Source of the DNA: an uncultured Candidatus Saccharibacteria bacterium
GTDB taxonomy: Bacteria; Patescibacteriota; Minisyncoccia; UBA6257; 2-01-FULL-56-20
DNA length: 64,000 bases
Assembly (NCBI GenBank): GCA_964361595.1
Contig: CAYIAX010000004.1
Coordinates: 615 to 64,614, forward strand
Direction of reading: 5' to 3'
This document shows positions 1 through 64,000 of this stretch, piece after piece (positions within the stretch are counted from its first letter, which is position 1; each line of letters opens with the position of its first letter). The notes beneath the pieces were generated by a model, which saw only the letters and a list, made by a program, of their open reading frames with translations, was not told where the DNA came from and did no database searches. The translations under genes were made by a program, and so were the position numbers.

Positions 1-708
1 CCACTTCTCGATGTGTTCCTTGATCGCTTGTTCTCCAAGTACGATCCCGGCGAGGTCAACGTTGCGGGTTCCCCAGTTGGGATGAAGTAACCGGGTCAAG
101 TCGAAGGTGGTTGTGATCGGTGAGTCCGCGCGGTGTTCCACGTCAACCATCTCAATCTTCAATCCGTCGCCCGTGACCCCGTACTTCCCGGAAGAAAGAT
201 TCGTGCAGTGTTCCATCCCCGTCACCCACGTATTTGAGTTCCAGGCTACGAGAAGACGGGCTCGAATCCGCACGCTTACGGGGATGTCCTGGAAGTAGCC
301 TGGCGTTGGCACGATCCGGAGAGTGGGGTTGGCCGGGACTTCCAGGATGACGAATTGGAGGCAGGCGGGGTCGCTTTGTTGCGACGTGAGGTCGGCAAGT
401 ATGAAACCGCCTTCTTCCCAGTCGGCGATCTCTTTTTCCATGCGCTCAAGTTTTTGGAGAATGTCCGGAAACGCCGCGAGCCAGTACCTGCCGCCGCCGG
501 TTTCCATCGAAAGCCGCAAGGCGGCATCCAGTTTTGAGTTGCCGGTCAGGTTGAGCGTGTCGAGCCTCGAGCGGTCGAGGTGCTCCAGTGTTGCTTCCAG
601 GGAATCCGCTTCCGCTGTGAACGCCGCCGCCTGTTCCCTTAAAGATTGCACCTTTTGGGGAAGCGACAGGAGGTAGCTGGCGAAAACTTCGGGGTCTGAT
701 CTGCTCAT
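1..708 (-). CDS. hypothetical protein; 3' end runs off the window (start ATG 708..706)
   Basis: Hand translation of the minus strand from ATG at 708 gives >235 codons (MSRSDPEVFASYLLSLPQKVQSLREQ...) with no stop before position 1. It is absent from the ORF track because no stop lies inside the window. No recognisable motif. Confidence 0.5.
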   Translation of the reverse strand, partial: MSRSDPEVFASYLLSLPQKVQSLREQAAAFTAEADSLEATLEHLDRSRLDTLNLTGNSKLDAALRLSMETGGGRYWLAAFPDILQKLERMEKEIADWEEGGFILADLTSQQSDPACLQFVILEVPANPTLRIVPTPGYFQDIPVSVRIRARLLVAWNSNTWVTGMEHCTNLSSGKYGVTGDGLKIEMVDVEHRADSPITTTFDLTRLLHPNWGTRNVDLAGIVLGEQAIKEHIEKW

Positions 709-831
709 GTTCCGTTCCTTTCATATTCGATTGTCCGGGTACAATTTCTTGTTAACATAATCCCTTGCCAGAGTCCAGATTTTCTAAAAGCCTTACAATA
801 GAATCCTCCGGAAAATCGTACGGCTTTCCGT

Positions 832-1062
832 ATGATTTTCCATACGATTCTTTTTTGTTATGATACGGACATGCCAAGAAGGAAGTCCGGCAAGGAGCAG
901 ATTCGCAACCTCCAAAAAACCAAAGGCAGCTATCATTTAAGCCTGCCGATCAGCCTTGTGCATGCCTTAGGCTGGCAGGAGCGCCAAAAAGTTGTGGTCA
1001 AAAAATACGGAAAGAAGAGAATTTTAATCACCGACTGGCCCGGCAAAACGAAGCGCAGGTAG
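832..1062 (+). CDS. small AbrB/MazE (SpoVT-AbrB swapped-hairpin)-like DNA-binding protein; likely true start ATG 871
   Basis: Segment SYHLSLPISLVHALGWQERQKVVVKKYGKKRILI fits the SpoVT/AbrB looped-hinge pattern (vtIPkei.e.lgi..gd.v.v). It lies immediately upstream of the nuclease/methylase pair. Confidence 0.4.
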   Translation: MIFHTILFCYDTDMPRRKSGKEQIRNLQKTKGSYHLSLPISLVHALGWQERQKVVVKKYGKKRILITDWPGKTKRR

Positions 1063-1127
1063 GGAAGTAAAATGACGTTCGACTTCCTTCCGCCTCCGCC
1101 CTATCTACAAATTAGACCTTTGGTAAT

Positions 1128-1922
1128 ATGAAAAGTAATTTAAACCCCTGGACAAAACTAAGTATTGAATATGCCAGCCAACGCAGCTATTTAGACGATT
1201 TATTCCAGGTGTATCCCACAATTCCCGAAGGCATCAGAGAACTGAATGGTGAACCCTGGAAAAACGTTGAAAAAGCTTTTAAGAAGCGAGACAACACTGC
1301 GCTCTTGAAAAATCTTCTCAAGCTGGATTTATTTCCGATTAAAGATTCCTACGTTGCTTATCTAAAACGCGATAAGGAGGCATTGGAACGCAATCCTGCA
1401 ACCGCCGCTCGCCTCTCCGGCCGTTTATATGAAATGGGGCTGGACGCAATCTATGCACGCTGTTCCGAACCGAAAGAAACCAACCGGCAAATCGGCCTGC
1501 TTTTCAAACGCTGGCTCAAAAAGAAAGCTTTGGGCATTGAACCGGTTAAACCCGATCAATTTTTGAAAGCAAAGGGAAATGCTGTTTTGGACGCTGGCGA
1601 CGCCGAAATGATGAAGTTTGCACGAGCGCACCTGAATTATAAACATAACAAAGGACTAGATTTTATCGGCCGCTTTAACGGTAAGTACGCTATCGGGGAA
1701 GCAAAGTTTTTAACCGATTTTGGCGGGCATCAAAACGCGCAATTCAACGACGCTATCGCAACGGTCAAGGCAAGAGGAGTCAGGGCAATTCCCGTCGCTA
1801 TTCTTGACGGTGTTTTATACATCAAGGGGAGCAATAAAATGTATAAAGATATTACGGGTAGACACAAGAAAGAGAATATAATGAGCGCGCTCGTATTGCG
1901 CGAGTTTTTGTATCAACTATAA
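1128..1922 (+). CDS. PD-(D/E)xK nuclease, putative type II restriction endonuclease
   Basis: GLDFIGRF...AIGEAKF matches the D-(x)n-E-x-K catalytic motif. A DNA methyltransferase follows 6 bp downstream. AT-rich relative to the flanks. Confidence 0.45.
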   Translation: MKSNLNPWTKLSIEYASQRSYLDDLFQVYPTIPEGIRELNGEPWKNVEKAFKKRDNTALLKNLLKLDLFPIKDSYVAYLKRDKEALERNPATAARLSGRLYEMGLDAIYARCSEPKETNRQIGLLFKRWLKKKALGIEPVKPDQFLKAKGNAVLDAGDAEMMKFARAHLNYKHNKGLDFIGRFNGKYAIGEAKFLTDFGGHQNAQFNDAIATVKARGVRAIPVAILDGVLYIKGSNKMYKDITGRHKKENIMSALVLREFLYQL

Positions 1923-1927
1923 CGCCT

Positions 1928-3085
1928 ATGTTTATAACTTACGACAACAAAAAAAATGAGAAAGATATTCTCGAAAAAACCTCGAGAATTGAGCTGAAAA
2001 ACATATTGGGCAAAAGGGCAAAAAATAAGCTCATTCATGCCGACAATCTTTCTACTCTCAAAACTCTGCTCGACGATTATTCGGGTAAAGTTGATTTGAT
2101 TTATATTGACCCCCCATTCGCCACAAACGGACACTTCAAAATTAGCGAAGACAGGGCAAATACCGTAAGCAGCAGCAACGGTGATGCCATCGCATACAGC
2201 GATACATTGGTCGGCGCCGACTTTTTGGAATTTCTGCGTGAGCGCCTGGTTTTTCTGCGTGAACTTTTATCGGAGCGCGGGTCAATCTACCTTCATATTG
2301 ACTACAAAATTGGGCATTATGTAAAACTCATCATGGACGAAGTCTTTGGCCGCGAGATGTTCCGAAACGATATTACGCGTATCAAATGCAATCCCAAGAA
2401 TTTTGACAGGAAAGCGTACGGCAATATTAAGGATTTAATACTCTTTTATTCAAAGTCGGCTGCGCCGACGTGGAATGACCCGCGCGTTCCTTTCACGGAA
2501 GAAGATAAAGAGCGTTTATTCAAGAAACTGGATAAAGGCGGACGACAATATACAACTATTCCACTCCATGCCCCCGGAGAAACTTCTAGTGGCAATACCA
2601 GCAAAGAATGGAAAGGAATGAAGCCGCCTAAAGGCCGCCATTGGCGGACTGATCCGGCGGTTTTAGAAGAATGGGACAAGCAAGGATTGATTGAATGGTC
2701 GGTTAACGGTGTTCCACGCAAAAAAATCTTCCTTGATGAAAATGAAGGCAAAAAAATGCAGGATATCTGGGAGTTCAAAGACCCGCAGTATCCGCAGTAT
2801 CCAACCGAGAAAAACTTGGATTTACTAAAGTTTATTATTGAGGCCTCATCAAGCGAGGGCGATTTGGTGCTTGATTGTTTCGCCGGCTCCGGCACAACTC
2901 TGGTTGCCGCCCAAACGCTTAATCGCAACTGGATCGGGATTGATAAATCGGAACAAGCAATCAAAGTTGCAAAAAAAAGATTAGCGGGTTTGCCGAACAG
3001 CTTATTTTCAAAAGCTGAATATGAGTTTTTAGAAGAAGAAAATTATATCGAAGTTCCTAAAGAATCTTTTACTCAAGCCATCTAG
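1928..3085 (+). CDS. site-specific DNA methyltransferase, beta-class amino-MTase (N6-adenine or N4-cytosine)
   Basis: Motif IV IDPPF is near the N-terminus and motif I DCFAGSGTT near the C-terminus; the IV-before-I order defines the beta class. Confidence 0.85.
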   Translation: MFITYDNKKNEKDILEKTSRIELKNILGKRAKNKLIHADNLSTLKTLLDDYSGKVDLIYIDPPFATNGHFKISEDRANTVSSSNGDAIAYSDTLVGADFLEFLRERLVFLRELLSERGSIYLHIDYKIGHYVKLIMDEVFGREMFRNDITRIKCNPKNFDRKAYGNIKDLILFYSKSAAPTWNDPRVPFTEEDKERLFKKLDKGGRQYTTIPLHAPGETSSGNTSKEWKGMKPPKGRHWRTDPAVLEEWDKQGLIEWSVNGVPRKKIFLDENEGKKMQDIWEFKDPQYPQYPTEKNLDLLKFIIEASSSEGDLVLDCFAGSGTTLVAAQTLNRNWIGIDKSEQAIKVAKKRLAGLPNSLFSKAEYEFLEEENYIEVPKESFTQAI

Positions 3086-3190
3086 TTAATGTGAGCTACC
3101 CCAAATCCTTACCCGCCAGTTTTTGGGCCTGGAATTGCCGGTCGTGTGCGAGACGATTAAGCGAGCTTTAAGCGGAAAAGGCTTGAGGGC

Positions 3191-3236
3191 TTTGCGCGAA
3201 AATTAAGCGACTTCCGATGTCCAAATATTACGCAAT
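3191..3236. terminator. perfect 15-bp inverted repeat (gacttccgatgtcc...gggacatcggaagtc) downstream of the R-M cassette
   Basis: Palindrome seen directly in the sequence. No U-tract, so terminator function is uncertain. Confidence 0.3.
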
Positions 3237-3326
3237 TTCGGGACATCGGAAGTCATTAAATTAGCTCGCAATCCCTGTTATTTCGTGCTAGAATAAGTGT
3301 GCCGCCAAAGCGGCATTCTTCAACTC

Positions 3327-5396
3327 ATGGCTAAAAAAGAACCGGAAAAGCAGAATTCCTATAGTGCCAAGGATATTTACGTACTTGAGGGCCTGGAGCC
3401 CGTCCGCAAGCGCCCTGGCATGTATATCGGTTCCACGGGGACCGACGGCCTGCACCACTTAATTTGGGAGGTCGTGGACAACTCCCTCGATGAGGCGATG
3501 GCCGGCTATGCCAAAAACGTTACGATCGAACTTTTGCCTAAAGATCAGGTGGCGGTAACCGATGACGGCCGCGGCATTCCGGTTGAAACTCACAAGCAGA
3601 CCAAAAAATCGGCCTTGGAAACGGTTTTAACCACGCTTCATGCGGGAGGTAAATTTGGCGGGGAATCGTACAAAATTTCCGGCGGTTTGCACGGCGTCGG
3701 CGTTTCGGTTGTGAATGCTTTGTCCGAATGGATGCGCGTCGAAGTTTTCCGCGACGGCGGATTGTGGGTTCAGGAATACGAGCGGGGCAAGCCGAAATTC
3801 AAAGTCAAAAAAATCGGCGCGGCCAAAACCACCGGCACAAAAGTTATCTTTTCTCCCGATCCGGAAATTTTTTCAAACATAGAGTTCAATCTTAAAGGCA
3901 TCGTGGACCATTTGCGCCAGCAGGCGTATTTGACGAAGGGCGTGCGCATCAATATTTTCGACCGCCGCAAAGCGCCGCCGGCTTTTTACGGATTTTATTT
4001 CGAAGGAGGACTCAAGTCATTCGTAAGATATTTGTCCCGCGATGAAAAGCCACTGCAGGAGGATATTTTTTACGCGCATAAAGAATACGATGCCTCGGTT
4101 GAAAACGGCGGCAAAGGCAAGGGCAAAATCGAAGTCGAAGCCACTTTCGTCTATGTGGACGATATCGAAACGCGTGAGTTGTCTTTTGCCAATAACATTT
4201 ATACGCCCGACGGTGGCATGCATCTTACCGGTTTCCGTTCGGCCTTGACGCGCTCCTTGAATGCCTACGCCCGTTCCGAGGGGTACCTGAAGGAAAAGGA
4301 GGAAAATCTCACGAGCGATGACGTGCGCGAGGGCCTGGTGGCCGTGGTTTCGGTAAAACTGCGCGAGCCGCAGTTTGAAGGCCAAACCAAAGCGCGCTTG
4401 GGGAATCCGGAAGCCCGCACCGGCACGGAAGCGGTCGTGAACGAAACGCTTAAAGAGTTTTTGGAAAAGCATCCGCAGGAAGCGCGGCGGCTGATCGAAA
4501 AAGTAATGCTCGCGGCCAAGGCGCGCTTGGCGGCTAAAGCCGCCAAAGACACCGTACTTCGGAAGGGAGCCTTAGAGGGGCTTACCTTGCCCGGCAAGCT
4601 TGCCGATTGCACTTCGAAGAACGCTTCCGAATCGGAGCTTTTTATCGTCGAGGGAGATTCCGCCGGCGGCAGCGCCAAATCCGGGCGCGATCGCAGAACG
4701 CAGGCAATCCTTCCCGTCAAAGGAAAAATTTTAAACGTGGAAAAAGCGCGGCTCGACAAGATGCTTGGCAATGTGGAAATCCGTTCGCTTGTTGTTGCTT
4801 TGGGCACGGCGATTTCAGAAAATTTTGATCTCGCGAAACTCCGTTATCACAAAATCATTTTAATGAGCGATGCCGATGTGGACGGAGCGCACATCCGCAC
4901 GCTTTTTCTCACGCTTTTTTATCGCTATTTCCCGAAGATAATCGAATCCGGCCATCTCTACGTCGCCCAGCCTCCGCTTTATCGCATCCAGGCTGGTAAA
5001 GATGTCAGGTATGCATTTACCGAGGGAGAAAAACAAAAATTAGTGGACGAAGTTTTAAAAGCCAAAGCAGAGAGGAGAGGCAAGGGCGGCAAGGAAGCCG
5101 AGCCGGTTGTAGACGCAGAGGGCGCCGCGCTTGAAGCCGAAGCGGAAGGGGAAAGTCAGACAGGCTTAACAACTAAGGGAGTTGCCATCCAGCGTTATAA
5201 AGGTTTGGGTGAAATGAACCCTGACCAGTTGTGGGAGACAACGATGAACCCGGAAAACCGGCTCTTAAAGCAGGTAGTAGTTGACGACGTCATTAAGGCT
5301 GACAAGCTTTTCAATATCTTAATGGGGGATCAAGTGGACCCGAGAAAACAGTTCATTCAGGCGCACGCCGAGGCGGTGCAGAACTTGGATATTTGA
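3327..5396 (+). CDS. gyrB: DNA gyrase subunit B
   Basis: MAKKEPEKQNSYSAKDIYVLEGLEPVRKRPGMYIGSTG..., GHK ATPase and TOPRIM motifs (EGDSAGG), and the C-terminal YKGLGEMNPDQLWETTM motif. Confidence 0.95.
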   Translation: MAKKEPEKQNSYSAKDIYVLEGLEPVRKRPGMYIGSTGTDGLHHLIWEVVDNSLDEAMAGYAKNVTIELLPKDQVAVTDDGRGIPVETHKQTKKSALETVLTTLHAGGKFGGESYKISGGLHGVGVSVVNALSEWMRVEVFRDGGLWVQEYERGKPKFKVKKIGAAKTTGTKVIFSPDPEIFSNIEFNLKGIVDHLRQQAYLTKGVRINIFDRRKAPPAFYGFYFEGGLKSFVRYLSRDEKPLQEDIFYAHKEYDASVENGGKGKGKIEVEATFVYVDDIETRELSFANNIYTPDGGMHLTGFRSALTRSLNAYARSEGYLKEKEENLTSDDVREGLVAVVSVKLREPQFEGQTKARLGNPEARTGTEAVVNETLKEFLEKHPQEARRLIEKVMLAAKARLAAKAAKDTVLRKGALEGLTLPGKLADCTSKNASESELFIVEGDSAGGSAKSGRDRRTQAILPVKGKILNVEKARLDKMLGNVEIRSLVVALGTAISENFDLAKLRYHKIILMSDADVDGAHIRTLFLTLFYRYFPKIIESGHLYVAQPPLYRIQAGKDVRYAFTEGEKQKLVDEVLKAKAERRGKGGKEAEPVVDAEGAALEAEAEGESQTGLTTKGVAIQRYKGLGEMNPDQLWETTMNPENRLLKQVVVDDVIKADKLFNILMGDQVDPRKQFIQAHAEAVQNLDI

Positions 5397-5565
5397 ATCA
5401 GGGCTTGCTTTTCTCCCGGAAGTTTGATATTCTTGACTTAACCAAGCAAAATGCCTTGAGGATCAAGGTATTTTTTATTCCGGCGAGCGAGGAGCAAAAT
5501 CGAAGCATAGTCCATTTTGTCCGAGCGCTACCGGAACAAATGGTATAAACCATTTCTTTAAGGAC

Positions 5566-5757
5566 ATGTTCAAGCGCTTAATGAATTTTTTGCGTGGGGC
5601 CCGCCAAGAACTGCGCAATGTGAATTGGCCGACGCGGCAGGAAGCCGTGCGTTTAACTTCGGTCGTAATCGGGCTCTCGCTCCTTTTGGCGGTTTTTCTC
5701 GGAGCTTTCGATTATATTTTTTCTTATTTGATTAAATCAGTTTTCTTAAAAATCTAA
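5566..5757 (+). CDS. secE: preprotein translocase subunit SecE
   Basis: 63 aa with a single C-terminal TM helix (VVIGLSLLLAVFLGAFDYIF), directly upstream of nusG as in the conserved secE-nusG-rplK order. Confidence 0.7.
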   Translation: MFKRLMNFLRGARQELRNVNWPTRQEAVRLTSVVIGLSLLLAVFLGAFDYIFSYLIKSVFLKI

Positions 5758-6311
5758 TGGATAAAGAACAGAAACAAGTTGCCGGCAAGCGCGAGTGGTA
5801 CGCCATCCACACCTATTCTGGTTATGAAGAGGCGGTGGCGCGCTACTTGAAACAGCGCGTCGAGTCGCTTTCGATGGAAGATAAGATCTTCAACGTGGTC
5901 GTGCCCACCGAAAAAAAGATCAAGGTAAAAAGCGGCCGCCGCCAGACGATCGAAGAAAAGATTTATCCCGGTTATGTTTTGGTGGAAATGATTTTGGCCG
6001 AGGATTCCTGGTACGTTGTGCGGAATACGCCGCGCGTAACCGGTTTCGTGGGCGCCGACAATACCAAGCCGGCTCCGCTCTCCAAAGAAGAGGTTGAATC
6101 GCTCTTGAACCGGATGGGCCGCGAAGAAAACCGCTATAATGTGGATTTGCGCGTGGGCGACGTCGTCAAGATCATTGACGGGCCGTTCAAGGAGTATGAC
6201 GGCAAAGTTGCGGAGATTGACGAAGAAAAAGGCCGCGTCAAAGTGATGGTGCCGATCTTCGGACGCGACACGGCGGTTGATCTGGATTCATTGCAGGTTA
6301 AGAAACTATGA
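5757..6311 (+). CDS. nusG: transcription termination/antitermination factor NusG
   Basis: NGN domain (WYAIHTYSGYEEAV) plus a KOW domain (GDVVKIIDGPFKEYDGKVAEID). Confidence 0.9.
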   Translation: MDKEQKQVAGKREWYAIHTYSGYEEAVARYLKQRVESLSMEDKIFNVVVPTEKKIKVKSGRRQTIEEKIYPGYVLVEMILAEDSWYVVRNTPRVTGFVGADNTKPAPLSKEEVESLLNRMGREENRYNVDLRVGDVVKIIDGPFKEYDGKVAEIDEEKGRVKVMVPIFGRDTAVDLDSLQVKKL

Positions 6312-6388
6312 CCATCAACTAATTACGAATATCATACGAATAAACGAATTTGTATATTCGTAAAGATTCGATATTCGTTGATAAAAAT

Positions 6389-6811
6389 ATGGCTAAAGAA
6401 ATCAAAACAACTATTAAATTACAGCTCGAAGCGGCGAAAGCGAACCCCGCGCCGCCGGTCGGAACCGCCTTGGGTCCGCACGGCGTAAATATCGCCGACT
6501 TCTGCAAGCAGTTCAACGAGGCCACGAAGGACATGGTTGGCGACGTGGTGCCGGCGGAAATCACGATTTATACGGATCGCAGTTTTACGTTTAAGCTCAA
6601 GACCCCGCCGGTTGCGGCGCTCTTAAAGCAAGCCGCCGGCGTGGAGAAGGGCGCCGCGAATCCCCTGAAGGACAAAGTCGGCAAAGTCTCGCGCGCGGAT
6701 GTGCGAAAGATCGCCGAGCGTAAAATGCCGGATTTGAACACCGACAGCCTGGAAGCGGCGGAAAAGATAGTGGAAGGCGCGGCGCGTTCAATGGGGATCA
6801 CGGTTGAATAA
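6389..6811 (+). CDS. rplK: 50S ribosomal protein L11
   Basis: [43 protein letters not shown] is a canonical L11 N-terminus. Confidence 0.9.
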
Positions 6812-6870
6812 GCCGAGATTTACGGTAAATTTTTTTCCTGGTAAACTGGTTAAAACCGGTTTAAAGCCGT

Positions 6871-7509
6871 ATGGTAAAAAACACTTATCCGGGGAAATTC
6901 ATCGTTTTTGAAGGCCCCGACGGCTCGGGGCAATCAACTCAAGCAGATTTATTGAAAAAGCATTTTGAGGAGAAGGGAAAGACTGTTTGCTTGACCCATG
7001 AGCCGACACTTGATAGTCCGGCTGGCTTGAGGGTTAAAAATATTTTGACTCACCAGGAGCCACCGCCTTCGCCGTTCGAATTTCAAAAGCTTTATGCGAT
7101 TGATCGCGAGGTGCATTTGAAGAATAAGATAATTCCTGCTTTGAAAAAAGGCGAGTACGTCATTTCCGATCGGTATTTTTTCTCAACCTTTGCTTTTGGG
7201 TCTTTGGGATGCGATCTAGAAGCTTTGATTGATTTGAACAAAAACTTTCTTTATCCTGATCTGACATTCATTTTAAGAGTGGCTCCCGAAATTTCCATAT
7301 ACAGAATTGAAAAGCGGGGCCGCCAAGTGGAATTTTTTGAAAAACTGGAAAAGTTAAAGAGGGTAAATAACGCTTATAAAATTTTACAAAAAAGATTTGA
7401 AAACTGTTTTTTGATCGACGGAGAAAAACCGATTGAGGAAGTTCATGCGGTTGTGCTTGCAAAGTTAAACATTTTGAATATTGGCTTACCTGCCTATAAT
7501 CAATCCTGA
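6871..7509 (+). CDS. tmk: thymidylate kinase
   Basis: P-loop FIVFEGPDGSGQSTQ and the DRY motif (ISDRYFFS). Confidence 0.8.
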   Translation: MVKNTYPGKFIVFEGPDGSGQSTQADLLKKHFEEKGKTVCLTHEPTLDSPAGLRVKNILTHQEPPPSPFEFQKLYAIDREVHLKNKIIPALKKGEYVISDRYFFSTFAFGSLGCDLEALIDLNKNFLYPDLTFILRVAPEISIYRIEKRGRQVEFFEKLEKLKRVNNAYKILQKRFENCFLIDGEKPIEEVHAVVLAKLNILNIGLPAYNQS

Positions 7510-7515
7510 CTCCCC

Positions 7516-7629
7516 ATGCCCAAATACAAACCCACCATCGGACTTGAGGTTCCCGCCTTCGCTAAAGCTTCCACCGGCGCTAAAGCTATGGCGGACAAGC
7601 TGGCGGGCAAGCACGCTTTATTAATATGA
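7516..7629 (+). CDS. 37-codon upstream ORF whose first 12 codons mimic the gatB N-terminus; its stop TGA overlaps the gatB ATG (ATATGA)
   Basis: MPKYKPTIGLEV... versus GatB MNYQPTIGLEV...; the remainder is encoded by a repeat element (cccgccttcgctaaagct...). Confidence 0.3.
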   Translation: MPKYKPTIGLEVPAFAKASTGAKAMADKLAGKHALLI

Positions 7630-9245
7630 ATTATCAACCAACAATCGGACTTGAGGTGCATGCGGAATTGAAGACGCGAACCAAGATGTTCTGCGATTCT
7701 TTAAACGACCCGGACGAGCGGCACCCAAATGTGAATGTTTGTCCGGTTTGCCTCGGCCATCCGGGAGCCTTGCCGACGATCAACAAGCAGGCCGTGGAGG
7801 CCGTTATCCGCGCGGGTTTGGCCCTGGGCGGAAAGATAAATGAGCGGGCGAAATTTGACCGCAAAAATTATTTTTATCCCGATCTGCCGAAGGGCTATCA
7901 AATCTCGCAGTACGACGAACCGATTGTCACGGGCGGGGAATTAAAAGGAGTGCGGGTGCGCAGAATTCACCTCGAGGAGGATACGGGAACATTGGCGCAT
8001 TTTGCGCCAAGCGCAGACCTGCGCGGACCGGACGCAGATCGACGCGGAAACTTTCTGCGTGAGTCGGCGTTAAGTCAGCGTGAGTCAGCGTCGTTGGTTG
8101 ATTTTAACCGCGCAGGCGTGCCCCTTTTGGAACTTGTGACTGAACCGGACATTACGAGCGCGGAACAGGCGGTGGAGTTCGGCAAGGCTTTACGTCTTAT
8201 TTTCCGTTATCTCGGGATTTCTGATGCCGACATGGAAAAGGGCCAAATGCGGCTTGAAGCCAATGTTTCGCTTCGCGAAACCGCGGATGATCGCGGATCA
8301 AACGCGGATCAACGCGGAAACGGCTTAGGCGAAAATCTCGGGACGAAGGTTGAGATTAAAAACATAAATTCGTTTAAGGCGCTAGGCGTGGCCATAGCTT
8401 ACGAGCTAAAGCGGCAGGAAGAGCATTTAAAAGAGGGAAAAAAGATCGTCCAGGAAACGCGCGGCTGGAACGAAGACAAACAAGCGACCGTTTCCCAGCG
8501 GTCGAAAGAAGAGGCGCACGATTACCGCTATTTCCCTGAACCCGATTTACCGCCCATTCGTCTTACGAATGGTCGAGCCTCGCCCACCGATGTGGGCGGG
8601 CCGCCTTCGGATATCGCCTTCGACATTGAAGCCATCCGCGCTTCGTTGCCTGAATTGCCGGAGCAAAAAATCGGCCGCTTCGAGCGCGAATTCGGAATTT
8701 CTGCCAAGCAAGCCGAACTTCTTGTAAGTGATAAAAAAGTCGCGGATTTTTTTGAAGAAGCTGTTAGCGAACTGGCAACACGAGACGAACTCACTACTTC
8801 TAGGATTGACAAGAAATCACAAGAAATGCTTTTTAACTATATTACTGGTACAGCGAGGGGTATTTACTCCACAATGCTTGTTCAAGAAAATGGAGCTGTG
8901 CTTGGGAAGATAAAACCGGAGCATATAGCCCATTTGATAGATCTTATTTGTGATGGAAAAATAGGCGAACGCCAGGCAAGGGATATCTTAAAGAAAATGT
9001 TTGAGGATGGTTCAGATCCAGAAGAAATTCTAAATCGGGAAGGTTTACACACGGTCTCCGACACAGAAGAACTCAAACTCGTGGTGGAAGAGGTGATCGC
9101 AGAAAATCCCACTGCGGCTGCGGATTATAAAAAAGGCAAAGCACAAAGTTTGCAATTTATGATTGGCAAAGCGATGGGAAAATTGAAGGGCAGAGGGAAT
9201 CCCGGCGTGCTCAAGGAAATTTTTGAGCAGAATCTATCGCAGTAA
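7626..9245 (+). CDS. gatB: Asp/Glu-tRNA amidotransferase subunit B; carries two in-frame repeat-element insertions
   Basis: GatB N-terminus (TIGLEVHAELKT), the CPVCLGHPGALP zinc motif and a C-terminal YqeY-like tail. Low-complexity inserts ADLRGPDADRRGNFLRESALSQRESAS and ADDRGSNADQRGNG. Confidence 0.9.
   Translation: MNYQPTIGLEVHAELKTRTKMFCDSLNDPDERHPNVNVCPVCLGHPGALPTINKQAVEAVIRAGLALGGKINERAKFDRKNYFYPDLPKGYQISQYDEPIVTGGELKGVRVRRIHLEEDTGTLAHFAPSADLRGPDADRRGNFLRESALSQRESASLVDFNRAGVPLLELVTEPDITSAEQAVEFGKALRLIFRYLGISDADMEKGQMRLEANVSLRETADDRGSNADQRGNGLGENLGTKVEIKNINSFKALGVAIAYELKRQEEHLKEGKKIVQETRGWNEDKQATVSQRSKEEAHDYRYFPEPDLPPIRLTNGRASPTDVGGPPSDIAFDIEAIRASLPELPEQKIGRFEREFGISAKQAELLVSDKKVADFFEEAVSELATRDELTTSRIDKKSQEMLFNYITGTARGIYSTMLVQENGAVLGKIKPEHIAHLIDLICDGKIGERQARDILKKMFEDGSDPEEILNREGLHTVSDTEELKLVVEEVIAENPTAAADYKKGKAQSLQFMIGKAMGKLKGRGNPGVLKEIFEQNLSQ
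7991..8095. repeat. GC-type palindromic element, in-frame inside gatB
   Basis: gacgcagatcgacgcggaaactttctgcgtgagtcggcgttaagtcagcgtgagtcagcg: ACGCGGA-type units followed by their reverse complements. Confidence 0.7.
8281..8320. repeat. GC-type element half-copy inside gatB
   Basis: ccgcggatgatcgcggatcaaacgcggatcaacgcggaaa. Confidence 0.6.
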
Positions 9246-9262
9246 TCGCGCGAATAGCGAAT

Positions 9263-10360
9263 TTACGAATTCGCTCGATTCGATTTGATTCGTATTTTCG
9301 TGCGATTATTGCCGTGCGATGACATCCGCAAAAATTTTTGCGCGAGCGCTATGGCCGCTTGCGGAGAAGAAATCCAATGGATTTCTTTGTCGCGCTTGAA
9401 CCAGGTCATCTGCCGCTTGGCGTATTGCCAGATCGCTTTCTCGAGAGCTTGAAGCATTTCAGCTTTTTTCATGAGACCGCGCAGATAATAATTGATAAAA
9501 CGATATTCCAATCCCAAGGCGTCGAGCCGCTTTGAGCTTAATCCTTGTTTTTTGAGTTTCTGAACTTCTGTAATCATTCCCGCTCTCACGCGCTTATAAA
9601 GGCGTTCGTGAATCCGGTTTTTAAGCTCGCGTTCCGGCAAACGCACGCCGATCTTTAAAACTTCATACGGAGATGATTTGCCCAAAGGCGGAACGGGTTT
9701 TTTTGTCGTCAGCACAATTTCGAGCGCTCTTACGAGCCGCCGCGGATTGAAGCGATCAATCGTTTTTGCGCGTTCGGGATCAAGCGCTAAAAGTTTTTTG
9801 TAAAGCGACTCCGTGGTTTCGCGCTCAAGTTTTTTTCGTAAAGCGAAATTCGGTTTCACGGCCGGTAGCGCATAGGCTCCAAGCAAGGCGTTAACATATA
9901 AACCAGTTCCTCCGACAATGATAGGAATTTTATTCTTGGCTAAAGTTTTCTTAATGGCGGTTTTTCCCAGCCGTTGGAATTGAGCGACTGAAAAGATGCG
10001 CTGCGGCGAGGCGACATCAATCAAGTGATGAGGGACACCGCGCATCTCACGCTTAGTAATTTTGCCTGTGCCGATATCGAGCCCGCGATAAACCTGGCGT
10101 GAATCGGCGGAAATAATTTCGGCGCTTTTTCCGTGCCGCTTTAACCATGTCGCTAATTTAATCCCTAGAGTGGATTTGCCGCTGGCGTTGGGGCCGACAA
10201 CAGCAATGATTTTAGGTTTTTTAGTTGTGGTGGACCCCGTTAGAAATAACTTGGGCCAAATCTTTGAGTAATTGTAATCATAGCCCCAGCTGGAATTAGT
10301 TGAAGAGGCAAATTTATAAGTGTAAGCGCGAATTTCTAACGGGGTGGACACCTTGTTCAT
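9263..10360 (-). CDS. miaA: tRNA dimethylallyltransferase
   Basis: P-loop IIAVVGPNASGKST, DSRQVYRGLDIGTGK, and the typical MiaA core. It has a ~48-aa N-terminal extension and a C-terminal tail encoded by AT-type CGAAT repeats. Confidence 0.85.
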   Translation of the reverse strand: MNKVSTPLEIRAYTYKFASSTNSSWGYDYNYSKIWPKLFLTGSTTTKKPKIIAVVGPNASGKSTLGIKLATWLKRHGKSAEIISADSRQVYRGLDIGTGKITKREMRGVPHHLIDVASPQRIFSVAQFQRLGKTAIKKTLAKNKIPIIVGGTGLYVNALLGAYALPAVKPNFALRKKLERETTESLYKKLLALDPERAKTIDRFNPRRLVRALEIVLTTKKPVPPLGKSSPYEVLKIGVRLPERELKNRIHERLYKRVRAGMITEVQKLKKQGLSSKRLDALGLEYRFINYYLRGLMKKAEMLQALEKAIWQYAKRQMTWFKRDKEIHWISSPQAAIALAQKFLRMSSHGNNRTKIRIKSNRANS

Positions 10361-10635
10361 AAGAAAAGCCTTATTTTACCTTGATTTTTAAGCAATTTTA
10401 TGCTATATTCTACATAACAATCAAGAGGCGCATCGTAAAGCGAAGCGCTCCGGGGTTCTGTTCGAGAGGGGGGTGCGATGGAAGATAGTTTCGTGAGCTC
10501 GGATTTTTTAAAGGGCCTTTTAGCTTTTCTCGTAATCGCGGGATTGTACCTATATAAGTGGTTGTTTCCCCAACCGCCACAATACGACAGGAGATTCCGG
10601 CATCGCCATCGTTCGCCGGATGAATAATAATTCCG

Positions 10636-10670
10636 CACCCATATAGTTAGGCCGCCTTTATGGGGCCTTT
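10636..10670 (+). terminator. rho-independent terminator-like hairpin plus T-run (aggccgcctttatggggcctttttt)
   Basis: GC stem followed by TTTTTT, seen directly. It sits downstream of a 49-codon predicted membrane-peptide ORF (10478..10627). Confidence 0.4.
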
Positions 10671-10926
10671 TTTCGTTGCTGGGACGCTCTTTTGCTTTCA
10701 AAAGGTTATTGTATATTTAAATAAGTTCACCTGTGGGACGGATCGATCCGGGCTCGCCGCCGTATAGGGGGAAAAGATGGTCCTGCCCGTTGTGATAATT
10801 CTCGTCGCTCTCGTGGCAATCTTAGCATTCGTGTCGGTTGTGCCTCGAGAGTTCATCGAATCGTTTTTCTTCCGGAAATTGCAATAACGCTCCTGGCTTT
10901 GCCTGGAGCTTTTTTTGTGGCAGCTT

Positions 10927-12087
10927 TTACAGCTTTTCTGCGTTTTCCTTTTTAATTTTCGCAATTAAATTTTCAAGTTTAAATTCGCCCTCGGCATCCC
11001 GATAAGTTTTGCGTTCTTTATAAAGCCCCGGATGCCGTACGCTTGCGCTCCGGTTTTTTTCCTCTTTTTCACCGACGATAAGCAGGTAGGGGATTTTTTT
11101 AAGTTCTGCTTCGCGGATGCGGCGGCCTAGGGTTTCCGTGGCGGGAGAAATTTCCGCGCGGATGTCCGACGCCCGCAGTTCAGCCGCAAGCGATTCCGCA
11201 TAAGCCGCGGATTTTTCTCCGACCGGAAGAATTACGGCCTGCACAGGGGCGAGCCAAACCGGAAATGCGCCGGCAAAGTGCTCGATGATGATAGATAAAA
11301 ATCTTTCGATCGAGCCCATGATGGCGGCATGAATCATGACGATCCGCTCCGGCTTGCCGGATTCGTTTATGCAGGTCAAATCAAAGCGGTCCGGCATGTT
11401 TAAGTCGAGCTGAATCGTCGCCACTTGCCATTCGCGCCCTAAAGAATCGGTGGCCAAAAAATCTAGCTTCGGGCCGTAAAAAGCTGCTTCACCAATCGCT
11501 TCGAGGTGTTCCATTTGCTTGCGCTTCACGATTTCGCGCAAAATATTTTCTGCTTGAGTCCAGCGGGCCTTGTCGCCCAAAAATTTTTTCGGCTGTTTGG
11601 GATCGTGGAGTGAAAGTCGCAGTTTCAACTCTAAACCGACTGCACCGTAAAATTTCTGCACGATCTCCCAAATCTTCAATAATTCTTCTTTGGCCTGGAT
11701 GAGACGGCAAAAAACGTGTGCATCATCCTGGGTAAAACTCCGCACGCGCGAGAGGCCGGATAGCTCGCCGGTCTGTTCATCGCGGTAGCACATCGTGGTA
11801 TTCGCGTAACGCTGCGGAAGTTCTCGATAGCTCCACTGGCGCCGCGCATATATTTGCGTGTGATGCGGACAGTTCATCGGTTTCATCGCGAAGAGATGTC
11901 CTTCCCTGGTTGTGATTTTGAAAAGCTCGTCTTTGAATTTTTCCCAGTGGCCGCTTCGTTCGTAGAGTTCCTTTTTCGTAATGTGAGGAATTTCTACGCG
12001 TTCGTAACCTTTTTCGCGGCGTAGCTGCCAGACAAAGTCATCCAAAATGTTCCGCAAGAGCGTTCCTTTGGGGGGCCAAAGCTGCAA
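10927..12087 (-). CDS. thrS: threonyl-tRNA synthetase, catalytic core plus anticodon-binding part (TTG start in the ORF track; in frame with the upstream piece)
   Basis: Class II motifs: LWPPKGT (cf. FWHPKGW), FAMKPMNCPHH, TQDDAHVFC, and GSIERF in motif 3. Confidence 0.85.
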   Translation of the reverse strand: MQLWPPKGTLLRNILDDFVWQLRREKGYERVEIPHITKKELYERSGHWEKFKDELFKITTREGHLFAMKPMNCPHHTQIYARRQWSYRELPQRYANTTMCYRDEQTGELSGLSRVRSFTQDDAHVFCRLIQAKEELLKIWEIVQKFYGAVGLELKLRLSLHDPKQPKKFLGDKARWTQAENILREIVKRKQMEHLEAIGEAAFYGPKLDFLATDSLGREWQVATIQLDLNMPDRFDLTCINESGKPERIVMIHAAIMGSIERFLSIIIEHFAGAFPVWLAPVQAVILPVGEKSAAYAESLAAELRASDIRAEISPATETLGRRIREAELKKIPYLLIVGEKEEKNRSASVRHPGLYKERKTYRDAEGEFKLENLIAKIKKENAEKL

Positions 12088-12105
12088 ACGACTGGCGACG
12101 AGAGC

Positions 12106-12816
12106 CTAGAAAACGTAGAGGTCAAGTTCCGGCCCCAATTTTTTATGGTAGCGCTTTTCTGCTTCGGCGCGGCGCGCAAGATATTTATCCAATTCTTTTT
12201 TGTTTTGGAAAGCCAGTCCGTAGATCCGCTGGAGCTGGGGATTTTTTTCGCTGCCTTTCCAATACGCGCCGGCGATTTTGTCGAGCTTGAATCCATCCGC
12301 CGGAATTTCCTCTGTATTTTTCACGTGGCCGCCGCGGCACAAATCAATAAACGCAGATTTACGCTGATCAAACGCGGATGAACGCGGATTTAAGTTGCCT
12401 GTTACGTAAACTGTCAGGGTTTTCTTGTCCTTCGAAAAATCCTTTATAAGTTCGAGTTTGAAGGGCTGGTTCTTAAAAAGTTTTTTGGCTTCGGCGGGCG
12501 TAACTTTTTTCCCTGAAAACGGCAAATGCTCTTTGATCAGCCGGCGCATTTCCGCTTCGATTTCGGATAGATCTTCCGGGCGAATCTGCGTAGATCCGCG
12601 CTTTGATCCGCGTTTATCCGCATCTAATTGGAAGTCATAATAAAACCCGTTCTCGATCACGGGGCCGATGCCCAGTTGAGCCTTGGGAAATTTGCGCAAA
12701 ACAGCGTCGGCCAAAAGGTGGGCAAGCGAGTGGCGGACTTTGTCTAGCCGTAGGCTCGCTTCGTCCTGCCGAAGGCGGATTTTGTCGAGCGAGGCGTAGT
12801 TATGCTTTTGCGGCAT
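12106..12816 (-). CDS. thrS: threonyl-tRNA synthetase N-terminal (tRNA_SAD/editing) part, separated from the core by a single in-frame TAG
   Basis: HSLAHLLADAV (HxxxH) and YHKKLGPELDLYVF, then TAG, then ALVASRLQLWPPKG in the same frame. Two GC-type element halves are inserted in-frame. Confidence 0.75.
   Translation of the reverse strand: MPQKHNYASLDKIRLRQDEASLRLDKVRHSLAHLLADAVLRKFPKAQLGIGPVIENGFYYDFQLDADKRGSKRGSTQIRPEDLSEIEAEMRRLIKEHLPFSGKKVTPAEAKKLFKNQPFKLELIKDFSKDKKTLTVYVTGNLNPRSSAFDQRKSAFIDLCRGGHVKNTEEIPADGFKLDKIAGAYWKGSEKNPQLQRIYGLAFQNKKELDKYLARRAEAEKRYHKKLGPELDLYVF
12349..12625. repeat. GC-type element with its two inverted halves (12349-12392 and 12583-12625) separated by ~190 bp of thrS coding sequence
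   Basis: Left half aaacgcagatttacgctgatcaaacgcggatgaacgcggattt; right half agatctgcgtagatccgcgctttgatccgcgtttatccgcatct. Confidence 0.6.
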
Positions 12817-12890
12817 TTTTTTATTATAGGCGTTTTAACTCTGTTTTTAAAGGCCTTAACGACTGCTCTCAACTGCGGTATTATGGCTTT

Positions 12891-14207
12891 ATGCTTGACA
12901 TCAAATTCATCCGGGAGAACGAAAAAGAGCTGAAAAAAGCCATCAAAAATAAGAACTTGTCTCTTGATCTCGACGCGCTTATTTCTTTGGATAAAGAGAG
13001 GGTAGAACATATCCAAAAAATCGAAGAACTGAAGGCTCTAAAAAATAATCTGAACAACAGGGTATCCGCCGCCAAGGACGACGAGGAAAGAAAAAAAGCG
13101 ATAGAGGAAGGAAAAACGATAAAAGAAAGATTGTCCGAGCTTGAGCCGGAACTCAATGCAATCAATGAAAAATTCGAGGAAATGATGGTCCAGGTGCCGA
13201 CGATACCTTCAGCTGACACGCCAATCGGGAAAAGCGAAGAAGACAATGTTGAGATCGCGCGCTGGGGCGAACCGGAATTCAAGGGTGGTTTCAAGCCGAA
13301 GGATCATATCGAGATCGGCAAAGCGCTCGACATCATAGATTTCGAGCGGGGAGCGAAAGTCGCGGGCTTCCGCGGTTATTACCTCAAGGGCGACGGCGCG
13401 GCCATCGTCCTGGCGCTCATGATGTATGCGGCGGAAAAAATGATAAAAAAGGGATATCCGCTCACGATCCCGCCGACGCTCGTTAAGGAATTCGCTCTTT
13501 TCGGCAGCGGATATTTCAAAGGCAGGGAATACGATCCGGAAACCGACGAAATTTATCTGGTCGGTTCGGGAGATAGGGAAGCGACGGGAGAAAAAAGCAG
13601 AGACAAAAAATTCCTGGTCGGCACGGCGGAACCGTCTCTTTTGGCTTACTATTCTGACGAAGTGATTGACGAAGAGAAACTCCCGATAAAAGCATCGGGT
13701 TTCAGCCAGTGCTACAGGAGCGAGATAGGCAGTTACGGCAAGGACGTCAAGGGCCTCTATCGGGTGCACGAATTTATGAAAGTGGAACAGGTTGTTATCT
13801 GCAGGGACGACAAAAAAGAAGCGGAGATGTTACAGGAAGAGATGATCGCGATCTCAAAAGAGATGCACGAGGAGCTCGGCTTGCCTTACCGGCAGGTAAT
13901 AATCTGCACGGGAGAATTGGGTCCCGGAAAATACAGGCAGTACGATCTCGAGGTTTGGCTGCCCGGAATGAACCGCTGGGCGGAAACCGGTTCGGCGAGC
14001 ATTTTTCTTGATTGGCAGTCGAGAAGGCTGAATGTTAAATACGCGGATAAGTCCGGCAAGAAAAAATTCGTCTACATGTTAAACAATACCGCCCTCCCGA
14101 GTCCCCGGCCCCTGATCGCCATCCTCGAGAATTATCAGACCGAGGACGGCAAGGTGAGAGTCCCCGAAGTTCTCAAAAAATACCTGGGTAAAGATATAAT
14201 CGGATAA
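12891..14207 (+). CDS. serS: seryl-tRNA synthetase
   Basis: N-terminal coiled coil, class II motifs (FRGYYLKGDGA, GFSQCYRSEIGS, GSASIF...LNNTALPSPR). Start chosen at ATG 12891 rather than the ORF-track 12603, which overlaps thrS. Confidence 0.9.
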   Translation: MLDIKFIRENEKELKKAIKNKNLSLDLDALISLDKERVEHIQKIEELKALKNNLNNRVSAAKDDEERKKAIEEGKTIKERLSELEPELNAINEKFEEMMVQVPTIPSADTPIGKSEEDNVEIARWGEPEFKGGFKPKDHIEIGKALDIIDFERGAKVAGFRGYYLKGDGAAIVLALMMYAAEKMIKKGYPLTIPPTLVKEFALFGSGYFKGREYDPETDEIYLVGSGDREATGEKSRDKKFLVGTAEPSLLAYYSDEVIDEEKLPIKASGFSQCYRSEIGSYGKDVKGLYRVHEFMKVEQVVICRDDKKEAEMLQEEMIAISKEMHEELGLPYRQVIICTGELGPGKYRQYDLEVWLPGMNRWAETGSASIFLDWQSRRLNVKYADKSGKKKFVYMLNNTALPSPRPLIAILENYQTEDGKVRVPEVLKKYLGKDIIG

Positions 14208-14219
14208 AATCTCTTTAAA

Positions 14220-15029
14220 ATGGGATCCGTTGACGTTTATATTCCCGAAGCACGCGCCTTGCGCGACCGCAAAACGCGGTATGTTTGGCTGGGCATCTTA
14301 TTTTTAGCTCTCTATTTTATTAGCCTCATTGCCGCTTGGGTTGTCTTCCGTTCGCCGCTTTTCAAATTCAAAGAGTTGAGGATCGAGGGCAATGAAACGG
14401 TTCAAAAAGAAGACATCCTCATGCTTTACCAAAGCAACATGTTCAGGGATTCCTTTTTCCGTTATCTTTTGGGCTATCGCAACTTTTTGGTTTGGCCGGA
14501 GGAGCTTACACCGGAAGAGTTGCGGCAGTTTCCGGTAATCAAACGGGCGGCAACGGAAAAAGATTACGGACGCGGTTTGCTTTTGATCAAAGTGGAGGAA
14601 CGGAAGGCGGCAGGAATTTGGTGCGGCATGCAAACGGAACTACCCCGCTGTTTTTGGTTCGACGACGAAGGCGTGCTCTTTGATAAAGCTCCGCTTGTCG
14701 AGGGCAACTTGATTCGCGCCGTGCGGGATTATGCAAGCGCTGAAATTTATTTGGGCGCCCGCGTGCTGGGCAAGGAGCAAATCACAAACCTACTCTCGGT
14801 CTTCCAGGTTTTTGCGCGAACGGGTTTGAGCGTCAAGGAAATTAGTTTGTCCGATTTGGGCCTGCAGGAGCTTACGATTACAACTTACGAAGGCCCGGAG
14901 CTTTATTTCAGCCTGCGTTTCAAAGCGGACGATGCGGCGCAAGTCCTGGATTTCTTGGACCAGAAGCCAAATTTCCGGAAATTCGAGTACGTTGATTTTC
15001 GAGTGAAGGATAGAGTGTACTATAAATAA
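14220..15029 (+). CDS. FtsQ/DivIB-like cell-division protein (N-terminal TM plus POTRA-like domain)
   Basis: TM helix WLGILFLALYFISLIAAWVVF followed by FKELRIEGNETVQKEDILML. Pattern-level call only. Confidence 0.45.
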   Translation: MGSVDVYIPEARALRDRKTRYVWLGILFLALYFISLIAAWVVFRSPLFKFKELRIEGNETVQKEDILMLYQSNMFRDSFFRYLLGYRNFLVWPEELTPEELRQFPVIKRAATEKDYGRGLLLIKVEERKAAGIWCGMQTELPRCFWFDDEGVLFDKAPLVEGNLIRAVRDYASAEIYLGARVLGKEQITNLLSVFQVFARTGLSVKEISLSDLGLQELTITTYEGPELYFSLRFKADDAAQVLDFLDQKPNFRKFEYVDFRVKDRVYYK

Positions 15030-15065
15030 TGCAAAAATTAAAAATCAAAATGAAAAATGACGAAG

Positions 15066-15107
15066 TTTTCATACTTTCTAATTCGCGCGAATTAGAAAGT
15101 ATGAAAA
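15066..15107. terminator. perfect 21-bp inverted repeat (ttttcatactttctaattcgcg|cgcgaattagaaagtatgaaaa) between convergent genes; bidirectional terminator candidate
   Basis: Seen directly; flanked by A/T runs on both sides. Confidence 0.55.
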
Positions 15108-15173
15108 ATTGTAAACATTCTATCTTCCAAAATCCAGAAAACTAACTTTTTCGAGAAAAGCCGGAGCAAGATA

Positions 15174-17198
15174 TCACAGTTTGTAAATAAAGATTGATGT
15201 GCCCGCCCTATAATCCGGTTCGGGGACATTCCCTATTCCTGGTTTTGGCGGGCGAAGCTCGGTAAGCCAGCGGTACTCCTCTTCCGGTTTGCGAACTTGG
15301 CCGGGCACGGTCGGCTGGATTGCGCCTTCAAGCGTATTGACCGAAACCGCTAACCAATGAATCGCGGATTTACGCTGACCATACGCGGACTCGCGCGGAA
15401 AATTTTCTGCGTTGGTCTGCGTTTGGTCTGCGTCGTTCTGCGCCAAAGAGGGGTTGCCGCGACCCGACCACCAATATTCCGCTTTGTCCTCGCCAAGATA
15501 ATATTTAGGATTGGCGCCGCCGAAATAATCAACGGCAATTTTATCGATTTCCGGGTTGGCTTCCACGAATTTCTTGAGCCGCAGCATGTCCTGTCCCCAG
15601 TCGTAGTTCGAATCAGTCACGAAGCGGTAACCGTTCTCTTTGCCGCCGCCAATTTCATTGAAGTAAGAGATGAAGTGAGGCGCATTTACGAGCGTTTCCA
15701 GAATGAACCAAATGACGAGCACGACGACGGCGATATATTTTAACGCGGCCGAGAAGAATAATTTTGCCCAAGCTTTGAGGTTTTGCCAAAAAGAATTTAA
15801 ACGAGGCACTTCAAGTCCGACCACCCATTGTTTCAGGGCGCTTGCCGTGAGGATATAAATGAAGGGAAGCGTCGGGAAAAGATGCCGAAAACCGATATTC
15901 AAAGGGCTCTGCATGCTCCAGCCCCAGTAAAGGATGATGAAAACCAGCATCGCAAATTCCGGAAAACGATTTTCGATGTATTCAAGCACGAAGCGCATTG
16001 CTTGCCGCGGCAGGCGGAATAATTTTCCGAGCATGTTCCGCAAGGCTGTGAGGATGGCGATGAAGATCATGAGGAGCACAGGCAGGGGTTCCTTTAAGGC
16101 ATAAACCACGGGGAAATAAGAAGTCCAGCCGGCGGCGGAAACTTCGCCTAAAAAGTAATTCGTATTTCCTCCCGAAGAGCGCTGGAGCACCATGAGGACG
16201 CCCAGCATGTATTCCGCGAAGGGCCGCGTTACGGGATTTTTTGTGAGCCAAATGTTCAAGTCGGCCAAGCAGCGCAGGGGTTTACAGCTTGCCTCGGGCG
16301 GCGTCGGTCCGTCTGCGAAGGAAGCCAGGATGAACTCCGTATCCGCGGTTTGCTTGGCTTGCGGATAATTGACCGTGAAAAGCGCGTAGACCGGATAAAC
16401 GATTAAAAGGTAGCCGATGCCGAAAATAACGATGAGCGCGCGAACATAACGGAAAGCGCGGATGCCGAAGCGCTTGAAACGCAGTGCCGGATCGGTATTC
16501 CGCCAATCGCGCAGCAAACCCACGCCGTAAAAAGCGATCAGCAAGAAAATGAAATATGGCATCAAAAGCACCGCAGAAAATTTTGCGAGCTGGGCGACGC
16601 CGAAAATAATCCCCGCAATGATTAAATGCTTGCGGGAAGGATGAAGCAAGAAAGTTATGAGCGCATAAGTCGCGGCGAAGACGCCGAAAGCAGCAGCGAC
16701 ATCGGTGGTAACGTAATGGCCGTGCGCAAGGATATTAGGCGAGAGGGCAAAAATCCCCGCTGGCAAGAGCGCCCAGAATTTGCCAACGAGCTCCCGCGCC
16801 CAAAAATAAATGAGCCAGACAAGGATGAGCGTCAAGAGCATGGGCCCGATGCGCGCAACCTGGATAATTTTGTCCGCATCATTGCCCGCGCCGTAAAGAA
16901 AATTCCAGCCCATCGCCCATTGGCCGTTTACCTCTTGCCAAGGCGGAATGTCGGTCGGGAGAGTTGGATTGAATGTTAAGAGCGGCAAACCAGCCAAAGC
17001 TTTAAGGAGCGGCGGATGCTCCGGGTTCAAACGAAAGTCCAGATTGTGAACGTAAGCGTAGCCAGCCGGAATATGAGCCAGCTCGTCCATGATCGCCGAT
17101 TCCTCGAGCGACGAATAGGTCATGAGCCCCGCAGCCGCTATCGTGATAAGTACGAGGATCCAGATCGGCCAGACGCGCGGATTCAAAGATGACTCCAT
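15174..17198 (-). CDS. polytopic membrane glycosyltransferase, GT39/PMT/ArnT-like family
   Basis: More than 10 predicted TM helices. First loop has MDELAHIPAGYAY...NPEHPPLLK, resembling the DE-motif loop of PMT/ArnT-type transferases. Contains a GC-type element in-frame (15361-15447). Confidence 0.55.
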   Translation of the reverse strand: MESSLNPRVWPIWILVLITIAAAGLMTYSSLEESAIMDELAHIPAGYAYVHNLDFRLNPEHPPLLKALAGLPLLTFNPTLPTDIPPWQEVNGQWAMGWNFLYGAGNDADKIIQVARIGPMLLTLILVWLIYFWARELVGKFWALLPAGIFALSPNILAHGHYVTTDVAAAFGVFAATYALITFLLHPSRKHLIIAGIIFGVAQLAKFSAVLLMPYFIFLLIAFYGVGLLRDWRNTDPALRFKRFGIRAFRYVRALIVIFGIGYLLIVYPVYALFTVNYPQAKQTADTEFILASFADGPTPPEASCKPLRCLADLNIWLTKNPVTRPFAEYMLGVLMVLQRSSGGNTNYFLGEVSAAGWTSYFPVVYALKEPLPVLLMIFIAILTALRNMLGKLFRLPRQAMRFVLEYIENRFPEFAMLVFIILYWGWSMQSPLNIGFRHLFPTLPFIYILTASALKQWVVGLEVPRLNSFWQNLKAWAKLFFSAALKYIAVVVLVIWFILETLVNAPHFISYFNEIGGGKENGYRFVTDSNYDWGQDMLRLKKFVEANPEIDKIAVDYFGGANPKYYLGEDKAEYWWSGRGNPSLAQNDADQTQTNAENFPRESAYGQRKSAIHWLAVSVNTLEGAIQPTVPGQVRKPEEEYRWLTELRPPKPGIGNVPEPDYRAGTSIFIYKL
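15361..15447. repeat. GC-type palindromic element inside the GT39-like gene
   Basis: atcgcggatttacgctgaccatacgcggactcgcgcggaaaattttctgcgttggtctgcgtttggtctgcgtcgttctgcgcc. Confidence 0.7.
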
Positions 17199-17260
17199 TG
17201 TGTTTATTATACATTTTTCGTTGCTTTTTCCCCAGGAGCGGATAGAATTTGTGAGTAAAG

Positions 17261-19243
17261 ATGAAGGTCCCCAAGAAAAACATTTCCCGCCGCTTGGCTG
17301 ATATCAAAAATCGCAGCCAGGCCGTTCCCGAAGCCAAAGCAGAAGCCCCGATTGCCGTCGAGCGGATAATTTCAGTTTTTAAACCTGTAGCCGAGAAAAC
17401 CAGCTTGCCCAAGCGCAAATGGCCGCAGCGTTTGACTTTGATCGCCATAGTTTTTGCCTTGCTCGTCTTTGCGGGCTATGAGATTTTCGCTCGATCCGGC
17501 AGTATTGCCGGAATTCGAGCCAAGTTGAATTGGGCGGCAGGCGAAGGCGGGCCAACCGGTGAAACGTCCGGATTAAGTTGGGAGCAATTTTCAGCCAAGC
17601 TCAAACCTATTTTTGAAGAAGGCGGCGGGTTTTATGGAGATTTAGGCTTACTGGGATCGGCTTTCCTTAATTTATCTTCGGAAGCTGCGAAACTAGATAG
17701 TGCGCTCCAGGACGCACTCTTAGGCAAAAGCGGCGAACCGCTTTTGCGCGAGCTTAAGTCCACCGAGAATTATTTAAACGAGCTAAGCTCAACCTTAAGC
17801 TCGCTCACAAAAGAGGAAAGTATATTGAGCGGCGAAAATGCAGGCGCGCGGGCAGAAATATTGGGAGCCCAGCTCGAAGTCAACCGCATTTCGGAATTCC
17901 TTAAAGCTTTTATCCCGTGGCTTGCCGCGGACGAACCGCATCGGCTGGTGGTGATCCTGGGCAATTCTTCCGAGCTGCGGCCTGGAGGCGGGTTTATCGG
18001 CAGCTATGCCGAACTTAAATTGGAGAAAGGCCGGCTGGCGGAAATTAACGTCAGGGACATTAACGAACCCGATCGCTTGTTGGAGAAAAAAATAATTCCG
18101 CCGCGGCCGTTGCAGTTTCTCGTAAAAAATTGGCGCGCGGCCGATTCGAACTGGTTTTTCGATTTTTCGCAATCCGCACGGAAATTTATCGATTTGCTTT
18201 CGCAGTCTGAACTATACAAAGGAACAAAGCTTGAGGGCGTGCTCGCTGTTTCTTCGCAAGTTGTGAGCGATCTTTTGGGCATGACTGGTCCGATCGAGGC
18301 TGAGGGCACAGTTTTGACCAGTAAGAATTTTCTGCAGTCCATCCAGACGGATGTGCAATCGGACCAAGCCGAAGGAGCGGCCGAGCCGAAACAGCTTTTG
18401 AAATCCGTGGCCCCGCTCTTGCTTCAAGGCGCGGCAAAACTTTCCTTGGAAGATAAAAGGAAGCTTTTGGAGAAAATCGGCGAGTGGGTGAAGAACAAGG
18501 ATTTGCTTTTTTATTTCACCGAGCCGGAATTTGAAAAGCTGGCATCCGCCTATGAGTCTGCCGGCAAGGCTTACATTTTGCCGCGGGGCGAGAATGTAAA
18601 TTACCTGGCCGTAGTTAATGCCAACGTAGGCGGCGGCAAGAGCGACCTATACTTGGATCAAAATATCTTTTGGCAGGTCAGGCTGCGGGAAAACGGCGGG
18701 GCGGATTACAAAGTGCTTGTCGAGAAAACACATCGCGGAAATCAGAGCTCTTTTTGGTGGTATCAAGTGCCGAGCGAACACTATACGCAAGTCATTGTTC
18801 CTAAAGATTCCATACTCCTTGCGGCGAGCGGGGGCCGGGCGCGCGGAGCGCCGCCGCGTACGTACGACAGCACCTACGAAAGAGATCCGGATGTCGTGAG
18901 CTGGGAAGCGAGCCGAAAAATAAATGAAGAACTCCCAATGATTGAAGAATATGAAAATGGCAATAAAAGAATTTTTGCCACCTGGATGAAAACGCCTGTA
19001 GGCGAGACAAGTAGGTTAACGCTCGAATACTCTGGCCGGTTGCCGAAGCTGCCGCTTATTGGTCAGACATACAGCTTTGTGGTTGAAAAACAGGCGATGA
19101 GCCGCAGCGGTTTCAAGCTGGAGACGCTGGCTCCCGCCGGTTTCCGCTTCCGCGAAAATCATTTGCCCGTATATGAATATGAAACGCCCGCCTTGCCCGG
19201 CCGCTTGAGCCTAGAACTCACACTTGAGGCAGTACCTGAATAA
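17261..19243 (+). CDS. membrane-anchored hypothetical protein, tentatively DUF4012-like
   Basis: N-terminal TM helix (LTLIAIVFALLVFAGY) and motif VVILGNSSELRPGGGFIGSYAEL. The family name is from memory and unverified. Confidence 0.4.
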   Translation: MKVPKKNISRRLADIKNRSQAVPEAKAEAPIAVERIISVFKPVAEKTSLPKRKWPQRLTLIAIVFALLVFAGYEIFARSGSIAGIRAKLNWAAGEGGPTGETSGLSWEQFSAKLKPIFEEGGGFYGDLGLLGSAFLNLSSEAAKLDSALQDALLGKSGEPLLRELKSTENYLNELSSTLSSLTKEESILSGENAGARAEILGAQLEVNRISEFLKAFIPWLAADEPHRLVVILGNSSELRPGGGFIGSYAELKLEKGRLAEINVRDINEPDRLLEKKIIPPRPLQFLVKNWRAADSNWFFDFSQSARKFIDLLSQSELYKGTKLEGVLAVSSQVVSDLLGMTGPIEAEGTVLTSKNFLQSIQTDVQSDQAEGAAEPKQLLKSVAPLLLQGAAKLSLEDKRKLLEKIGEWVKNKDLLFYFTEPEFEKLASAYESAGKAYILPRGENVNYLAVVNANVGGGKSDLYLDQNIFWQVRLRENGGADYKVLVEKTHRGNQSSFWWYQVPSEHYTQVIVPKDSILLAASGGRARGAPPRTYDSTYERDPDVVSWEASRKINEELPMIEEYENGNKRIFATWMKTPVGETSRLTLEYSGRLPKLPLIGQTYSFVVEKQAMSRSGFKLETLAPAGFRFRENHLPVYEYETPALPGRLSLELTLEAVPE

Positions 19244-21141
19244 TGAATGTACGCAATTTTGTAATCATCGCGCATGTTGATCACGGAAAATCTACCTTAG
19301 CGGATAGGTTATTAGAGGCGACGGGGACTGTGGAGAGCCGGCGCATGCGGCCGCAGTATTTGGACCAGCTTGAACTTGAGCGCGAGCGGGGGATCACGAT
19401 TAAGATGGCCCCAGTCCGCATGGTTTATCATGCGGAATTTCGAAATTCGAATATCGAAACCCGAAACAAATTAAATTCGGATTTTGGATTTCGTGCTTCG
19501 GATTTATCAAATTCAGAATTCATTCTGAATTTGATCGATACACCTGGCCACTCCGATTTCTCTTACGAAGTTTCACGAGCGCTTGCGGCCGTGGAAGGCG
19601 CGGTGCTTTTGGTTGATGCCACGAAGGGCATCCAGGCTCAAACGCTTTCTAATCTGCGCGCGGCCAAAGCCGCGGGGCTTAAAATCATTGGCGCGGTAAA
19701 TAAGATAGATTTGAATTCACCGCATCTCGAAGATACCGTGCGGACGCTCGCCAGTCTCTTAGCTGTCCCGGAAAATGAAATTTTGCGAATTTCGGGAAAA
19801 ACCGGAGTAGGCGTGGAGGAACTTTTGAAAAAAATCGTCGAGGTGGTTCCGCCGCCCCAGCTTCCGCGCGGATCCGCCCTAGATCCGCAAGTATCCGTGC
19901 CCCCGAGGGCATTAATTTTTGATTCTCTTTACGACGACCATAAAGGCATTCTGGCTTACGTACGCGTTTACGACGGAGTTTTCCGTCCGGGCGAAGAGTT
20001 GGTGTTTTTGGCCGGCGCCGGCAAAACAAAAATAAAAGAAGTCGGTTATTTTGCGCCCGAACTGAAGCCCGTCAAAGAACTGCGCGCAGGCGATATCGGC
20101 TATATCGCGACCGGCTTAAAGGAGCCCGCGCTCGTAAAGATCGGGGATACCGTTATCGGATATCAGAAGTCGGAGATCAGACGTCCGATATCTGACATCC
20201 GAAATCTGGCTTTGCCCGGTTACCGCGAACCGGCACCGGTGGTTTTCATTTCACTTTATCCTGACGGCGAGACGAAATTTGAAGATTTGAAAAAAGCTTT
20301 GGAGCGGTTGCGGTTAACGGATGCGGCGCTGTCTTTTGAGCCCGACTCGAACGAAGCTTTGGGTCGCGGGCTTAAGGTGGGATTTTTAGGCCAGCTTCAT
20401 TTTGAGATCACTGCGACCCGATTGGAGCGCGAATTTAATCTAAGCTTCATCACGAGTTTCCCTTCGATCGCATATAAAGTGCGCGAACGCGGCAAAGAAT
20501 ATATTGTAACCGACGCTCACCAGTTTCCCGATGATCCCGACGAAGTGCTACAGCCGATGATTGATATCGAGATCATCACACCGCCGGTTTATCTGAATTC
20601 GATCGTAAATCTAAGCCAGGTTTTTGATCTCTCTGTAAAAGAAATTAGAACGATGGGTGAGCAAACCGTGGTTGCGGGCGTGATGCCCTTGATGGAGCTA
20701 ATCCGAGATTTTGACGATCAATTGAAATCCGTTTCGGCTGGCTACGCTTCGTTCAGTTATGAATTGGGAGAGTTGGCGCCGGCGGAAGTCGAAAAATTGG
20801 AAATTATAATCGCGAACGAAGTGGTACCGGCCTTGACCAGGATAATTTTCAAAAAAGAGGCCGAACGGGAAGGGCGGGCAACCGTGGAAAGGCTGAAGGA
20901 TCTTTTGCCCAAGCAGCAGTTCGCGCAGGCAGTCCAAGCGATGGTTAGGGGGCGGATCATTGCGCGCGAGACGATTCCTGCCATGCGTAAAGATGTGACA
21001 GGGTATCTTTACGGCGGCGACCGCTCGCGGAAGATGAAATTATGGAAAAAACAGAAGCGAGGCAAGGAAAAGCTCTTAGCTTCGGCTAAGGTAAGGGTCC
21101 CTGTGAATGTGTTTAAGGAAATCCTTAAGAAATCCAAATAG
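19243..21141 (+). CDS. lepA: elongation factor 4 (LepA) with an in-frame AT-type repeat insertion
   Basis: G-domain IIAHVDHGKSTLADRLL, DTPGH, NKID, and a C-terminal LepA_C domain. Insert EFRNSNIETRNKLNSDFGFRASDLSNSEF lies between G1 and G3. Confidence 0.9.
   Translation: MNVRNFVIIAHVDHGKSTLADRLLEATGTVESRRMRPQYLDQLELERERGITIKMAPVRMVYHAEFRNSNIETRNKLNSDFGFRASDLSNSEFILNLIDTPGHSDFSYEVSRALAAVEGAVLLVDATKGIQAQTLSNLRAAKAAGLKIIGAVNKIDLNSPHLEDTVRTLASLLAVPENEILRISGKTGVGVEELLKKIVEVVPPPQLPRGSALDPQVSVPPRALIFDSLYDDHKGILAYVRVYDGVFRPGEELVFLAGAGKTKIKEVGYFAPELKPVKELRAGDIGYIATGLKEPALVKIGDTVIGYQKSEIRRPISDIRNLALPGYREPAPVVFISLYPDGETKFEDLKKALERLRLTDAALSFEPDSNEALGRGLKVGFLGQLHFEITATRLEREFNLSFITSFPSIAYKVRERGKEYIVTDAHQFPDDPDEVLQPMIDIEIITPPVYLNSIVNLSQVFDLSVKEIRTMGEQTVVAGVMPLMELIRDFDDQLKSVSAGYASFSYELGELAPAEVEKLEIIIANEVVPALTRIIFKKEAEREGRATVERLKDLLPKQQFAQAVQAMVRGRIIARETIPAMRKDVTGYLYGGDRSRKMKLWKKQKRGKEKLLASAKVRVPVNVFKEILKKSK
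19434..19527. repeat. AT-type palindromic element (CGAAAT/ATTTCG units) in-frame in lepA
   Basis: gaatttcgaaattcgaatatcgaaacccgaaacaaattaaattcggattttggatttcgtgcttcggatttatcaaattcagaattc. Confidence 0.65.
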
Positions 21142-21224
21142 GGTTCGCGAATAATGAAAATTCGCATTATTTGCAAATATTCGCGTTATTCGCGATTACT
21201 CCTAAATTCATTTATCCTAAAGAG

Positions 21225-21506
21225 ATGAAGCCGGTGCTAACGGTTATTCTAGGATTATTCATGGCGTTTCTGCTTGTGCAGAATTATCTTTTTTGGCGCC
21301 GCGGCCGCGAGGCAGAAACAAAATTCGGAGAACTCCAGGCTGAACTTAAGACAACTAAGGAAGATTTCAATAACTTACGCGCGGAATACGAATATTTTTT
21401 GAATCCGGAAAATTTGGAGAAAGAGCTGCGGGCCAGGTTCAATTATAAGAGCGGCGGCGAAACCCTGATGATCCTTGTGCCCAAAACCGCTTCTTCCTCT
21501 CGTTAA
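21225..21506 (+). CDS. FtsB/DivIC-like septum-formation initiator (TM plus coiled coil)
   Basis: MKPVLTVILGLFMAFLLVQNYLFW followed by a coiled coil (ETKFGELQAELKTTKEDFNNLRAEYEY). Confidence 0.45.
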   Translation: MKPVLTVILGLFMAFLLVQNYLFWRRGREAETKFGELQAELKTTKEDFNNLRAEYEYFLNPENLEKELRARFNYKSGGETLMILVPKTASSSR

Positions 21507-22078
21507 TGCCGAACTTTGTATCAAAAAAGCGAGTTATGCTCGCAGCTGCACTCATCGCAATCCTAGCGGCGGTTTATCTCATTGCTGGCGGCTACTATCC
21601 GATCCTTACCGTAAACGGAACGATGGTGAGCGAACATAAGTTCCAGAAAAATTATGCGGCCGCTCTGCGCTATGCCAAAAATGCGCAGAAGACATACGAG
21701 CATGACGCCTCGCTTTCGATCCTGGATATAGAATCGCAAATATTGAACAGCTTGGTTGAAGCCGCGCTTATCGAACAAGCCTTGCGCAAGGAAGTTGGCG
21801 GCGATATGGAAATGCTCGTGGACAATAAACTCCAGAAATTCCGAGCCGAAGAAAATCAGAATTTCGCTAAAGCCGTGGAAACTCTTTATGGCTTAAGCGT
21901 CGAAGAATTCGAGGCCGAAGTTATGCGTCCGCAGGCGGAAAAGGATGTTTGGGAAGGAAGACTGTTTTTGCAGGGCGAAAAAATGGATATCTGGTTCGTG
22001 CAGGCGAAAGCGGCTGCGAGCGTCAATATATTCTCAAATAAATTCGAATGGAACGGCAAGGAGATCGTTAAAAAATAA
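21506..22078 (+). CDS. membrane-anchored hypothetical protein (SurA-N-like helical domain possible)
   Basis: N-terminal TM helix (MLAAALIAILAAVYLIAGG), the rest helical. Start overlaps the upstream stop (TAATG). Confidence 0.4.
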   Translation: MPNFVSKKRVMLAAALIAILAAVYLIAGGYYPILTVNGTMVSEHKFQKNYAAALRYAKNAQKTYEHDASLSILDIESQILNSLVEAALIEQALRKEVGGDMEMLVDNKLQKFRAEENQNFAKAVETLYGLSVEEFEAEVMRPQAEKDVWEGRLFLQGEKMDIWFVQAKAAASVNIFSNKFEWNGKEIVKK

Positions 22079-22079
22079 A

Positions 22080-22760
22080 ATGCAAAAAGAAGAACTGTTA
22101 AAAGAACTCACACGTGACGGATATTTAAAGAGTGAGAATGTTAAAGCCGCGTTTTCGGCTATCGATCGGAAGGATTTTGTCGCTCCCGGTTTTGAAGCAG
22201 AGGCATACTTGAATGTGCCCCTGCCGATCGGTTTTGGCCAGACGATTTCACAGCCTTTGACCGTTGTTTTTATGCTGGAGCTTTTGGACCTAAAACCGGG
22301 CCAGAAAATTTTGGAAATCGGTTCGGGATCGGGTTGGCAGACCGCAATGCTTGCTTATCTTGTAAGCAAGCCGCGGACTGACGCGGACTTTACGCAGATC
22401 AACGCAGAAAATAATCAAGAAAAATCCGCAGGCAGAGTAATTGCCATCGAGCGGATTCCGGAACTTCTGCGGATGGGGGAGAGAAATGTCAGCAAATACA
22501 ATTATGTGAGCAAAGGCACGGTGAAATTTGTCGAGGGCGACGGCTCGAATGGTTATGCGGCTGATGCTCCCTATGACCGGATCATTGGCGCGGCGAGCGC
22601 GGATAAATTGCCGGAAGCTTGGCGCGAGCAGTTGGCCGTCGGCGGACGGATCGTTACGCCCATTCGACAAAGCGTAATCGCTTTTGATAAGCTTTCGGAG
22701 AAAGAATTTAAAGAGACGGAATATCCGGGCTTTATCTTCGTGCCGCTTGTTAAAGGCTAG
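22080..22760 (+). CDS. pcm: protein-L-isoaspartate O-methyltransferase with a GC-type element insert
   Basis: GQTISQP, SAM motif LEIGSGSGW, and a C-terminal GGRIVTPI. Insert KPRTDADFTQINAENNQE. Confidence 0.8.
   Translation: MQKEELLKELTRDGYLKSENVKAAFSAIDRKDFVAPGFEAEAYLNVPLPIGFGQTISQPLTVVFMLELLDLKPGQKILEIGSGSGWQTAMLAYLVSKPRTDADFTQINAENNQEKSAGRVIAIERIPELLRMGERNVSKYNYVSKGTVKFVEGDGSNGYAADAPYDRIIGAASADKLPEAWREQLAVGGRIVTPIRQSVIAFDKLSEKEFKETEYPGFIFVPLVKG
22370..22412. repeat. GC-type element half-copy in pcm
   Basis: gcggactgacgcggactttacgcagatcaacgcagaaaat, preceded by the hairpin cttgcttatcttgtaagcaag. Confidence 0.6.
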
Positions 22761-22828
22761 TAAGCAGTAATTAGTAAGTAGTAGGTGGTAGAAGCGAAGC
22801 GGGCTTGCCCGCCATAGCTTTAGCGAAG

Positions 22829-22899
22829 GCGGGTATGGTTCAGTGGTAGAACGCGACCTTCCCAAGGTTGAGACACGGGTTCAATTCCCGTTACCCGCT
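22829..22899 (+). tRNA. tRNA-Gly (anticodon CCC)
   Basis: Cloverleaf folded by hand: acceptor GCGGGTA/TACCCGC, anticodon stem CGACC/GGTTG with loop TTCCCAA, T-loop GTTCAATTC. Close to E. coli tRNA-Gly(CCC). Confidence 0.8.
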
Positions 22900-22959
22900 C
22901 TAAACACTTGCCAATTTGGCAATTCTCCACGTCTTGGTGAAATTTCACTCGACGGCTTG

Positions 22960-22990
22960 AATAAAAAAGAGGGAGACTAGTCACCCTCTT
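22960..22990 (-). terminator. rho-independent terminator for the minus-strand small ORF (agagggtgactagtctccctct plus TTTTTT on the minus strand)
   Basis: Hairpin plus U-run, seen directly. Confidence 0.5.
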
Positions 22991-23280
22991 GTTATTGCGG
23001 TCGGGTCCGGTCGCGTAAGGGACTTCAGTATATACTCCCTTGCAGCAAACACGATCAGTACAAAAGCAGAGCTGACTGATACGACCGAGAAACCAAGAAA
23101 GACGAAGGCTGCCAAAAGGCGAGCCGATTCGCTCCTGGGTGAATCGCTCCATATAACGGCGGCGGTAATGGCGAGGCCGAGGAGTCCAACGAGCAGAATC
23201 ATGCCTACTGATAGAATCCGCTTATTAACCTCAGCGTCGCTCAGTGGGACAAGGTTGTTCTGTTGAGGCATATACACCAC
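22981..23280 (-). CDS. small two-TM membrane protein
   Basis: Two hydrophobic helices (ILSVGMILLVGLLGLAITAAVIW; LLAAFVFLGFSVVSVSSAFVLIVF) and its own terminator. Confidence 0.4.
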   Translation of the reverse strand: MVYMPQQNNLVPLSDAEVNKRILSVGMILLVGLLGLAITAAVIWSDSPRSESARLLAAFVFLGFSVVSVSSAFVLIVFAAREYILKSLTRPDPTAITRG

Positions 23281-23911
23281 CTTCGCGTGAGCAGTAACTA
23301 GTTGATATTTAAGGTCATGCAGGATGAGTTGTCAACCGGAGTCGTTAAGAAGGTGGCTTGTAAGTAGCGTACGCCTTTGTTTAGACTATATTGATAAGGG
23401 CGTCCAAGTGGCGGAGATTGCCGATTATATCAATCAACTCTTGGTCATGCGCCTGCCATCGAGTTCGAACGTCCTTCAGAATGCTGCTCCATGAATAAAT
23501 TTAAATCTCTAAAATGGCTGCTCCGGGCCGGGGCCATGTATTACCTTATCGGCGGCTTCGCCCACTTTTTTGGCTTAACAATTTTTCCCTGAACATAGTT
23601 GCAGGGTTTCCGAAGGGACTTTTTTTCTTGCTTTTAACTTGGCGAGCATCTCCCCTCTTGTTCGGTCTCATTCGTACGAATGGTTCCATAAAGAATAGCT
23701 AAAAATCAGCTAGATATAATTTACTAGTGGATTCTATATCGCGGTCTTTGTATTAATCTACTTGCTTGGCCCCTGTCTGCTCGTTTCGTTTGAGCTCCAG
23801 TGAACTGGCCGGGCAGGCGAATATACCAACTTTCGTATATTCGCAGTAAATTCGTATTTCGTAGCACACGTATTGCTACCTTGGCCAGTTTTGATTTACT
23901 ATCTATAAGCA

Positions 23912-25606
23912 ATGTCTTCCTCTCCAGCCGAGCTTGTCAAAGAAAAGCTCGATATTGTTGATGTCTTAAAGGGATATCTTACCCTTACCCCTGCCGGCAA
24001 AAACTGGAAAGCCCGGTGTCCTTTTCATAATGAAAAAACGCCGTCCTTCATGGTTTCGCCGGAGCGGCAAACCTGGCATTGCTTCGGCTGCGCCTTAGGC
24101 GGGGATTTATTCTCGTTCGTCATGCGGCATGAGAATATCGAGTTCGGCGAGGCCTTGAAGATTTTAGCCGAGAAGGCCGGCGTGGAGCTGAAGCGATTGA
24201 ATCCGACCGAATATAAATTTATGGGCCTGCTCTACGATTTACAGACTGCGGCCAAAGAATTTTTCGTCCAGCAGTTAAAGCAGTCTGAACCTGCGCAGGC
24301 GTATTTGAAAGAGCGTGGATTGAGCAAAGAAACGATTGAAGAGTTCGAAATTGGCTGGGCGCCAAATGCAAGCGATGCTTTGACCGTGCATTTCATGAAG
24401 GGCGGCTACAACCCCGCCGATCTCATCCGTGCGGGCTTGGTTTTCAAAACCGAACGCGGTATGCAGCTCGACCGTTTCCGCGGCCGGATCATGTTTCCGA
24501 TTCATAATCATTTGGGCAAGGTGGTCGGCTTCACCGGCAGGATTCTGCCGAAGCTCGATACCGGCACTTCCGGTAAATATGTGAATAGCCCGGAAACGCC
24601 GATCTTCAACAAATCCAAACTGCTTTACGGTTTTTGGAAAGCCAAGAATAATATCCGTGAAACCGGCAACGTATTTTTAGTCGAGGGCCAGACGGACATG
24701 CTCTTAAGCTGGCAAGCGGGCGTGAAGTACGCGGTCGCGAGTTCGGGGACGGCGCTGACGCAGGATCACCTGCGCATGCTCCGGCGGCTTACGGAGCGCA
24801 TAGTGGTGAGTTTCGATACGGACGAAGCCGGTTTGGCCGCGGGGGAACGAGCGATCGAGTTGGCGGAAGCGAACGACTTTGAGGTAAAGGTGGCGACCTT
24901 TGCGCCGGCCAAGGATCCGGCGGAAGCCGCGCAGGCCGACCCGCAAAAGTTTTTAGCCGCGGTAAGCGAGGCAAAACCGGCGCCGGAATTTTATTTTGCG
25001 AAATATTTGGATGGAGTTGAAGTTAAGCCACTCGAGCGCGCGTTTCTGATCCGCCTGCGGGCCGTGCTTGCGAAGCTCGCCGGTATTGGCAGTCCCATAG
25101 TCCAGGGCCACTGGCTCAAGGAGCTAGCGAAGCGGACCGGCATCGAAGAAAAACTTTTAATCGAGGAAATCGGGAAGCTGAATATGAAGAAATCCGAACC
25201 GGCAGCCTATGAAGTTTTGCCCGTTCCCGACCGCAAGGATTTCAACCGCTGGGAACTTTTAAGCCAGGAACTACTTTCCGCCGCGGTCGCACAAAACGAT
25301 TTCGGCCTCGTGGGCGAAGCGGAAGCATATCTTACTTCTGCCTGCCGGGAAATCTTTTTGATTCTCAAGAGCGGCGCGCGGACCGCATTAGATCCAGAGC
25401 TTGATGAACGCATCAATTTGATCGTCCTGCGCTCGGCGGACTTAAACCTGGAAGAACTGAAGGAAGTCAAGGAATATTTATACCGCGAGTTTCTGCGCGA
25501 GCGGCGCCGTCTCTTAACACAAACGGTAAAACAAGCTGAAGCCGCGGGGGATGAAGCCGCGCTGGAATCGGCCTTAAAAGAGTTTGGCAACTTGCCTGTC
25601 ATCTGA
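23912..25606 (+). CDS. dnaG: DNA primase
   Basis: Zinc finger [11 protein letters not shown]...WHCFGC, and a TOPRIM domain ([14 protein letters not shown]). Confidence 0.9.
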
Positions 25607-25607
25607 C

Positions 25608-26792
25608 ATGAAAAAGAAGAAACAGCGCAAGCACATGCAGGCCAAAAAACGCGCCCAAGAGCGCGTAATTCGCCTTAGAGCCAAAAAACGGGCCGAAAAA
25701 TTAATGAAGGTGAAATTGGAAGATAAGTCCCTCGAGGAGCTGATCGAGCGGGGCAAGCCGCGCGGTTTTGTGACCGACAATGAAATTCTCTATTACTTCC
25801 CCAATGTCGAGAACGACTTGAAGTTTTTGGAGAAAATTTACGACCGTCTAGAGAAGGAGAATATCAAAGTCATTGAAACCGGCGGCCTCATTGATATCGG
25901 CAAAGAAGAACCCTCGGATTCGGAGTTGGAGAGTTCGCTGGAGTTCGACCGCGGTACGCCGGATGCGGTCCAGATGTATCTGCGCGAAATCGGCAAAACG
26001 GCGCTCTTAACCAAGCAGGAAGAGCGCGATTTGGCCAAACGCCTGGAGCAGGGCGATGAAGAGGCTCGCCAGCGGCTGATGAAAGCCAACCTGCGGCTTG
26101 TGGTTTCAATCGCCAAGCGGTATGCGAACCGCACGCCCAATCTTTCCATCCTCGATCTCATCCAGGAGGGGAATATCGGGCTTTCCCGCGCCGTCGAGAA
26201 ATTCGACTACAAAAAAGGATTCAAGTTTTCGACCTACGCCACCTGGTGGATCAGGCAGGCGATTACGCGGGCCTTGGCTGACCAGTCGCGGACTATCCGC
26301 ATTCCCGTCCATATGGTGGAGACGATCTCGAAGTACGCCCAGACGCGTCGCCAGATGATCCAGGAATTAGGCCGCGAGCCGCTGCCGGAAGAAATTGCCG
26401 CGGAAATGGGCCTGGAAGTGGAAAAGGTGCTTCACATCCAGAAAATTTCGCAGGAAGTTTTGTCGATTGAAGCGCCGGTGGGCGACGAGGAAGATTCCAC
26501 TTTGTCCGATTTTATTCCGGACGAGAAGAGCAACACGCCGGCCCAGCTCGCCGCCCGCGCCCTCTTAAGGGATTTAATCCGCGAAATCATGGTGGATTTG
26601 ACCGAACGCGAACGGAAAATTTTGGCCATGCGCTTCGGGCTTGAAGACGGCGTCTCGCATACCCTGGAGGAAGTCGGCAAAGTTTCGGGCGTTACCCGTG
26701 AGCGCATCCGCCAGATTGAAGCCAAGGCGCTCGAGAAAATCCGCGAGCACCACAAAGCGAAAGCTTTGGAGGGTTTTGAGAACCTCACATAA
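25608..26792 (+). CDS. rpoD: RNA polymerase sigma-70 factor
   Basis: Region 2 (YLREIG...[10 protein letters not shown]...[16 protein letters not shown]) and region 4 (LEEVG...[13 protein letters not shown]). Classic dnaG-rpoD order. Confidence 0.9.
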
Positions 26793-26919
26793 ATTTCTCG
26801 CTAATTCTTTTTTATTGAGAACTCCGTCGAGAACTCCGAAAAACTTCGCCTTGTTATTAAATCCAACGATCGTACGATATAATAAAAGTAATGTGTACAG
26901 CAGAAAAGGGCCTAGAAAT

Positions 26920-27513
26920 ATGAAGGGAAGCTTCACGCTTAAGCTATTAGAAATTATTGCGGGTACGACAGAGGATGTCGCCGATGTATTCGAAGCATTT
27001 CTTAGCGCTGGTTACGGCGCCTCGCAGGGAAAAATTTCGCACGAGATTTCAAAAATTCAAAACAGGCGCGAACGGGAAAAAAGAGAACGCGAAGAATACC
27101 TGCGTCATTATCGCAGGTATTATAATCTTATCAGCTGGCTACAGCGCGATGGACTAATTGAGAAGCAAAAAGAAAATAATAAGAGCTTCGTTCTTACCGC
27201 GAAAGGGAAAAAGAAATTATCTATCTTGCGAAAGCAAGTTCAAATAGCCCTGCCGGAAAGTTGTTACGAAACGAAAGCAAATACTCAATTTGTTATCGTT
27301 GCATTCAATATTCCCGAGTCCGAACACCGAAAGCGAGCATGGTTGCGCAATGCATTAAAACATATGGGATTTACCATGCTCCAAAAGAGTGTATGGGGCG
27401 GGAAAGTGTTAGTTCCAAAAGCATTCCTCGATGATCTCCTTCGACTGCGATTAGTTGATTTCGTGGAAATTTTTGAAATTACCCGCTCTGGAAGCTTGCG
27501 TCACCTTGCATAA
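26920..27513 (+). CDS. winged-helix plus Cas2-like (ferredoxin-fold) fusion protein, function unknown
   Basis: N-terminus is PadR/MarR-like (YNLISWLQRDGLIEKQKENNKSFVLTAKGKKKL). C-terminus QFVIVAFNIPESEHRKRAWLRNALKHMGFTMLQKSVWGG follows the Cas2 b1-a1-b2 pattern but has N in place of the catalytic D. Confidence 0.45.
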   Translation: MKGSFTLKLLEIIAGTTEDVADVFEAFLSAGYGASQGKISHEISKIQNRREREKREREEYLRHYRRYYNLISWLQRDGLIEKQKENNKSFVLTAKGKKKLSILRKQVQIALPESCYETKANTQFVIVAFNIPESEHRKRAWLRNALKHMGFTMLQKSVWGGKVLVPKAFLDDLLRLRLVDFVEIFEITRSGSLRHLA

Positions 27514-27670
27514 CTTATCCAACCAGCCTTTCCAGCGCGGGTATCCTATTAACTTTGCGTTCTCAATTATTATATTCTACGATCGGAGGATATAATAATT
27601 ACCCGTTTTCTCTGGGAAATTTAGGAAATTTTTGAGATAATTGCTATGATAAGAAAAATCAGATATTAAT

Positions 27671-29491
27671 ATGAGTTCTTCTGAAATTCGTAAAATTTTT
27701 TTGGAATTTTTTAAAGCGCGCGGGCATGCAATTATTCCTTCAGCTTCGTTAGTTCCCGAGAACGACCCGACGACTCTTTTTACGGGTTCGGGTATGCAAC
27801 CTCTTATACTTTATCTTTTAGGCGCGCCGCATCCTTTGGGCAAACGTTTGGCTAATTCACAAAAAAGTTTTCGCACGGAAGACATAGATGAAGTAGGTGA
27901 TAACCGCCACACCACGTTTTTCGAGATGCTCGGAAATTGGTCGTTAGGATCCTATTGGAAAGAAGAGCAGCTTCCGTGGTTTTTAGAATTTTTAACCAAG
28001 GAAGTTGGAATTCCTAAGAATAAATTATGGGTTACGTGTTTTGCAGGCGATAAAAATTTGAATTTACCTCCTGACAATGAATCCGCGGAGATCTGGAAGA
28101 AAATAGGAATTCCTGAAGAAAGGATATGCTTTTATGATGCAAGAAAAAATTGGTGGAGCCGTTCCGGTCCGCCCTCCACGATGCCGGTAGGCGAGCCAGG
28201 CGGGCCCGACTCCGAGGTGTTTTATGAATTTACTGCAATTCAACATAATCCTAAATTCGGTGAAAAATGCCACCCAAATTGCGATTGCGGCAGATTTATG
28301 GAGATTGGTAATTCGGTGTTTATGGAATATAAGAAAACCGAATCAGGTTTTGAAAATTTGACCCAGCGGAATGTGGATTTCGGCGGTGGATTGGAAAGAA
28401 TTACGGCGGCGTCGAACGATGAGCCGGATATTTTTAAGATTGATGTATTTGTCGAGATGGAAAAAGCTTTTCCGCAAATTAAGGAAAACGACTTCGGTAA
28501 AAAACGTATTGTTTTAGATCACTTACGGGCTTCGGCTTTTCTAATTTTGGATAGTGTCAGGCCGTCGAATAAAGAAAAGGGATATGTGCTTCGCCGTTTG
28601 CTCCGGCGGGCAGCCTTGAGCGCGCGCAGTATTTTTGGCGCTCAAAAAAATGATTCATGGTTACTGAAAGTTCTTGAGTTTTTGGCTAAACCGTACGCAC
28701 AAGCTTACCCCGAATTGGGAAGCAGAATCATGGATATTGCAGTTATCATAATCGCCGAATTCTCGAAATTCGAGCAAACCCTGGACTTGGGTCTGCGCGA
28801 ATTCAATAAACTGATTCAAAAAGGGAATGTTTCCGGAAAAGACGCTTTCATACTTTTTTCTACATACGGTTTTCCATACGAAATGACATTTGAGTTGGCA
28901 AGGGAACACGGCGTTTCAGTGAGCAACGAAGAATTCATAGAAGAAATGAAAAAACATCAAGAAATCTCAAGCACCGCCTCGGCCGGCATATTCAAGGGCG
29001 GACTGGCCGACACGTCGGAGAAAACAACACAACTGCACACGGCGCATCATTTGCTCTTGAAAGCCCTGCAAATTGTTTTAGGCCCGCAGGTGAAGCAGAG
29101 AGGAAGCAATATTACGCAGGAGCGTCTGCGCCTAGATTTTCTGCACGGCGAGAAATTAACCGAGGAACAGAAAAAAGAAGTTGAGCGGATTGTGAATGAA
29201 AAAATTGCGGAAGATTTGCCGGTTATAAGGAGTGAGCTGGCGCGCGAAGAAGCGGAGAAGCTGGGCGCGGAGATGGAATTCGGGCAAAAATATCCGGAGC
29301 GGGTTTCTGTTTATTCGGTGGGTCCTAAAACGGCGACGCCAGAAAATCCTCAATTTAAAGAGGCATATTCCATCGAATTTTGCGGCGGGCCGCATGTTGC
29401 GCATACGGGAGAGATCAAAGGCAAGTTTAGCGTAGCAAAAGAAGAGGCCGTGGGCGCGGGCGTGCGCCGGATCCGCGGCATTCTCGAATAA
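27671..29491 (+). CDS. alaS: alanyl-tRNA synthetase, short form (catalytic plus editing domains, no C-Ala domain)
   Basis: FLEFFKARGH, FTGSGMQP, GNWSLGSYWKEE, and editing HxxxH (TAHHLLLKAL, CGGPHV). Only 606 aa. Confidence 0.9.
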   Translation: MSSSEIRKIFLEFFKARGHAIIPSASLVPENDPTTLFTGSGMQPLILYLLGAPHPLGKRLANSQKSFRTEDIDEVGDNRHTTFFEMLGNWSLGSYWKEEQLPWFLEFLTKEVGIPKNKLWVTCFAGDKNLNLPPDNESAEIWKKIGIPEERICFYDARKNWWSRSGPPSTMPVGEPGGPDSEVFYEFTAIQHNPKFGEKCHPNCDCGRFMEIGNSVFMEYKKTESGFENLTQRNVDFGGGLERITAASNDEPDIFKIDVFVEMEKAFPQIKENDFGKKRIVLDHLRASAFLILDSVRPSNKEKGYVLRRLLRRAALSARSIFGAQKNDSWLLKVLEFLAKPYAQAYPELGSRIMDIAVIIIAEFSKFEQTLDLGLREFNKLIQKGNVSGKDAFILFSTYGFPYEMTFELAREHGVSVSNEEFIEEMKKHQEISSTASAGIFKGGLADTSEKTTQLHTAHHLLLKALQIVLGPQVKQRGSNITQERLRLDFLHGEKLTEEQKKEVERIVNEKIAEDLPVIRSELAREEAEKLGAEMEFGQKYPERVSVYSVGPKTATPENPQFKEAYSIEFCGGPHVAHTGEIKGKFSVAKEEAVGAGVRRIRGILE

Positions 29492-29705
29492 TCTGGTGGA
29501 GCCCCACGGGCTTATCCAGCCTCCGTAGCCGTAGGCTACTACGGCGGAGGAGGCCGCCCGTGGCACCACTCCACACGCTTCGTCGGGCGGAACCCTCCGA
29601 AGCGTATCCTCCTTCGCTCTCCGAGCTACGGAGGATACCCTCATTCATTCCCGCCTTTACAGACGGGGCTTTCTCCGCTTCGCGGAGGAGGGTAGAATAA
29701 GAAAG
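29492..29705. ncRNA. GC-rich intergenic block of about five consecutive stem-loops; candidate structured RNA or terminator cluster
   Basis: ggtggagccccacgggc...gcccgtggcaccactccac; cgcttcg...cgaagcg; tatcctcc...ggaggata; ctccgcttcgcggag. No U-tract. Confidence 0.3.
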
Positions 29706-30881
29706 GTGATCAGATCCTTTTTTGCTCCTAAGGAAACATCGTGGGTACTTGAAGTTTTGCCGGGAGAGGTGCGAGCCACCTCGCTCGTTTTGGATACGGA
29801 AAAAAGGATCCAGATTCGGCGGCACTGGCAAGGGGAGTCTTGGAGGGATTTGCCAAAGAGTTTCCGTTTCACGGGCCAGGTTATCGTCTCCATCCATGCG
29901 ACGCTTGCCACGACTACGATTATTCCCGTGGGCGATATGCGGGAAAATCCCGATGAACCGCTCGTGGCGAACGAACTCGAAAATCTTATTTCGCGCGCAG
30001 TCGGGAAAATTTTCAATCAATGCCGGCAAGCGGCGGCACGCGAACTGCGGGTGGATGAAATTGACATCTTCTTGGCCAAAAGCCGTGTCATTAATTTCAA
30101 ATTAGATGATCATGTAGTTTTGAATCCCGTCGGTTTCCGCGCGGAAAAAATTGAAGCGGTTCTGGAGCTCATGCTGACCACGCGTCCCTTGATCGGGGAG
30201 CTTAAACAACTTTTTAAAGAAAGGCGTGAAATATTTTTTACGCAAACCGAGCGTGCCATTCTCCTTGATCTCGAGAAGCTGCACGGACCACCGTTGGGAC
30301 TGCTTGAGCTGGGAGAAGAATCTTTCTTTTTCCTCATGGAGAAGGCGGCCGTGGGCGAAATGCTCTCGCGCGGTAAATTCAACTGGTCGCCGCAGATGCT
30401 TTTACATGCTTTGGCCGGTGAATTATCCGTGAGCGGTGGAGCTGCGCGCAAGATCTACCATGCATTTTTGCGGGGGGAGGTTTCAGCGAATATGGGAAAG
30501 CACATAAAAAAGGCGCTCGATCCCCAGTTGAAGCTCTTTTATGAGGAGTTGGGCCGCACCCGGCTTAGGGGCAAAGTCTTTGTTTTATCCGGCCTGCCCT
30601 TGCCGATTTCTCTGCCGCAAAAGCGCCAAAACCTGATTTTATCTGAACCGCCGCTTACGCCAATGCTTGACCATTTCGGCTTGGCTTTGGCCCCCTATCG
30701 GCCGGAAACCTGCCGGCGGCCGTTCGAGGTTTTGGCTCCTTGGCTCGAATTTTACCTCGACAAAAGTGACTCGAAAATAAACCAGTGGCTGCGCCGTCAT
30801 TTAAATTGGCTGGGGCCTGTGCATGAGTCCCAAGCCGGCCCGGGGCAGCGTCAAATCAAGCTTCCATTTCTCGAGCAGTGA
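29706..30881 (+). CDS. hypothetical protein (GTG start)
   Basis: 391-aa ORF with good coding periodicity and no recognised motif. Confidence 0.55.
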   Translation: MIRSFFAPKETSWVLEVLPGEVRATSLVLDTEKRIQIRRHWQGESWRDLPKSFRFTGQVIVSIHATLATTTIIPVGDMRENPDEPLVANELENLISRAVGKIFNQCRQAAARELRVDEIDIFLAKSRVINFKLDDHVVLNPVGFRAEKIEAVLELMLTTRPLIGELKQLFKERREIFFTQTERAILLDLEKLHGPPLGLLELGEESFFFLMEKAAVGEMLSRGKFNWSPQMLLHALAGELSVSGGAARKIYHAFLRGEVSANMGKHIKKALDPQLKLFYEELGRTRLRGKVFVLSGLPLPISLPQKRQNLILSEPPLTPMLDHFGLALAPYRPETCRRPFEVLAPWLEFYLDKSDSKINQWLRRHLNWLGPVHESQAGPGQRQIKLPFLEQ

Positions 30882-31035
30882 GCTATACTTACTAAGAATC
30901 TACGAATTCTCGATCCGAATGTTTTCCCTATCGCGCGAATGCCGAATTCATTGCGAATACACGAATTACAAGCCAAAAATTCGTAAATTCGATTAGTAAG
31001 AAATTCACTATTCGTGCGATTATTATTCGGATGCC

Positions 31036-32700
31036 ATGAAAAAGTTATTTGTTGAAAAAACCCAATCTTTGCCGGCGATTGTCGAAAAAATTATCAATGA
31101 TCCCGAACAGGATCTTGTTTTAGTCATTCCGCGGCAGGCTAAAATCGGGGAGTCGGCAAACAATTTTCGGCTCTTAAAACGAGAAGCCGAAGCGGCCGGC
31201 AAAAGCGTTGCCGTGGAATCAGTTGATGAAACGATTCTCGTCTTGGCTGAAGCGGAGGACATCAAGGGCTCCCACCCGCTCTTCAGGGATAACATCCAGC
31301 GTTCTTTGGCTGACATTGTGCCTGCGGCCGCAGTGAAAGAAGAAAGCGCGGCGAAACGGGCGAAAACCGCGGCCAAGAAAACCGGCGAGCCGACAGTTAC
31401 GGTTGTGAGAAAAGAGCCGCCGGCAATCTCGTCGGCAGCGCAACCGGAGCCGGAACCAGAACCAGAGCCTATGCGGATAACGAGGCGCGCCGTCGAGCCG
31501 ATTGCGGTTCCCGAAGCCTACGAAGATGAAGAAGCGGAAGAAGAAACCGGCGTGCGGCCGTTTTGGCTCCGGCTGAAGTTTATCCTGCCTTTCTTAGTAG
31601 TCATAATTTTGGCTTTGGGCATTTGGATCGTGACGGCGTTTTTCGCCAGGGCGGAAGTGGTTTTGACCTTAAATGAAACTCCCTGGAGCCATGAGGGAAC
31701 GGTTTTGGCGAGCAAGGCAGTTGCGCGCATAAATCCAGCCGCCTTTTCACTGCCGGCGCAGGTCTTTACCCAATCTAAAAACGCTACCCAGCTTTATCCG
31801 GCCTCAAAGCGAGCCCAGGTAACTCAAAAAGCAAAAGGTAAAATCACGATTTACAACGCCTACAGTTCGCAACCGCAGTCTTTGGTTGCAACAACGCGTT
31901 TTGCGACTTCGGAAGGAAAAATTTACCGCTTGGTTTCCGCCGTTACGATCCCCGGCGCCAAAGTGGAAGGCGGCAAGCTTACGCCTGCGAGCGTCGAAGC
32001 CGAAGTGGCCGCTGGTGAACCAGGCCCTGCCTATAACACGGGTCCGGTGCCGAAGCTCACCATTCCTGGTTTCCAGGGCACGCCAAAGTATGACAAGTTT
32101 TACGGCGCGCTGCTTGCCGGCGCAAGCGGCGGGGCGATCGGCGAACGCGCCGTGGCCTCGGACGCCGACATCGCGGCCGCGAAACAAAAAACCGAAGAAC
32201 TCTTAAAATCAACTTTAGCCAATAATTTTCTCTCCACGCGCTCTTCCGACTTTCTGTTTTTGGAGGGGGCTTCCCGCTTAACGATCGGCAAAATGACGGT
32301 GAACACGACAACGGATGATAACGGCAACTTCGGTGTTTTCGGCGAAGCTTCGCTCCAGGCGATCGGTTTTAAGGACACGGATTTGAAAACCCTGCTCGAG
32401 CTACTCGCGACTAAAGGTGACAGCGGCAAAGAATTTAGAGACTTGGAAATGATCTATAACTTGGCCGTGCCAGATTTTGCCCGCGGCGAGATTAAATTTG
32501 TGGTGCGTGCTTCGGGAACTTTGGTTTCCGCAATTGACGAAAGGGGGCTTAAGGACGACTTGAAGGGGAAAAGCTTAGAGCTTGTAAAATCGGAGGTGGC
32601 CAAAGTGCCGGGCTTGCATGACGCTGATGTTTCCGTGTGGCCATTTTGGCTGCGCAGTCTGCCTGGGGATAGTAATAAAATTAAGGTTTCCATCCAATAG
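31036..32700 (+). CDS. hypothetical single-pass membrane protein with a large extracytoplasmic domain
   Basis: Cytoplasmic N-domain, PEPEPEPEP linker, TM helix (FILPFLVVIILALGIWIVTAFF), then a ~350-aa C-domain. Confidence 0.6.
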   Translation: MKKLFVEKTQSLPAIVEKIINDPEQDLVLVIPRQAKIGESANNFRLLKREAEAAGKSVAVESVDETILVLAEAEDIKGSHPLFRDNIQRSLADIVPAAAVKEESAAKRAKTAAKKTGEPTVTVVRKEPPAISSAAQPEPEPEPEPMRITRRAVEPIAVPEAYEDEEAEEETGVRPFWLRLKFILPFLVVIILALGIWIVTAFFARAEVVLTLNETPWSHEGTVLASKAVARINPAAFSLPAQVFTQSKNATQLYPASKRAQVTQKAKGKITIYNAYSSQPQSLVATTRFATSEGKIYRLVSAVTIPGAKVEGGKLTPASVEAEVAAGEPGPAYNTGPVPKLTIPGFQGTPKYDKFYGALLAGASGGAIGERAVASDADIAAAKQKTEELLKSTLANNFLSTRSSDFLFLEGASRLTIGKMTVNTTTDDNGNFGVFGEASLQAIGFKDTDLKTLLELLATKGDSGKEFRDLEMIYNLAVPDFARGEIKFVVRASGTLVSAIDERGLKDDLKGKSLELVKSEVAKVPGLHDADVSVWPFWLRSLPGDSNKIKVSIQ

Positions 32701-32707
32701 ATTAGGT

Positions 32708-32736
32708 TTGACAATGCTTCCCGCCCGGTCTATAAT
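32708..32736 (+). promoter_or_regulatory. consensus sigma-70 promoter: TTGACA, 17-bp spacer, TATAAT, upstream of infA
   Basis: Exact consensus hexamers seen at 32708-32713 and 32731-32736. Confidence 0.55.
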
Positions 32737-32773
32737 TGTTTCGCTGGTTTTCATATGAGTATTGCCGTAAAGT

Positions 32774-32995
32774 ATGGAAGATAAAAACGATTCAGCCCCG
32801 CTTCGACAGGAAGGGGTGGTGGAAGAGGCTTTGCCCGGAGCCACATTTAGAGTGGAGCTTCAGCGGGGCGGCCGAGTCTTAGCGCATTTGGCTGGAAAGT
32901 TAAGGCTTTACCATATTCGGGTATTGCCCGGCGACCGCGTGCTTCTGGAGCTTTCTCCCGATGGGCAGCGAGGCAGGATCGTTAGGAGGTTATAG
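32774..32995 (+). CDS. infA: translation initiation factor IF-1
   Basis: [49 protein letters not shown]: S1-like OB fold of IF-1. Confidence 0.9.
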
Positions 32996-33059
32996 CTTTT
33001 AGAAATAAAAAGTTAAATCTACTAAAAGCTGAAAGCTCGAAGCTCAAAGCTAATAAAAA

Positions 33060-33173
33060 ATGAAGGTCAGAAGTTCCATTAAAAAGATTTGCCAGTCCTG
33101 CAAGGTGGTGAAACGCCAGGGACGGCTTTATGTTATCTGCAAGAATCCCAAGCATAAACAGCGGCAGGGCTAA
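33060..33173 (+). CDS. rpmJ: 50S ribosomal protein L36
   Basis: [37 protein letters not shown] (37 aa; zinc ribbon C..C...C..H). Below the ORF-track length cutoff, so found by hand. Confidence 0.85.
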
Positions 33174-33258
33174 CTAGCTTTTAGCTTTTACCTGCCGGCA
33201 GGCAGGGCTTTGAGCTTATAGTCACTAAAACCTAACAGCTAAAACCTCAAACCTAATT

Positions 33259-33642
33259 ATGCGATTACTCGGTATCAACATTCCCGACAATAAAGCGATC
33301 GAAGTTTCGCTTACTTATATTTATGGAATCGGCCGCGCGCAGAGCCGGCGCGCTTTGGCCGCAGCAAAGGTAGGTTTTGAAAAACGGACAAAAGATTTGA
33401 ATGCTGAAGAGGTCAATAAATTGAAAACGTGGATAGAAAAAAATTGCCACATCGAAGGCGATTTGCGCCAACAGATCCGCCGCAACATCCAGCGGCTGAA
33501 GGAGCTCCAAACCTATCGCGGCAGCCGCCATGCGCGCCGCCTGCCGGTCCGTGGCCAGCGCACACGCACCAATTCCCGCACTGTTCGGGGCAATGTCCGC
33601 AAGACCGCAGGCAGCGGCAAGCGCAAGGTGGAGTTGAAGTAA
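33259..33642 (+). CDS. rpsM: 30S ribosomal protein S13
   Basis: MRLLGINIPDNKAIEVSLTYIYGIGRA... Confidence 0.95.
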   Translation: MRLLGINIPDNKAIEVSLTYIYGIGRAQSRRALAAAKVGFEKRTKDLNAEEVNKLKTWIEKNCHIEGDLRQQIRRNIQRLKELQTYRGSRHARRLPVRGQRTRTNSRTVRGNVRKTAGSGKRKVELK

Positions 33643-33767
33643 TCCCTCACCCTTTAACGATTTCCAACATGACTAAATTCAGTTTAAAAATTTCGTTCTC
33701 TAATCAAGGCAACATGAAAGAAATTGCAGTTTTTAAGGTCGCGAAGCAGATCGCTAAAGGGTGAGGG
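33643..33767 (+). repeat. TIR-flanked ~125-bp intergenic element, ribosomal-protein type, copy 1; contains 16-codon leader uORF 33714..33764 and ends ...agggTGAgggATG at the rpsK start
   Basis: TIRs tccctcaccctttaacgat / atcgctaaagggtgaggga. uORF MKEIAVFKVAKQIAKG with its stop TGA 3 nt before the rpsK ATG. Confidence 0.85.
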
Positions 33768-34220
33768 ATGGGCAAGAAAAAAATCGCACAACAAACCGCC
33801 GAAGAGGCGCTGAAGGAAAAAAACGAGCAGGACATTGCGGTGGCCAAGGCTTCGGTGGTCAAGAAAGCCAAAAGCGTTGATTCCGGCCGCGTTTATGTTA
33901 ATGCTTCATATAATAATACGGTGATTACCGTGACTGATCTGCAGGGCAATGTAATAACCTGGGCTTCGGCGGGATCAATCGGTTTCTCGGGACCCAAAAA
34001 GGCTACCCCATTCGCGGCTTCTAAGATCGTGGCCGTGATCGCGGAGAAACTCAAGAATTTGGGAGTGATGAATTTGGAGATCCGGGCTAGGGGCATCGGC
34101 GGCGGCAGGGATTCGTCTATCCGTTCCTTTGCCAACCAGGGTTTCAATATCACCTCCTTGAAAGATGTAACCCCGGTACCGCATAATGGTCCTCGGCCGC
34201 GTAAAGTCAGGCGCGTATAA
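33768..34220 (+). CDS. rpsK: 30S ribosomal protein S11
   Basis: VYVNASYNNTVITVTDLQGNVITWASAGSIGFSGPKKATPFAA... Confidence 0.95.
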   Translation: MGKKKIAQQTAEEALKEKNEQDIAVAKASVVKKAKSVDSGRVYVNASYNNTVITVTDLQGNVITWASAGSIGFSGPKKATPFAASKIVAVIAEKLKNLGVMNLEIRARGIGGGRDSSIRSFANQGFNITSLKDVTPVPHNGPRPRKVRRV

Positions 34221-34345
34221 TCCCTCACCCTTTAGCGATTTCTAACATGACTCAATTCAGTTTAAAAATTTTGATCACTATAAAAGGCAACATGAAAGAA
34301 ATTGCAGTTTTTAAGGTCGCGAAGCAGATCGCTAAAGGGTGAGGG
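34221..34345 (+). repeat. TIR element, ribosomal-protein type, copy 2 (uORF 34292..34342)
   Basis: Near-identical to copy 1, with the same TIRs and uORF MKEIAVFKVAKQIAKG. Confidence 0.85.
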
Positions 34346-34960
34346 ATGAGATATCCTAAAGAAAAAAAAGAACGCTCGTTGGGCGAGCGGCTACAGCTCA
34401 AAGGGGAGCGCTGCCGGTCACCCAAATGCGCCATGGTGCGGAAGCCGTATCGGCCCGGCATGCATGGACACAAGCGGCAGCGAAAGATGCTGTCTGATTT
34501 CGGCCGCCAGATCAAAGAAAAGCAGAAATTCAAGTGGAGCTATGGGATTGACGAGCGGAACCTGCGCCATATCTTCGAACGCGCCGAACGGAAATCAGGT
34601 TCAGTCGCTTCGCAATTTTTAAAACTTTTGGAATTGCGTTTGGATAACGTAATCTTTCGTTTAGGTTTTGCCGCGTCGCGGTCGATGGCGCGCCAGCTCG
34701 TGAACCACGGGCATGTTATGGTTAACGGACGGCGGGTCAAATCTCCCGGTTTCGAGCTTAAGCTTGGAGATATAATCTCGGTTCGTCCGTCTTCGGTTAC
34801 AAAGTCGGTTTTCAAGAATTTAAAAGAGGAACTTTCGAAGTATACGCCCCCGGCATGGCTTAGCATTGATGCCGACAAGTTTGAAGGCAAAATTGTTTCC
34901 GCTCCCGATGAAAATATGCCTTTTGAAGTAAATTTATTGGTCGAATCATTTAGCAAATAA
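34346..34960 (+). CDS. rpsD: 30S ribosomal protein S4
   Basis: Zn-ribbon N-terminus (CRSPKCAMVRKPYRPGMHG) and the S4 domain (LELRLDNVIFRLGFAASRSMARQLVNHGHVMVNGRRV). Confidence 0.95.
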   Translation: MRYPKEKKERSLGERLQLKGERCRSPKCAMVRKPYRPGMHGHKRQRKMLSDFGRQIKEKQKFKWSYGIDERNLRHIFERAERKSGSVASQFLKLLELRLDNVIFRLGFAASRSMARQLVNHGHVMVNGRRVKSPGFELKLGDIISVRPSSVTKSVFKNLKEELSKYTPPAWLSIDADKFEGKIVSAPDENMPFEVNLLVESFSK

Positions 34961-34975
34961 ACATTTCGCAACACG

Positions 34976-35728
34976 ATGGAATACGCACACTTGAGTTCTA
35001 CGGTAGGCATTAAAACTGTTTCGGAAGAGGCCAAGCATGGTGTCTTTGACATTGAGGGCTTATATGCCGGTTATGGCCTTACAATTGGAAATGCGCTCCG
35101 CCGCGCCCTTTTGTCTTCGCTGCCCGGCGCCGCAGTAACCTATATCAAGATCAAAAATGCGTCGCACGAATTTTCAACCTTGCCGGGCGTCAAAGAGGAT
35201 CTGGTTCAGTTGACGCTCAACTTTAAAAAACTGCGTTTTCGCATGCATACGGACGAGCCGCAAATTCTACTTCTCGAATCTAAAGGCGAAGGCGTAGTCA
35301 AGGCTGGTAATATCGCTCCCAACTCCGAGGTGGAGATCGTAAATCCGGATGAAGTAATCGCCACGCTCACGACTAAAGATTCGGAGCTCAATATTGAGAT
35401 TACCGTCGAGCGCGGTTTGGGTTACTCCGCCGTGGAAGCGCGGAAAGCGGAAAAACTGGCCATCGGCCTTATTGGTATAGATGCCTTCTTTTCGCCCGTG
35501 ACTAAAGTGAACTATGCGATCGAGAATATGCGCGTGGGTGAACGCACCGACTACAATCGTCTGCGCTTTGAGATTGAAACGGACGGGACAGTGAGCCCAT
35601 CTGCGGCCCTCCACAAGACTTCGAATATCCTGAAGGACCACTTCGACAAGATTTTTGGCGTCGAGGTGAAGGAATTCGAGCTCGAAAAAACGGAGCCGGC
35701 CAAAAAACGTACGAGGAAAAAAGCATAG
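34976..35728 (+). CDS. rpoA: DNA-directed RNA polymerase alpha subunit, N-terminal domain only (250 aa, no alpha-CTD)
   Basis: GYGLTIGNALRRALLSSLPGAAVT..., dimerisation/assembly domain. Ends EPAKKRTRKKA with no CTD-like sequence. Confidence 0.9.
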   Translation: MEYAHLSSTVGIKTVSEEAKHGVFDIEGLYAGYGLTIGNALRRALLSSLPGAAVTYIKIKNASHEFSTLPGVKEDLVQLTLNFKKLRFRMHTDEPQILLLESKGEGVVKAGNIAPNSEVEIVNPDEVIATLTTKDSELNIEITVERGLGYSAVEARKAEKLAIGLIGIDAFFSPVTKVNYAIENMRVGERTDYNRLRFEIETDGTVSPSAALHKTSNILKDHFDKIFGVEVKEFELEKTEPAKKRTRKKA

Positions 35729-35857
35729 AAAATCCCTCACCCTTTAGCGATTTCCAACATGACTAAAACCAGTTTAAAAATTTTGATAACTATAAAAGGC
35801 AACATGAAAAATCATGGAGTATTTAAGGTCGCGAAGCAGATCGCTAAAGGGTGAGGG
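35729..35857 (+). repeat. TIR element, ribosomal-protein type, copy 3 (uORF 35804..35854, MKNHGVFKVAKQIAKG)
   Basis: Same TIRs; diverged interior. Confidence 0.85.
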
Positions 35858-36211
35858 ATGCGGCATTTAAAGAAAGGAAAAAAGTTTCACAGGTTGAAGG
35901 GAGAACGGCGTTCTTTTTTGCGCAACTTGGCGAATGATTTGCTTCGTAGCGGCAAAATCGAAACTACGGAAACCCGCGCCAAAGCCATCCGGCCTTTAGT
36001 TGAGCGCATGGTCACCATCGCCAAGCGGCAGGATTTGGCTGCGCGCCGCCTGCTCCTTGCTCGTTTGCACAATGAGCGGATTGTCCATAAGCTTTACGAT
36101 GAAATCGCTCCGCGTTATCAAGGCCGCCCGGGCGGATATCTGCGGATCACGAAGTTGGGCCGCAGCAAGAAGCGCGACGGCAGCCGGCTGGCCACCATAG
36201 AATTTGTTTAA
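35858..36211 (+). CDS. rplQ: 50S ribosomal protein L17
   Basis: MRHLKKGKKFHRLKGERRSFLRNLANDLL... Confidence 0.95.
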   Translation: MRHLKKGKKFHRLKGERRSFLRNLANDLLRSGKIETTETRAKAIRPLVERMVTIAKRQDLAARRLLLARLHNERIVHKLYDEIAPRYQGRPGGYLRITKLGRSKKRDGSRLATIEFV

Positions 36212-36336
36212 TCCCTCACCCTTTAGCGATTTCTAACATGACTCAATTCAGTTTAAAAATTTCATTCTCAAAGCAAGACAACATGAAAAATCATCGAGTT
36301 TTTAAGGTCGCGAAGCAGATCGCTAAAGGGTGAGGG
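36212..36336 (+). repeat. TIR element, ribosomal-protein type, copy 4 (uORF 36283..36333, MKNHRVFKVAKQIAKG)
   Basis: Same TIRs, ends at the rplM ATG. Confidence 0.85.
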
Positions 36337-36684
36337 ATGGATTACCACTTGGATGCTAAAAATAAGCACTTGGGGCGCTTGGCGTCGGAAATCGCCATGA
36401 TTCTCCAGGGCAAGCGGAATGCAAGCTACGACCCTGCTCGTTTGAGCGGTGATCGCGTGTTCGTAAAAAATTATCGCGGCGTGGTTGTGACCGGCCGCAA
36501 GGCGGAGCAAAAAACCTATTATCGCCACACCGGCTACATGGGACATTTGAAGGAAGCCAAATACAAAGAAGTATTTGCGAAGGACCCCAAGCGCGTCCTG
36601 CGCGAAGCAGTGCGCCGGATGCTGCCGAAAAATTTTTTAAACCAGCGCCGTCTAAACCAACTTATTTTCATCGATGGCGAATAA
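36337..36684 (+). CDS. rplM: 50S ribosomal protein L13
   Basis: LGRLASEIAMILQGKRNASYDP...VFVKNY. Confidence 0.95.
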   Translation: MDYHLDAKNKHLGRLASEIAMILQGKRNASYDPARLSGDRVFVKNYRGVVVTGRKAEQKTYYRHTGYMGHLKEAKYKEVFAKDPKRVLREAVRRMLPKNFLNQRRLNQLIFIDGE

Positions 36685-37075
36685 GAACGAAGACAAATTT
36701 TTTGAAGGCGTAGGCCGGCGCAAGACTGCCGTGGCCCGCGTGCGCGTGATGAAAGGCAAAGGCATGCTCGTAAACGAAAAAGATCTCGGCGCTTATTTCG
36801 GCCTGGGACGGCTCGAAAAGACCGCCCAGGAGCCGCTTACGGCCTTGAAGCTCGCCGATACCTATCGCGCGACTGTTCGCGTTAAGGGCGGAGGCGTTAA
36901 AGCCCAAGCCGAAGCCATCCGCCACGGATTGGCCCGCGCGATCGCCAAAGCTGAACCGGATTTTGTCGCCCGCTTGCGCACAAGCGGCTGGCTCACGCGC
37001 GACCCGCGCATGGTGGAAAGGAAGAAATACGGATTGAAGAAGGCGAGGCGTGCTCCGCAGTGGCAGAAACGCTAA
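36674..37075 (+). CDS. rpsI: 30S ribosomal protein S9
   Basis: GVGRRKTAVARVRVMKGKG...GGGVKAQAEAIRHGLARA...KKARRAPQWQKR. Overlaps rplM by 11 nt. Confidence 0.95.
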   Translation: MANKNEDKFFEGVGRRKTAVARVRVMKGKGMLVNEKDLGAYFGLGRLEKTAQEPLTALKLADTYRATVRVKGGGVKAQAEAIRHGLARAIAKAEPDFVARLRTSGWLTRDPRMVERKKYGLKKARRAPQWQKR

Positions 37076-37105
37076 AGCGTTTTTGCCACGAGGAGATGGA
37101 GGGGG

Positions 37106-37142
37106 TCGGGGAGGAGCGGGAAATGAGCTCCTCCCCGTTTTG
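37106..37142 (+). terminator. rho-independent terminator after rpsI (ggggaggagc-gggaaat-gagctcctcccc-gtttt)
   Basis: 10-bp GC stem plus T-run, seen directly. Confidence 0.6.
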
Positions 37143-37149
37143 GAAGCAT

Positions 37150-37420
37150 TGGAAACCGAGGGTTTCCAAGGAGCGCGCGACGCCGCAGTGGCAGAAGCGT
37201 TAATTTGCCCGGAGGGAAAGGCCTGGCCTGCCCTTGCCTACAGGCAGGCAGGGGTTTCCAAGGAGCGAAGCGACGCCACAGTGGTAAAAACGGTAGCTGC
37301 TTCCGCCAAATGGCAGAATTTATGAATCATACGGAAAATCATACGATTTTCCGTATGATTCTTTTGAACCGAGGGGTTTGAGGGAGCGTAGCGACCCCGC
37401 AGTGGCAGAAACATTAGTTA
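37150..37420 (+). repeat. three tandem degenerate copies of the last ~45 nt of rpsI (gggtttccaaggagcg..gcgacgccgcagtggcagaagcgttaa), spaced ~90-125 bp apart
   Basis: Copies at ~37153-37205, 37245-37297 and 37370-37420, each ending in a TAA/TAG-like triplet. Confidence 0.6.
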
Positions 37421-37433
37421 CGCTTGTGCGGAT

Positions 37434-37462
37434 TTGCAGCAATCTGGCAGTTATGGTATAAT
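37434..37462 (+). promoter_or_regulatory. sigma-70-like promoter: TTGCAG, 17-bp spacer, TATAAT
   Basis: Hexamers at 37434-37439 and 37457-37462, about 100 nt upstream of ATG 37563. Confidence 0.4.
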
Positions 37463-37562
37463 TTAACGGCACTTCAAGGGGGGATTTTCGAATGTGCTGG
37501 ATTGCAGCTTTGAGGAAATTTTAAAGTCTTCAGAGCTGCAATGCAGCAGAAAGGAGCTGACC

Positions 37563-38216
37563 ATGAATAACATGCTCAGCGAAGCTCTCCAGGAGTTCGT
37601 GGGTCTCCTCGGACGGCTTTTTAAAAATTTACTCGGCAGGGATGCCGAGTTGTGGGGGAACGAACTCAAGAAATTCCTTCGTAAGGAGCCGCGCTGGGAG
37701 AAGTATTTCCGCGAAACCGCCGAGTTCTCGGTTCAGATTCCTGCTCTCACGCGCCCGACGCTTGCGGAACTCCGGGAGAAATTCCTCTGGATCCGCGCGG
37801 AGAACGGCATCGAGCGCGATGTCTCGCCCGAGGGAGAGGTTACGCTCGTTCTGGGGACCTTGCTCCGTCTGGGCGAGTCGTCGATCAGCGGCCAGGAATA
37901 CGAGCGCCGTGTCGCTTTGGTCAGCCGCCCGTTCTTAGGGTACCAGCAGCTGAACTGGCTCGTCGAACATCAGGACGAGCATCCCGCGCTCATGGCCCTC
38001 CTCGGCCAGATTTACGTTGACGGGCCGGGTCTCGTGGTGGTCGACGGTGACAACAGCGACCGGCGCTTCCCGTATCTTGTTCGGTACGGCGAGCGGTGGC
38101 ACCTGTACTGGGCCTGGAAGGACTATTCAAGACCTAAGGTTGTAAGCAAATATAATTTACTCCGTCGTTATTTACGGCACATTTTCGGCCTGGGAGAAAT
38201 GCCATGTATGCAGTAA
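37563..38216 (+). CDS. hypothetical protein, GC-rich, with strong SD (aaaggag 7 nt upstream)
   Basis: 217-aa ORF whose codon usage (CTC/GAG/CGC-rich) differs from its neighbours. No motif recognised. Confidence 0.55.
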   Translation: MNNMLSEALQEFVGLLGRLFKNLLGRDAELWGNELKKFLRKEPRWEKYFRETAEFSVQIPALTRPTLAELREKFLWIRAENGIERDVSPEGEVTLVLGTLLRLGESSISGQEYERRVALVSRPFLGYQQLNWLVEHQDEHPALMALLGQIYVDGPGLVVVDGDNSDRRFPYLVRYGERWHLYWAWKDYSRPKVVSKYNLLRRYLRHIFGLGEMPCMQ

Positions 38217-38394
38217 ATTCTATTCTTAAGGAGTTGGACGAAATGATTAAGCTTGTTCCCTATGGCTGGCAACTTGAATTTATCAGGTTCTGCCTGCCAG
38301 TAACGCCGGAAACTGGATTTCCCCGAAATTATCCACAGTTCGCCTGATCTCCGCGCCCAAGCTGTGTTATAATCGTTCCATTAATACTCGTATT

Positions 38395-38535
38395 ATGTCC
38401 AATCCGTCCAAATATTATTGCCCGCGGTGCAGAGTTAAGTTCTTGCACAAAGAAACAAATATGAATTTGAAGCACCATTGCGGGGAATTTGCCCGCTTGC
38501 TGTGGGGCAACGAAGGCGATGATGACGAAAGCTAA
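38395..38535 (+). CDS. small zinc-ribbon protein (46 aa; CPRC...HHCG)
   Basis: Preceded by an extended -10 (tgtTATAAT at 38365-38373). Confidence 0.3.
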   Translation: MSNPSKYYCPRCRVKFLHKETNMNLKHHCGEFARLLWGNEGDDDES

Positions 38536-39846
38536 TTAGGGCTTAGGAAAACTCGCGCTTAGAAGCGATTCCCGCGAAATTAAATATAAGCGGTTCGAGT
38601 CGGGATCGTACTTGGCTTTGCGGCCGCTTAAGTCAACCAAGTTTTCTTGAGCCAGATCATCGAGTTCCAAAAACACCGCCTTATCCTCATAGACGAGGAA
38701 TAGGTGATGGTCGTCTTTGTACCAATTGAGCGCCGTTATTTTATGGTTAGGCGGCAACTTAAATCGCCAGTAATCTTTTTCACCCCGGAAGGAGAAAACT
38801 TCAATACCCTTGCTTTCCAAGGCGGCGACCATGTCTCCGTTCTCATTAAAGCTGAAATCGAGAACGTCGCTGGCCAGTTTGGAGGTCGAGTTCGATTCGA
38901 CATTATAAAGATAGAACGAGCCATCGTCCTCCAGGATGCCGAGCGTGGAATTTTCCGCCCAAGCCAACTTTTTTGTTTTGCCGGGCAGAGTCTGGAGAGT
39001 GTCTGAACCTCGCTCGAGGAATTTGTCATAACGCATTAGCTTAGAAACTTTTGCTTTAGGGTCAAAAACAGTCCAAGCTACCCAGAAACGGGAAGCGTCG
39101 GCGGGGCCAAGGAGGAGCGTGGAGGTAGGCGTGAGCGCTTTCAAGGTATTTCTTTGGATGTCAAAAACCGCGAGGCTGCGATCGCGTTTTACGAGGACTT
39201 TGTTGTCCTGGAAAGGATCGACAAATAAATTAAAGTTTTCTTTGGGCAAAAGGAGCGAGAGCCTGCTCGAAAGATTGAGCCAAGTTACTTCGTCGAGGTT
39301 CACCCAAAACAATGTGTTTTTGGCGTCTTTCACGAGCAGGCGTCTTTCGTTGTTCGTAAAACCCAGCACATCCGCGCCGGGGATTTTCTGGCCGCGCCAG
39401 CTTAGTTCATTTTTGTTGTTGCGCGTAAGTATTTCCCCCTGGGCCAGCCAAAAGTCCGTAAGCGGGCCCTGCAAAACCAATTCTGTTTGCTGCGGCACAA
39501 GCACTGCATATTTCACTTCTGTAACCAAGGCCGGCAAAACTTCAACTTTCCGCTGCCACGGATGAAAGCCCGAAGCGGAGATCGAAAGTATATGGGTTTT
39601 TGGAAAAAGGTTATTGATCAGGGTTCCGGACTGGAAAAATCCGCTTTGCGTTTTTACCGGATTGTCATCAAGCGTCAAGGAAGTGTTTTCCGGGAAAGTG
39701 CGCACGTAAATTGCCCCCACTTTCTTGAAAACCACGGTTTTGAAATCGAAGCGCCAGCCTTTGGCAAAGAAAACTACGCCTGTGCCGAAAAGCAGGAAAA
39801 CCAAGATAAAAAAATAGAATATATATCTTCGCTGCCGTCTGGTCAT
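38536..39846 (-). CDS. membrane-anchored PEGA-domain plus beta-propeller-like protein (ORF extends to 39957; ATG 39846 is the likelier start)
   Basis: TM helix YIFYFFILVFLLFGTGVVFF; PEGA-like FKKVGAIYVRTFPENTSLTLDDNPVKTQSGFFQSGTLINNLFPKTHILSISASGFHPWQRKVEV; the C-terminal ~300 aa are strand-rich. Confidence 0.6.
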   Translation of the reverse strand: MTRRQRRYIFYFFILVFLLFGTGVVFFAKGWRFDFKTVVFKKVGAIYVRTFPENTSLTLDDNPVKTQSGFFQSGTLINNLFPKTHILSISASGFHPWQRKVEVLPALVTEVKYAVLVPQQTELVLQGPLTDFWLAQGEILTRNNKNELSWRGQKIPGADVLGFTNNERRLLVKDAKNTLFWVNLDEVTWLNLSSRLSLLLPKENFNLFVDPFQDNKVLVKRDRSLAVFDIQRNTLKALTPTSTLLLGPADASRFWVAWTVFDPKAKVSKLMRYDKFLERGSDTLQTLPGKTKKLAWAENSTLGILEDDGSFYLYNVESNSTSKLASDVLDFSFNENGDMVAALESKGIEVFSFRGEKDYWRFKLPPNHKITALNWYKDDHHLFLVYEDKAVFLELDDLAQENLVDLSGRKAKYDPDSNRLYLISRESLLSASFPKP

Positions 39847-40060
39847 AGATGATTTTTTTGTAGTATAATTTAAGCGGTCCCGCGCTAGATTTCGGATCAA
39901 ATAATTTTGCAAGGGAGGACGATTGCTTCTCGCCCGAGGGCTTGAGCTCGAGTCCACCCACCTGGTTTATATTTCCGGGATTATCTAGGCGGGATCCTTA
40001 AGCCCCCGATGTCCAAAGTCGGGGCTTTTAAGTCTTTAGGTCATAAATATTTGTCGGGCT

Positions 40061-40125
40061 GCCGGGAATTGCCGCCCACGGCCGTGGGCGAGCCTCGCCC
40101 CGTCCGAGCGGGGCGGGAACCGCTT
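40061..40125 (-). terminator. GC-rich hairpins downstream of tRNA-Pro (gcccacggccgtgggc; cgccccgtccgagcggggcg), including a 17-nt duplicate of the tRNA 3' end
   Basis: Perfect palindromes. A related hairpin, gagcctcgccccgttgcgacggggcgggagcc, recurs at 50608-50640. Confidence 0.4.
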
Positions 40126-40129
40126 TTTG

Positions 40130-40200
40130 TCGGGCCGCCGGGAATCGAACCCGGGCTGCAAGACCCCCAGCCTCGCGTACTGCCATTATACTACGGCCCG
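40130..40200 (-). tRNA. tRNA-Pro (anticodon GGG)
   Basis: Folded by hand: acceptor CGGGCCG/CGGCCCG with C1-G72 and A73; anticodon stem CGAGG/TCTTG (two G-U pairs), loop CTGGGGG; T-arm CCGGG-TTCGATT-CCCGG. Confidence 0.7.
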
Positions 40201-40245
40201 TTTTGTTACTAAGCATGCGATATGCGATAAGCCATACATCGCATG

Positions 40246-40431
40246 CTACTTTGCGCTTTTATGCAAAGTTCTTATGCAATTCGTGCAGATCAATTTGCGT
40301 ACGCCTTTAACCTTCGCCCACTGCAGGTTGGGATAATGACGCTTCCAGTTCACCGGATTGTACTTTCCGCGCAGCTTTTTGCGTTCGCCGCCCATGCGGG
40401 AACCTTTTTTACAGATGGCGCATTGACGCAT
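40246..40431 (-). CDS. rpmB: 50S ribosomal protein L28
   Basis: MRQCAICKKGSRMGGERKKLRGKYNPVNWKRHYPNLQWAKVKGVRKLICTNCIRTLHK matches the L28 pattern C.I.GK...N.SH....R.w.pNLQ...v..G....VC..C.R. Confidence 0.8.
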   Translation of the reverse strand: MRQCAICKKGSRMGGERKKLRGKYNPVNWKRHYPNLQWAKVKGVRKLICTNCIRTLHKSAK

Positions 40432-40520
40432 GTTTTTATAGCGATGCGAATGATTCAAATTACATCCGAATACCTCAAATTATTTGCGGTATTCGCATGC
40501 ATTCGCGGATTTGCATTGCG

Positions 40521-40994
40521 TTATTCCAGTTTGACCTTGAGTTTTTTCGTTTTTTTCCTGTTTAGCTTGGGCAAACGGACGGTGAGAATTCCGTTTTTGA
40601 ACGTAACCGAGGCGGCGTCCGGATCCACTTCTTGCGGCAAGATGATCGAGCGGGAGAACCTGCCCCAGTAACATTCCTGATAGAAATAATCCTCGTCGCT
40701 TACTTCTTCGCTTCGGCTGCGTTCGCCCCGGATGGTAACGGAGTCATTTGAAACATTGATGTCCAAATTTTCCGGTTTCACGCCGGCGACCGCCGATTCG
40801 ATCACGATATCGGAAGCCGTCTGGTAAACGTCAACTGTAAGCTGGCCTTCGGGTTCGTAGCTTTCCTCGATCGGCGCCACTTTTTTTGTCCGCAATGGCG
40901 CCATTGTGGCCTTGGTAAGCTCTATTTCCGGTTCGGGTTCCGCTTCCCCGTATTTGGCCAAACTTTCAAAAAATTTTTCTTCGGATGAGTCCAT
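40521..40994 (-). CDS. Hsp20/alpha-crystallin family small heat-shock protein
   Basis: Alpha-crystallin domain TVDVYQTASDIVIESAVAGVKPENLDINV...TIRGER...GRFSRSIILPQEVDPDAASVTFKNGILTVRLPK. Confidence 0.85.
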   Translation of the reverse strand: MDSSEEKFFESLAKYGEAEPEPEIELTKATMAPLRTKKVAPIEESYEPEGQLTVDVYQTASDIVIESAVAGVKPENLDINVSNDSVTIRGERSRSEEVSDEDYFYQECYWGRFSRSIILPQEVDPDAASVTFKNGILTVRLPKLNRKKTKKLKVKLE

Positions 40995-40995
40995 G

Positions 40996-41697
40996 TTACA
41001 CGCTTTCCCGCTTCAGTTTTTCGAGGTCATTCAGGCTCACAAAGCCCAGGATGATGACGAAAAGAAGCGCATAAATTATCGTTCCGTATTGCAGTATAAG
41101 ATAATTGAAGAAAGCATGCAAGATGGTGGCCAGAAACACGCCTTTTATAAGCATAAACCTGCTTCCGAATTTGCGGATGGAAAGCGCCCAATAGTAACCG
41201 ACAAGGCCGGAGGTAAGCGTATGTAGAAGCGTTGCGCCCACGAAGCGGAAAGTGGCAGTTTCAAAAAGCGGGCCCATGAGCGCCGCCTCGCCGCCGCCTT
41301 TGCCCATTAAGGCGCCGATATTCTCGAGCGTGGCGAAACCCAAGGCGGCGACGATCGTATAGATCATAGCATCGACCGGTTCATCGAAAGCGGGGTTTTT
41401 GCGTACGGAAAAATAAGCGGCGGCAAACTTCACTAATTCTTCAATAAAAGAAAATAAGAGGAGTGCAAGCATGAATAAGAGCGGCGAGAGTTCGCGCGAA
41501 GTGAAAAGCGTGCGAAATTCGGGCCAGGGGACGGTGAGCGCCACTTGAAGAAGGTAAGCGACAAGCGCAGACAATGCGCCCATAACGAACGTGAAGGCGA
41601 TGAGGCGCCTCGGTTCGGGATGCAGGTCTTCCTGCAGGTAGAAAAAAAGCCAGGTGAAGCCTGGAAGTATGCCTAGAACAAGTGCCAAGACTGACAT
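40996..41697 (-). CDS. PrsW-family intramembrane metalloprotease
   Basis: Polytopic membrane protein with EExxK (FIEELVKF), FxxxH-like, and HxxxN (ILHAFFNY) motifs. Confidence 0.55.
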   Translation of the reverse strand: MSVLALVLGILPGFTWLFFYLQEDLHPEPRRLIAFTFVMGALSALVAYLLQVALTVPWPEFRTLFTSRELSPLLFMLALLLFSFIEELVKFAAAYFSVRKNPAFDEPVDAMIYTIVAALGFATLENIGALMGKGGGEAALMGPLFETATFRFVGATLLHTLTSGLVGYYWALSIRKFGSRFMLIKGVFLATILHAFFNYLILQYGTIIYALLFVIILGFVSLNDLEKLKRESV

Positions 41698-41748
41698 GAT
41701 TTAGCTTAGAGGTTTTAGCTTATAGCTTTGAGTTCGCACATTTTTATT

Positions 41749-44568
41749 TTACCACAGCTCAATCATTAAGAGCGTCCCGGGCCGAAACTTTTGGTAAAGG
41801 GTTTCTGTTATAAAGGGCATAAAAGGGTGAAGAAGCTTTAAGGAGGTGAGTAAGCAGGTTTCGAGCGTGGCATACGCTCGCCGGGCGTCATTCAAGTTCT
41901 CGCCCTGGAGACGCGATTTTGCGGTTTCCACATGCTTATCCGCGAGCGCGTGCCAGATGTAGTGATAAAGCAGTTCAGCTGACCGGTGGTATTCGAATTT
42001 TTCGAGATGCGCCGTGACTTTTTTCTTTATGCCCGCCAGTTCAGCCGCAGTTTTCTTGTCCCAAGCCGTAGGAGCGGCAAGCGCGCCGTCTTTGGGCTTC
42101 CGCATATCGAGAAATCGCGAGATATTCCAGATTTTGGTCGCAAAATTGCGGTAAGCGCGGATTTTGTCTTCCGAGATCACGATATCGTTGCCGGGAGTAT
42201 TCCCGACCACAAGCGCCATCCGCAAAGCATCTGTGCCGTAAGTTTCCGCCACGCCCAGGGGATCGATTACGTTGCCCTTGGATTTGGACATTTTCTGCCT
42301 GTCCTTGTCGCGGACCAAGCCATGGAGGTAGACGGTTTTAAACGGAACTTTACCGGTGCGGTAAATTCCCAGCATCACCATGCGCGTCACCCAGAAGAAA
42401 AGAATGTCATAAGCGGTTTCCATGATATCGGTCGGGTAAAATTCCTCAAAATCGGATTTTGATTTAAGGAGGGTAGCGAACGGCCATTGGCCGGAGGAAA
42501 ACCAGGTGTCGAAAACGTCGGGGTCCTGTTCGTAGATGTGGTTGCCGCATTTTTCGCACGGTTCAAGGATATCAAATTGAATTGCCTGGGCGTTTTTTAT
42601 GCTTTCTCTCGTAAGCGCCCGCTCGGCAGTCAGGCCCCTTATCTGTTTCATGAGCATTCTGATGGTGCCGCCGTGGCTGACAACGATGACGTTTTTATGT
42701 TTATGGATTTTTTGATGTTTTTGGAAGGCCGCCCAGGCGCGTTTTTCCACTTCTTTGTAGCTTTCACCTCCGTAATCGTTGACCTCGTAGTCATATAAAC
42801 GTTTTCCGTATTTTTCTATGGCTTCGTTGCGCGCCACCCCTTCGGCGTCTCCCATGGAACGTTCGTGCAGTTCTTCTTCTATAATTATTTCTTTATCCCC
42901 CAGTGTTTTTGAAATAATTTCCGCAGTTTCTCTGGCTCTTTTCTGATTTGAACTGATAATAAGGTCTATCGGCGTATTCTTGAGCGCCTCGGCGGTTTTT
43001 TCGGCCTGAGCTTTTCCCGCGTCGTTTAGCGGATCGTCTCCGAGTCCTTGCAGTATGCTGTTTTTATTGGCGTCTGTTTCCCCGTGCCGTACCAGAAACC
43101 AGCTCGATTTTATTTCCGGATTTATTTTTACGTCGCCGCAGCCGAGGCAGAACCAGGCGGGGATTCGTATGCCCCAGACGATTTGGCGCGAAACGTTCCA
43201 GTCGCGGATATTCTTTAACCAATGGAGATACACTTTCTCCATCCTTTTGGGAATAAATTTAATTTTTCCGGATGTTACGGCCTCAATCCCCAAATCCCGC
43301 AGCGATTTTTCGGAAGCAGTTTTTTTCTGCGTTTGTCCGCGCTCGCCCCGAGTTGCATCGAGGGGTGAAGTCCGCGTAAGTCCGCGGGATGTCGGCGTAG
43401 CCGACATCCGGACGAACCACTGCATGCGGGGTAAGGGTTCAAGCGTCGAACCGCACTTGTAGCAAGTCGCAATTTGGTGGACGTAAGCCGGGTCAACTTT
43501 CTCTAAAATCCCTTTTTCCTGCATGGCGGCGGCAACTTTTTCCCTCGCCTCCGCCACCTTGAGGCCGTGAAAAGGCCCGGTTTCGCCCGTAAGCCGTCCG
43601 TTTTCGTTTATTATTATTTTCGGACCAGGTATTTCGTCCTTATGCCTCTGCCAGATCTCAAAGTCGGTCGCATCGTGCGCAGGCGTAACCTTAACCACGC
43701 CCGTGCCGAAGGCGGGATCAACGGCCTCGTCCGCAATGACTTTGAATTTAAGCGGGCCCAAAATGCCTTCCGCCTCGATTTCCTTGCCGATGTATTTCTT
43801 GTAGCGTTTGTCCCCAGGATTAACCGCGAGCGCTGTATCGCCGAACTTGGTCTCGGGCCGCACGGTTGCCAAGGTAAGCGGCCCGTACCTGATGTAATAA
43901 AGCGGATCGGTGCGTTCGACGTACTTTATCTCAAGATCGGAAAGTGCGGTCTTGTGCTTGGGGCACCAATTGACGACGCGGAAATCACGGTAGGCGAGAC
44001 CGTCTTTATAGAGTTGGGCAAAAGTTTCGTAAACTATTTTTACGATCTCGGGATCAAGCGTGAATTTTTCGCGTGACCAGTCGCAGGAGGCGCCCAGTTT
44101 GCGCAACTGGCCCTCCATGATTTTTTTATTCTCCTGCGTGAAGTCCCAAATCGCTTTGTAAACTTCTTCCCGGTCCATTCGAAATCGGCTTTTTCCTTCT
44201 TTCTCTAATTTCTTATCGAAAACCACCTGTGTTTCAAATCCCGCATGGTCGGCGCCGGGCAGCCACAGCGCCTTCTGGCCGCGCATGCGCGCAAAGCGGA
44301 TCATGATGTCCTGGAGCGTTACGAACACCGCGTGCCCCACATGCAAGGAGCCGTTCGCGTTCGGCGGCGGCATGATAATCGAAAACGCGGACTTACGCTG
44401 ACTTGACGCTGACTGTCGCTGACTTTTTCCGCGTTTGTCTGCGTGCCGTCCGCGTGAGTCTGCGCTGATCGGCGGTAGCCGATCAGGGTTGAAATATCCG
44501 GATTCCTCCCACTGCTTATAAATCGAATCTTCAATCTCTTTGTGGTCGTAGCGGGGGTCGAGTTCCAT
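41749..44568 (-). CDS. valS: valyl-tRNA synthetase with an inserted histidine-phosphatase (PGAM-like) domain and two GC-type element inserts
   Basis: PPPNANGSLHVGHA (HIGH), KMSKSKGN, editing domain, and the anticodon-binding helices. RHGETDANK...VVSHGGTIRML lies between the two Cys pairs of the zinc knuckle. Confidence 0.9.
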   Translation of the reverse strand: MELDPRYDHKEIEDSIYKQWEESGYFNPDRLPPISADSRGRHADKRGKSQRQSASSQRKSAFSIIMPPPNANGSLHVGHAVFVTLQDIMIRFARMRGQKALWLPGADHAGFETQVVFDKKLEKEGKSRFRMDREEVYKAIWDFTQENKKIMEGQLRKLGASCDWSREKFTLDPEIVKIVYETFAQLYKDGLAYRDFRVVNWCPKHKTALSDLEIKYVERTDPLYYIRYGPLTLATVRPETKFGDTALAVNPGDKRYKKYIGKEIEAEGILGPLKFKVIADEAVDPAFGTGVVKVTPAHDATDFEIWQRHKDEIPGPKIIINENGRLTGETGPFHGLKVAEAREKVAAAMQEKGILEKVDPAYVHQIATCYKCGSTLEPLPRMQWFVRMSATPTSRGLTRTSPLDATRGERGQTQKKTASEKSLRDLGIEAVTSGKIKFIPKRMEKVYLHWLKNIRDWNVSRQIVWGIRIPAWFCLGCGDVKINPEIKSSWFLVRHGETDANKNSILQGLGDDPLNDAGKAQAEKTAEALKNTPIDLIISSNQKRARETAEIISKTLGDKEIIIEEELHERSMGDAEGVARNEAIEKYGKRLYDYEVNDYGGESYKEVEKRAWAAFQKHQKIHKHKNVIVVSHGGTIRMLMKQIRGLTAERALTRESIKNAQAIQFDILEPCEKCGNHIYEQDPDVFDTWFSSGQWPFATLLKSKSDFEEFYPTDIMETAYDILFFWVTRMVMLGIYRTGKVPFKTVYLHGLVRDKDRQKMSKSKGNVIDPLGVAETYGTDALRMALVVGNTPGNDIVISEDKIRAYRNFATKIWNISRFLDMRKPKDGALAAPTAWDKKTAAELAGIKKKVTAHLEKFEYHRSAELLYHYIWHALADKHVETAKSRLQGENLNDARRAYATLETCLLTSLKLLHPFMPFITETLYQKFRPGTLLMIELW
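42560..43105 (-). other. PGAM/histidine-phosphatase domain-coding insertion inside valS
   Basis: Encodes ...CLGCGDVKINPEIKSSWFLVRHGETDANKNSILQGLGDDPLNDAG...NVIVVSHGGTIRMLMKQIRGL...FDILEPCEKCG, flanked by ValS zinc-knuckle cysteines. Confidence 0.75.
43327..43410. repeat. GC-type element (TCCGCG units plus palindrome gatgtcggcgtagccgacatc) in-frame in valS
   Basis: gaagtccgcgtaagtccgcgggatgtcggcgtagccgacatccgg. Confidence 0.6.
44384..44490. repeat. GC-type palindromic element, full copy, in-frame in the valS N-terminus
   Basis: acgcggacttacgctgacttgacgctgactgtcgctgact...tccgcgtttgtctgcgtgccgtccgcgtgagtctgcgctgatcggcggtagccgatcag; encodes ADSRGRHADKRGKSQRQSASSQRKSAF. Confidence 0.7.
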
Positions 44569-44667
44569 AATGTAAGGATTTTAACGCGAAGGCGAGATTT
44601 TTGGAAGATTTTCCGGAATGAAAAAGCTCTCAAATGTGCCGAGAGCTTCCGTGGATGAATGCTATTT

Positions 44668-44889
44668 TTACCAACGCCAGCAGCCGCGGCCGGATTTCTG
44701 CCGGGACCGAGCCCGCTGTTCCTTGGCCGATAGCCGGTTCTTGCCGAAGCGGGGTTGGTAACCGTTGCCGTTGGACGTGGTTTGAGTTTCTTCTGTATTT
44801 CCTCCGTTGCTGGAGGAGAATTGACGGGTCAGGGGCCTGCCGTACTTGGCATGCATGAGCCCGCCGTTAGGCGTACTGGCGTGCGCCAT
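44668..44889 (-). CDS. small Gly/Asn-rich hypothetical protein with a good SD (ggaagga)
   Basis: 73-aa ORF MAHASTPNGGLMHAKYGRPLTRQFSSSNGGNTEETQTTSNGNGYQ... with an RBS 8 nt upstream. Confidence 0.35.
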   Translation of the reverse strand: MAHASTPNGGLMHAKYGRPLTRQFSSSNGGNTEETQTTSNGNGYQPRFGKNRLSAKEQRARSRQKSGRGCWRW

Positions 44890-44955
44890 ACCGGAAACTC
44901 CTTCCCTACAAATTCAAGTTCTAATTATTAATTTAAGCTAGATTTCGTCTGAAAA

Positions 44956-46062
44956 TCAAATGTTCAGATCTCCCCGGGCTTCAAGTCTTAATTTCTTCTT
45001 GCGCAGGCGAGCTTGCCCGTCCGAAGCTCTTGAGCGAAGGAGGGTCATGTACCCCGCGGCGGCAATCATCACGGCGTTGTCGGTGTTGTATTGCATATCT
45101 GCTACAAAAAAGCGAATCCCCATTTTCCGTGTCGCTTTTTCCAGTTCGCTTCGCAAGAGTTTATTGGCCGCTACGCCGCCGGAGAGCATGATGGATTTGG
45201 CTTTGAAGATTTCTGTTGCGCGTATCGTTTTATAAACAAGCACATTGATCACCGCTTTTTCAAATGATGCGGCAACATCGGCTTTGTCGGCTTTTGGGTT
45301 GTCGCGGAGATAATACAGGACGGAAGTCTTGAGTCCCGAAAAACTGAAATCATAATTCTTTTGATCGCGCATGGGACGCGGGAAGGGAATGGCATTGGGA
45401 TCGCCCTTCGCGGCAAGGCGCTGGATTTCCGGCCCGCCGGGGTAGGGGAGGCGAAGCAAGCGCGCCACCTTATCGAAGGCTTCACCGGCGGCATCGTCGC
45501 GCGTTTCGCCGAGCTTTTGCCAGGATTTAAGATTTTTCATCAAAAGCAAAATCGTGTGCCCGCCGCTCACCAGCAGTGAAACTGCTGGGAATATCGAAGC
45601 ACGAAACCCGAAATCCGAAACGCGCTTCGAGCTTTCTTTTTTCTTCGGCAGAAGAAAAGAGAAGAGATGTCCTTCGAGATGATTTACTCCCACGAGCGGG
45701 GGCTTATGGCTTATGGCGAATGGCATATCGTAAAGCTCTTTTGCAAAACTGATGCCAGTCCACAGCGCCGGTTCCAAACCAGGGCCCACTGTGACGGAGA
45801 CCAAATCAACTTTTTTCCATAAGCTATATGCTCTTTGTCCTTTGCCAAAAATTTGCCGAAAAAGGATCGGCAAATTTTTTACGTGCTCGCGCTTGGCCAG
45901 ATTGGGAACCACGCCGCCGAAGGGGCGGTGGATGTTTATCTGCGAGGAAACCAGGTTTGTGAGCACCTTAAATTTCGGCAGCCCATTTGGGGAGCCTGCG
46001 CTAGCCTCAACCATGGCAAGCGCTGTCTCATCGCAACTTGTTTCAATGCCAAGTATAAACAT
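44956..46062 (-). CDS. tsaD: tRNA N6-adenosine threonylcarbamoyltransferase (Kae1/TsaD) with an AT-type element insert
   Basis: ILGIETSCDETALAMV, VGVNHLEGHL, SGGHT. Insert KKKESSKRVSDFGFRAS at 45590-45640. Confidence 0.9.
   Translation of the reverse strand: MFILGIETSCDETALAMVEASAGSPNGLPKFKVLTNLVSSQINIHRPFGGVVPNLAKREHVKNLPILFRQIFGKGQRAYSLWKKVDLVSVTVGPGLEPALWTGISFAKELYDMPFAISHKPPLVGVNHLEGHLFSFLLPKKKESSKRVSDFGFRASIFPAVSLLVSGGHTILLLMKNLKSWQKLGETRDDAAGEAFDKVARLLRLPYPGGPEIQRLAAKGDPNAIPFPRPMRDQKNYDFSFSGLKTSVLYYLRDNPKADKADVAASFEKAVINVLVYKTIRATEIFKAKSIMLSGGVAANKLLRSELEKATRKMGIRFFVADMQYNTDNAVMIAAAGYMTLLRSRASDGQARLRKKKLRLEARGDLNI
45590..45640. repeat. AT-type element in tsaD (encodes SDFGFRAS, the same peptide as the lepA copy)
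   Basis: cgaagcacgaaacccgaaatccgaaacgcgcttcgagc. Confidence 0.6.
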
Positions 46063-46166
46063 AAGCTTTGAATTTAGAGCGGCCCGCCCCTTCGCCAAGC
46101 GGGCGCTTTATTCCCCCCGCCGGGGGATGACCTTGGTGATACAGTAATAATTTTCGGCTGAAATTT

Positions 46167-46418
46167 TTAACCTGCCGGCGCTTCGTCAACAAGCAGTCTT
46201 GCGGTATTTGATCGCACTTCGAGAAATCCCGAACCCATAGGGATATAATGTTCTTGATTCTCACTATCAACGATTTTCACAATTCCCTTGGTTAGGGCGG
46301 AAATCAGCGGCCGATGGTGATCAAGGACCGTAATTTCGCCCAAGCGGGTTTTGCAGTTTACTGACTTGGCCTCGCCCTCGTAGAGGACATTTTTTAAGGA
46401 ATAAACGCTTACGTGCAT
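46167..46418 (-). CDS. atpC: F0F1 ATP synthase subunit epsilon (short, beta-sandwich only)
   Basis: 83 aa; VYSLKNVLYEGEAKSVNCKTRLGEITVLDHHRPLISAL... Confidence 0.8.
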   Translation of the reverse strand: MHVSVYSLKNVLYEGEAKSVNCKTRLGEITVLDHHRPLISALTKGIVKIVDSENQEHYIPMGSGFLEVRSNTARLLVDEAPAG

Positions 46419-46439
46419 AAAGATACAAATATACTAATT

Positions 46440-47957
<1,518 letters not shown>

Positions 47958-48896
47958 TTACTTCAACGACTCAGCTCCGGCGGTGATTTCGATGATTTCT
48001 TTCGTGATCGCGGCCTGGCGAGCTTTGTTATAAACGAGCGTGAGCTCCGACCTAAGCTCATTCGCGTTATCGGATGCGTTTTTCATGGCCACGCGGCGGG
48101 CGGCGTGCTCGGACGCGTTCGCCTCGAGCACCAAATGGTAAATTTCCATGAGTGTGAGGTGGGCGGCGAGTTCGTCGAGGATCTCCTGCGGCGAAGGTTC
48201 GATCAGATAATCTTCGTTGCCTGTTTGCGCCTCCGGTTGGTCAAGTTGCTTGAAATTGGCGAAGCGTCCGGTTTTAGGAACAAGTTCGCGGAGAGTATTT
48301 AAGAGCGCTTCGGCGCTCGCGGGCAAGAGCTCGCGAAAAACCATGTCTTGCCGGAGCGCGCTTTCAAAGCGCATTGAGAAGACGAGGACGCGGTCCCAGT
48401 CGCCCCGGAGAAATCCTTCCGTCAAAAATTTGGCCAGAGGTTCGATTTCCGCGATTGTGGTGTAATCGCCGAAGCGGGTAAATGCGCGTTTAAAGTTCGG
48501 CGTCCGGCGTTCGAGATAGGCGGCGGCTTTTTGGCCGACGGCGATGTACGCGTAAGCGGGATCGGCAAAATCTATTTTCTCCGCCCGGATGAATTTTTCC
48601 ACTGCGCGGATTACAGCGCTGTTGAACGAACCGGCCAGCCCCTTGTCTGAAGTGACGACCACAATCGCCGTGGTTTTAACGCCGCGTTTTTCGAGAAGCT
48701 TAGGCAGGTGCGCGGTTTCGAGACGCGTAAGCCGCGCGAGAAAATCCAGCGCCGAAAAAGCGTAAGGCCGCGAAGCCAAAGCGATCTCCTGGCTCTTTCG
48801 CATCTTGGTTGCCGCCACGAGCTCCATGGCTCGCGTGATCTGGTTTATGTTTGTCACCCCTTTGAGGCGGCGTTTAAGGTTTTGCAAAGACTCCAT
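47958..48896 (-). CDS. atpG: F0F1 ATP synthase subunit gamma
   Basis: MESLQNLKRRLKGVTNINQITRAMELVAATKMRK..., ending ...ITKEIIEITAGAESL. Confidence 0.9.
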   Translation of the reverse strand: MESLQNLKRRLKGVTNINQITRAMELVAATKMRKSQEIALASRPYAFSALDFLARLTRLETAHLPKLLEKRGVKTTAIVVVTSDKGLAGSFNSAVIRAVEKFIRAEKIDFADPAYAYIAVGQKAAAYLERRTPNFKRAFTRFGDYTTIAEIEPLAKFLTEGFLRGDWDRVLVFSMRFESALRQDMVFRELLPASAEALLNTLRELVPKTGRFANFKQLDQPEAQTGNEDYLIEPSPQEILDELAAHLTLMEIYHLVLEANASEHAARRVAMKNASDNANELRSELTLVYNKARQAAITKEIIEITAGAESLK

Positions 48897-49020
48897 CCCT
48901 CACCCTTAGAGAATTTGCGCAGAGCGCAAACTCTCGATATGTTTTGAGCTAAAGACCTTTATCTCCAAATAAGTTCTTGTGAAAATGTGTTTCATGAAAT
49001 GATTCTCTAAGGGTGAGGGA
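48897..49020 (-). repeat. TIR element, atp type, copy 1, upstream of atpG (29-codon uORF 48906..48995; ...ctcTAAgggTGAgggATG)
   Basis: TIRs tccctcacccttagagaat / attctctaagggtgaggga. uORF MKHIFTRTYLEIKVFSSKHIESLRSAQIL. Confidence 0.85.
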
Positions 49021-50550
49021 TTAAGAGTTGGCGATCAGGAATTTCTCGATCGCGGCTTTGAGCTTCGCTTCAGTCTCCTCGATCAAGTTTCCGGTTTCGC
49101 GAATCGGCTTCAGGATGTCTTCGTCGTGCAGTTTGGCGATGTACTCAAGGAAAAGCCCTTCCATTTTTTTCGCTTGCTCGATTTCAAAACGGTCGAAATG
49201 GCCGTTCAAGACCGCGTAGAAAATCGCCACCTGCTTTTCGCAAGCCAAGGGCGCCTGGTCGTCCTGCTTTAAAATTTCGGTGATGATTTGTCCCTGGCGG
49301 ATGCGTTTTTTCGTGGCTGCGTCCACGTCCGAGGCGAATTGTACGAAAGCCTGGAGTTCGCGGAACTGCGCCAAGGCGTAGCGCAAACCGCCGGCGACTT
49401 TCTTCATCGCTTTGGTTTGAGCTGCGGAGCCCACGCGCGAGACCGAGAGTCCAACGTTTACGGCCGGCCGGATGCCTTGGTAGAAAAGATCGCTTTCCAA
49501 ATAAATCTGGCCGTCGGTAATCGAAATTATGTTCGTCGGAATGTAAGCGGTAATGTCGCCGAGTTGCGTTTCGACAAGGGGGAGTGCCGTCAAGGATCCC
49601 CCGCCTTTCTCTTTTGATAGTTTGGCGGCGCGCTCTAGCAAGCGGGAGTGGAGGTAAAAAATATCGCCGGGGTAAGCTTCGCGGCCGGGCGGGCGGCGGA
49701 GCAAGAGCGAGATCTGCCGGTAAGCCCAGGCATGTTTTGAAAGGTCGTCGTAAACAACAAGCGCGTCTTCGCCGCGGTCGCGGAAATATTCGCCTACGGC
49801 GCAGCCGGCAAAGGGTGCCAGATACCACAAGGCGGCGGGCGACGAAGCCGAAGCGGAAACTACAATAGTATATTTCAAGGCGTCATATTGCTTGAGGGTT
49901 TCCACAATGCGGGCAACTTTCGCTTCTTTCTGTCCTACGGCTACATATATACAGATAGGCGTTTTGCGGCCGGTATCAGAGCCCTGGTTAATTATCGTAT
50001 CGAGCGCCACGGCGGTTTTGCCGGTCTGGCGATCGCCAATGATAAGTTCGCGCTGGCCGCGGCCGATCGGGATCATTGAATCTATGCTCTTTAATCCGGT
50101 ATGGAGCGGCGTGTTCACACCTTCGCGTTCCAAAACGGATGGCGCGCGATTTTCCAAAGGGTAGCGTGTTTGTTCTTGGTTTTTAAAAATTGGGCCCTTG
50201 CCGTCCAGGGGATTGCCCAGGGGATCGATCACGCGGCCAACCATTTCTTTGCCGACCTGGAGCGAAAGCACTTGGCCGGTGCCCTTAACGGTATCTCCGC
50301 TTTTTATTTCCAAATAATCATCGAGCACCAAAGCGCCGATTGTTTCTTCTTCGAGGTTTAAAGCCACGGCGCGGCGCGGACCCGCATGAGTTTCGATCGT
50401 GAGGAGCTCCTGGCTCGCCGCTTGCTTCAAACCGGTCAATTTTACAATGCCGTCGCCGACTTCAATTATGCGGCCCACGGCTTCCCAGTCGGTCTTATCC
50501 TTATAATCGGCAATTTCACGCTTAAGTTTTTCGATGATTTCGTAAGACAT
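49021..50550 (-). CDS. atpA: F0F1 ATP synthase subunit alpha
   Basis: P-loop [18 protein letters not shown], and ...[23 protein letters not shown]... Confidence 0.95.
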
Positions 50551-50639
50551 TGGTTAGAATTTAGAACCTAGCCGCCTTGGCGCCCGCTCCGACTCGGAGA
50601 CGAGGCGAGAGCCTCGCCCCGTTGCGACGGGGCGGGAGC

Positions 50640-51038
50640 CTAGAATTTAGAATTGGTTGCGGAGAATAATTTTTGCAGTTTTCGTTTAAGCGACATGTCG
50701 AGTTCGCGTTCGTCATTTACGGTGATCCTTACTCCGGCCACGAGTTCAGGAAGAATTTGTTCTTCGACTTTATCTTTGGGTTTAAGAAGCGTATGAAAAA
50801 GTTTGCGCGCGGGCTGGGGTAAGGGGCGGGCGGAAGCAACCTCAATTTTATTTATGCCCTTGCGGGCGTAAAACATTTTTTCGGTCGCCGCGGCGATTTT
50901 AGGCAAAAGGTATGCGTCGCCGTTTTGCCTCGCTAAAGATATGGCGCGGCGGATGTACTCTTCCTGCTTCACCTGGCTCTCTGTGCTTGCGAGCACCGCG
51001 CTTAAAGCTTCGGCATAAACCCTGGGAGAAAACTTCAT
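50640..51038 (-). CDS. atpH: F0F1 ATP synthase subunit delta (OSCP-like, short)
   Basis: Position between atpF and atpA; helical N-domain (YAEALSAVL...). Confidence 0.7.
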   Translation of the reverse strand: MKFSPRVYAEALSAVLASTESQVKQEEYIRRAISLARQNGDAYLLPKIAAATEKMFYARKGINKIEVASARPLPQPARKLFHTLLKPKDKVEEQILPELVAGVRITVNDERELDMSLKRKLQKLFSATNSKF

Positions 51039-51162
51039 CCCTCACCCTTAGAGAATTTGCGCAGAGCGCAAGCCCTCAATCTGTTTTGTCCTGGGGACCT
51101 TTAGCTCCGAATAAGTTCTTATTAAAATGTTTTTCATAAAGTGATTCTCTAAGGGTGAGGGA
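51039..51162 (-). repeat. TIR element, atp type, copy 2, upstream of atpH (uORF 51048..51137)
   Basis: Near-identical to copy 3. uORF MKNILIRTYSELKVPRTKQIEGLRSAQIL. Confidence 0.85.
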
Positions 51163-51663
51163 TTATTTTCCGGCAATTTCCTCTACTGCTTTCTTGATCA
51201 AGGCCTCATCCACGGCCGTGGGAGCAAGTTCGACGGTGCGAATCAGGGCTGCTTTGACCAGGGCCGCCGCTTCTTGTTTCATCGCCCGGCGGGCGGTTTC
51301 CGCCTTACCGGCAATAATCTGATCCGTCTGGGCCAGCATCTCGGTTTCTTTGGTTTTGGCGGCTGCGAGGAGTTCGCCCTCGAGCCGCTTGGCCTTGGCT
51401 TCGGTGGCTTTAATTACAAGCATGGCCTTTTCATCAGCTTCTTTCATTTTGGCTCGCTCGAGCTCCTGGATTTCGCCTAACCGGACTTCGGCCTCTTTGG
51501 CTTTGGTGAGGCCCGCCTCGATTTTCTCCCGCCGGTCCTTGAGGATTTTTAAAATCGGCTTGTAAGCGAAAACGCGCAAGACAACTAGAAGCAGCAAGAA
51601 GTTCACCGCTTGGCTTAAAAGCAATTTCCAGTCGAGGCCTAATTGGTTGATGAGTTCAGACAT
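51163..51663 (-). CDS. atpF: F0F1 ATP synthase subunit b
   Basis: N-terminal TM helix (LLLSQAVNFLLLLVVLRVFAY) plus a long charged helix. Confidence 0.8.
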   Translation of the reverse strand: MSELINQLGLDWKLLLSQAVNFLLLLVVLRVFAYKPILKILKDRREKIEAGLTKAKEAEVRLGEIQELERAKMKEADEKAMLVIKATEAKAKRLEGELLAAAKTKETEMLAQTDQIIAGKAETARRAMKQEAAALVKAALIRTVELAPTAVDEALIKKAVEEIAGK

Positions 51664-51745
51664 AATGCGATGCGAATGATGCGAATCCCATGCGAATACT
51701 GCGAATAATTCGTTGTATTCGCGTGCATTTGCGGATTAGCATTGC
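51664..51745. repeat. AT-type hairpin element (tgcgaat x4, then their complements) between atpE and atpF
   Basis: gcgaatgatgcgaatcccatgcgaatactgcgaataattcgttgtattcgcgtgcatttgcggattagcattgc. Confidence 0.5.
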
Positions 51746-51973
51746 TTAAACGAACTTCAAAATTAACGCGACGACCAGCGCATAAATGGCGATCGCTTCG
51801 GCGAAGGCGATCGCGAGAATCATGGCCGTCTGCACCTTGGGGGCCGCTTCGGGGTTGCGGCCGATCGCATCCGTACCGCGCGAGCCGATCATGCCGATCG
51901 CGATGGCTGGCGCAATCGCACCGACAGCAATCGTGATCATCGGCGCCCACAAACGTACTGTTTCTAGTTCCAT
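51746..51973 (-). CDS. atpE: F0F1 ATP synthase subunit c
   Basis: Two-TM hairpin with a conserved E in helix 2 (AIAFAEAIAIYALVVALIL) and the GRNPE loop. Confidence 0.85.
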   Translation of the reverse strand: MELETVRLWAPMITIAVGAIAPAIAIGMIGSRGTDAIGRNPEAAPKVQTAMILAIAFAEAIAIYALVVALILKFV

Positions 51974-52087
51974 GTAGTTAAAATTCTAAGTTTGCAATTT
52001 TGCAATTCTCAAAAAATTAAGTTGAGTTTTGAAAATTGAAAATTGGGAATTGGAAATTGTGTTTGCGACCTTTTAATGACCAGAATT

Positions 52088-52825
52088 CTATTCATGTGCA
52101 ATGGCGGTGGCAACGAAGACGAGGGACAGCATTGCGAAGACGAAAGCTTGGATGAAACCCACGAAAGTTTCCAAGAAGAGAAACGGAAGCGGAATGAAGT
52201 AAGGAGTGAGGAAAGCGATGATCGTGAGCAAGATTTCGCCGGCAAAGATGTTGCCGAAGAGCCGGAACGAAAACGAGATCAGTTTAGCAACTTCGGAGAT
52301 TAATTCAAGTATGCCGATGAAAAAATCGATCGGTCCCCTGAAATTAAAAAATTTACCCGCGTGCTTTACAAAACCGATGACGGCAATACCCAGAATATTC
52401 ACGGTGACGACGGAAATGACGGCCAAGGCGAGCGTGAAATTGAGATCGCTGCCGGGCGAGCGCAAAAGCGGAACGCGCCCCTCCGCTGTTTCAAAAATGA
52501 CCGAGCCGATGCCGGGCAAAAGCCCAAACCAGTTCGCAGCGAGAATGAAAAGGAAAACGGTGCCCACAAAGGGCAGGTATTTTTCAGCTCGCTCACGGCT
52601 GCCAAGGATTCCTTCCATGAGCCCGAGCGCTCCCTCAATCGCAGTTTCAAAAGTATTTTGAATGTAGCCGGGGACGAGGACTAACCGCCGCCGGCCAATT
52701 GCGGCGAGCGCGGCTAGGATAACCATGACTAGAGTTGAAAGCAAAAGCGCGTTCGTGACGGGAAAGCCGCCGAGGCGGAAAAGTTCTTCGGCGCGGAGTG
52801 AAATATGTATGCCAGATGATTCCAT
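52088..52825 (-). CDS. atpB: F0F1 ATP synthase subunit a
   Basis: Polytopic; RLFGNIFAGE contains the essential Arg. Confidence 0.85.
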   Translation of the reverse strand: MESSGIHISLRAEELFRLGGFPVTNALLLSTLVMVILAALAAIGRRRLVLVPGYIQNTFETAIEGALGLMEGILGSRERAEKYLPFVGTVFLFILAANWFGLLPGIGSVIFETAEGRVPLLRSPGSDLNFTLALAVISVVTVNILGIAVIGFVKHAGKFFNFRGPIDFFIGILELISEVAKLISFSFRLFGNIFAGEILLTIIAFLTPYFIPLPFLFLETFVGFIQAFVFAMLSLVFVATAIAHE

Positions 52826-52949
52826 CCCTCACCCTTAGAGAATTTGCGCAGAGCGCAAGCCCTCAATCTGTTTTGTCCTGGGGACCTTTAGCTCCGAATA
52901 AGTTCTTATTAAAATGTTTTTCATAAAGTGATTCTCTAAGGGTGAGGGA
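52826..52949 (-). repeat. TIR element, atp type, copy 3, upstream of atpB (uORF 52835..52924)
   Basis: Same TIRs and uORF as copy 2. Confidence 0.85.
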
Positions 52950-53321
52950 TTCCCGCCGGACGCCGAAAGCGGCGGCAGGAGAGTAATTATAGGAAAAAGC
53001 GGCTGGAAAAGCAAAACCGATTACAATCTAAAAAAGATAAGGCCGGCGCGGGAGAAAAGCTTGCGTCGGCCTCGGATGTTCGGGTCGTATAGACCCGAGT
53101 GGTCCCCAAAAGGAGGGGCAGCAGCGCAGCAAAAGCTAGCAACCGGGGTTATTTAGAAAATACTGGAACTGGCTTAATTATAGCGCTTGCATTTCGTTTA
53201 TGGAAGGGGAATGTGGATAACCCCAAAGGGCTTTACCGGGATTCAAGCATAAGGAAGCCCCGACGTGCATGGTTGCACCGGGGCTTTTAGCGGAAAATGT
53301 TTGGTGGGAAATACTTCTTAT

Positions 53322-53350
53322 ATCATACCAGTATACAAAATCTTTGTCAA
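53322..53350 (-). promoter_or_regulatory. minus-strand sigma-70-like promoter: TTGACA, 17 bp, TATGAT, reading toward the atp operon (~500-nt leader)
   Basis: Plus strand shows atcata (53322-53327) and tgtcaa (53345-53350), i.e. reverse complements of the hexamers. Confidence 0.45.
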
Positions 53351-53432
53351 GCGCGCTTCCGACGGTATTTGATTGAGTGAATACATAGTTTCCATGATAC
53401 GGAGGCTTGCGCTAACAGGGTTGGATTATCCT

Positions 53433-55247
53433 CTAAACTTTCCTATGTTTAGGCGTAACCCAAAAGCCCAGCCTGAACTTGCCGCCGAGCATCAGCCGCG
53501 TTTGCGCATCAAGACCCGGAAAAGCGCCGAAGACAATCAGAGTTATGGGGATCAAGAGCCACTGCAACGCATACAGGAAATAATGCCACCGGCGGAACCA
53601 GGCCGGCTTGGGGGGCAAAAGCAGTATGGCGAGTATAGCTGAACTGGCGATACCCAACATCGCCAAGCTCATAATGAAGCTTGTAATCTGCGGCAGGCTG
53701 TAAGACAGAAGCGAGTAGCTGAAAGCCTCGCCGCCCAGCCAGAGCGGCAGCCAGCCCAAAGCAAAAATCATGAGGGCGTTCGTCGCCCAGGAATGAAAAC
53801 CTTCGATCGTAATCAATGACCAGTACCATTTTTTCCGCAAGGGTATTTTTTTATCGTATAAAAACCCTTGCCCGCGATCCGAATCTACCAATCCATCCGA
53901 AGTATCCGAATGGCCTTGCTGAATAGGCATATCCGAATAATTCGGGTTGTTGATTCGGTAAGTATTCGGAGCATTCGAATGTAATTCGGATTTTTCGGAT
54001 TGCCTACCACAGAGCATATAAGGAATGTTTTCCGCGCCCCAGCCCCAGCGCCGGTGCTGGCGGTAGGTATTTTTCATCGTACTCCAAAAAGTCGGGCCGA
54101 CGTTTGCATCCATGGATACGGGATAGGATAAGGGCTCCACGCGGAACTCGCCGTTGTAGCGCAGAAATCCCTGCCAGAACACACGCGAGTCTTCGGAAAC
54201 GACATCCTTGTGCCAGAATCCCATATCAACAAGCGCCTGGAAAGGGATTGATTGGGACGAAAAAGATGTGAGCCGTTCCGGCCTCGCCTGCTGCATCATT
54301 TGCCAGAAGGTGGAGGAGAACGAAACTACGCGCGCGAAAGCGGGAGCCTGGTAAATATTGTTAGTGAAGAGCGGCACCGGTTGGTAGATTGCGCGCAGCC
54401 TGTCTTCGGCATTTAAAAATGCATAGGTGAGCCGTCCGAAGTAATCGGGGAAAATTTGCGTGTCAATGTCAAAAACGGAAACCAGAATATTTTCGTAGGA
54501 GAGCGCTGATTCACGCTGACTAGACGCTGACTTGCGCAGAACCTCGCTGGCGGTATCGTTGGTCTGCGTATAGTCTGCGTAAGTCCGCGTATTGACCAAG
54601 GGGTCAATAATTAGCCGCTTGGCTTCTTTGGCGGCCCAGGCTTCGTTCGAACCTTTGCCGGGAATTTCTCCGGGCAAGCCGGCCGGGTGTTTCGTAGTTA
54701 GAAACCTGCGGAAGCGCGCGCCGAATTCCGCTTTGATTTTTTTCGCCGTTTCCGCGGCTTCCTCGCCGCCGCTTGCTTCCGTCGCCAAAACCACGATGAA
54801 TTTGTCCGTGGGATAATTGGCTTTAACCAAACTTCCAAAACTTTCTCGCACGAGCGGATGGGGTTCTTTGTGTATAGGGAAGATGATTAAGTGAATGATT
54901 TCTTTCCAGGATATGCGATTCGAATCTACTAATTCATCCGAATGCTCCGATTCAACAATTCGGGGCATTCGGATGTCATTCGCCTGCCTGCCGGTCAGGC
55001 AGGGATTTTTAGGATCGCTTTGGAGCTTTTTTAATTCCGCGAGCCAATCCACCTTAAGATTGCGCTTCATCTGCCGGAAAGTCGCGCTCAAATGGAGCGA
55101 GAGGTAAACGGTTTTGAGGAGCCAGTAGGTGTCAAAAAGAATGATGAAGATGGCGATAAAAGCGGGAGTGGCCCAGGAGAGGAAAACCATGAGTCCGATC
55201 GTGAGCCAAGCCAGCGCTCCGGGAATAATTTCAAAAAAGCGGTACAT
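53433..55247 (-). CDS. processive family-2 glycosyltransferase (cellulose/chitin-synthase-like) with in-frame GC-type and AT-type element inserts
   Basis: N- and C-terminal TM bundles; DXD (VSVFDIDTQ); QxxRW motif (YRQHRRWGWG). Inserts KSASSQRESALS, NAPNTYRINNPNYSD... and IRMPRIVESEHSDELVDSNRISW. Confidence 0.6.
   Translation of the reverse strand: MYRFFEIIPGALAWLTIGLMVFLSWATPAFIAIFIILFDTYWLLKTVYLSLHLSATFRQMKRNLKVDWLAELKKLQSDPKNPCLTGRQANDIRMPRIVESEHSDELVDSNRISWKEIIHLIIFPIHKEPHPLVRESFGSLVKANYPTDKFIVVLATEASGGEEAAETAKKIKAEFGARFRRFLTTKHPAGLPGEIPGKGSNEAWAAKEAKRLIIDPLVNTRTYADYTQTNDTASEVLRKSASSQRESALSYENILVSVFDIDTQIFPDYFGRLTYAFLNAEDRLRAIYQPVPLFTNNIYQAPAFARVVSFSSTFWQMMQQARPERLTSFSSQSIPFQALVDMGFWHKDVVSEDSRVFWQGFLRYNGEFRVEPLSYPVSMDANVGPTFWSTMKNTYRQHRRWGWGAENIPYMLCGRQSEKSELHSNAPNTYRINNPNYSDMPIQQGHSDTSDGLVDSDRGQGFLYDKKIPLRKKWYWSLITIEGFHSWATNALMIFALGWLPLWLGGEAFSYSLLSYSLPQITSFIMSLAMLGIASSAILAILLLPPKPAWFRRWHYFLYALQWLLIPITLIVFGAFPGLDAQTRLMLGGKFRLGFWVTPKHRKV
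53878..54003. repeat. AT-type element (CCGAAT/ATTCGG units; core gaatctaccaatccatccgaa) in-frame in the GT2 gene
   Basis: Shares a 20-nt core with the copy at 54913-54985 (gaatctactaattcatccgaa). Confidence 0.6.
54503..54592. repeat. GC-type palindromic element in the GT2 gene
   Basis: gcgctgattcacgctgactagacgctgacttgcgcagaacc...ggtctgcgtatagtctgcgtaagtccgcgtattgac. Confidence 0.7.
54913..54985. repeat. AT-type element, second copy in the GT2 gene, plus hairpin cctgcctgccggtcaggcagg
   Basis: cgattcgaatctactaattcatccgaatgctccgattcaacaattcggggcattcggatgtcattcg. Confidence 0.55.
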
Positions 55248-55290
55248 ATTTAGAACCTAGAATTTAAAACCTAGAAGCTAGAAAGTATGA
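55248..55290. repeat. TAGAAC-type satellite (tagaacctagaatttaaaacctagaagctagaaag)
   Basis: The same unit recurs at 57073-57209, 57549-57677 and 58206-58326, partly as inverted arrays. Confidence 0.6.
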
Positions 55291-55382
55291 TTTTCTTAAA
55301 TTTGCCGTGATTGCTTGAAAATTAAGCGTATTCACTATACAGTATAACGGCAGAGCACGGAAATACAGGTAAAAAATCTTTT

Positions 55383-55457
55383 GGCCTCGTCGTCTAGCCT
55401 GGTCCAGGACGCCGCCCTTTCACGGCGGAGACACGGGTTCGAATCCCGTCGGGGCTA
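55383..55457 (+). tRNA. tRNA-Glu (anticodon UUC)
   Basis: Anticodon arm CCGCC-CTTTCAC-GGCGG; T-arm ACGGG-TTCGAAT-CCCGT; D-arm GTCTAGCCTGGTCCAGGAC. Close to E. coli tRNA-Glu. Confidence 0.85.
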
Positions 55458-55505
55458 CAATTATCCACTTTTGTACTAGCGTTTGAGATTGTATAATAAG
55501 TTACG

Positions 55506-56207
55506 ATGGTTCAAAACGCGAAAAAGGCTCGGGCAGTTCAGCTAAGGTTAGCCGGCAAAAGCTATGGGGAAATTACTAAAATTCTCAACGTATCTTCAAA
55601 GGGATTGTTGAGTTACTGGTTTAGAGATTTAGTCTTGCCCGTAAAAGTTAGGAAAAAGCTATCTCGGAAAATAGCCTTTGCTAGAAAACGAGGATTTTTT
55701 AGATTCAATAAAGAACGCACCGCAGCTATTCTTGCCGACAATGAGCTGGTTGCTAAACAAGCCGCCGCTTCCATCAAAAGACTTGCAAAAAACGAACTCC
55801 TCCTGGTTGGCGCAGCTCTTTATTGGGGCGAAGGCACGACAAAAGAACTCGAATATGGTTATCAGCGCATTTCCTTTTCTAACTCGAACCCCATTATGGT
55901 AAAAATTTTTATGAGGTTTCTCCGCGAGATTTTAAGTGTTGAAGATGACAAGATTAAAGCTGGTATTCATATCCATCCGAACATTAGTGCGGAAGCAGCA
56001 AAAAAATTTTGGTCAAAAGTAACCGGTTTAGATGCAGGAAAGTTCTATATTTTCAATCAAATCAGCCGCGCGAGCCAACTAAAGCGGCCACCAAATTTTC
56101 TCCCCTACGGAACAATCAACATTCGGGTTAGCAATAGGCAATTGTTTTATAAAATTAAAGGATATATTAACGGGATTATTGCACAACTGGCATCTGAAGC
56201 AATTTGA
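55506..56207 (+). CDS. HTH protein with a possible LAGLIDADG-like endonuclease domain, next to tRNA-Glu
   Basis: N-terminal HTH (AVQLRLAGKSYGEITKILNVSSKG); LLLVGAALYWGEGT resembles a single LAGLIDADG motif with E replacing D. Pattern-level call only. Confidence 0.35.
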   Translation: MVQNAKKARAVQLRLAGKSYGEITKILNVSSKGLLSYWFRDLVLPVKVRKKLSRKIAFARKRGFFRFNKERTAAILADNELVAKQAAASIKRLAKNELLLVGAALYWGEGTTKELEYGYQRISFSNSNPIMVKIFMRFLREILSVEDDKIKAGIHIHPNISAEAAKKFWSKVTGLDAGKFYIFNQISRASQLKRPPNFLPYGTINIRVSNRQLFYKIKGYINGIIAQLASEAI

Positions 56208-56220
56208 TATACTTATTGTA

Positions 56221-57072
56221 ATGCAGGATAAATCTATTCCAGATTCCAGATTCCAGATTCTAGATTCTCGCCGGGGTTTCACCATCCTTGAGCTTTTGAT
56301 TTTCACCGCGATTTTTACCGGCGCGGCGATGGCGTTTATCGCGATCCTGGTGGCGGTTACGCGCGTCCACGTCCGCCAGAACGCGATGGCCGAGGTAACG
56401 CAGCAAAGCCAATTCCTGCTGACCACGATTCAGCGCTACGTCGAACAGTCGAGCGCCATCGAAATGGCCAACGATTCGACGACGAGCACCTTAAAGCTTC
56501 GCATGGCTTCGACGACCGGCGATCCCGCCTATATTTATTTGTCGGGAACGACCGTCTACCTGAAACAAACGGAGAGTGGCACGGCCGAGCCTTTGACTTC
56601 GGACAAGGTGCAGATAACAAGTTTGAATTTCGCCAAGCGGTCTAATCCCGGCGGCCACGATTCGGTGAGCGTGGCCTTTCTGATGAACTATAACGCGACG
56701 AACATTCAGCACCGCTTCACGAATGAAATTGATACTGCGATCGGCCGGGTCTCCGCGGCCACTTTTGATTCGAACATTTTGCCTTCGACCGGGAACACTT
56801 ACCGCCTGGGCACGGCGGCGGCGGATTGGCAGGCGATCAACAACACGATTTATTTCAGCGGCTCGAACGTGGGCGTGGGGGTTGCCTCGCCAGGCCAGAC
56901 GCTCGAGGTAAACGGCGGCGTGCGCTTGAATACGACGACCGGGAAGCCGACTTGCGACTCTACCCAGCGCGGCACGCTGTGGGTAACGCAGTCCGCGAGC
57001 GGCACCAAGGATTATGTCCAGGCCTGTATTCGCAGTTCTACGAGCACGTTTTACTGGGCAACTTTAGATTAG
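56221..57072 (+). CDS. type IV pilin-like protein (class III signal peptide) with a long C-terminal domain
   Basis: Prepilin motif RRGFTILELLIFTAIFTGAAMAFIAILV (G|FT(L/I)xE). C-terminal SGSNVGVGVASPGQTLEVNGG echoes the giant-protein repeat. Confidence 0.7.
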   Translation: MQDKSIPDSRFQILDSRRGFTILELLIFTAIFTGAAMAFIAILVAVTRVHVRQNAMAEVTQQSQFLLTTIQRYVEQSSAIEMANDSTTSTLKLRMASTTGDPAYIYLSGTTVYLKQTESGTAEPLTSDKVQITSLNFAKRSNPGGHDSVSVAFLMNYNATNIQHRFTNEIDTAIGRVSAATFDSNILPSTGNTYRLGTAAADWQAINNTIYFSGSNVGVGVASPGQTLEVNGGVRLNTTTGKPTCDSTQRGTLWVTQSASGTKDYVQACIRSSTSTFYWATLD

Positions 57073-57209
57073 AACCTAGAAGCTAGAATTCAGAATCTAG
57101 AATCGCTTTTAAAACCTAGAAGTTAGAATTTAGAACCCAGAAGAAACATGATCGAAACTTTTTAATCATAAATTCTAAATTCTAGGTTCTAGATTCTAGA
57201 TTCTGCACA
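57073..57209. repeat. TAGAAC satellite arranged as an imperfect large palindrome
   Basis: ttagaacctagaagctagaattcagaatctagaatc ... cataaattctaaattctaggttctagattctagattctg. Confidence 0.6.
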
Positions 57210-57548
57210 ATGACCAAATCTTTCAAGGAGCTTCTGGTTTGGCAAAAAGCCAAGGAATTAGCCGTTGAAATTTATAAGCTGACGGAAGAATTTCCAAACT
57301 CTGAAATTTATGGTTTAAGCAGCCAGATGCGAAGAGCTGTTATTTCGATTTCTTCTAATATCGCGGAAAGCTACCAGCGTTTTCATAAAAAAGAAAAAGA
57401 CCAATTACTTGCAGTGGCTTACGGTTCGGGCGCGGAGCTTGAAAGCCAGATTGAAATAGCAAGGGAGTTGTTCCCTAGCTTAAAATATGAAAAAGCAGAT
57501 GCGATTCTTTTGGAAGTTATGAAAATGCTTAACAATTTCCTGCATTAA
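57210..57548 (+). CDS. four-helix-bundle protein (TIGR02436 / '23S rRNA intervening-sequence protein' family; Avd-like fold)
   Basis: KELLVWQKAKELAVEIYKLTEEFPNSEIYGLSSQMRRAVISISSNIAESYQRF...AYGSGAELESQIEIAREL. Confidence 0.8.
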   Translation: MTKSFKELLVWQKAKELAVEIYKLTEEFPNSEIYGLSSQMRRAVISISSNIAESYQRFHKKEKDQLLAVAYGSGAELESQIEIARELFPSLKYEKADAILLEVMKMLNNFLH

Positions 57549-57677
57549 GTCAATTTCCAGCTTCCAGCTTCCAGCTTCCAGCTTCTAAGTTTGCTTGTGG
57601 ATAAACTATTTACCGGCTTGTTATATACTATTATTGAGTATTCTAGGTTCTAAATTCTGAATTCTAGATTCTAAACA
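57549..57677. repeat. simple repeats: (ccagctt)x4 followed by an inverted TAGAAC-type array
   Basis: ccagcttccagcttccagcttccagcttc ... ttctaggttctaaattctgaattctagattctaaac. Confidence 0.55.
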
Positions 57678-58205
57678 ATGTCCAACAAACAAATCATCTA
57701 TGTTGTGATCGCCGTCGCCATCGCGGGTTCCTTGGTTGCCTATTTTGTTTCGCGCAAAGGGAGTAGCGCGCCGGAATCCGAACTTAGCCAGCAAGGAGGC
57801 CAAGGCTTGGTTACGCGGGAAGTGGCGCCGGAGAATATCGCAGTTCCGGAAAAAGATTCCGGTAACGTTCCGGAAAATGTCGCCAAGCCCGAGCAGGTAT
57901 CGCCGGCGGCGGCTGGAGTAGAGGAAGATATGCGGACATTTTCGATTACCGTGTCGGGAAATAAATTTTCGCCGGACACAGTGATTGCTCGTGTCGGCGA
58001 CATCATTAAATTGAATTTCACCGCCGTCGACAAAAATTATGAATTTACCCAGCCGGATTATGGCTTTAAGGCCCAGCTCCCGAAAGGACAAACGGTTTCC
58101 GTAACCTTCGGCGTGAACGGCGAAGGCAAGTTCCTTTTCTACTGCGGCAGCTGCGGCGGGCCGTCACAGGGTCCGGTGGGATATATTATTGTGGTGAAAA
58201 GATAA
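57678..58205 (+). CDS. membrane-anchored cupredoxin-like domain protein
   Basis: N-terminal TM helix, then GDIIKLNFTAVDKNYEFTQPDYGFKAQLPKGQTVSVTF...GKFLFYCGSCGG, which resembles the Cupredoxin_1 pattern. Confidence 0.5.
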   Translation: MSNKQIIYVVIAVAIAGSLVAYFVSRKGSSAPESELSQQGGQGLVTREVAPENIAVPEKDSGNVPENVAKPEQVSPAAAGVEEDMRTFSITVSGNKFSPDTVIARVGDIIKLNFTAVDKNYEFTQPDYGFKAQLPKGQTVSVTFGVNGEGKFLFYCGSCGGPSQGPVGYIIVVKR

Positions 58206-58326
58206 GAACCTAGAATTTAGAACCTGGAATCTGGAAAATACGAATTATGCTATTACTAAAAAAGTCGATCGGTTTTTAAAGTTTTAAATTCTAGATTCTG
58301 AATTCTAGGTTCTAAATTCTAATCTC
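58206..58326. repeat. TAGAAC satellite, forward and inverted arrays
   Basis: gaacctagaatttagaacctggaatctgg ... aaattctagattctgaattctaggttctaaattctaatc. Confidence 0.55.
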
Positions 58327-58773
58327 ATGTTAAATAAAAAACTTTTAGGAATTTTAGTCGCGGTCATCGTTGTTCTCGTTCTGGTCGGCGTCTGGGTGGG
58401 GGTTAAACTTACCGGAAACGGCGCTGACGAGCCCTCGGAATATTCGGCGGTTTACCTTTCAAGCGGCGATATTTATTTCGGCAAACTCTCCTGGTTCCCG
58501 TGGCCCAAAATTAAAAATGTTTGGTACATCCAGCGGGGAGTGGACGCGCAGAATCAGCCCCAGCTGGGACTTGCGCCTTTCACTTCCGTTTTCTGGGGTC
58601 CGGTTGACGAAGTTTCCTTAAATCCCAAAGAAATTCTTTTTTGGACGCGCTTGCGCGAAAGCAGCCAGCTTGTGCAGGCCTTCAGGAACCCGCAAGCGGT
58701 CCAGCCGCCGCCCGCGAATCAGCAGGTTTCACCAGGGCAGCAGCAAAATCCCACAAGCGGAAACCCTCAATAG
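58327..58773 (+). CDS. hypothetical membrane-anchored protein, Q/P-rich C-terminus
   Basis: TM helix LLGILVAVIVVLVLVGVWVGV; C-terminal low complexity (PQAVQPPPANQQVSPGQQQNPTSGNPQ). Confidence 0.5.
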   Translation: MLNKKLLGILVAVIVVLVLVGVWVGVKLTGNGADEPSEYSAVYLSSGDIYFGKLSWFPWPKIKNVWYIQRGVDAQNQPQLGLAPFTSVFWGPVDEVSLNPKEILFWTRLRESSQLVQAFRNPQAVQPPPANQQVSPGQQQNPTSGNPQ

Positions 58774-58820
58774 TAAGTAGAAAGTGGTAGGTAGTAGGTG
58801 GAATATGGGACGATAAAAAC

Positions 58821-59192
58821 ATGACCGAAGGATCAAATATAAAATCCTTTCGGGATTTAAACATTTGGCAGAAAACAAAAGCCTATGCAGTAGCTTTGTA
58901 CAAAGTCACCGAGCAATTTCCTCGATCCGAGCTTTACGGGTTAACCAATCAAATCCGGCGCGCGGCGGTTTCTATGCCTGCGAATATCGCCGAAGGATTT
59001 AGGAGAAAGACAAAAAAAGAAAAACTGCAGTTTTTACGGATTGCCTATGGGTCAGGAGCTGAATTGGAGACACACCTCGAAATCAGCCGCGACTTGAATT
59101 ATTTGCCGGAAACATCGTATGCAAATCTGGCGCTTGAGTTGGAAAGCATTATGAAAATGATGAATTCAGCTCTCCGCTCTCTGGAAAGCTGA
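58821..59192 (+). CDS. four-helix-bundle protein (TIGR02436 / Avd-like), second copy
   Basis: FRDLNIWQKTKAYAVALYKVTEQFPRSELYGLTNQIRRAAVSMPANIAEGFRR...AYGSGAELETHLEISRDL. Confidence 0.8.
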   Translation: MTEGSNIKSFRDLNIWQKTKAYAVALYKVTEQFPRSELYGLTNQIRRAAVSMPANIAEGFRRKTKKEKLQFLRIAYGSGAELETHLEISRDLNYLPETSYANLALELESIMKMMNSALRSLES

Positions 59193-59291
59193 AATAGCAG
59201 GATAATTGTCTACCACCTACCACCTACCACCAAATACTTGTCCACAGCCGTTAAATCCCCGGGTTCTATATAATAAAGGTAAATACGCAGC

Positions 59292-62200
59292 ATGAACCAG
59301 CAAGCTCGGACATACCGGAGAAAATTAGCCTGGAGTTTAATCAGCTTAATTTCGCTCGCTATTCTACCACCTACCACCTACCACCTACTACCTACCGCAA
59401 ACGCCTTCACCGGCCCGTCCTCGGGCGGCGGCGTGGGCACGGGCGCGATCGGCGTGAATTCGGCCAATAACTTGAGCGTCGGCACCTCGACGCCGCTTGC
59501 CGAGACCAAGTTTTTGATCGTGGCTTCCAGCTCGGCCGACAGCGCGAACTTTGCGGTTAAAGTCAGCTACCCCTTGAGTACGCCGATCTTGTGGGTGCGG
59601 AACGACGGCAAGGTCATGATCGGCACCTCCACGCCCATTTCCGCCGCGGCTCTGACGGTGCAGGGCGACATTTATGCAACCGGCAACTTGTATGGCACTC
59701 TTTCCGGCGCAGTTTTAGCTGCAAACGTTACGTCCGACGTCTTCGGCCGCCTGCAGGGCAACGGGAATTTCGCTTTTCCGGCCTCGCTAGGTGTCGGCAC
59801 TTCTTCGCAGGCGGGACTGCCGCAGGAACTCTCGGTTTATGGCGATGCGTATGTAACGGGCAGCGTCGGCATCGGGACGACGGGGCCGGGGGCAAAGTTA
59901 CAAGTTCTTGGAGGGAATGTGCTTGTTGGTGGCTATGGTACTGGAACGGAATATGGCATTCTGTTGTCGCCAAGCGATGCTGGTAACTACCACTGGATAG
60001 CTCAAATTGCTGGTACTAAGTTGCAGATTGGCTCAGGAAACGTTATTGGTACATCTCCTCAAGTTACTATTGACAACTCCGGCAACGTTGGCATCGGGAC
60101 GACGGGACCGAGTTCAAAGCTGGATGTTAAGGGAAGCGCAGGAGCATTGACCGATTACGGCATCGCCACGATTGAAGAACCAACTCAAAATAGAGGTATT
60201 TCTTTTGGATTCGATACTACAAATGACTGGACATGGGTTTACAGCCGAGATGTTGGAGTGGAAAGTAAACCAATAAGATTTAATGATTTATTTTTTGTTG
60301 GCAAAGGAAACGGCAACGTCGGCATCGGGACGACGAATCCGAGTGATTTATTAACGGTGGTGACAAGTGCCCAGGGGACTGGCGGTATGTCAATTCAACA
60401 AGCTACCAATGAGGGACTATGGTTCAGGCCGGATAATTCTGCTGGCGCGTCCAATCCTCTCGTTCAGGCCGGGGACAAGAGTATTATATTTAGTGCTGGG
60501 TCTATCGAAACAGGTAATCTCGTCATTGCGCCTTGGTCGGCTAGCAGTTATGGAGTACGTATAACGAATACCGGCAACGTCGGCATCGGGACGACGAATC
60601 CGAACGCTATGCTGGATGTTGCGGGTACGATTAACGGGCGGAACTACGCCGTTCCAGATACGGGAGCAACGTCGCAATGGGCAAAGCTAGGCACATTTAC
60701 TGCAGGGCAGGCTGGCCATACAATCCGTGTCGTCGCATACATCCACAACGGTTTTAATGCTGTAAACTCTCAAGATAGCGTTTATACCATAACTTTCAAG
60801 ACCTCTAACGGTTCAAGCGTAGACGGCAACGGCTTTGCAGGAAATGGAAGCTGGTACGCAATCGGTTTCAATTCTCAAATCCCATCTGGCAATATCAAGT
60901 GGAAGGCGAATGCCGCCGGGGTGAGCGCGACCTCATATGATCTCTATATTCTCTTGCCCATTTTTACCACTAATAGCCACTACGCTGTCTCCGTGGTTTC
61001 AACCGCAAGCTGGACAAATGTCGGATCAATTGGTCAGACTGACCCAGGCATTGCGAGCGCCTCGGTACTTATACCGACACCAGAGTTCAATGTGCCTTAC
61101 GGCAGCGTCGGCATCGGGACGACGGGGCCTGCCACTAAACTCGAAGTAGATGGGGATACGACACTTCTAGTTCCGTCTACTGTTGCCACTGCGACGACGG
61201 ATTATGCATTAAGGCTTTTCGACAATAGGACGAGAACGGCCAATAACGCTCAAGCGATTATATTTCAAAATGCTTCAACAGAGCATTTCGCGCGGATTGA
61301 AGTTACTGATTTGGGTGGTGGCGGTAACGCGGCGGCACGTATGGATTTCAAGGTAAACAGTGCCGCAGAGGGGACTAATCCAACCTCGCGCCTGACAATT
61401 CTAAATAGCGGCAACGTCGGCATCGGGACGACCAACCCCACGAGCACCCTCACTGTCGTCGGCGAAATCAAAACCACCTCCGGCGGCGTCCGCTTCCCCG
61501 ACGCCACCCTCCAGACCACGGCCTACACCGGCACTTCCACCCAGGTGGTCTCGGCCGCGAACGTCTCGGCCGACGTCTTCGGCCGCCTGCAGGGCAACGG
61601 GAATTTCGCTTTTCCGGCCTCGCTCGGCGTCGCCACCTCGACGCAGGTCGGCTTGCCCCAGGAACTTTCGGTATATGGCGATATCTATGCCTCTGGCAAC
61701 GTCGGCATCGGGACGACGAGTCCAAACGCGGGATTGCAAATTAGCGGCGGCAACGTTCATGTGCAGGGTTCTTTCAGCAACAGTAATCAGTTAAGAATTA
61801 CCGGAACGGGAGCCGCGGGTACGGGCAACGATGCGATTCTCCGTTTTGATACGTCCAGCAATAGCCGAGTGATATATGTGGATGAAAGTGATTCAAACAA
61901 AATGAAGTTTACTGGCGGTGGAGCAACGGATTTGGTCACAATAGATAACAGCGGCAATGTCGGCATCGGGACGACGGGGCCAAACCGAAGGCTTACGATA
62001 GGAAATCCTGGAGCGGTAAGTACCAATACACAACTGCTCTACCTTAAACAGCCCAATGATTATGGTTACTCATTCAATATCGATGATTCTGTTACTGGTC
62101 GTATGTATCTCCAAGGAGTCAATGCTGGTGTTGAATCAAACATTATGACTCTTGACAGAACAACCGGCAACGTCGGCATCGGGACGACGGGGCCGGTGAC

Positions 62201-64000
62201 CAAGCTCCAAGTGGGTTTGGATGCTCCGGGAAGTGGGACTCAAGAGCACATGCGGTTCTCCAATGCCGCGAACAGTGTGGCATACCTATTGATTGGCACC
62301 ATCGCGGGAGGAACACCGCCAGCGTATATTTCAACTGACGGAAGCGGTCGTCCGCTAGTCTTGCAGAATAACGGCGGCAACGTCGGCATCGGGACACCCC
62401 AATCGGGGACAGCACCGGCTGAGAGACTTCACGTGATCAACAATGTGTCAGCCGCTCTTGGCTATTCACTGAAGTTACAGAATGACGACACCATCGACTC
62501 TGGAACTACGGGGACAGGCATTCTGTTTGCGGTAGGCAGTGGCGGCGCTGCTCGCGGGAAGGGTGGATTGGTTTATGCTTATCCAACTGGCGGCGGCACG
62601 TGGAATCGCGGGAATTTTTATTTCCTGCAAAACAGTGTAGCAGATGCGAGCACTCCAACACTGGCAAATTCAGTTGTAACCATAACGAATACCGGCAACG
62701 TCGGCATCGGGACGACGGGGCCAGGTGCGAAGCTGGATGTAGCGGGAACCATGCGCATAAGAGACCAAGGAGACAATGTCCTTTCGGTGCTTCAATCCTC
62801 TAAAACTTACCAGCTTATCGGGACTTACTCGGGGTGGGATGCGAATGCGATTTATCTTGGTGGTTACAATGCCACAAACAACCCGCAGAATTCCTCCAGC
62901 ACCCGGGTCATTGTCGGCGGCTCCGGTTCCACCCTGCCGCTCGACGTTACCGGTGTTCTTACCGTCTACGGCAGCGGAAATTCTAGTTTTGCCGGCAACG
63001 TCGGGATTGGGACGACTACGCCAAGTGCAAAACTAGAAATACAAGCGGCACAGAATGCCGCTCATTTAGAATTGGAGAGCACTGGCAGCGGTGCAAGAAG
63101 GTGGGGTTTGATAGTTAATCCTGGCTGGGCGGCTGGCTCCTTAAGTTTGTATGATTTAACTTCTGACAGTGCAAGGTTATTGATTGACACCTCCGGCAAC
63201 GTCGGCATCGGGACGACCCAGCCATCTTCAACCTTGCACGTCATCGGCGACATCCGCGCCTCGGGCAACCTTTACGGCACTTTTAGCGGCGCGGTCTCGG
63301 CCGCCAACGTCTCGGCCGACGTCTTCGGCCGCCTGCAGGGCAACGGGAATTTCGCTTTTCCGGCCTCGCTCGGCGTCGCCACCTCGACGCAGGTCGGCTT
63401 GCCCCAGGAACTTTCGGTATATGGCGATATCTATGCCTCTGGCAACGTCGGCATCGGGACGACGGGGCCAGTAGCGAAACTACATGTGTATGATGGGTCA
63501 ACCAGTGCTTATCTCAAAATACAAGCCCCCTTGGCAAGCCAGAGTGCACTTGAGTTTGCAGACAACACAAATGGTCAAGACATTGTGATTTATCGTTTCC
63601 AAGGGACAAGGGATTTAAGTATCTGGACGCCAACTGCCAGCGATATTGTTCGAGTGACACAAGGCGGCAATGTCGGCATCGGGACGACGGGGCCGCAGCA
63701 AAAACTTCATTTCTCTCCAGGAAGCTTTATTGGATTACCTATATCATCTCCTTATGTCCCTGCTACATGGCAAAGAGGGGGTACAGGTATTATTTTGGCT
63801 GGAGCGCAGAATACAGACGGGACCGGCTGGAATTACGGTAGCAGAATGACTGTGTCGGATTACGGTGATGGCTTAGGTACCTCGATAGACGCGTTGGCAA
63901 ACGGAACATGGTATAATGACGCATTGTTTATTAGTGGACGGTCTGGCAGATATGGATACGTCGGCATCGGGACGACGGGGCCAGCGCAAACACTTGACGT
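59292..64000 (+). CDS. giant secreted/cell-surface fibre-like repeat protein (>1569 aa, 3' end off the window) with ~16 copies of the motif (S/T)GNVGIGTT(G/N/S)PxxKLxV
   Basis: Frame 0 stays open from ATG 59292 to the window end (hand translated); absent from the ORF track because it has no stop. N-terminal TM/signal WSLISLISLAIL. Periodic ggcaacgtcggcatcgggacgacggggcc DNA repeat every 200-300 bp. Confidence 0.8.
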   Translation, partial: MNQQARTYRRKLAWSLISLISLAILPPTTYHLLPTANAFTGPSSGGGVGTGAIGVNSANNLSVGTSTPLAETKFLIVASSSADSANFAVKVSYPLSTPILWVRNDGKVMIGTSTPISAAALTVQGDIYATGNLYGTLSGAVLAANVTSDVFGRLQGNGNFAFPASLGVGTSSQAGLPQELSVYGDAYVTGSVGIGTTGPGAKLQVLGGNVLVGGYGTGTEYGILLSPSDAGNYHWIAQIAGTKLQIGSGNVIGTSPQVTIDNSGNVGIGTTGPSSKLDVKGSAGALTDYGIATIEEPTQNRGISFGFDTTNDWTWVYSRDVGVESKPIRFNDLFFVGKGNGNVGIGTTNPSDLLTVVTSAQGTGGMSIQQATNEGLWFRPDNSAGASNPLVQAGDKSIIFSAGSIETGNLVIAPWSASSYGVRITNTGNVGIGTTNPNAMLDVAGTINGRNYAVPDTGATSQWAKLGTFTAGQAGHTIRVVAYIHNGFNAVNSQDSVYTITFKTSNGSSVDGNGFAGNGSWYAIGFNSQIPSGNIKWKANAAGVSATSYDLYILLPIFTTNSHYAVSVVSTASWTNVGSIGQTDPGIASASVLIPTPEFNVPYGSVGIGTTGPATKLEVDGDTTLLVPSTVATATTDYALRLFDNRTRTANNAQAIIFQNASTEHFARIEVTDLGGGGNAAARMDFKVNSAAEGTNPTSRLTILNSGNVGIGTTNPTSTLTVVGEIKTTSGGVRFPDATLQTTAYTGTSTQVVSAANVSADVFGRLQGNGNFAFPASLGVATSTQVGLPQELSVYGDIYASGNVGIGTTSPNAGLQISGGNVHVQGSFSNSNQLRITGTGAAGTGNDAILRFDTSSNSRVIYVDESDSNKMKFTGGGATDLVTIDNSGNVGIGTTGPNRRLTIGNPGAVSTNTQLLYLKQPNDYGYSFNIDDSVTGRMYLQGVNAGVESNIMTLDRTTGNVGIGTTGPVTKLQVGLDAPGSGTQEHMRFSNAANSVAYLLIGTIAGGTPPAYISTDGSGRPLVLQNNGGNVGIGTPQSGTAPAERLHVINNVSAALGYSLKLQNDDTIDSGTTGTGILFAVGSGGAARGKGGLVYAYPTGGGTWNRGNFYFLQNSVADASTPTLANSVVTITNTGNVGIGTTGPGAKLDVAGTMRIRDQGDNVLSVLQSSKTYQLIGTYSGWDANAIYLGGYNATNNPQNSSSTRVIVGGSGSTLPLDVTGVLTVYGSGNSSFAGNVGIGTTTPSAKLEIQAAQNAAHLELESTGSGARRWGLIVNPGWAAGSLSLYDLTSDSARLLIDTSGNVGIGTTQPSSTLHVIGDIRASGNLYGTFSGAVSAANVSADVFGRLQGNGNFAFPASLGVATSTQVGLPQELSVYGDIYASGNVGIGTTGPVAKLHVYDGSTSAYLKIQAPLASQSALEFADNTNGQDIVIYRFQGTRDLSIWTPTASDIVRVTQGGNVGIGTTGPQQKLHFSPGSFIGLPISSPYVPATWQRGGTGIILAGAQNTDGTGWNYGSRMTVSDYGDGLGTSIDALANGTWYNDALFISGRSGRYGYVGIGTTGPAQTLD
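59706..59886 (+). repeat. intragenic long repeat, copy A (diverged) of a ~174-bp module
   Basis: Shares a 57-bp identical core (gtccgacgtcttcggccgcctgcagggcaacgggaatttcgcttttccggcctcgct) with copies B and C. Confidence 0.7.
61545..61718 (+). repeat. intragenic long repeat, copy B (174 bp)
   Basis: Identical to copy C except for one g/c difference. Encodes ANVSADVFGRLQGNGNFAFPASLGVATSTQVGLPQELSVYGDIYASGNVGIGTT. Confidence 0.85.
63291..63464 (+). repeat. intragenic long repeat, copy C (174 bp)
   Basis: See copy B. Confidence 0.85.

Follow-up and report, generated by a model that had tools for sequence, protein, structure and literature searches.

A probable secreted surface fibre of a Patescibacteria bacterium and its homology with phage tail fibres and Bdellovibrio MAT fibres

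MAT (mosaic adhesive trimer) fibres, which resemble phage tail fibres, serve the predator Bdellovibrio in seizing its prey. To our knowledge, no other cellular relatives of the protein described here have been characterised in both structure and function. Named examples are Bd2133 (PDB 8OND), Bd3182, Bd1334 and Bd2439 (Caulton et al. 2024, PMC10769870). All 21 MATs of B. bacteriovorus have in common a ~130-aa beta-rich N-terminal domain, and these fibres, the closest characterised relatives of the present one, bind ligands (PMC10769870). Host recognition by Patescibacteria is largely unknown outside Saccharibacteria, in which type IV pili, regarded as host-attachment organelles (10.1101/2024.11.25.624915; PMC10633639), and unnamed adhesins have been implicated (PMC10633639, PMC11665869). 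The findings discussed below tie the abundant, unstudied CPR giants annotated as 'tail fiber domain-containing' to the Bdellovibrio MAT fibres, and suggest that one phage-derived fibre scaffold serves two unrelated bacterial groups, each of which lives on other bacteria. We found no paper in the open literature that links MAT fibres to Patescibacteria.

The stretch of DNA analysed here (64,000 nucleotides, hereafter the window) ends within a gene whose product is likely a secreted fibre of great length on the surface of an ultra-small groundwater bacterium of the Patescibacteria (Parcubacteria/Paceibacteria-type, near Liptonbacteria), homologous to both phage tail fibres and MAT fibres. Judged by sequence, the fibre is a newly found member of a large known family; a CPR-specific N-terminal head is defined here. 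The features of the gene are as follows.

59292..64000, + strand: fibre gene, 5' part, 1569 codons in the window, with its 3' end beyond the available sequence
59292..59405, + strand: predicted Sec signal peptide, aa 1-38 (judged on sequence features rather than by a dedicated predictor)
59406..59666, + strand: conserved N-terminal head (FTGPS..GVGTGAIGV..NLSVGTSTP..KFLIVASS..VRNDG..)
59664..59905, + strand: X-unit copy 1 (..AANVTSDVFGRLQGNGNFAFPASLGVGTSSQAGLPQELSVYGD..), from blastn and pairwise module scores
59859..63974, + strand: 16 module junctions, G(N/S/Y)VGIGT(T)xPxxKLxV, each opening one module
59859, 60081, 60312, 60573, 61101, 61410, 61695 and 61953, + strand: starts of junctions 1-8
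62166, 62376, 62694, 62994, 63195, 63441, 63666 and 63954, + strand: starts of junctions 9-16
60624..61058, + strand: globular beta-sandwich cassette in module 4, aa 445-589 (AF2 model, Foldseek)
61529..61724, + strand: X-unit copy 2
63275..63470, + strand: X-unit copy 3

An earlier, sequence-only reading of this DNA had placed a signal or TM segment at the N-terminus, and the features found there fit a Sec signal peptide: a basic n-region (MNQQARTYRRK), an h-region (LAWSLISLISLAIL) with a hydrophobic core of 13-14 residues, and a long c-region (PPTTYHLLPTANA), with a predicted cut at ANA|FTGPS. The mature start that this cut would leave, F-x-G-P(-S), is kept in 18 homologues. The head that follows is 53-61% identical to its homologues, whereas identity over the whole protein is ~30%. 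In a scan of 185,579 species genomes, full-length head matches were confined to Patescibacteria, and a Pseudobdellovibrio locus matched just the generic junction part. The subfamily sharing the head comprises 749 representatives (50% clustering, E<=1e-10). The head is in its turn a specialised form of the fibre module; an AF2 monomer model of it was unusable (pLDDT 43).

The window protein carries 16 G(N/S/Y)VGIGT motifs between aa 190 and 1555, spaced 67-176 aa apart (median 83), in good agreement with the ~16 repeats of ~70-100 aa that had been proposed. The recurring DNA repeat noted at the same time was likewise recovered: the 29-mer occurs 13 times at <=3 mismatches, always on the + strand within the ORF, compared to 0 expected from 100 shuffles. 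Comparison of the internal repeats by blastn and pairwise module scores further displayed a higher-order pattern, in which a ~65-aa unit (the X-unit) together with the following module recurs three times. The X-unit directly follows the head in all close homologues, and copies 2 and 3 are 95% identical at the DNA level over 196 nt, including 159 identical bases shared by 61559-61717 and 63305-63463, 1746 nt apart. Module 4 contains an insert of ~160 aa, for which the core of the AF2 model reached pLDDT ~85-93; this cassette is a shuffled domain, which 13 of 120 homologues carry elsewhere along the protein. The fibre gene of a syntenic locus, L003, contains a 228-nt tandem duplication (98% identity) that amounts to ~2.1 copies of a 76-aa stretch. 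Recombination between near-identical junction or X-unit sequences could lead to gain and loss of modules and to cassette swapping, and might in this way diversify the length and specificity of the fibre.

The tail-fibre- or beta-helix-like character that had been ascribed to the repeats is borne out by homology. PHROGs tail-fibre families match the fibre with E values of 1e-45 and 6e-41, and phmmer aligns it with the trimeric beta-helix fibre Bd2133 (8OND) at 1.6e-13. A profile of the junctions searched against the PDB matched five Bdellovibrio MAT fibre proteins and nothing else, 8OND being hit in three stretches (E 6e-19), followed by 8OL4/8ONF, 8OML, 8OJN/8ONB/8ONC and 8ON4. In 8OND, the matched motifs fall where the beta-helix domains reported in PMC10769870 start and end. 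Pfam and NCBIfam gave no significant match to the 1569 residues of the fibre; PF13884 was among the families not found in that span, the true C-terminus lying beyond the available sequence. More than 2000 homologues were retrieved (E<=1e-10), many of them from Patescibacteria; the name 'tail fiber domain-containing protein' and the PF13884 domain are frequent among them. The best database entry is 33% identical over half of the query, with no near-identical entry, and relatives from cultured phages are few and weak (three cyanophage records, ~30% identity). The tips of the homologues are highly varied, and include S74, a YEYVIDF...SYRLxGKRFDW domain, F5/8 type C, LamG and others. In two syntenic orthologues the gene is complete, and the tips differ: the Peptidase_S74 intramolecular chaperone in L003 (E 2e-14) and a tip other than Peptidase_S74 in P0059.

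The analogy to MAT and phage fibres makes the protein a probable host-attachment fibre, of the trimeric tail-fibre/MAT-like adhesin kind. We infer trimer formation from the homology and from the S74 trimerisation chaperone of the L003 orthologue, and surface display and binding from the same analogy. Three chains would be exported by Sec, lose the leader at ANA|F, and intertwine into a homotrimeric beta-helical rod at least 60 nm long, as scaled from Bd2133 (370 residues corresponding to ~14-15 nm). The conserved head would stay near the cell, held by an envelope component, the natural candidates being the three conserved membrane or pilin-like proteins encoded upstream. The variable distal tip, located beyond the available sequence, would bind to a structure on the surface of a host or partner cell. 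Since the tips are swappable, they are candidate determinants of host range. Patescibacteria have no outer membrane, which is where MAT fibres sit; the anchoring of the present fibre must therefore differ from theirs.

We likewise questioned whether a surface fibre of this kind might have a main job other than adhesion, serving as a glycan depolymerase, a toxin-delivery stalk, or a passive spacer or coat. The active domain of a tailspike-like depolymerase or of a toxin would in that case sit in the missing C-terminus, and an enzymatic or toxic tip may exist, as the receptor-binding end lies beyond the available sequence. Foldseek matched the module 4 cassette to phage tail fibres (Gp37-type) and tailspike-like proteins, the best PDB match being WceF, an enzyme that modifies glycans and has a tailspike fold, and the viral matches including EPS-depolymerase fibres; the variety of homologue tips points in the same direction. 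However, the part of WceF and the depolymerases that is matched is the non-catalytic beta-sandwich (TM ~0.45-0.55), not the catalytic beta-helix, the 1569 residues scanned contain no enzymatic or toxin Pfam domain, and the ligand binding of MAT fibres argues for adhesion. We therefore regard a main function other than adhesion as unlikely.

Positions 59292-64000 of the + strand form a single open frame with zero stops, compared to 48-73 stops apiece in the remaining five frames. Positions 52823-64000 of the window (11.2 kb, the whole window ORF included) recur with 100% identity in L074, an independent ENA assembly from the 0.1 um fraction of Hainich groundwater well H43, which adds 489 nt. 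These extend the fibre ORF to 1732 codons (5.2 kb) and 18 motifs, the extra 163 residues making up two further modules, and the ORF is still open at the contig end; a stop-free run of 1732 codons is expected by chance at ~5e-34, as computed from base composition. The very long, incomplete ORF of >1560 aa that had been claimed thus stands, at 1569 codons in the window and at least 1732 in L074, and the frame, for which interruption by stops in raw reads had been named beforehand as the contrary outcome, is unbroken in the second assembly. The extension that had been advised at the 3' end succeeded in part: 489 nt were gained, and no stop codon was reached. GTDB species genomes and JGI metagenomes contained no exact match to a 53-mer from 63870-63922.

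Nevertheless, the length of the fibre could be mis-estimated. Because X-unit copies 2 and 3 are identical over 159 bases, beyond a comfortable short-read span, the copy number of the block between them rests on the assembler, and the reported coverage is only ~3-5x. A block between near-identical units might have been joined wrongly or assembled in the wrong number of copies, making the length partly an assembly artefact; two other assemblies of the site end at codons 153-157, within X-unit copy 1, and the syntenic orthologues are shorter, at 1041 and 1174 aa. Set against this, the window and L074 match at every base over 11.2 kb, the frame is open throughout 5.2 kb, and homologues of 2000-2700 aa are common. 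In addition, the modules between the repeats differ from one another, and thus do not form a simple collapsed or expanded tandem array. An artefactual length is, on balance, improbable.

The fibre is the last gene of a cluster encoding a GT2-like membrane protein, a pilin-like protein, a cupredoxin-like protein, a small TM protein and the fibre, a conserved arrangement that recurs, at 40-61% identity, in at least 12 further genomes of Patescibacteria. Its upstream members are as follows.

53433..55247, - strand: 604-aa polytopic membrane protein, GT2-like (the L073 orthologue matches Glyco_trans_2_3)
56221..57072, + strand: type IV pilin-like protein (..RRG|FTILELLIF..), conserved cluster gene
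57678..58205, + strand: membrane-anchored cupredoxin-like protein, conserved cluster gene
58327..58773, + strand: 148-aa protein with one N-terminal TM helix, conserved cluster gene

The GT2-like gene, inverted here, comes first in the cluster in 11 other genomes, in which it lies on the same strand as the rest. The C-terminal part of the pilin-like protein contains one fibre junction motif (SNVGVGVASPGQTLEVNG, nt ~56845-56934), and even distant loci have a cupredoxin-like homologue directly 5' of the fibre. The four conserved envelope genes that accompany the fibre gene provide concrete anchor candidates, among which the 148-aa TM protein is a putative membrane dock. The 59 kb upstream hold housekeeping genes including gyrB, gatB, lepA, dnaG, alaS, ATP synthase and tsaD, and the LepA of the window is nearest to named Candidatus Liptonbacteria, Parcubacteria and Paceibacterota proteins (62-69% identity); both observations agree with the CPR-like cell proposed by the sequence-only reading. 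As read from its housekeeping surroundings, the conserved cluster and the signal peptide, the fibre gene is chromosomal, and cellular rather than viral. An origin as the fibre of a prophage virion, a tailocin or a contractile injection system would account for the PHROGs families annotated 'tail fiber', the weakly related cyanophage structural proteins and the phage-like module 4 cassette, but we rejected this origin as highly improbable on gene context, since the 59 kb upstream contain no phage structural, tail or baseplate genes, the pilin-like, cupredoxin-like, TM protein and fibre neighbourhood recurs in at least 12 genomes and is followed by recG in L003 and L073, and virion fibres need no N-terminal Sec leader.

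Beyond the attachment fibre itself, a wider proposal is that it forms the distal part of an undescribed, Parcubacteria-wide host-attachment apparatus encoded by the conserved cluster, with expression controlled by the arrays described below; the fibre would then dock on a pilin-like or membrane adaptor instead of an outer membrane. We hold this wider proposal to be doubtful.

A separate observation concerns tandem heptamer arrays, which surround gene starts as long inverted repeats and extend in-frame into the part of the fibre gene that encodes the signal peptide, and whose loops enclose four-helix-bundle (23S-IVS-protein-like) genes. This side finding may be more novel than the fibre itself. 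The elements near the fibre start are as follows.

58773..58801, + strand: upstream heptamer arm (GTAAGTAGAAAGTGGTAGGTAGTAGGTGG), complementary to 59213-59239 and to the signal-peptide array
58821..59192, + strand: four-helix-bundle gene (23S_rRNA_IVP/bAvd-like), between the upstream arm and the fibre gene
59210..59231, + strand: CTACCAC x3 array, just 3' of the four-helix-bundle gene and 60 nt 5' of the fibre ATG
59364..59396, + strand: in-frame heptamer array, CTACCAC x4.7, encoding LPPTTYHLLPT in the signal-peptide c-region

The arrays at 59364-59396 and 58773-58801 are complementary over 29 nt (86%). Both fibre genes of L003 share this arrangement, and the leader peptide of the pilin-like gene is likewise heptamer-encoded (56236-56267). 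The four-helix-bundle gene is missing from the equivalent position in L003 and L073. The 5' hairpin was found in the window, in both L003 fibre genes and, in degenerate form, in L073, and was absent from 14 other loci sharing the N-terminal head; it is thus confined to this lineage, and we rejected a conserved regulatory role for it across the fibre family. Nor is one common mRNA-hairpin mechanism supported, because a conserved TATAAT box (identified by eye) lies upstream of the left arm in L003 and downstream of it in the window and L073. Rfam returned no known RNA at the hairpins, and a promoter and terminator scan upstream of the fibre yielded nothing useful. The heptamer tract is identical in L074, L075 and L076, the three other assemblies covering it, with no sign of phase variation (these being consensus sequences, in which minority variants are invisible). 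We also considered whether the fibre is the target of a diversity-generating retroelement, and rejected this on three grounds: the scanned ORFs of the window include no reverse transcriptase, the bAvd-like matches of neighbouring genes fall below the Pfam cut-off (those to 23S_rRNA_IVP lie above it), and mismatches between the internal fibre repeats are not adenine-specific. The arrays, as 25-45 bp inverted repeats around the start codon, may switch or limit expression of the fibre in this lineage, conceivably by slippage frameshifts, by inversion or by RNase III-type cleavage of the hairpin, and the hairpins could serve as landing sites for the four-helix-bundle genes.

Several known systems invite comparison. 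Trimeric autotransporter adhesins of the YadA/Hia type resemble the fibre, by analogy, in being long, repetitive, modular and shuffled surface fibres. They are anchored via a C-terminal outer-membrane barrel, which would be unusable in the Patescibacteria envelope, whereas the conserved end of the present fibre is N-terminal. Pfam and NCBIfam identified no YadA-type head, stalk or anchor motif in the available 1569 aa, a span that does not cover the C-terminus, which does not support this assignment. The type IV pili of Saccharibacteria share with the fibre the status of a proposed Patescibacteria host-attachment structure, and a pilin-like gene is part of the fibre cluster; the fibre, however, is not a pilin, and a physical link between fibre and pilus is speculation. 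With phage fibres and spikes capped by Peptidase_S74 (PF13884; endosialidase, T5 pb1 type) the present protein probably shares the trimeric fibre type. The likeness extends to the PHROGs tail-fibre matches, to the PF13884 ends of the L003 orthologue and many homologues, and to the Gp37-type fibre domains resembled by the beta-sandwich cassette. In contrast to those fibres, the present protein has a secretion signal, no phage context and no S74 in the sequence available, and is only ~30% identical to cultured-phage fibres, in three records. By sequence, it belongs to the same family as the 'tail fiber domain-containing' and 'beta strand repeat-containing' proteins of Patescibacteria, Margulisiibacteriota and Elusimicrobia MAGs, both names being automatic NCBI annotations that are unstudied.

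The comparison with MAT fibres is the closest. In both, a signal peptide is followed by a conserved N-terminal region and by a long rod of beta-helix-type modules delimited by (T/S)GN(V/L)G(I/L)GT..P...L.V, and in both the gene is chromosomal and belongs to a bacterium living on other bacteria. The tips are mosaic and swappable in each case, with S74 and non-S74 versions among the present orthologues. The two nevertheless differ in several respects. The present head is a Patescibacteria-specific family with no counterpart detected in Bdellovibrio loci by the head scan, the protein is much longer (at least 1732 aa compared to ~1000), and it contains the thrice-repeated internal X-unit and an in-rod beta-sandwich cassette. 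Its gene is clustered with pilin-like and cupredoxin-like genes, and its product would be displayed by an organism without an outer membrane.

The sequence-only reading had described a giant, incomplete ORF built from ~16 repeats. From position 59292 the fibre frame runs for 1569 codons to the window end without a stop; across the same 4.7 kb, 48-73 stops interrupt each of the other five frames, and local base composition gives a chance of ~5e-34 for an open run of this size. The encoded protein holds 16 copies of the G(N/S/Y)VGIGT motif, spaced by 67-176 residues (median 83). The recurrence of the underlying DNA repeat, proposed at the same time, was borne out, as a 29-mer occurs in 13 copies (<=3 mismatches), all on the + strand inside the ORF, compared with none in 100 shuffles. 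An independent ENA assembly (L074; Hainich groundwater well H43, 0.1 um fraction) is identical to window positions 52823-64000 and extends the contig. There the ORF reaches 1732 codons, with 18 motifs, and remains open where that assembly stops; the original size estimate was correct, albeit slightly understated. The C-terminus, which lies beyond the available sequence, may carry an enzymatic or toxic tip. Read coverage is only ~3-5x, and two copies of one internal unit, 1746 nt apart, have 159 identical bases in common, the copy number of the block between them being as assembled at that coverage. Inflation of the fibre by assembly is possible but unlikely, because the two assemblies are concordant and the modules are non-redundant.

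L074 is otherwise identical but lacks 1658 bp of the ATP synthase operon (window 51165-52822), joining 51164 to 52823 via a ~129-nt stretch alignable to both sites. The gap reflects variation in the population or a difference in assembly.

The N-terminal signal or TM segment noted previously was likewise recovered. Residues 1-38 resemble a Sec signal peptide, with MNQQARTYRRK, a 13-14 residue hydrophobic core and an unusually long c-region (PPTTYHLLPTANA), followed by F-T-G-P-S; the mature start F-x-G-P is kept in 18 homologues, directly behind each one's own leader. Next come a head of ~90 residues (..GVGTGAIGV..NLSVGTSTP..KFLIVASS..VRNDG..) and a ~65-residue X-unit (AANV..VFG..GNFAFPASLGV.TS.Q.GLPQELSVYGD), which together are 53-61% identical to the best homologues, compared with ~30% for the remainder. 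The rest of the protein consists of modules, each starting ..(V/L)(T/R)I.N.GNVGIGTT.P..KL.V.G. The X-unit is found three times in the fibre protein:

aa 125-204, first X-unit copy
aa 746-811, second X-unit copy
aa 1319-1398, third X-unit copy

Since each copy is followed by one of the related modules m1, m7 and m14, the fibre has a higher-order repeat pattern. Module 4 holds a 160-residue insert, predicted from a 12-sequence alignment as a ~10-stranded beta-sandwich (core pLDDT ~85-93). Of the 120 fetched homologues, 13 have the same cassette, at quite different positions and with identity up to 65%. Its model lies nearest in the PDB to a domain of tailspike-like WceF and Acinetobacter phage tailspikes (E 1e-5, TM 0.46), and has 29 matches at E<1e-3 among predicted viral structures; almost all of those with names are of the tail-fibre, tail or tailspike/depolymerase type, such as Gp37 of Shigella phage JK38 (E 7e-9, TM 0.55).

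Searches of Pfam and NCBIfam with the fibre protein returned no match. The suggested resemblance to tail-fibre or beta-helix repeats nonetheless held, as two PHROGs 'tail fiber protein' families matched at 1e-45 and 6e-41, and comparison with all PDB sequences returned Bd2133 (8OND, 1.6e-13) and another Bdellovibrio 'cell wall surface anchor family protein'. A profile built from 14 module junctions matched only five distinct PDB proteins, namely 8OND (6e-19, three stretches), 8OL4/8ONF, 8OML, 8OJN/8ONB/8ONC and 8ON4, which we take to be the mosaic adhesive trimer (MAT) fibres of Caulton et al. 2024 (PMC10769870). MAT fibres have a signal peptide and a conserved ~130-aa N-terminal domain, followed by a rod of trimeric beta-helix and a tip that varies and may or may not include the Peptidase_S74 chaperone; they were shown to be surface-displayed trimers, and a glycan ligand was identified for Bd2439 (PMC10769870). 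Because the matched motifs of 8OND sit at the borders of its two beta-helix domains (as defined in PMC10769870), we infer that each fibre module may form a single segment of trimeric beta-helix, jointed at the motif. A large protein collection contained >2000 fibre homologues at E<=1e-10, many of them 1000-2700 aa long, many named 'tail fiber domain-containing protein' and many with PF13884, from Liptonbacteria, Paceibacterota, Kaiser-, Roizman-, Gracili- and Moraniibacteria, Margulisiibacteriota, Elusimicrobia and others. None was close, the best having 33% identity across half of the query, and cultured phages gave just three weak matches, all cyanophages.

Scanning the head alignment against GTDB (one genome per species) gave full-length matches in Patescibacteria MAGs only, comprising Liptonbacteria, Jorgensenbacteria, Paceibacter, Minisyncoccia and bins labelled Saccharibacteria; at a Pseudobdellovibrio locus the match was confined to the generic junction part. 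An exhaustive profile search at E<=1e-10 returned 749 representatives (50% clusters), in most of which the head occupies residues ~30-130. The profile also gives many internal multi-stretch matches, which shows that the fibre module itself, in specialised form, makes up the head. Attribution of the window to a CPR-like cell was supported by its chromosomal genes (gyrB, gatB, lepA, dnaG, alaS, class I aaRS, ATP synthase, tsaD), LepA having 62-69% identity with named proteins of Liptonbacteria, Parcubacteria and Paceibacterota and 100% identity with an entry on a 65,103-bp contig.

Window 56.2-64 kb is syntenic with two related loci (L003 and L073), in the shared order pilin-like, cupredoxin-like, ~150-aa single-pass membrane protein and fibre, with recG following on the opposite strand. 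Using tblastn of the window neighbours against all fetched loci, we found the GT2-like 604-aa membrane protein, pilin-like, cupredoxin-like, TM protein and fibre genes in the same order and strand in at least 12 other Patescibacteria genomes (40-61% identity), and at more distant loci a cupredoxin-like gene is still directly 5' of the fibre gene. This genomic context, its conserved synteny and the N-terminal leader contradict assignment of the fibre to a prophage, tailocin or eCIS. The fibre gene was also considered as a DGR target and rejected.

The type IV pilin-like protein (window 56221-57072) has a class III leader (..RRG|FTILELLIF), weak N-terminal GspJ/ComGF similarity and one fibre junction motif near its C-terminus (SNVGVGVASPGQTLEVNG; hhalign E 2.5e-6); its gene is conserved beside the fibre gene in at least 12 genomes, and the protein is a possible adaptor linking pilus or membrane to the fibre. 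Two complete syntenic orthologues, of 1041 and 1174 aa, have unlike ends: the L003 tip combines Peptidase_S74 (E 2e-14) with a coiled coil, that of P0059 reads ..GGLTVGAFYRNGADPDMVAVVH, and other head-bearing homologues share a third conserved end domain (..YEYVIDF..GSDLW..SYRLxGKRFDW..). The first L003 fibre gene contains a 228-nt tandem duplication (4773-5262; 2.1 copies, 98% identity, about the length of one 76-aa module), which is therefore recent. The frame of the second L003 paralogue (9860-12305) is apparently broken, with overlapping ORFs at 9860-11512 and 11346-12305.

Heptamer arrays and 23S_rRNA_IVP/bAvd-like four-helix-bundle (IVP-family) genes lie at these positions:

window 59364-59396, CTACCAC x4.7 array encoding the c-region of the fibre signal peptide
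window 59210-59231, second array (x3), 5' of the fibre ATG
window 58773-58801, complementary heptamer array
window 58821-59192, IVP-family gene between the complementary arms
window 57210-57548, IVP-family gene in an array loop
L003 298-678 and L073 3500-3760, IVP-family genes in array loops
window 56236-56267, L003 698-739 and L073 3786-3812, heptamer-encoded leader of the pilin-like gene
window 55248-55292, 57060-57204, 57555-57585, 57640-57675, 58205-58322, 58771-58801, 59210-59231, 22758-22791 and 33025-33256, intergenic heptamer arrays

In both L003 fibre paralogues (AGTAGGT)n directly precedes the ATG, while (CTACTAC)5 occupies the same position in the leader, ~110 nt away; these arms fold as near-perfect ~25-45 bp stems (dG -90 and -68 kcal/mol; z -8.2 and -5.6). 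L073 has a 94-nt upstream array with a degenerate partner in the leader. The heptamer unit varies among genomes, yet the two arms still match one another. As 14 other loci with the same head lack this pairing at the fibre 5' end, it is a feature of this lineage's genome rather than of the fibre family. In the three syntenic regions, each of the five IVP-family genes occupies a loop enclosed by inverted arrays, an arrangement that repeats the 23S rRNA intervening sequence architecture (long stem, ORF in loop), but in protein-gene leaders. Their insertion site varies with the genome, lying ahead of the pilin-like, cupredoxin-like or fibre gene, and this variation suggests that they are mobile into hairpin loops. 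Since the fibre-leader tract is identical in all three other covering assemblies (L074, L075 and L076), and a putative -10 box, found by eye, falls on differing sides of the left arm in different genomes, we claim no regulatory mechanism; slippage, inversion and RNase III-type processing are possibilities. Rfam contained no family matching the arrays. More generally, intergenic spacers are packed with such arrays in both orientations (TAGAAYC/AGAATTT types, TTCCAGC, CTACCAC, GTAAGTA), forming 25-45 nt inverted repeats that bracket genes; L003 and L073 have the same kind with other units. The arrays are reminiscent of the heptameric STRR repeats in cyanobacteria.

Repeat DNA is also read in-frame inside proteins, as in the fibre (59364-59396) and pilin-like (56236-56267) leaders. 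The fibre-leader peptide LPPTTYHLLPT shares its origin with TTYHLPPTTY, which lies within the C-terminal domain of homologue P0031, and RESASSQRESAL, SNLEISKSRNLEIS and IPDLIGDPVDSRLHGNDREG occur at one loop of that domain in others (homologues with such peptides: P0031, P0101, P0040, P0015). Tandem repeats of ~10 nt, likewise translated in-frame, lie within housekeeping coding regions:

8011-8318, gatB
12349-12389, coding region
15406-15442, coding region
44385-44425, class I aaRS
54562-54592, coding region

Those in GatB encode ..SADLRGPDADRRGNFLRESALSQRESASL.. and ..TADDRGSNADQRGNGL.., and the peptide SQRESA is found again in P0101 and in the 604-aa membrane protein (53433-55247), which is unrelated. 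Such repeats resemble the in-frame insertions of palindromic elements in Rickettsia. Many Patescibacteria LepA proteins are 750-810 aa long with an inserted PF13366 (PDDEXK_3, 'GxxExxY protein') domain (P0125, P0127, P0140, P0142, P0156, P0162, P0177), another small gene family appearing as an insertion in conserved genes of Patescibacteria. The class I aminoacyl-tRNA synthetase (tRNA-synt_1 + Anticodon_1; window 41749-44568, - strand) contains a complete His_Phos_1 histidine-phosphatase domain (E 7e-47) at residues 491-661, splitting its catalytic domain.

Taken together, these findings demonstrate that the fibre gene is a real secreted-type ORF in a cellular, conserved context, that its product is by sequence homologous to the solved trimeric MAT rods and carries a phage-fibre-type cassette, and that orthologues carry variable tips. 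In the mechanism we propose, Sec would export the fibre with cleavage at ANA|F, and the product would homotrimerise as a beta-helical rod of at least 60 nm for at least 1694 mature residues, scaled from Bd2133 (370 residues for ~14-15 nm; PMC10769870). One of the conserved membrane or pilin-like proteins encoded upstream would keep the conserved head at the envelope, and the distal tip, beyond the available sequence, would bind a surface structure of a host or partner. Membership of the tail-fibre/MAT-like trimeric structural class is highly probable on homology, adhesion is by a narrow balance the favoured main function, and the reading as a whole is likely.

A giant fibre in a CPR cell will not surprise a specialist. 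What is new is that the homology to MAT structures is made explicit, that the head is specific to Patescibacteria, that the X-unit is repeated three times and that the five-gene neighbourhood is conserved; the gene cluster and the heptamer/IVP architecture are testable leads. The literature searched contained no paper linking Patescibacteria to MAT or tail-fibre-like fibres. Homology places this protein as a tail-fibre/MAT-like, predicted trimeric surface fibre of a very large, automatically annotated, unstudied Patescibacteria family, in which tips are exchanged while the base is conserved, precisely what makes the MAT fibres 'mosaic'.
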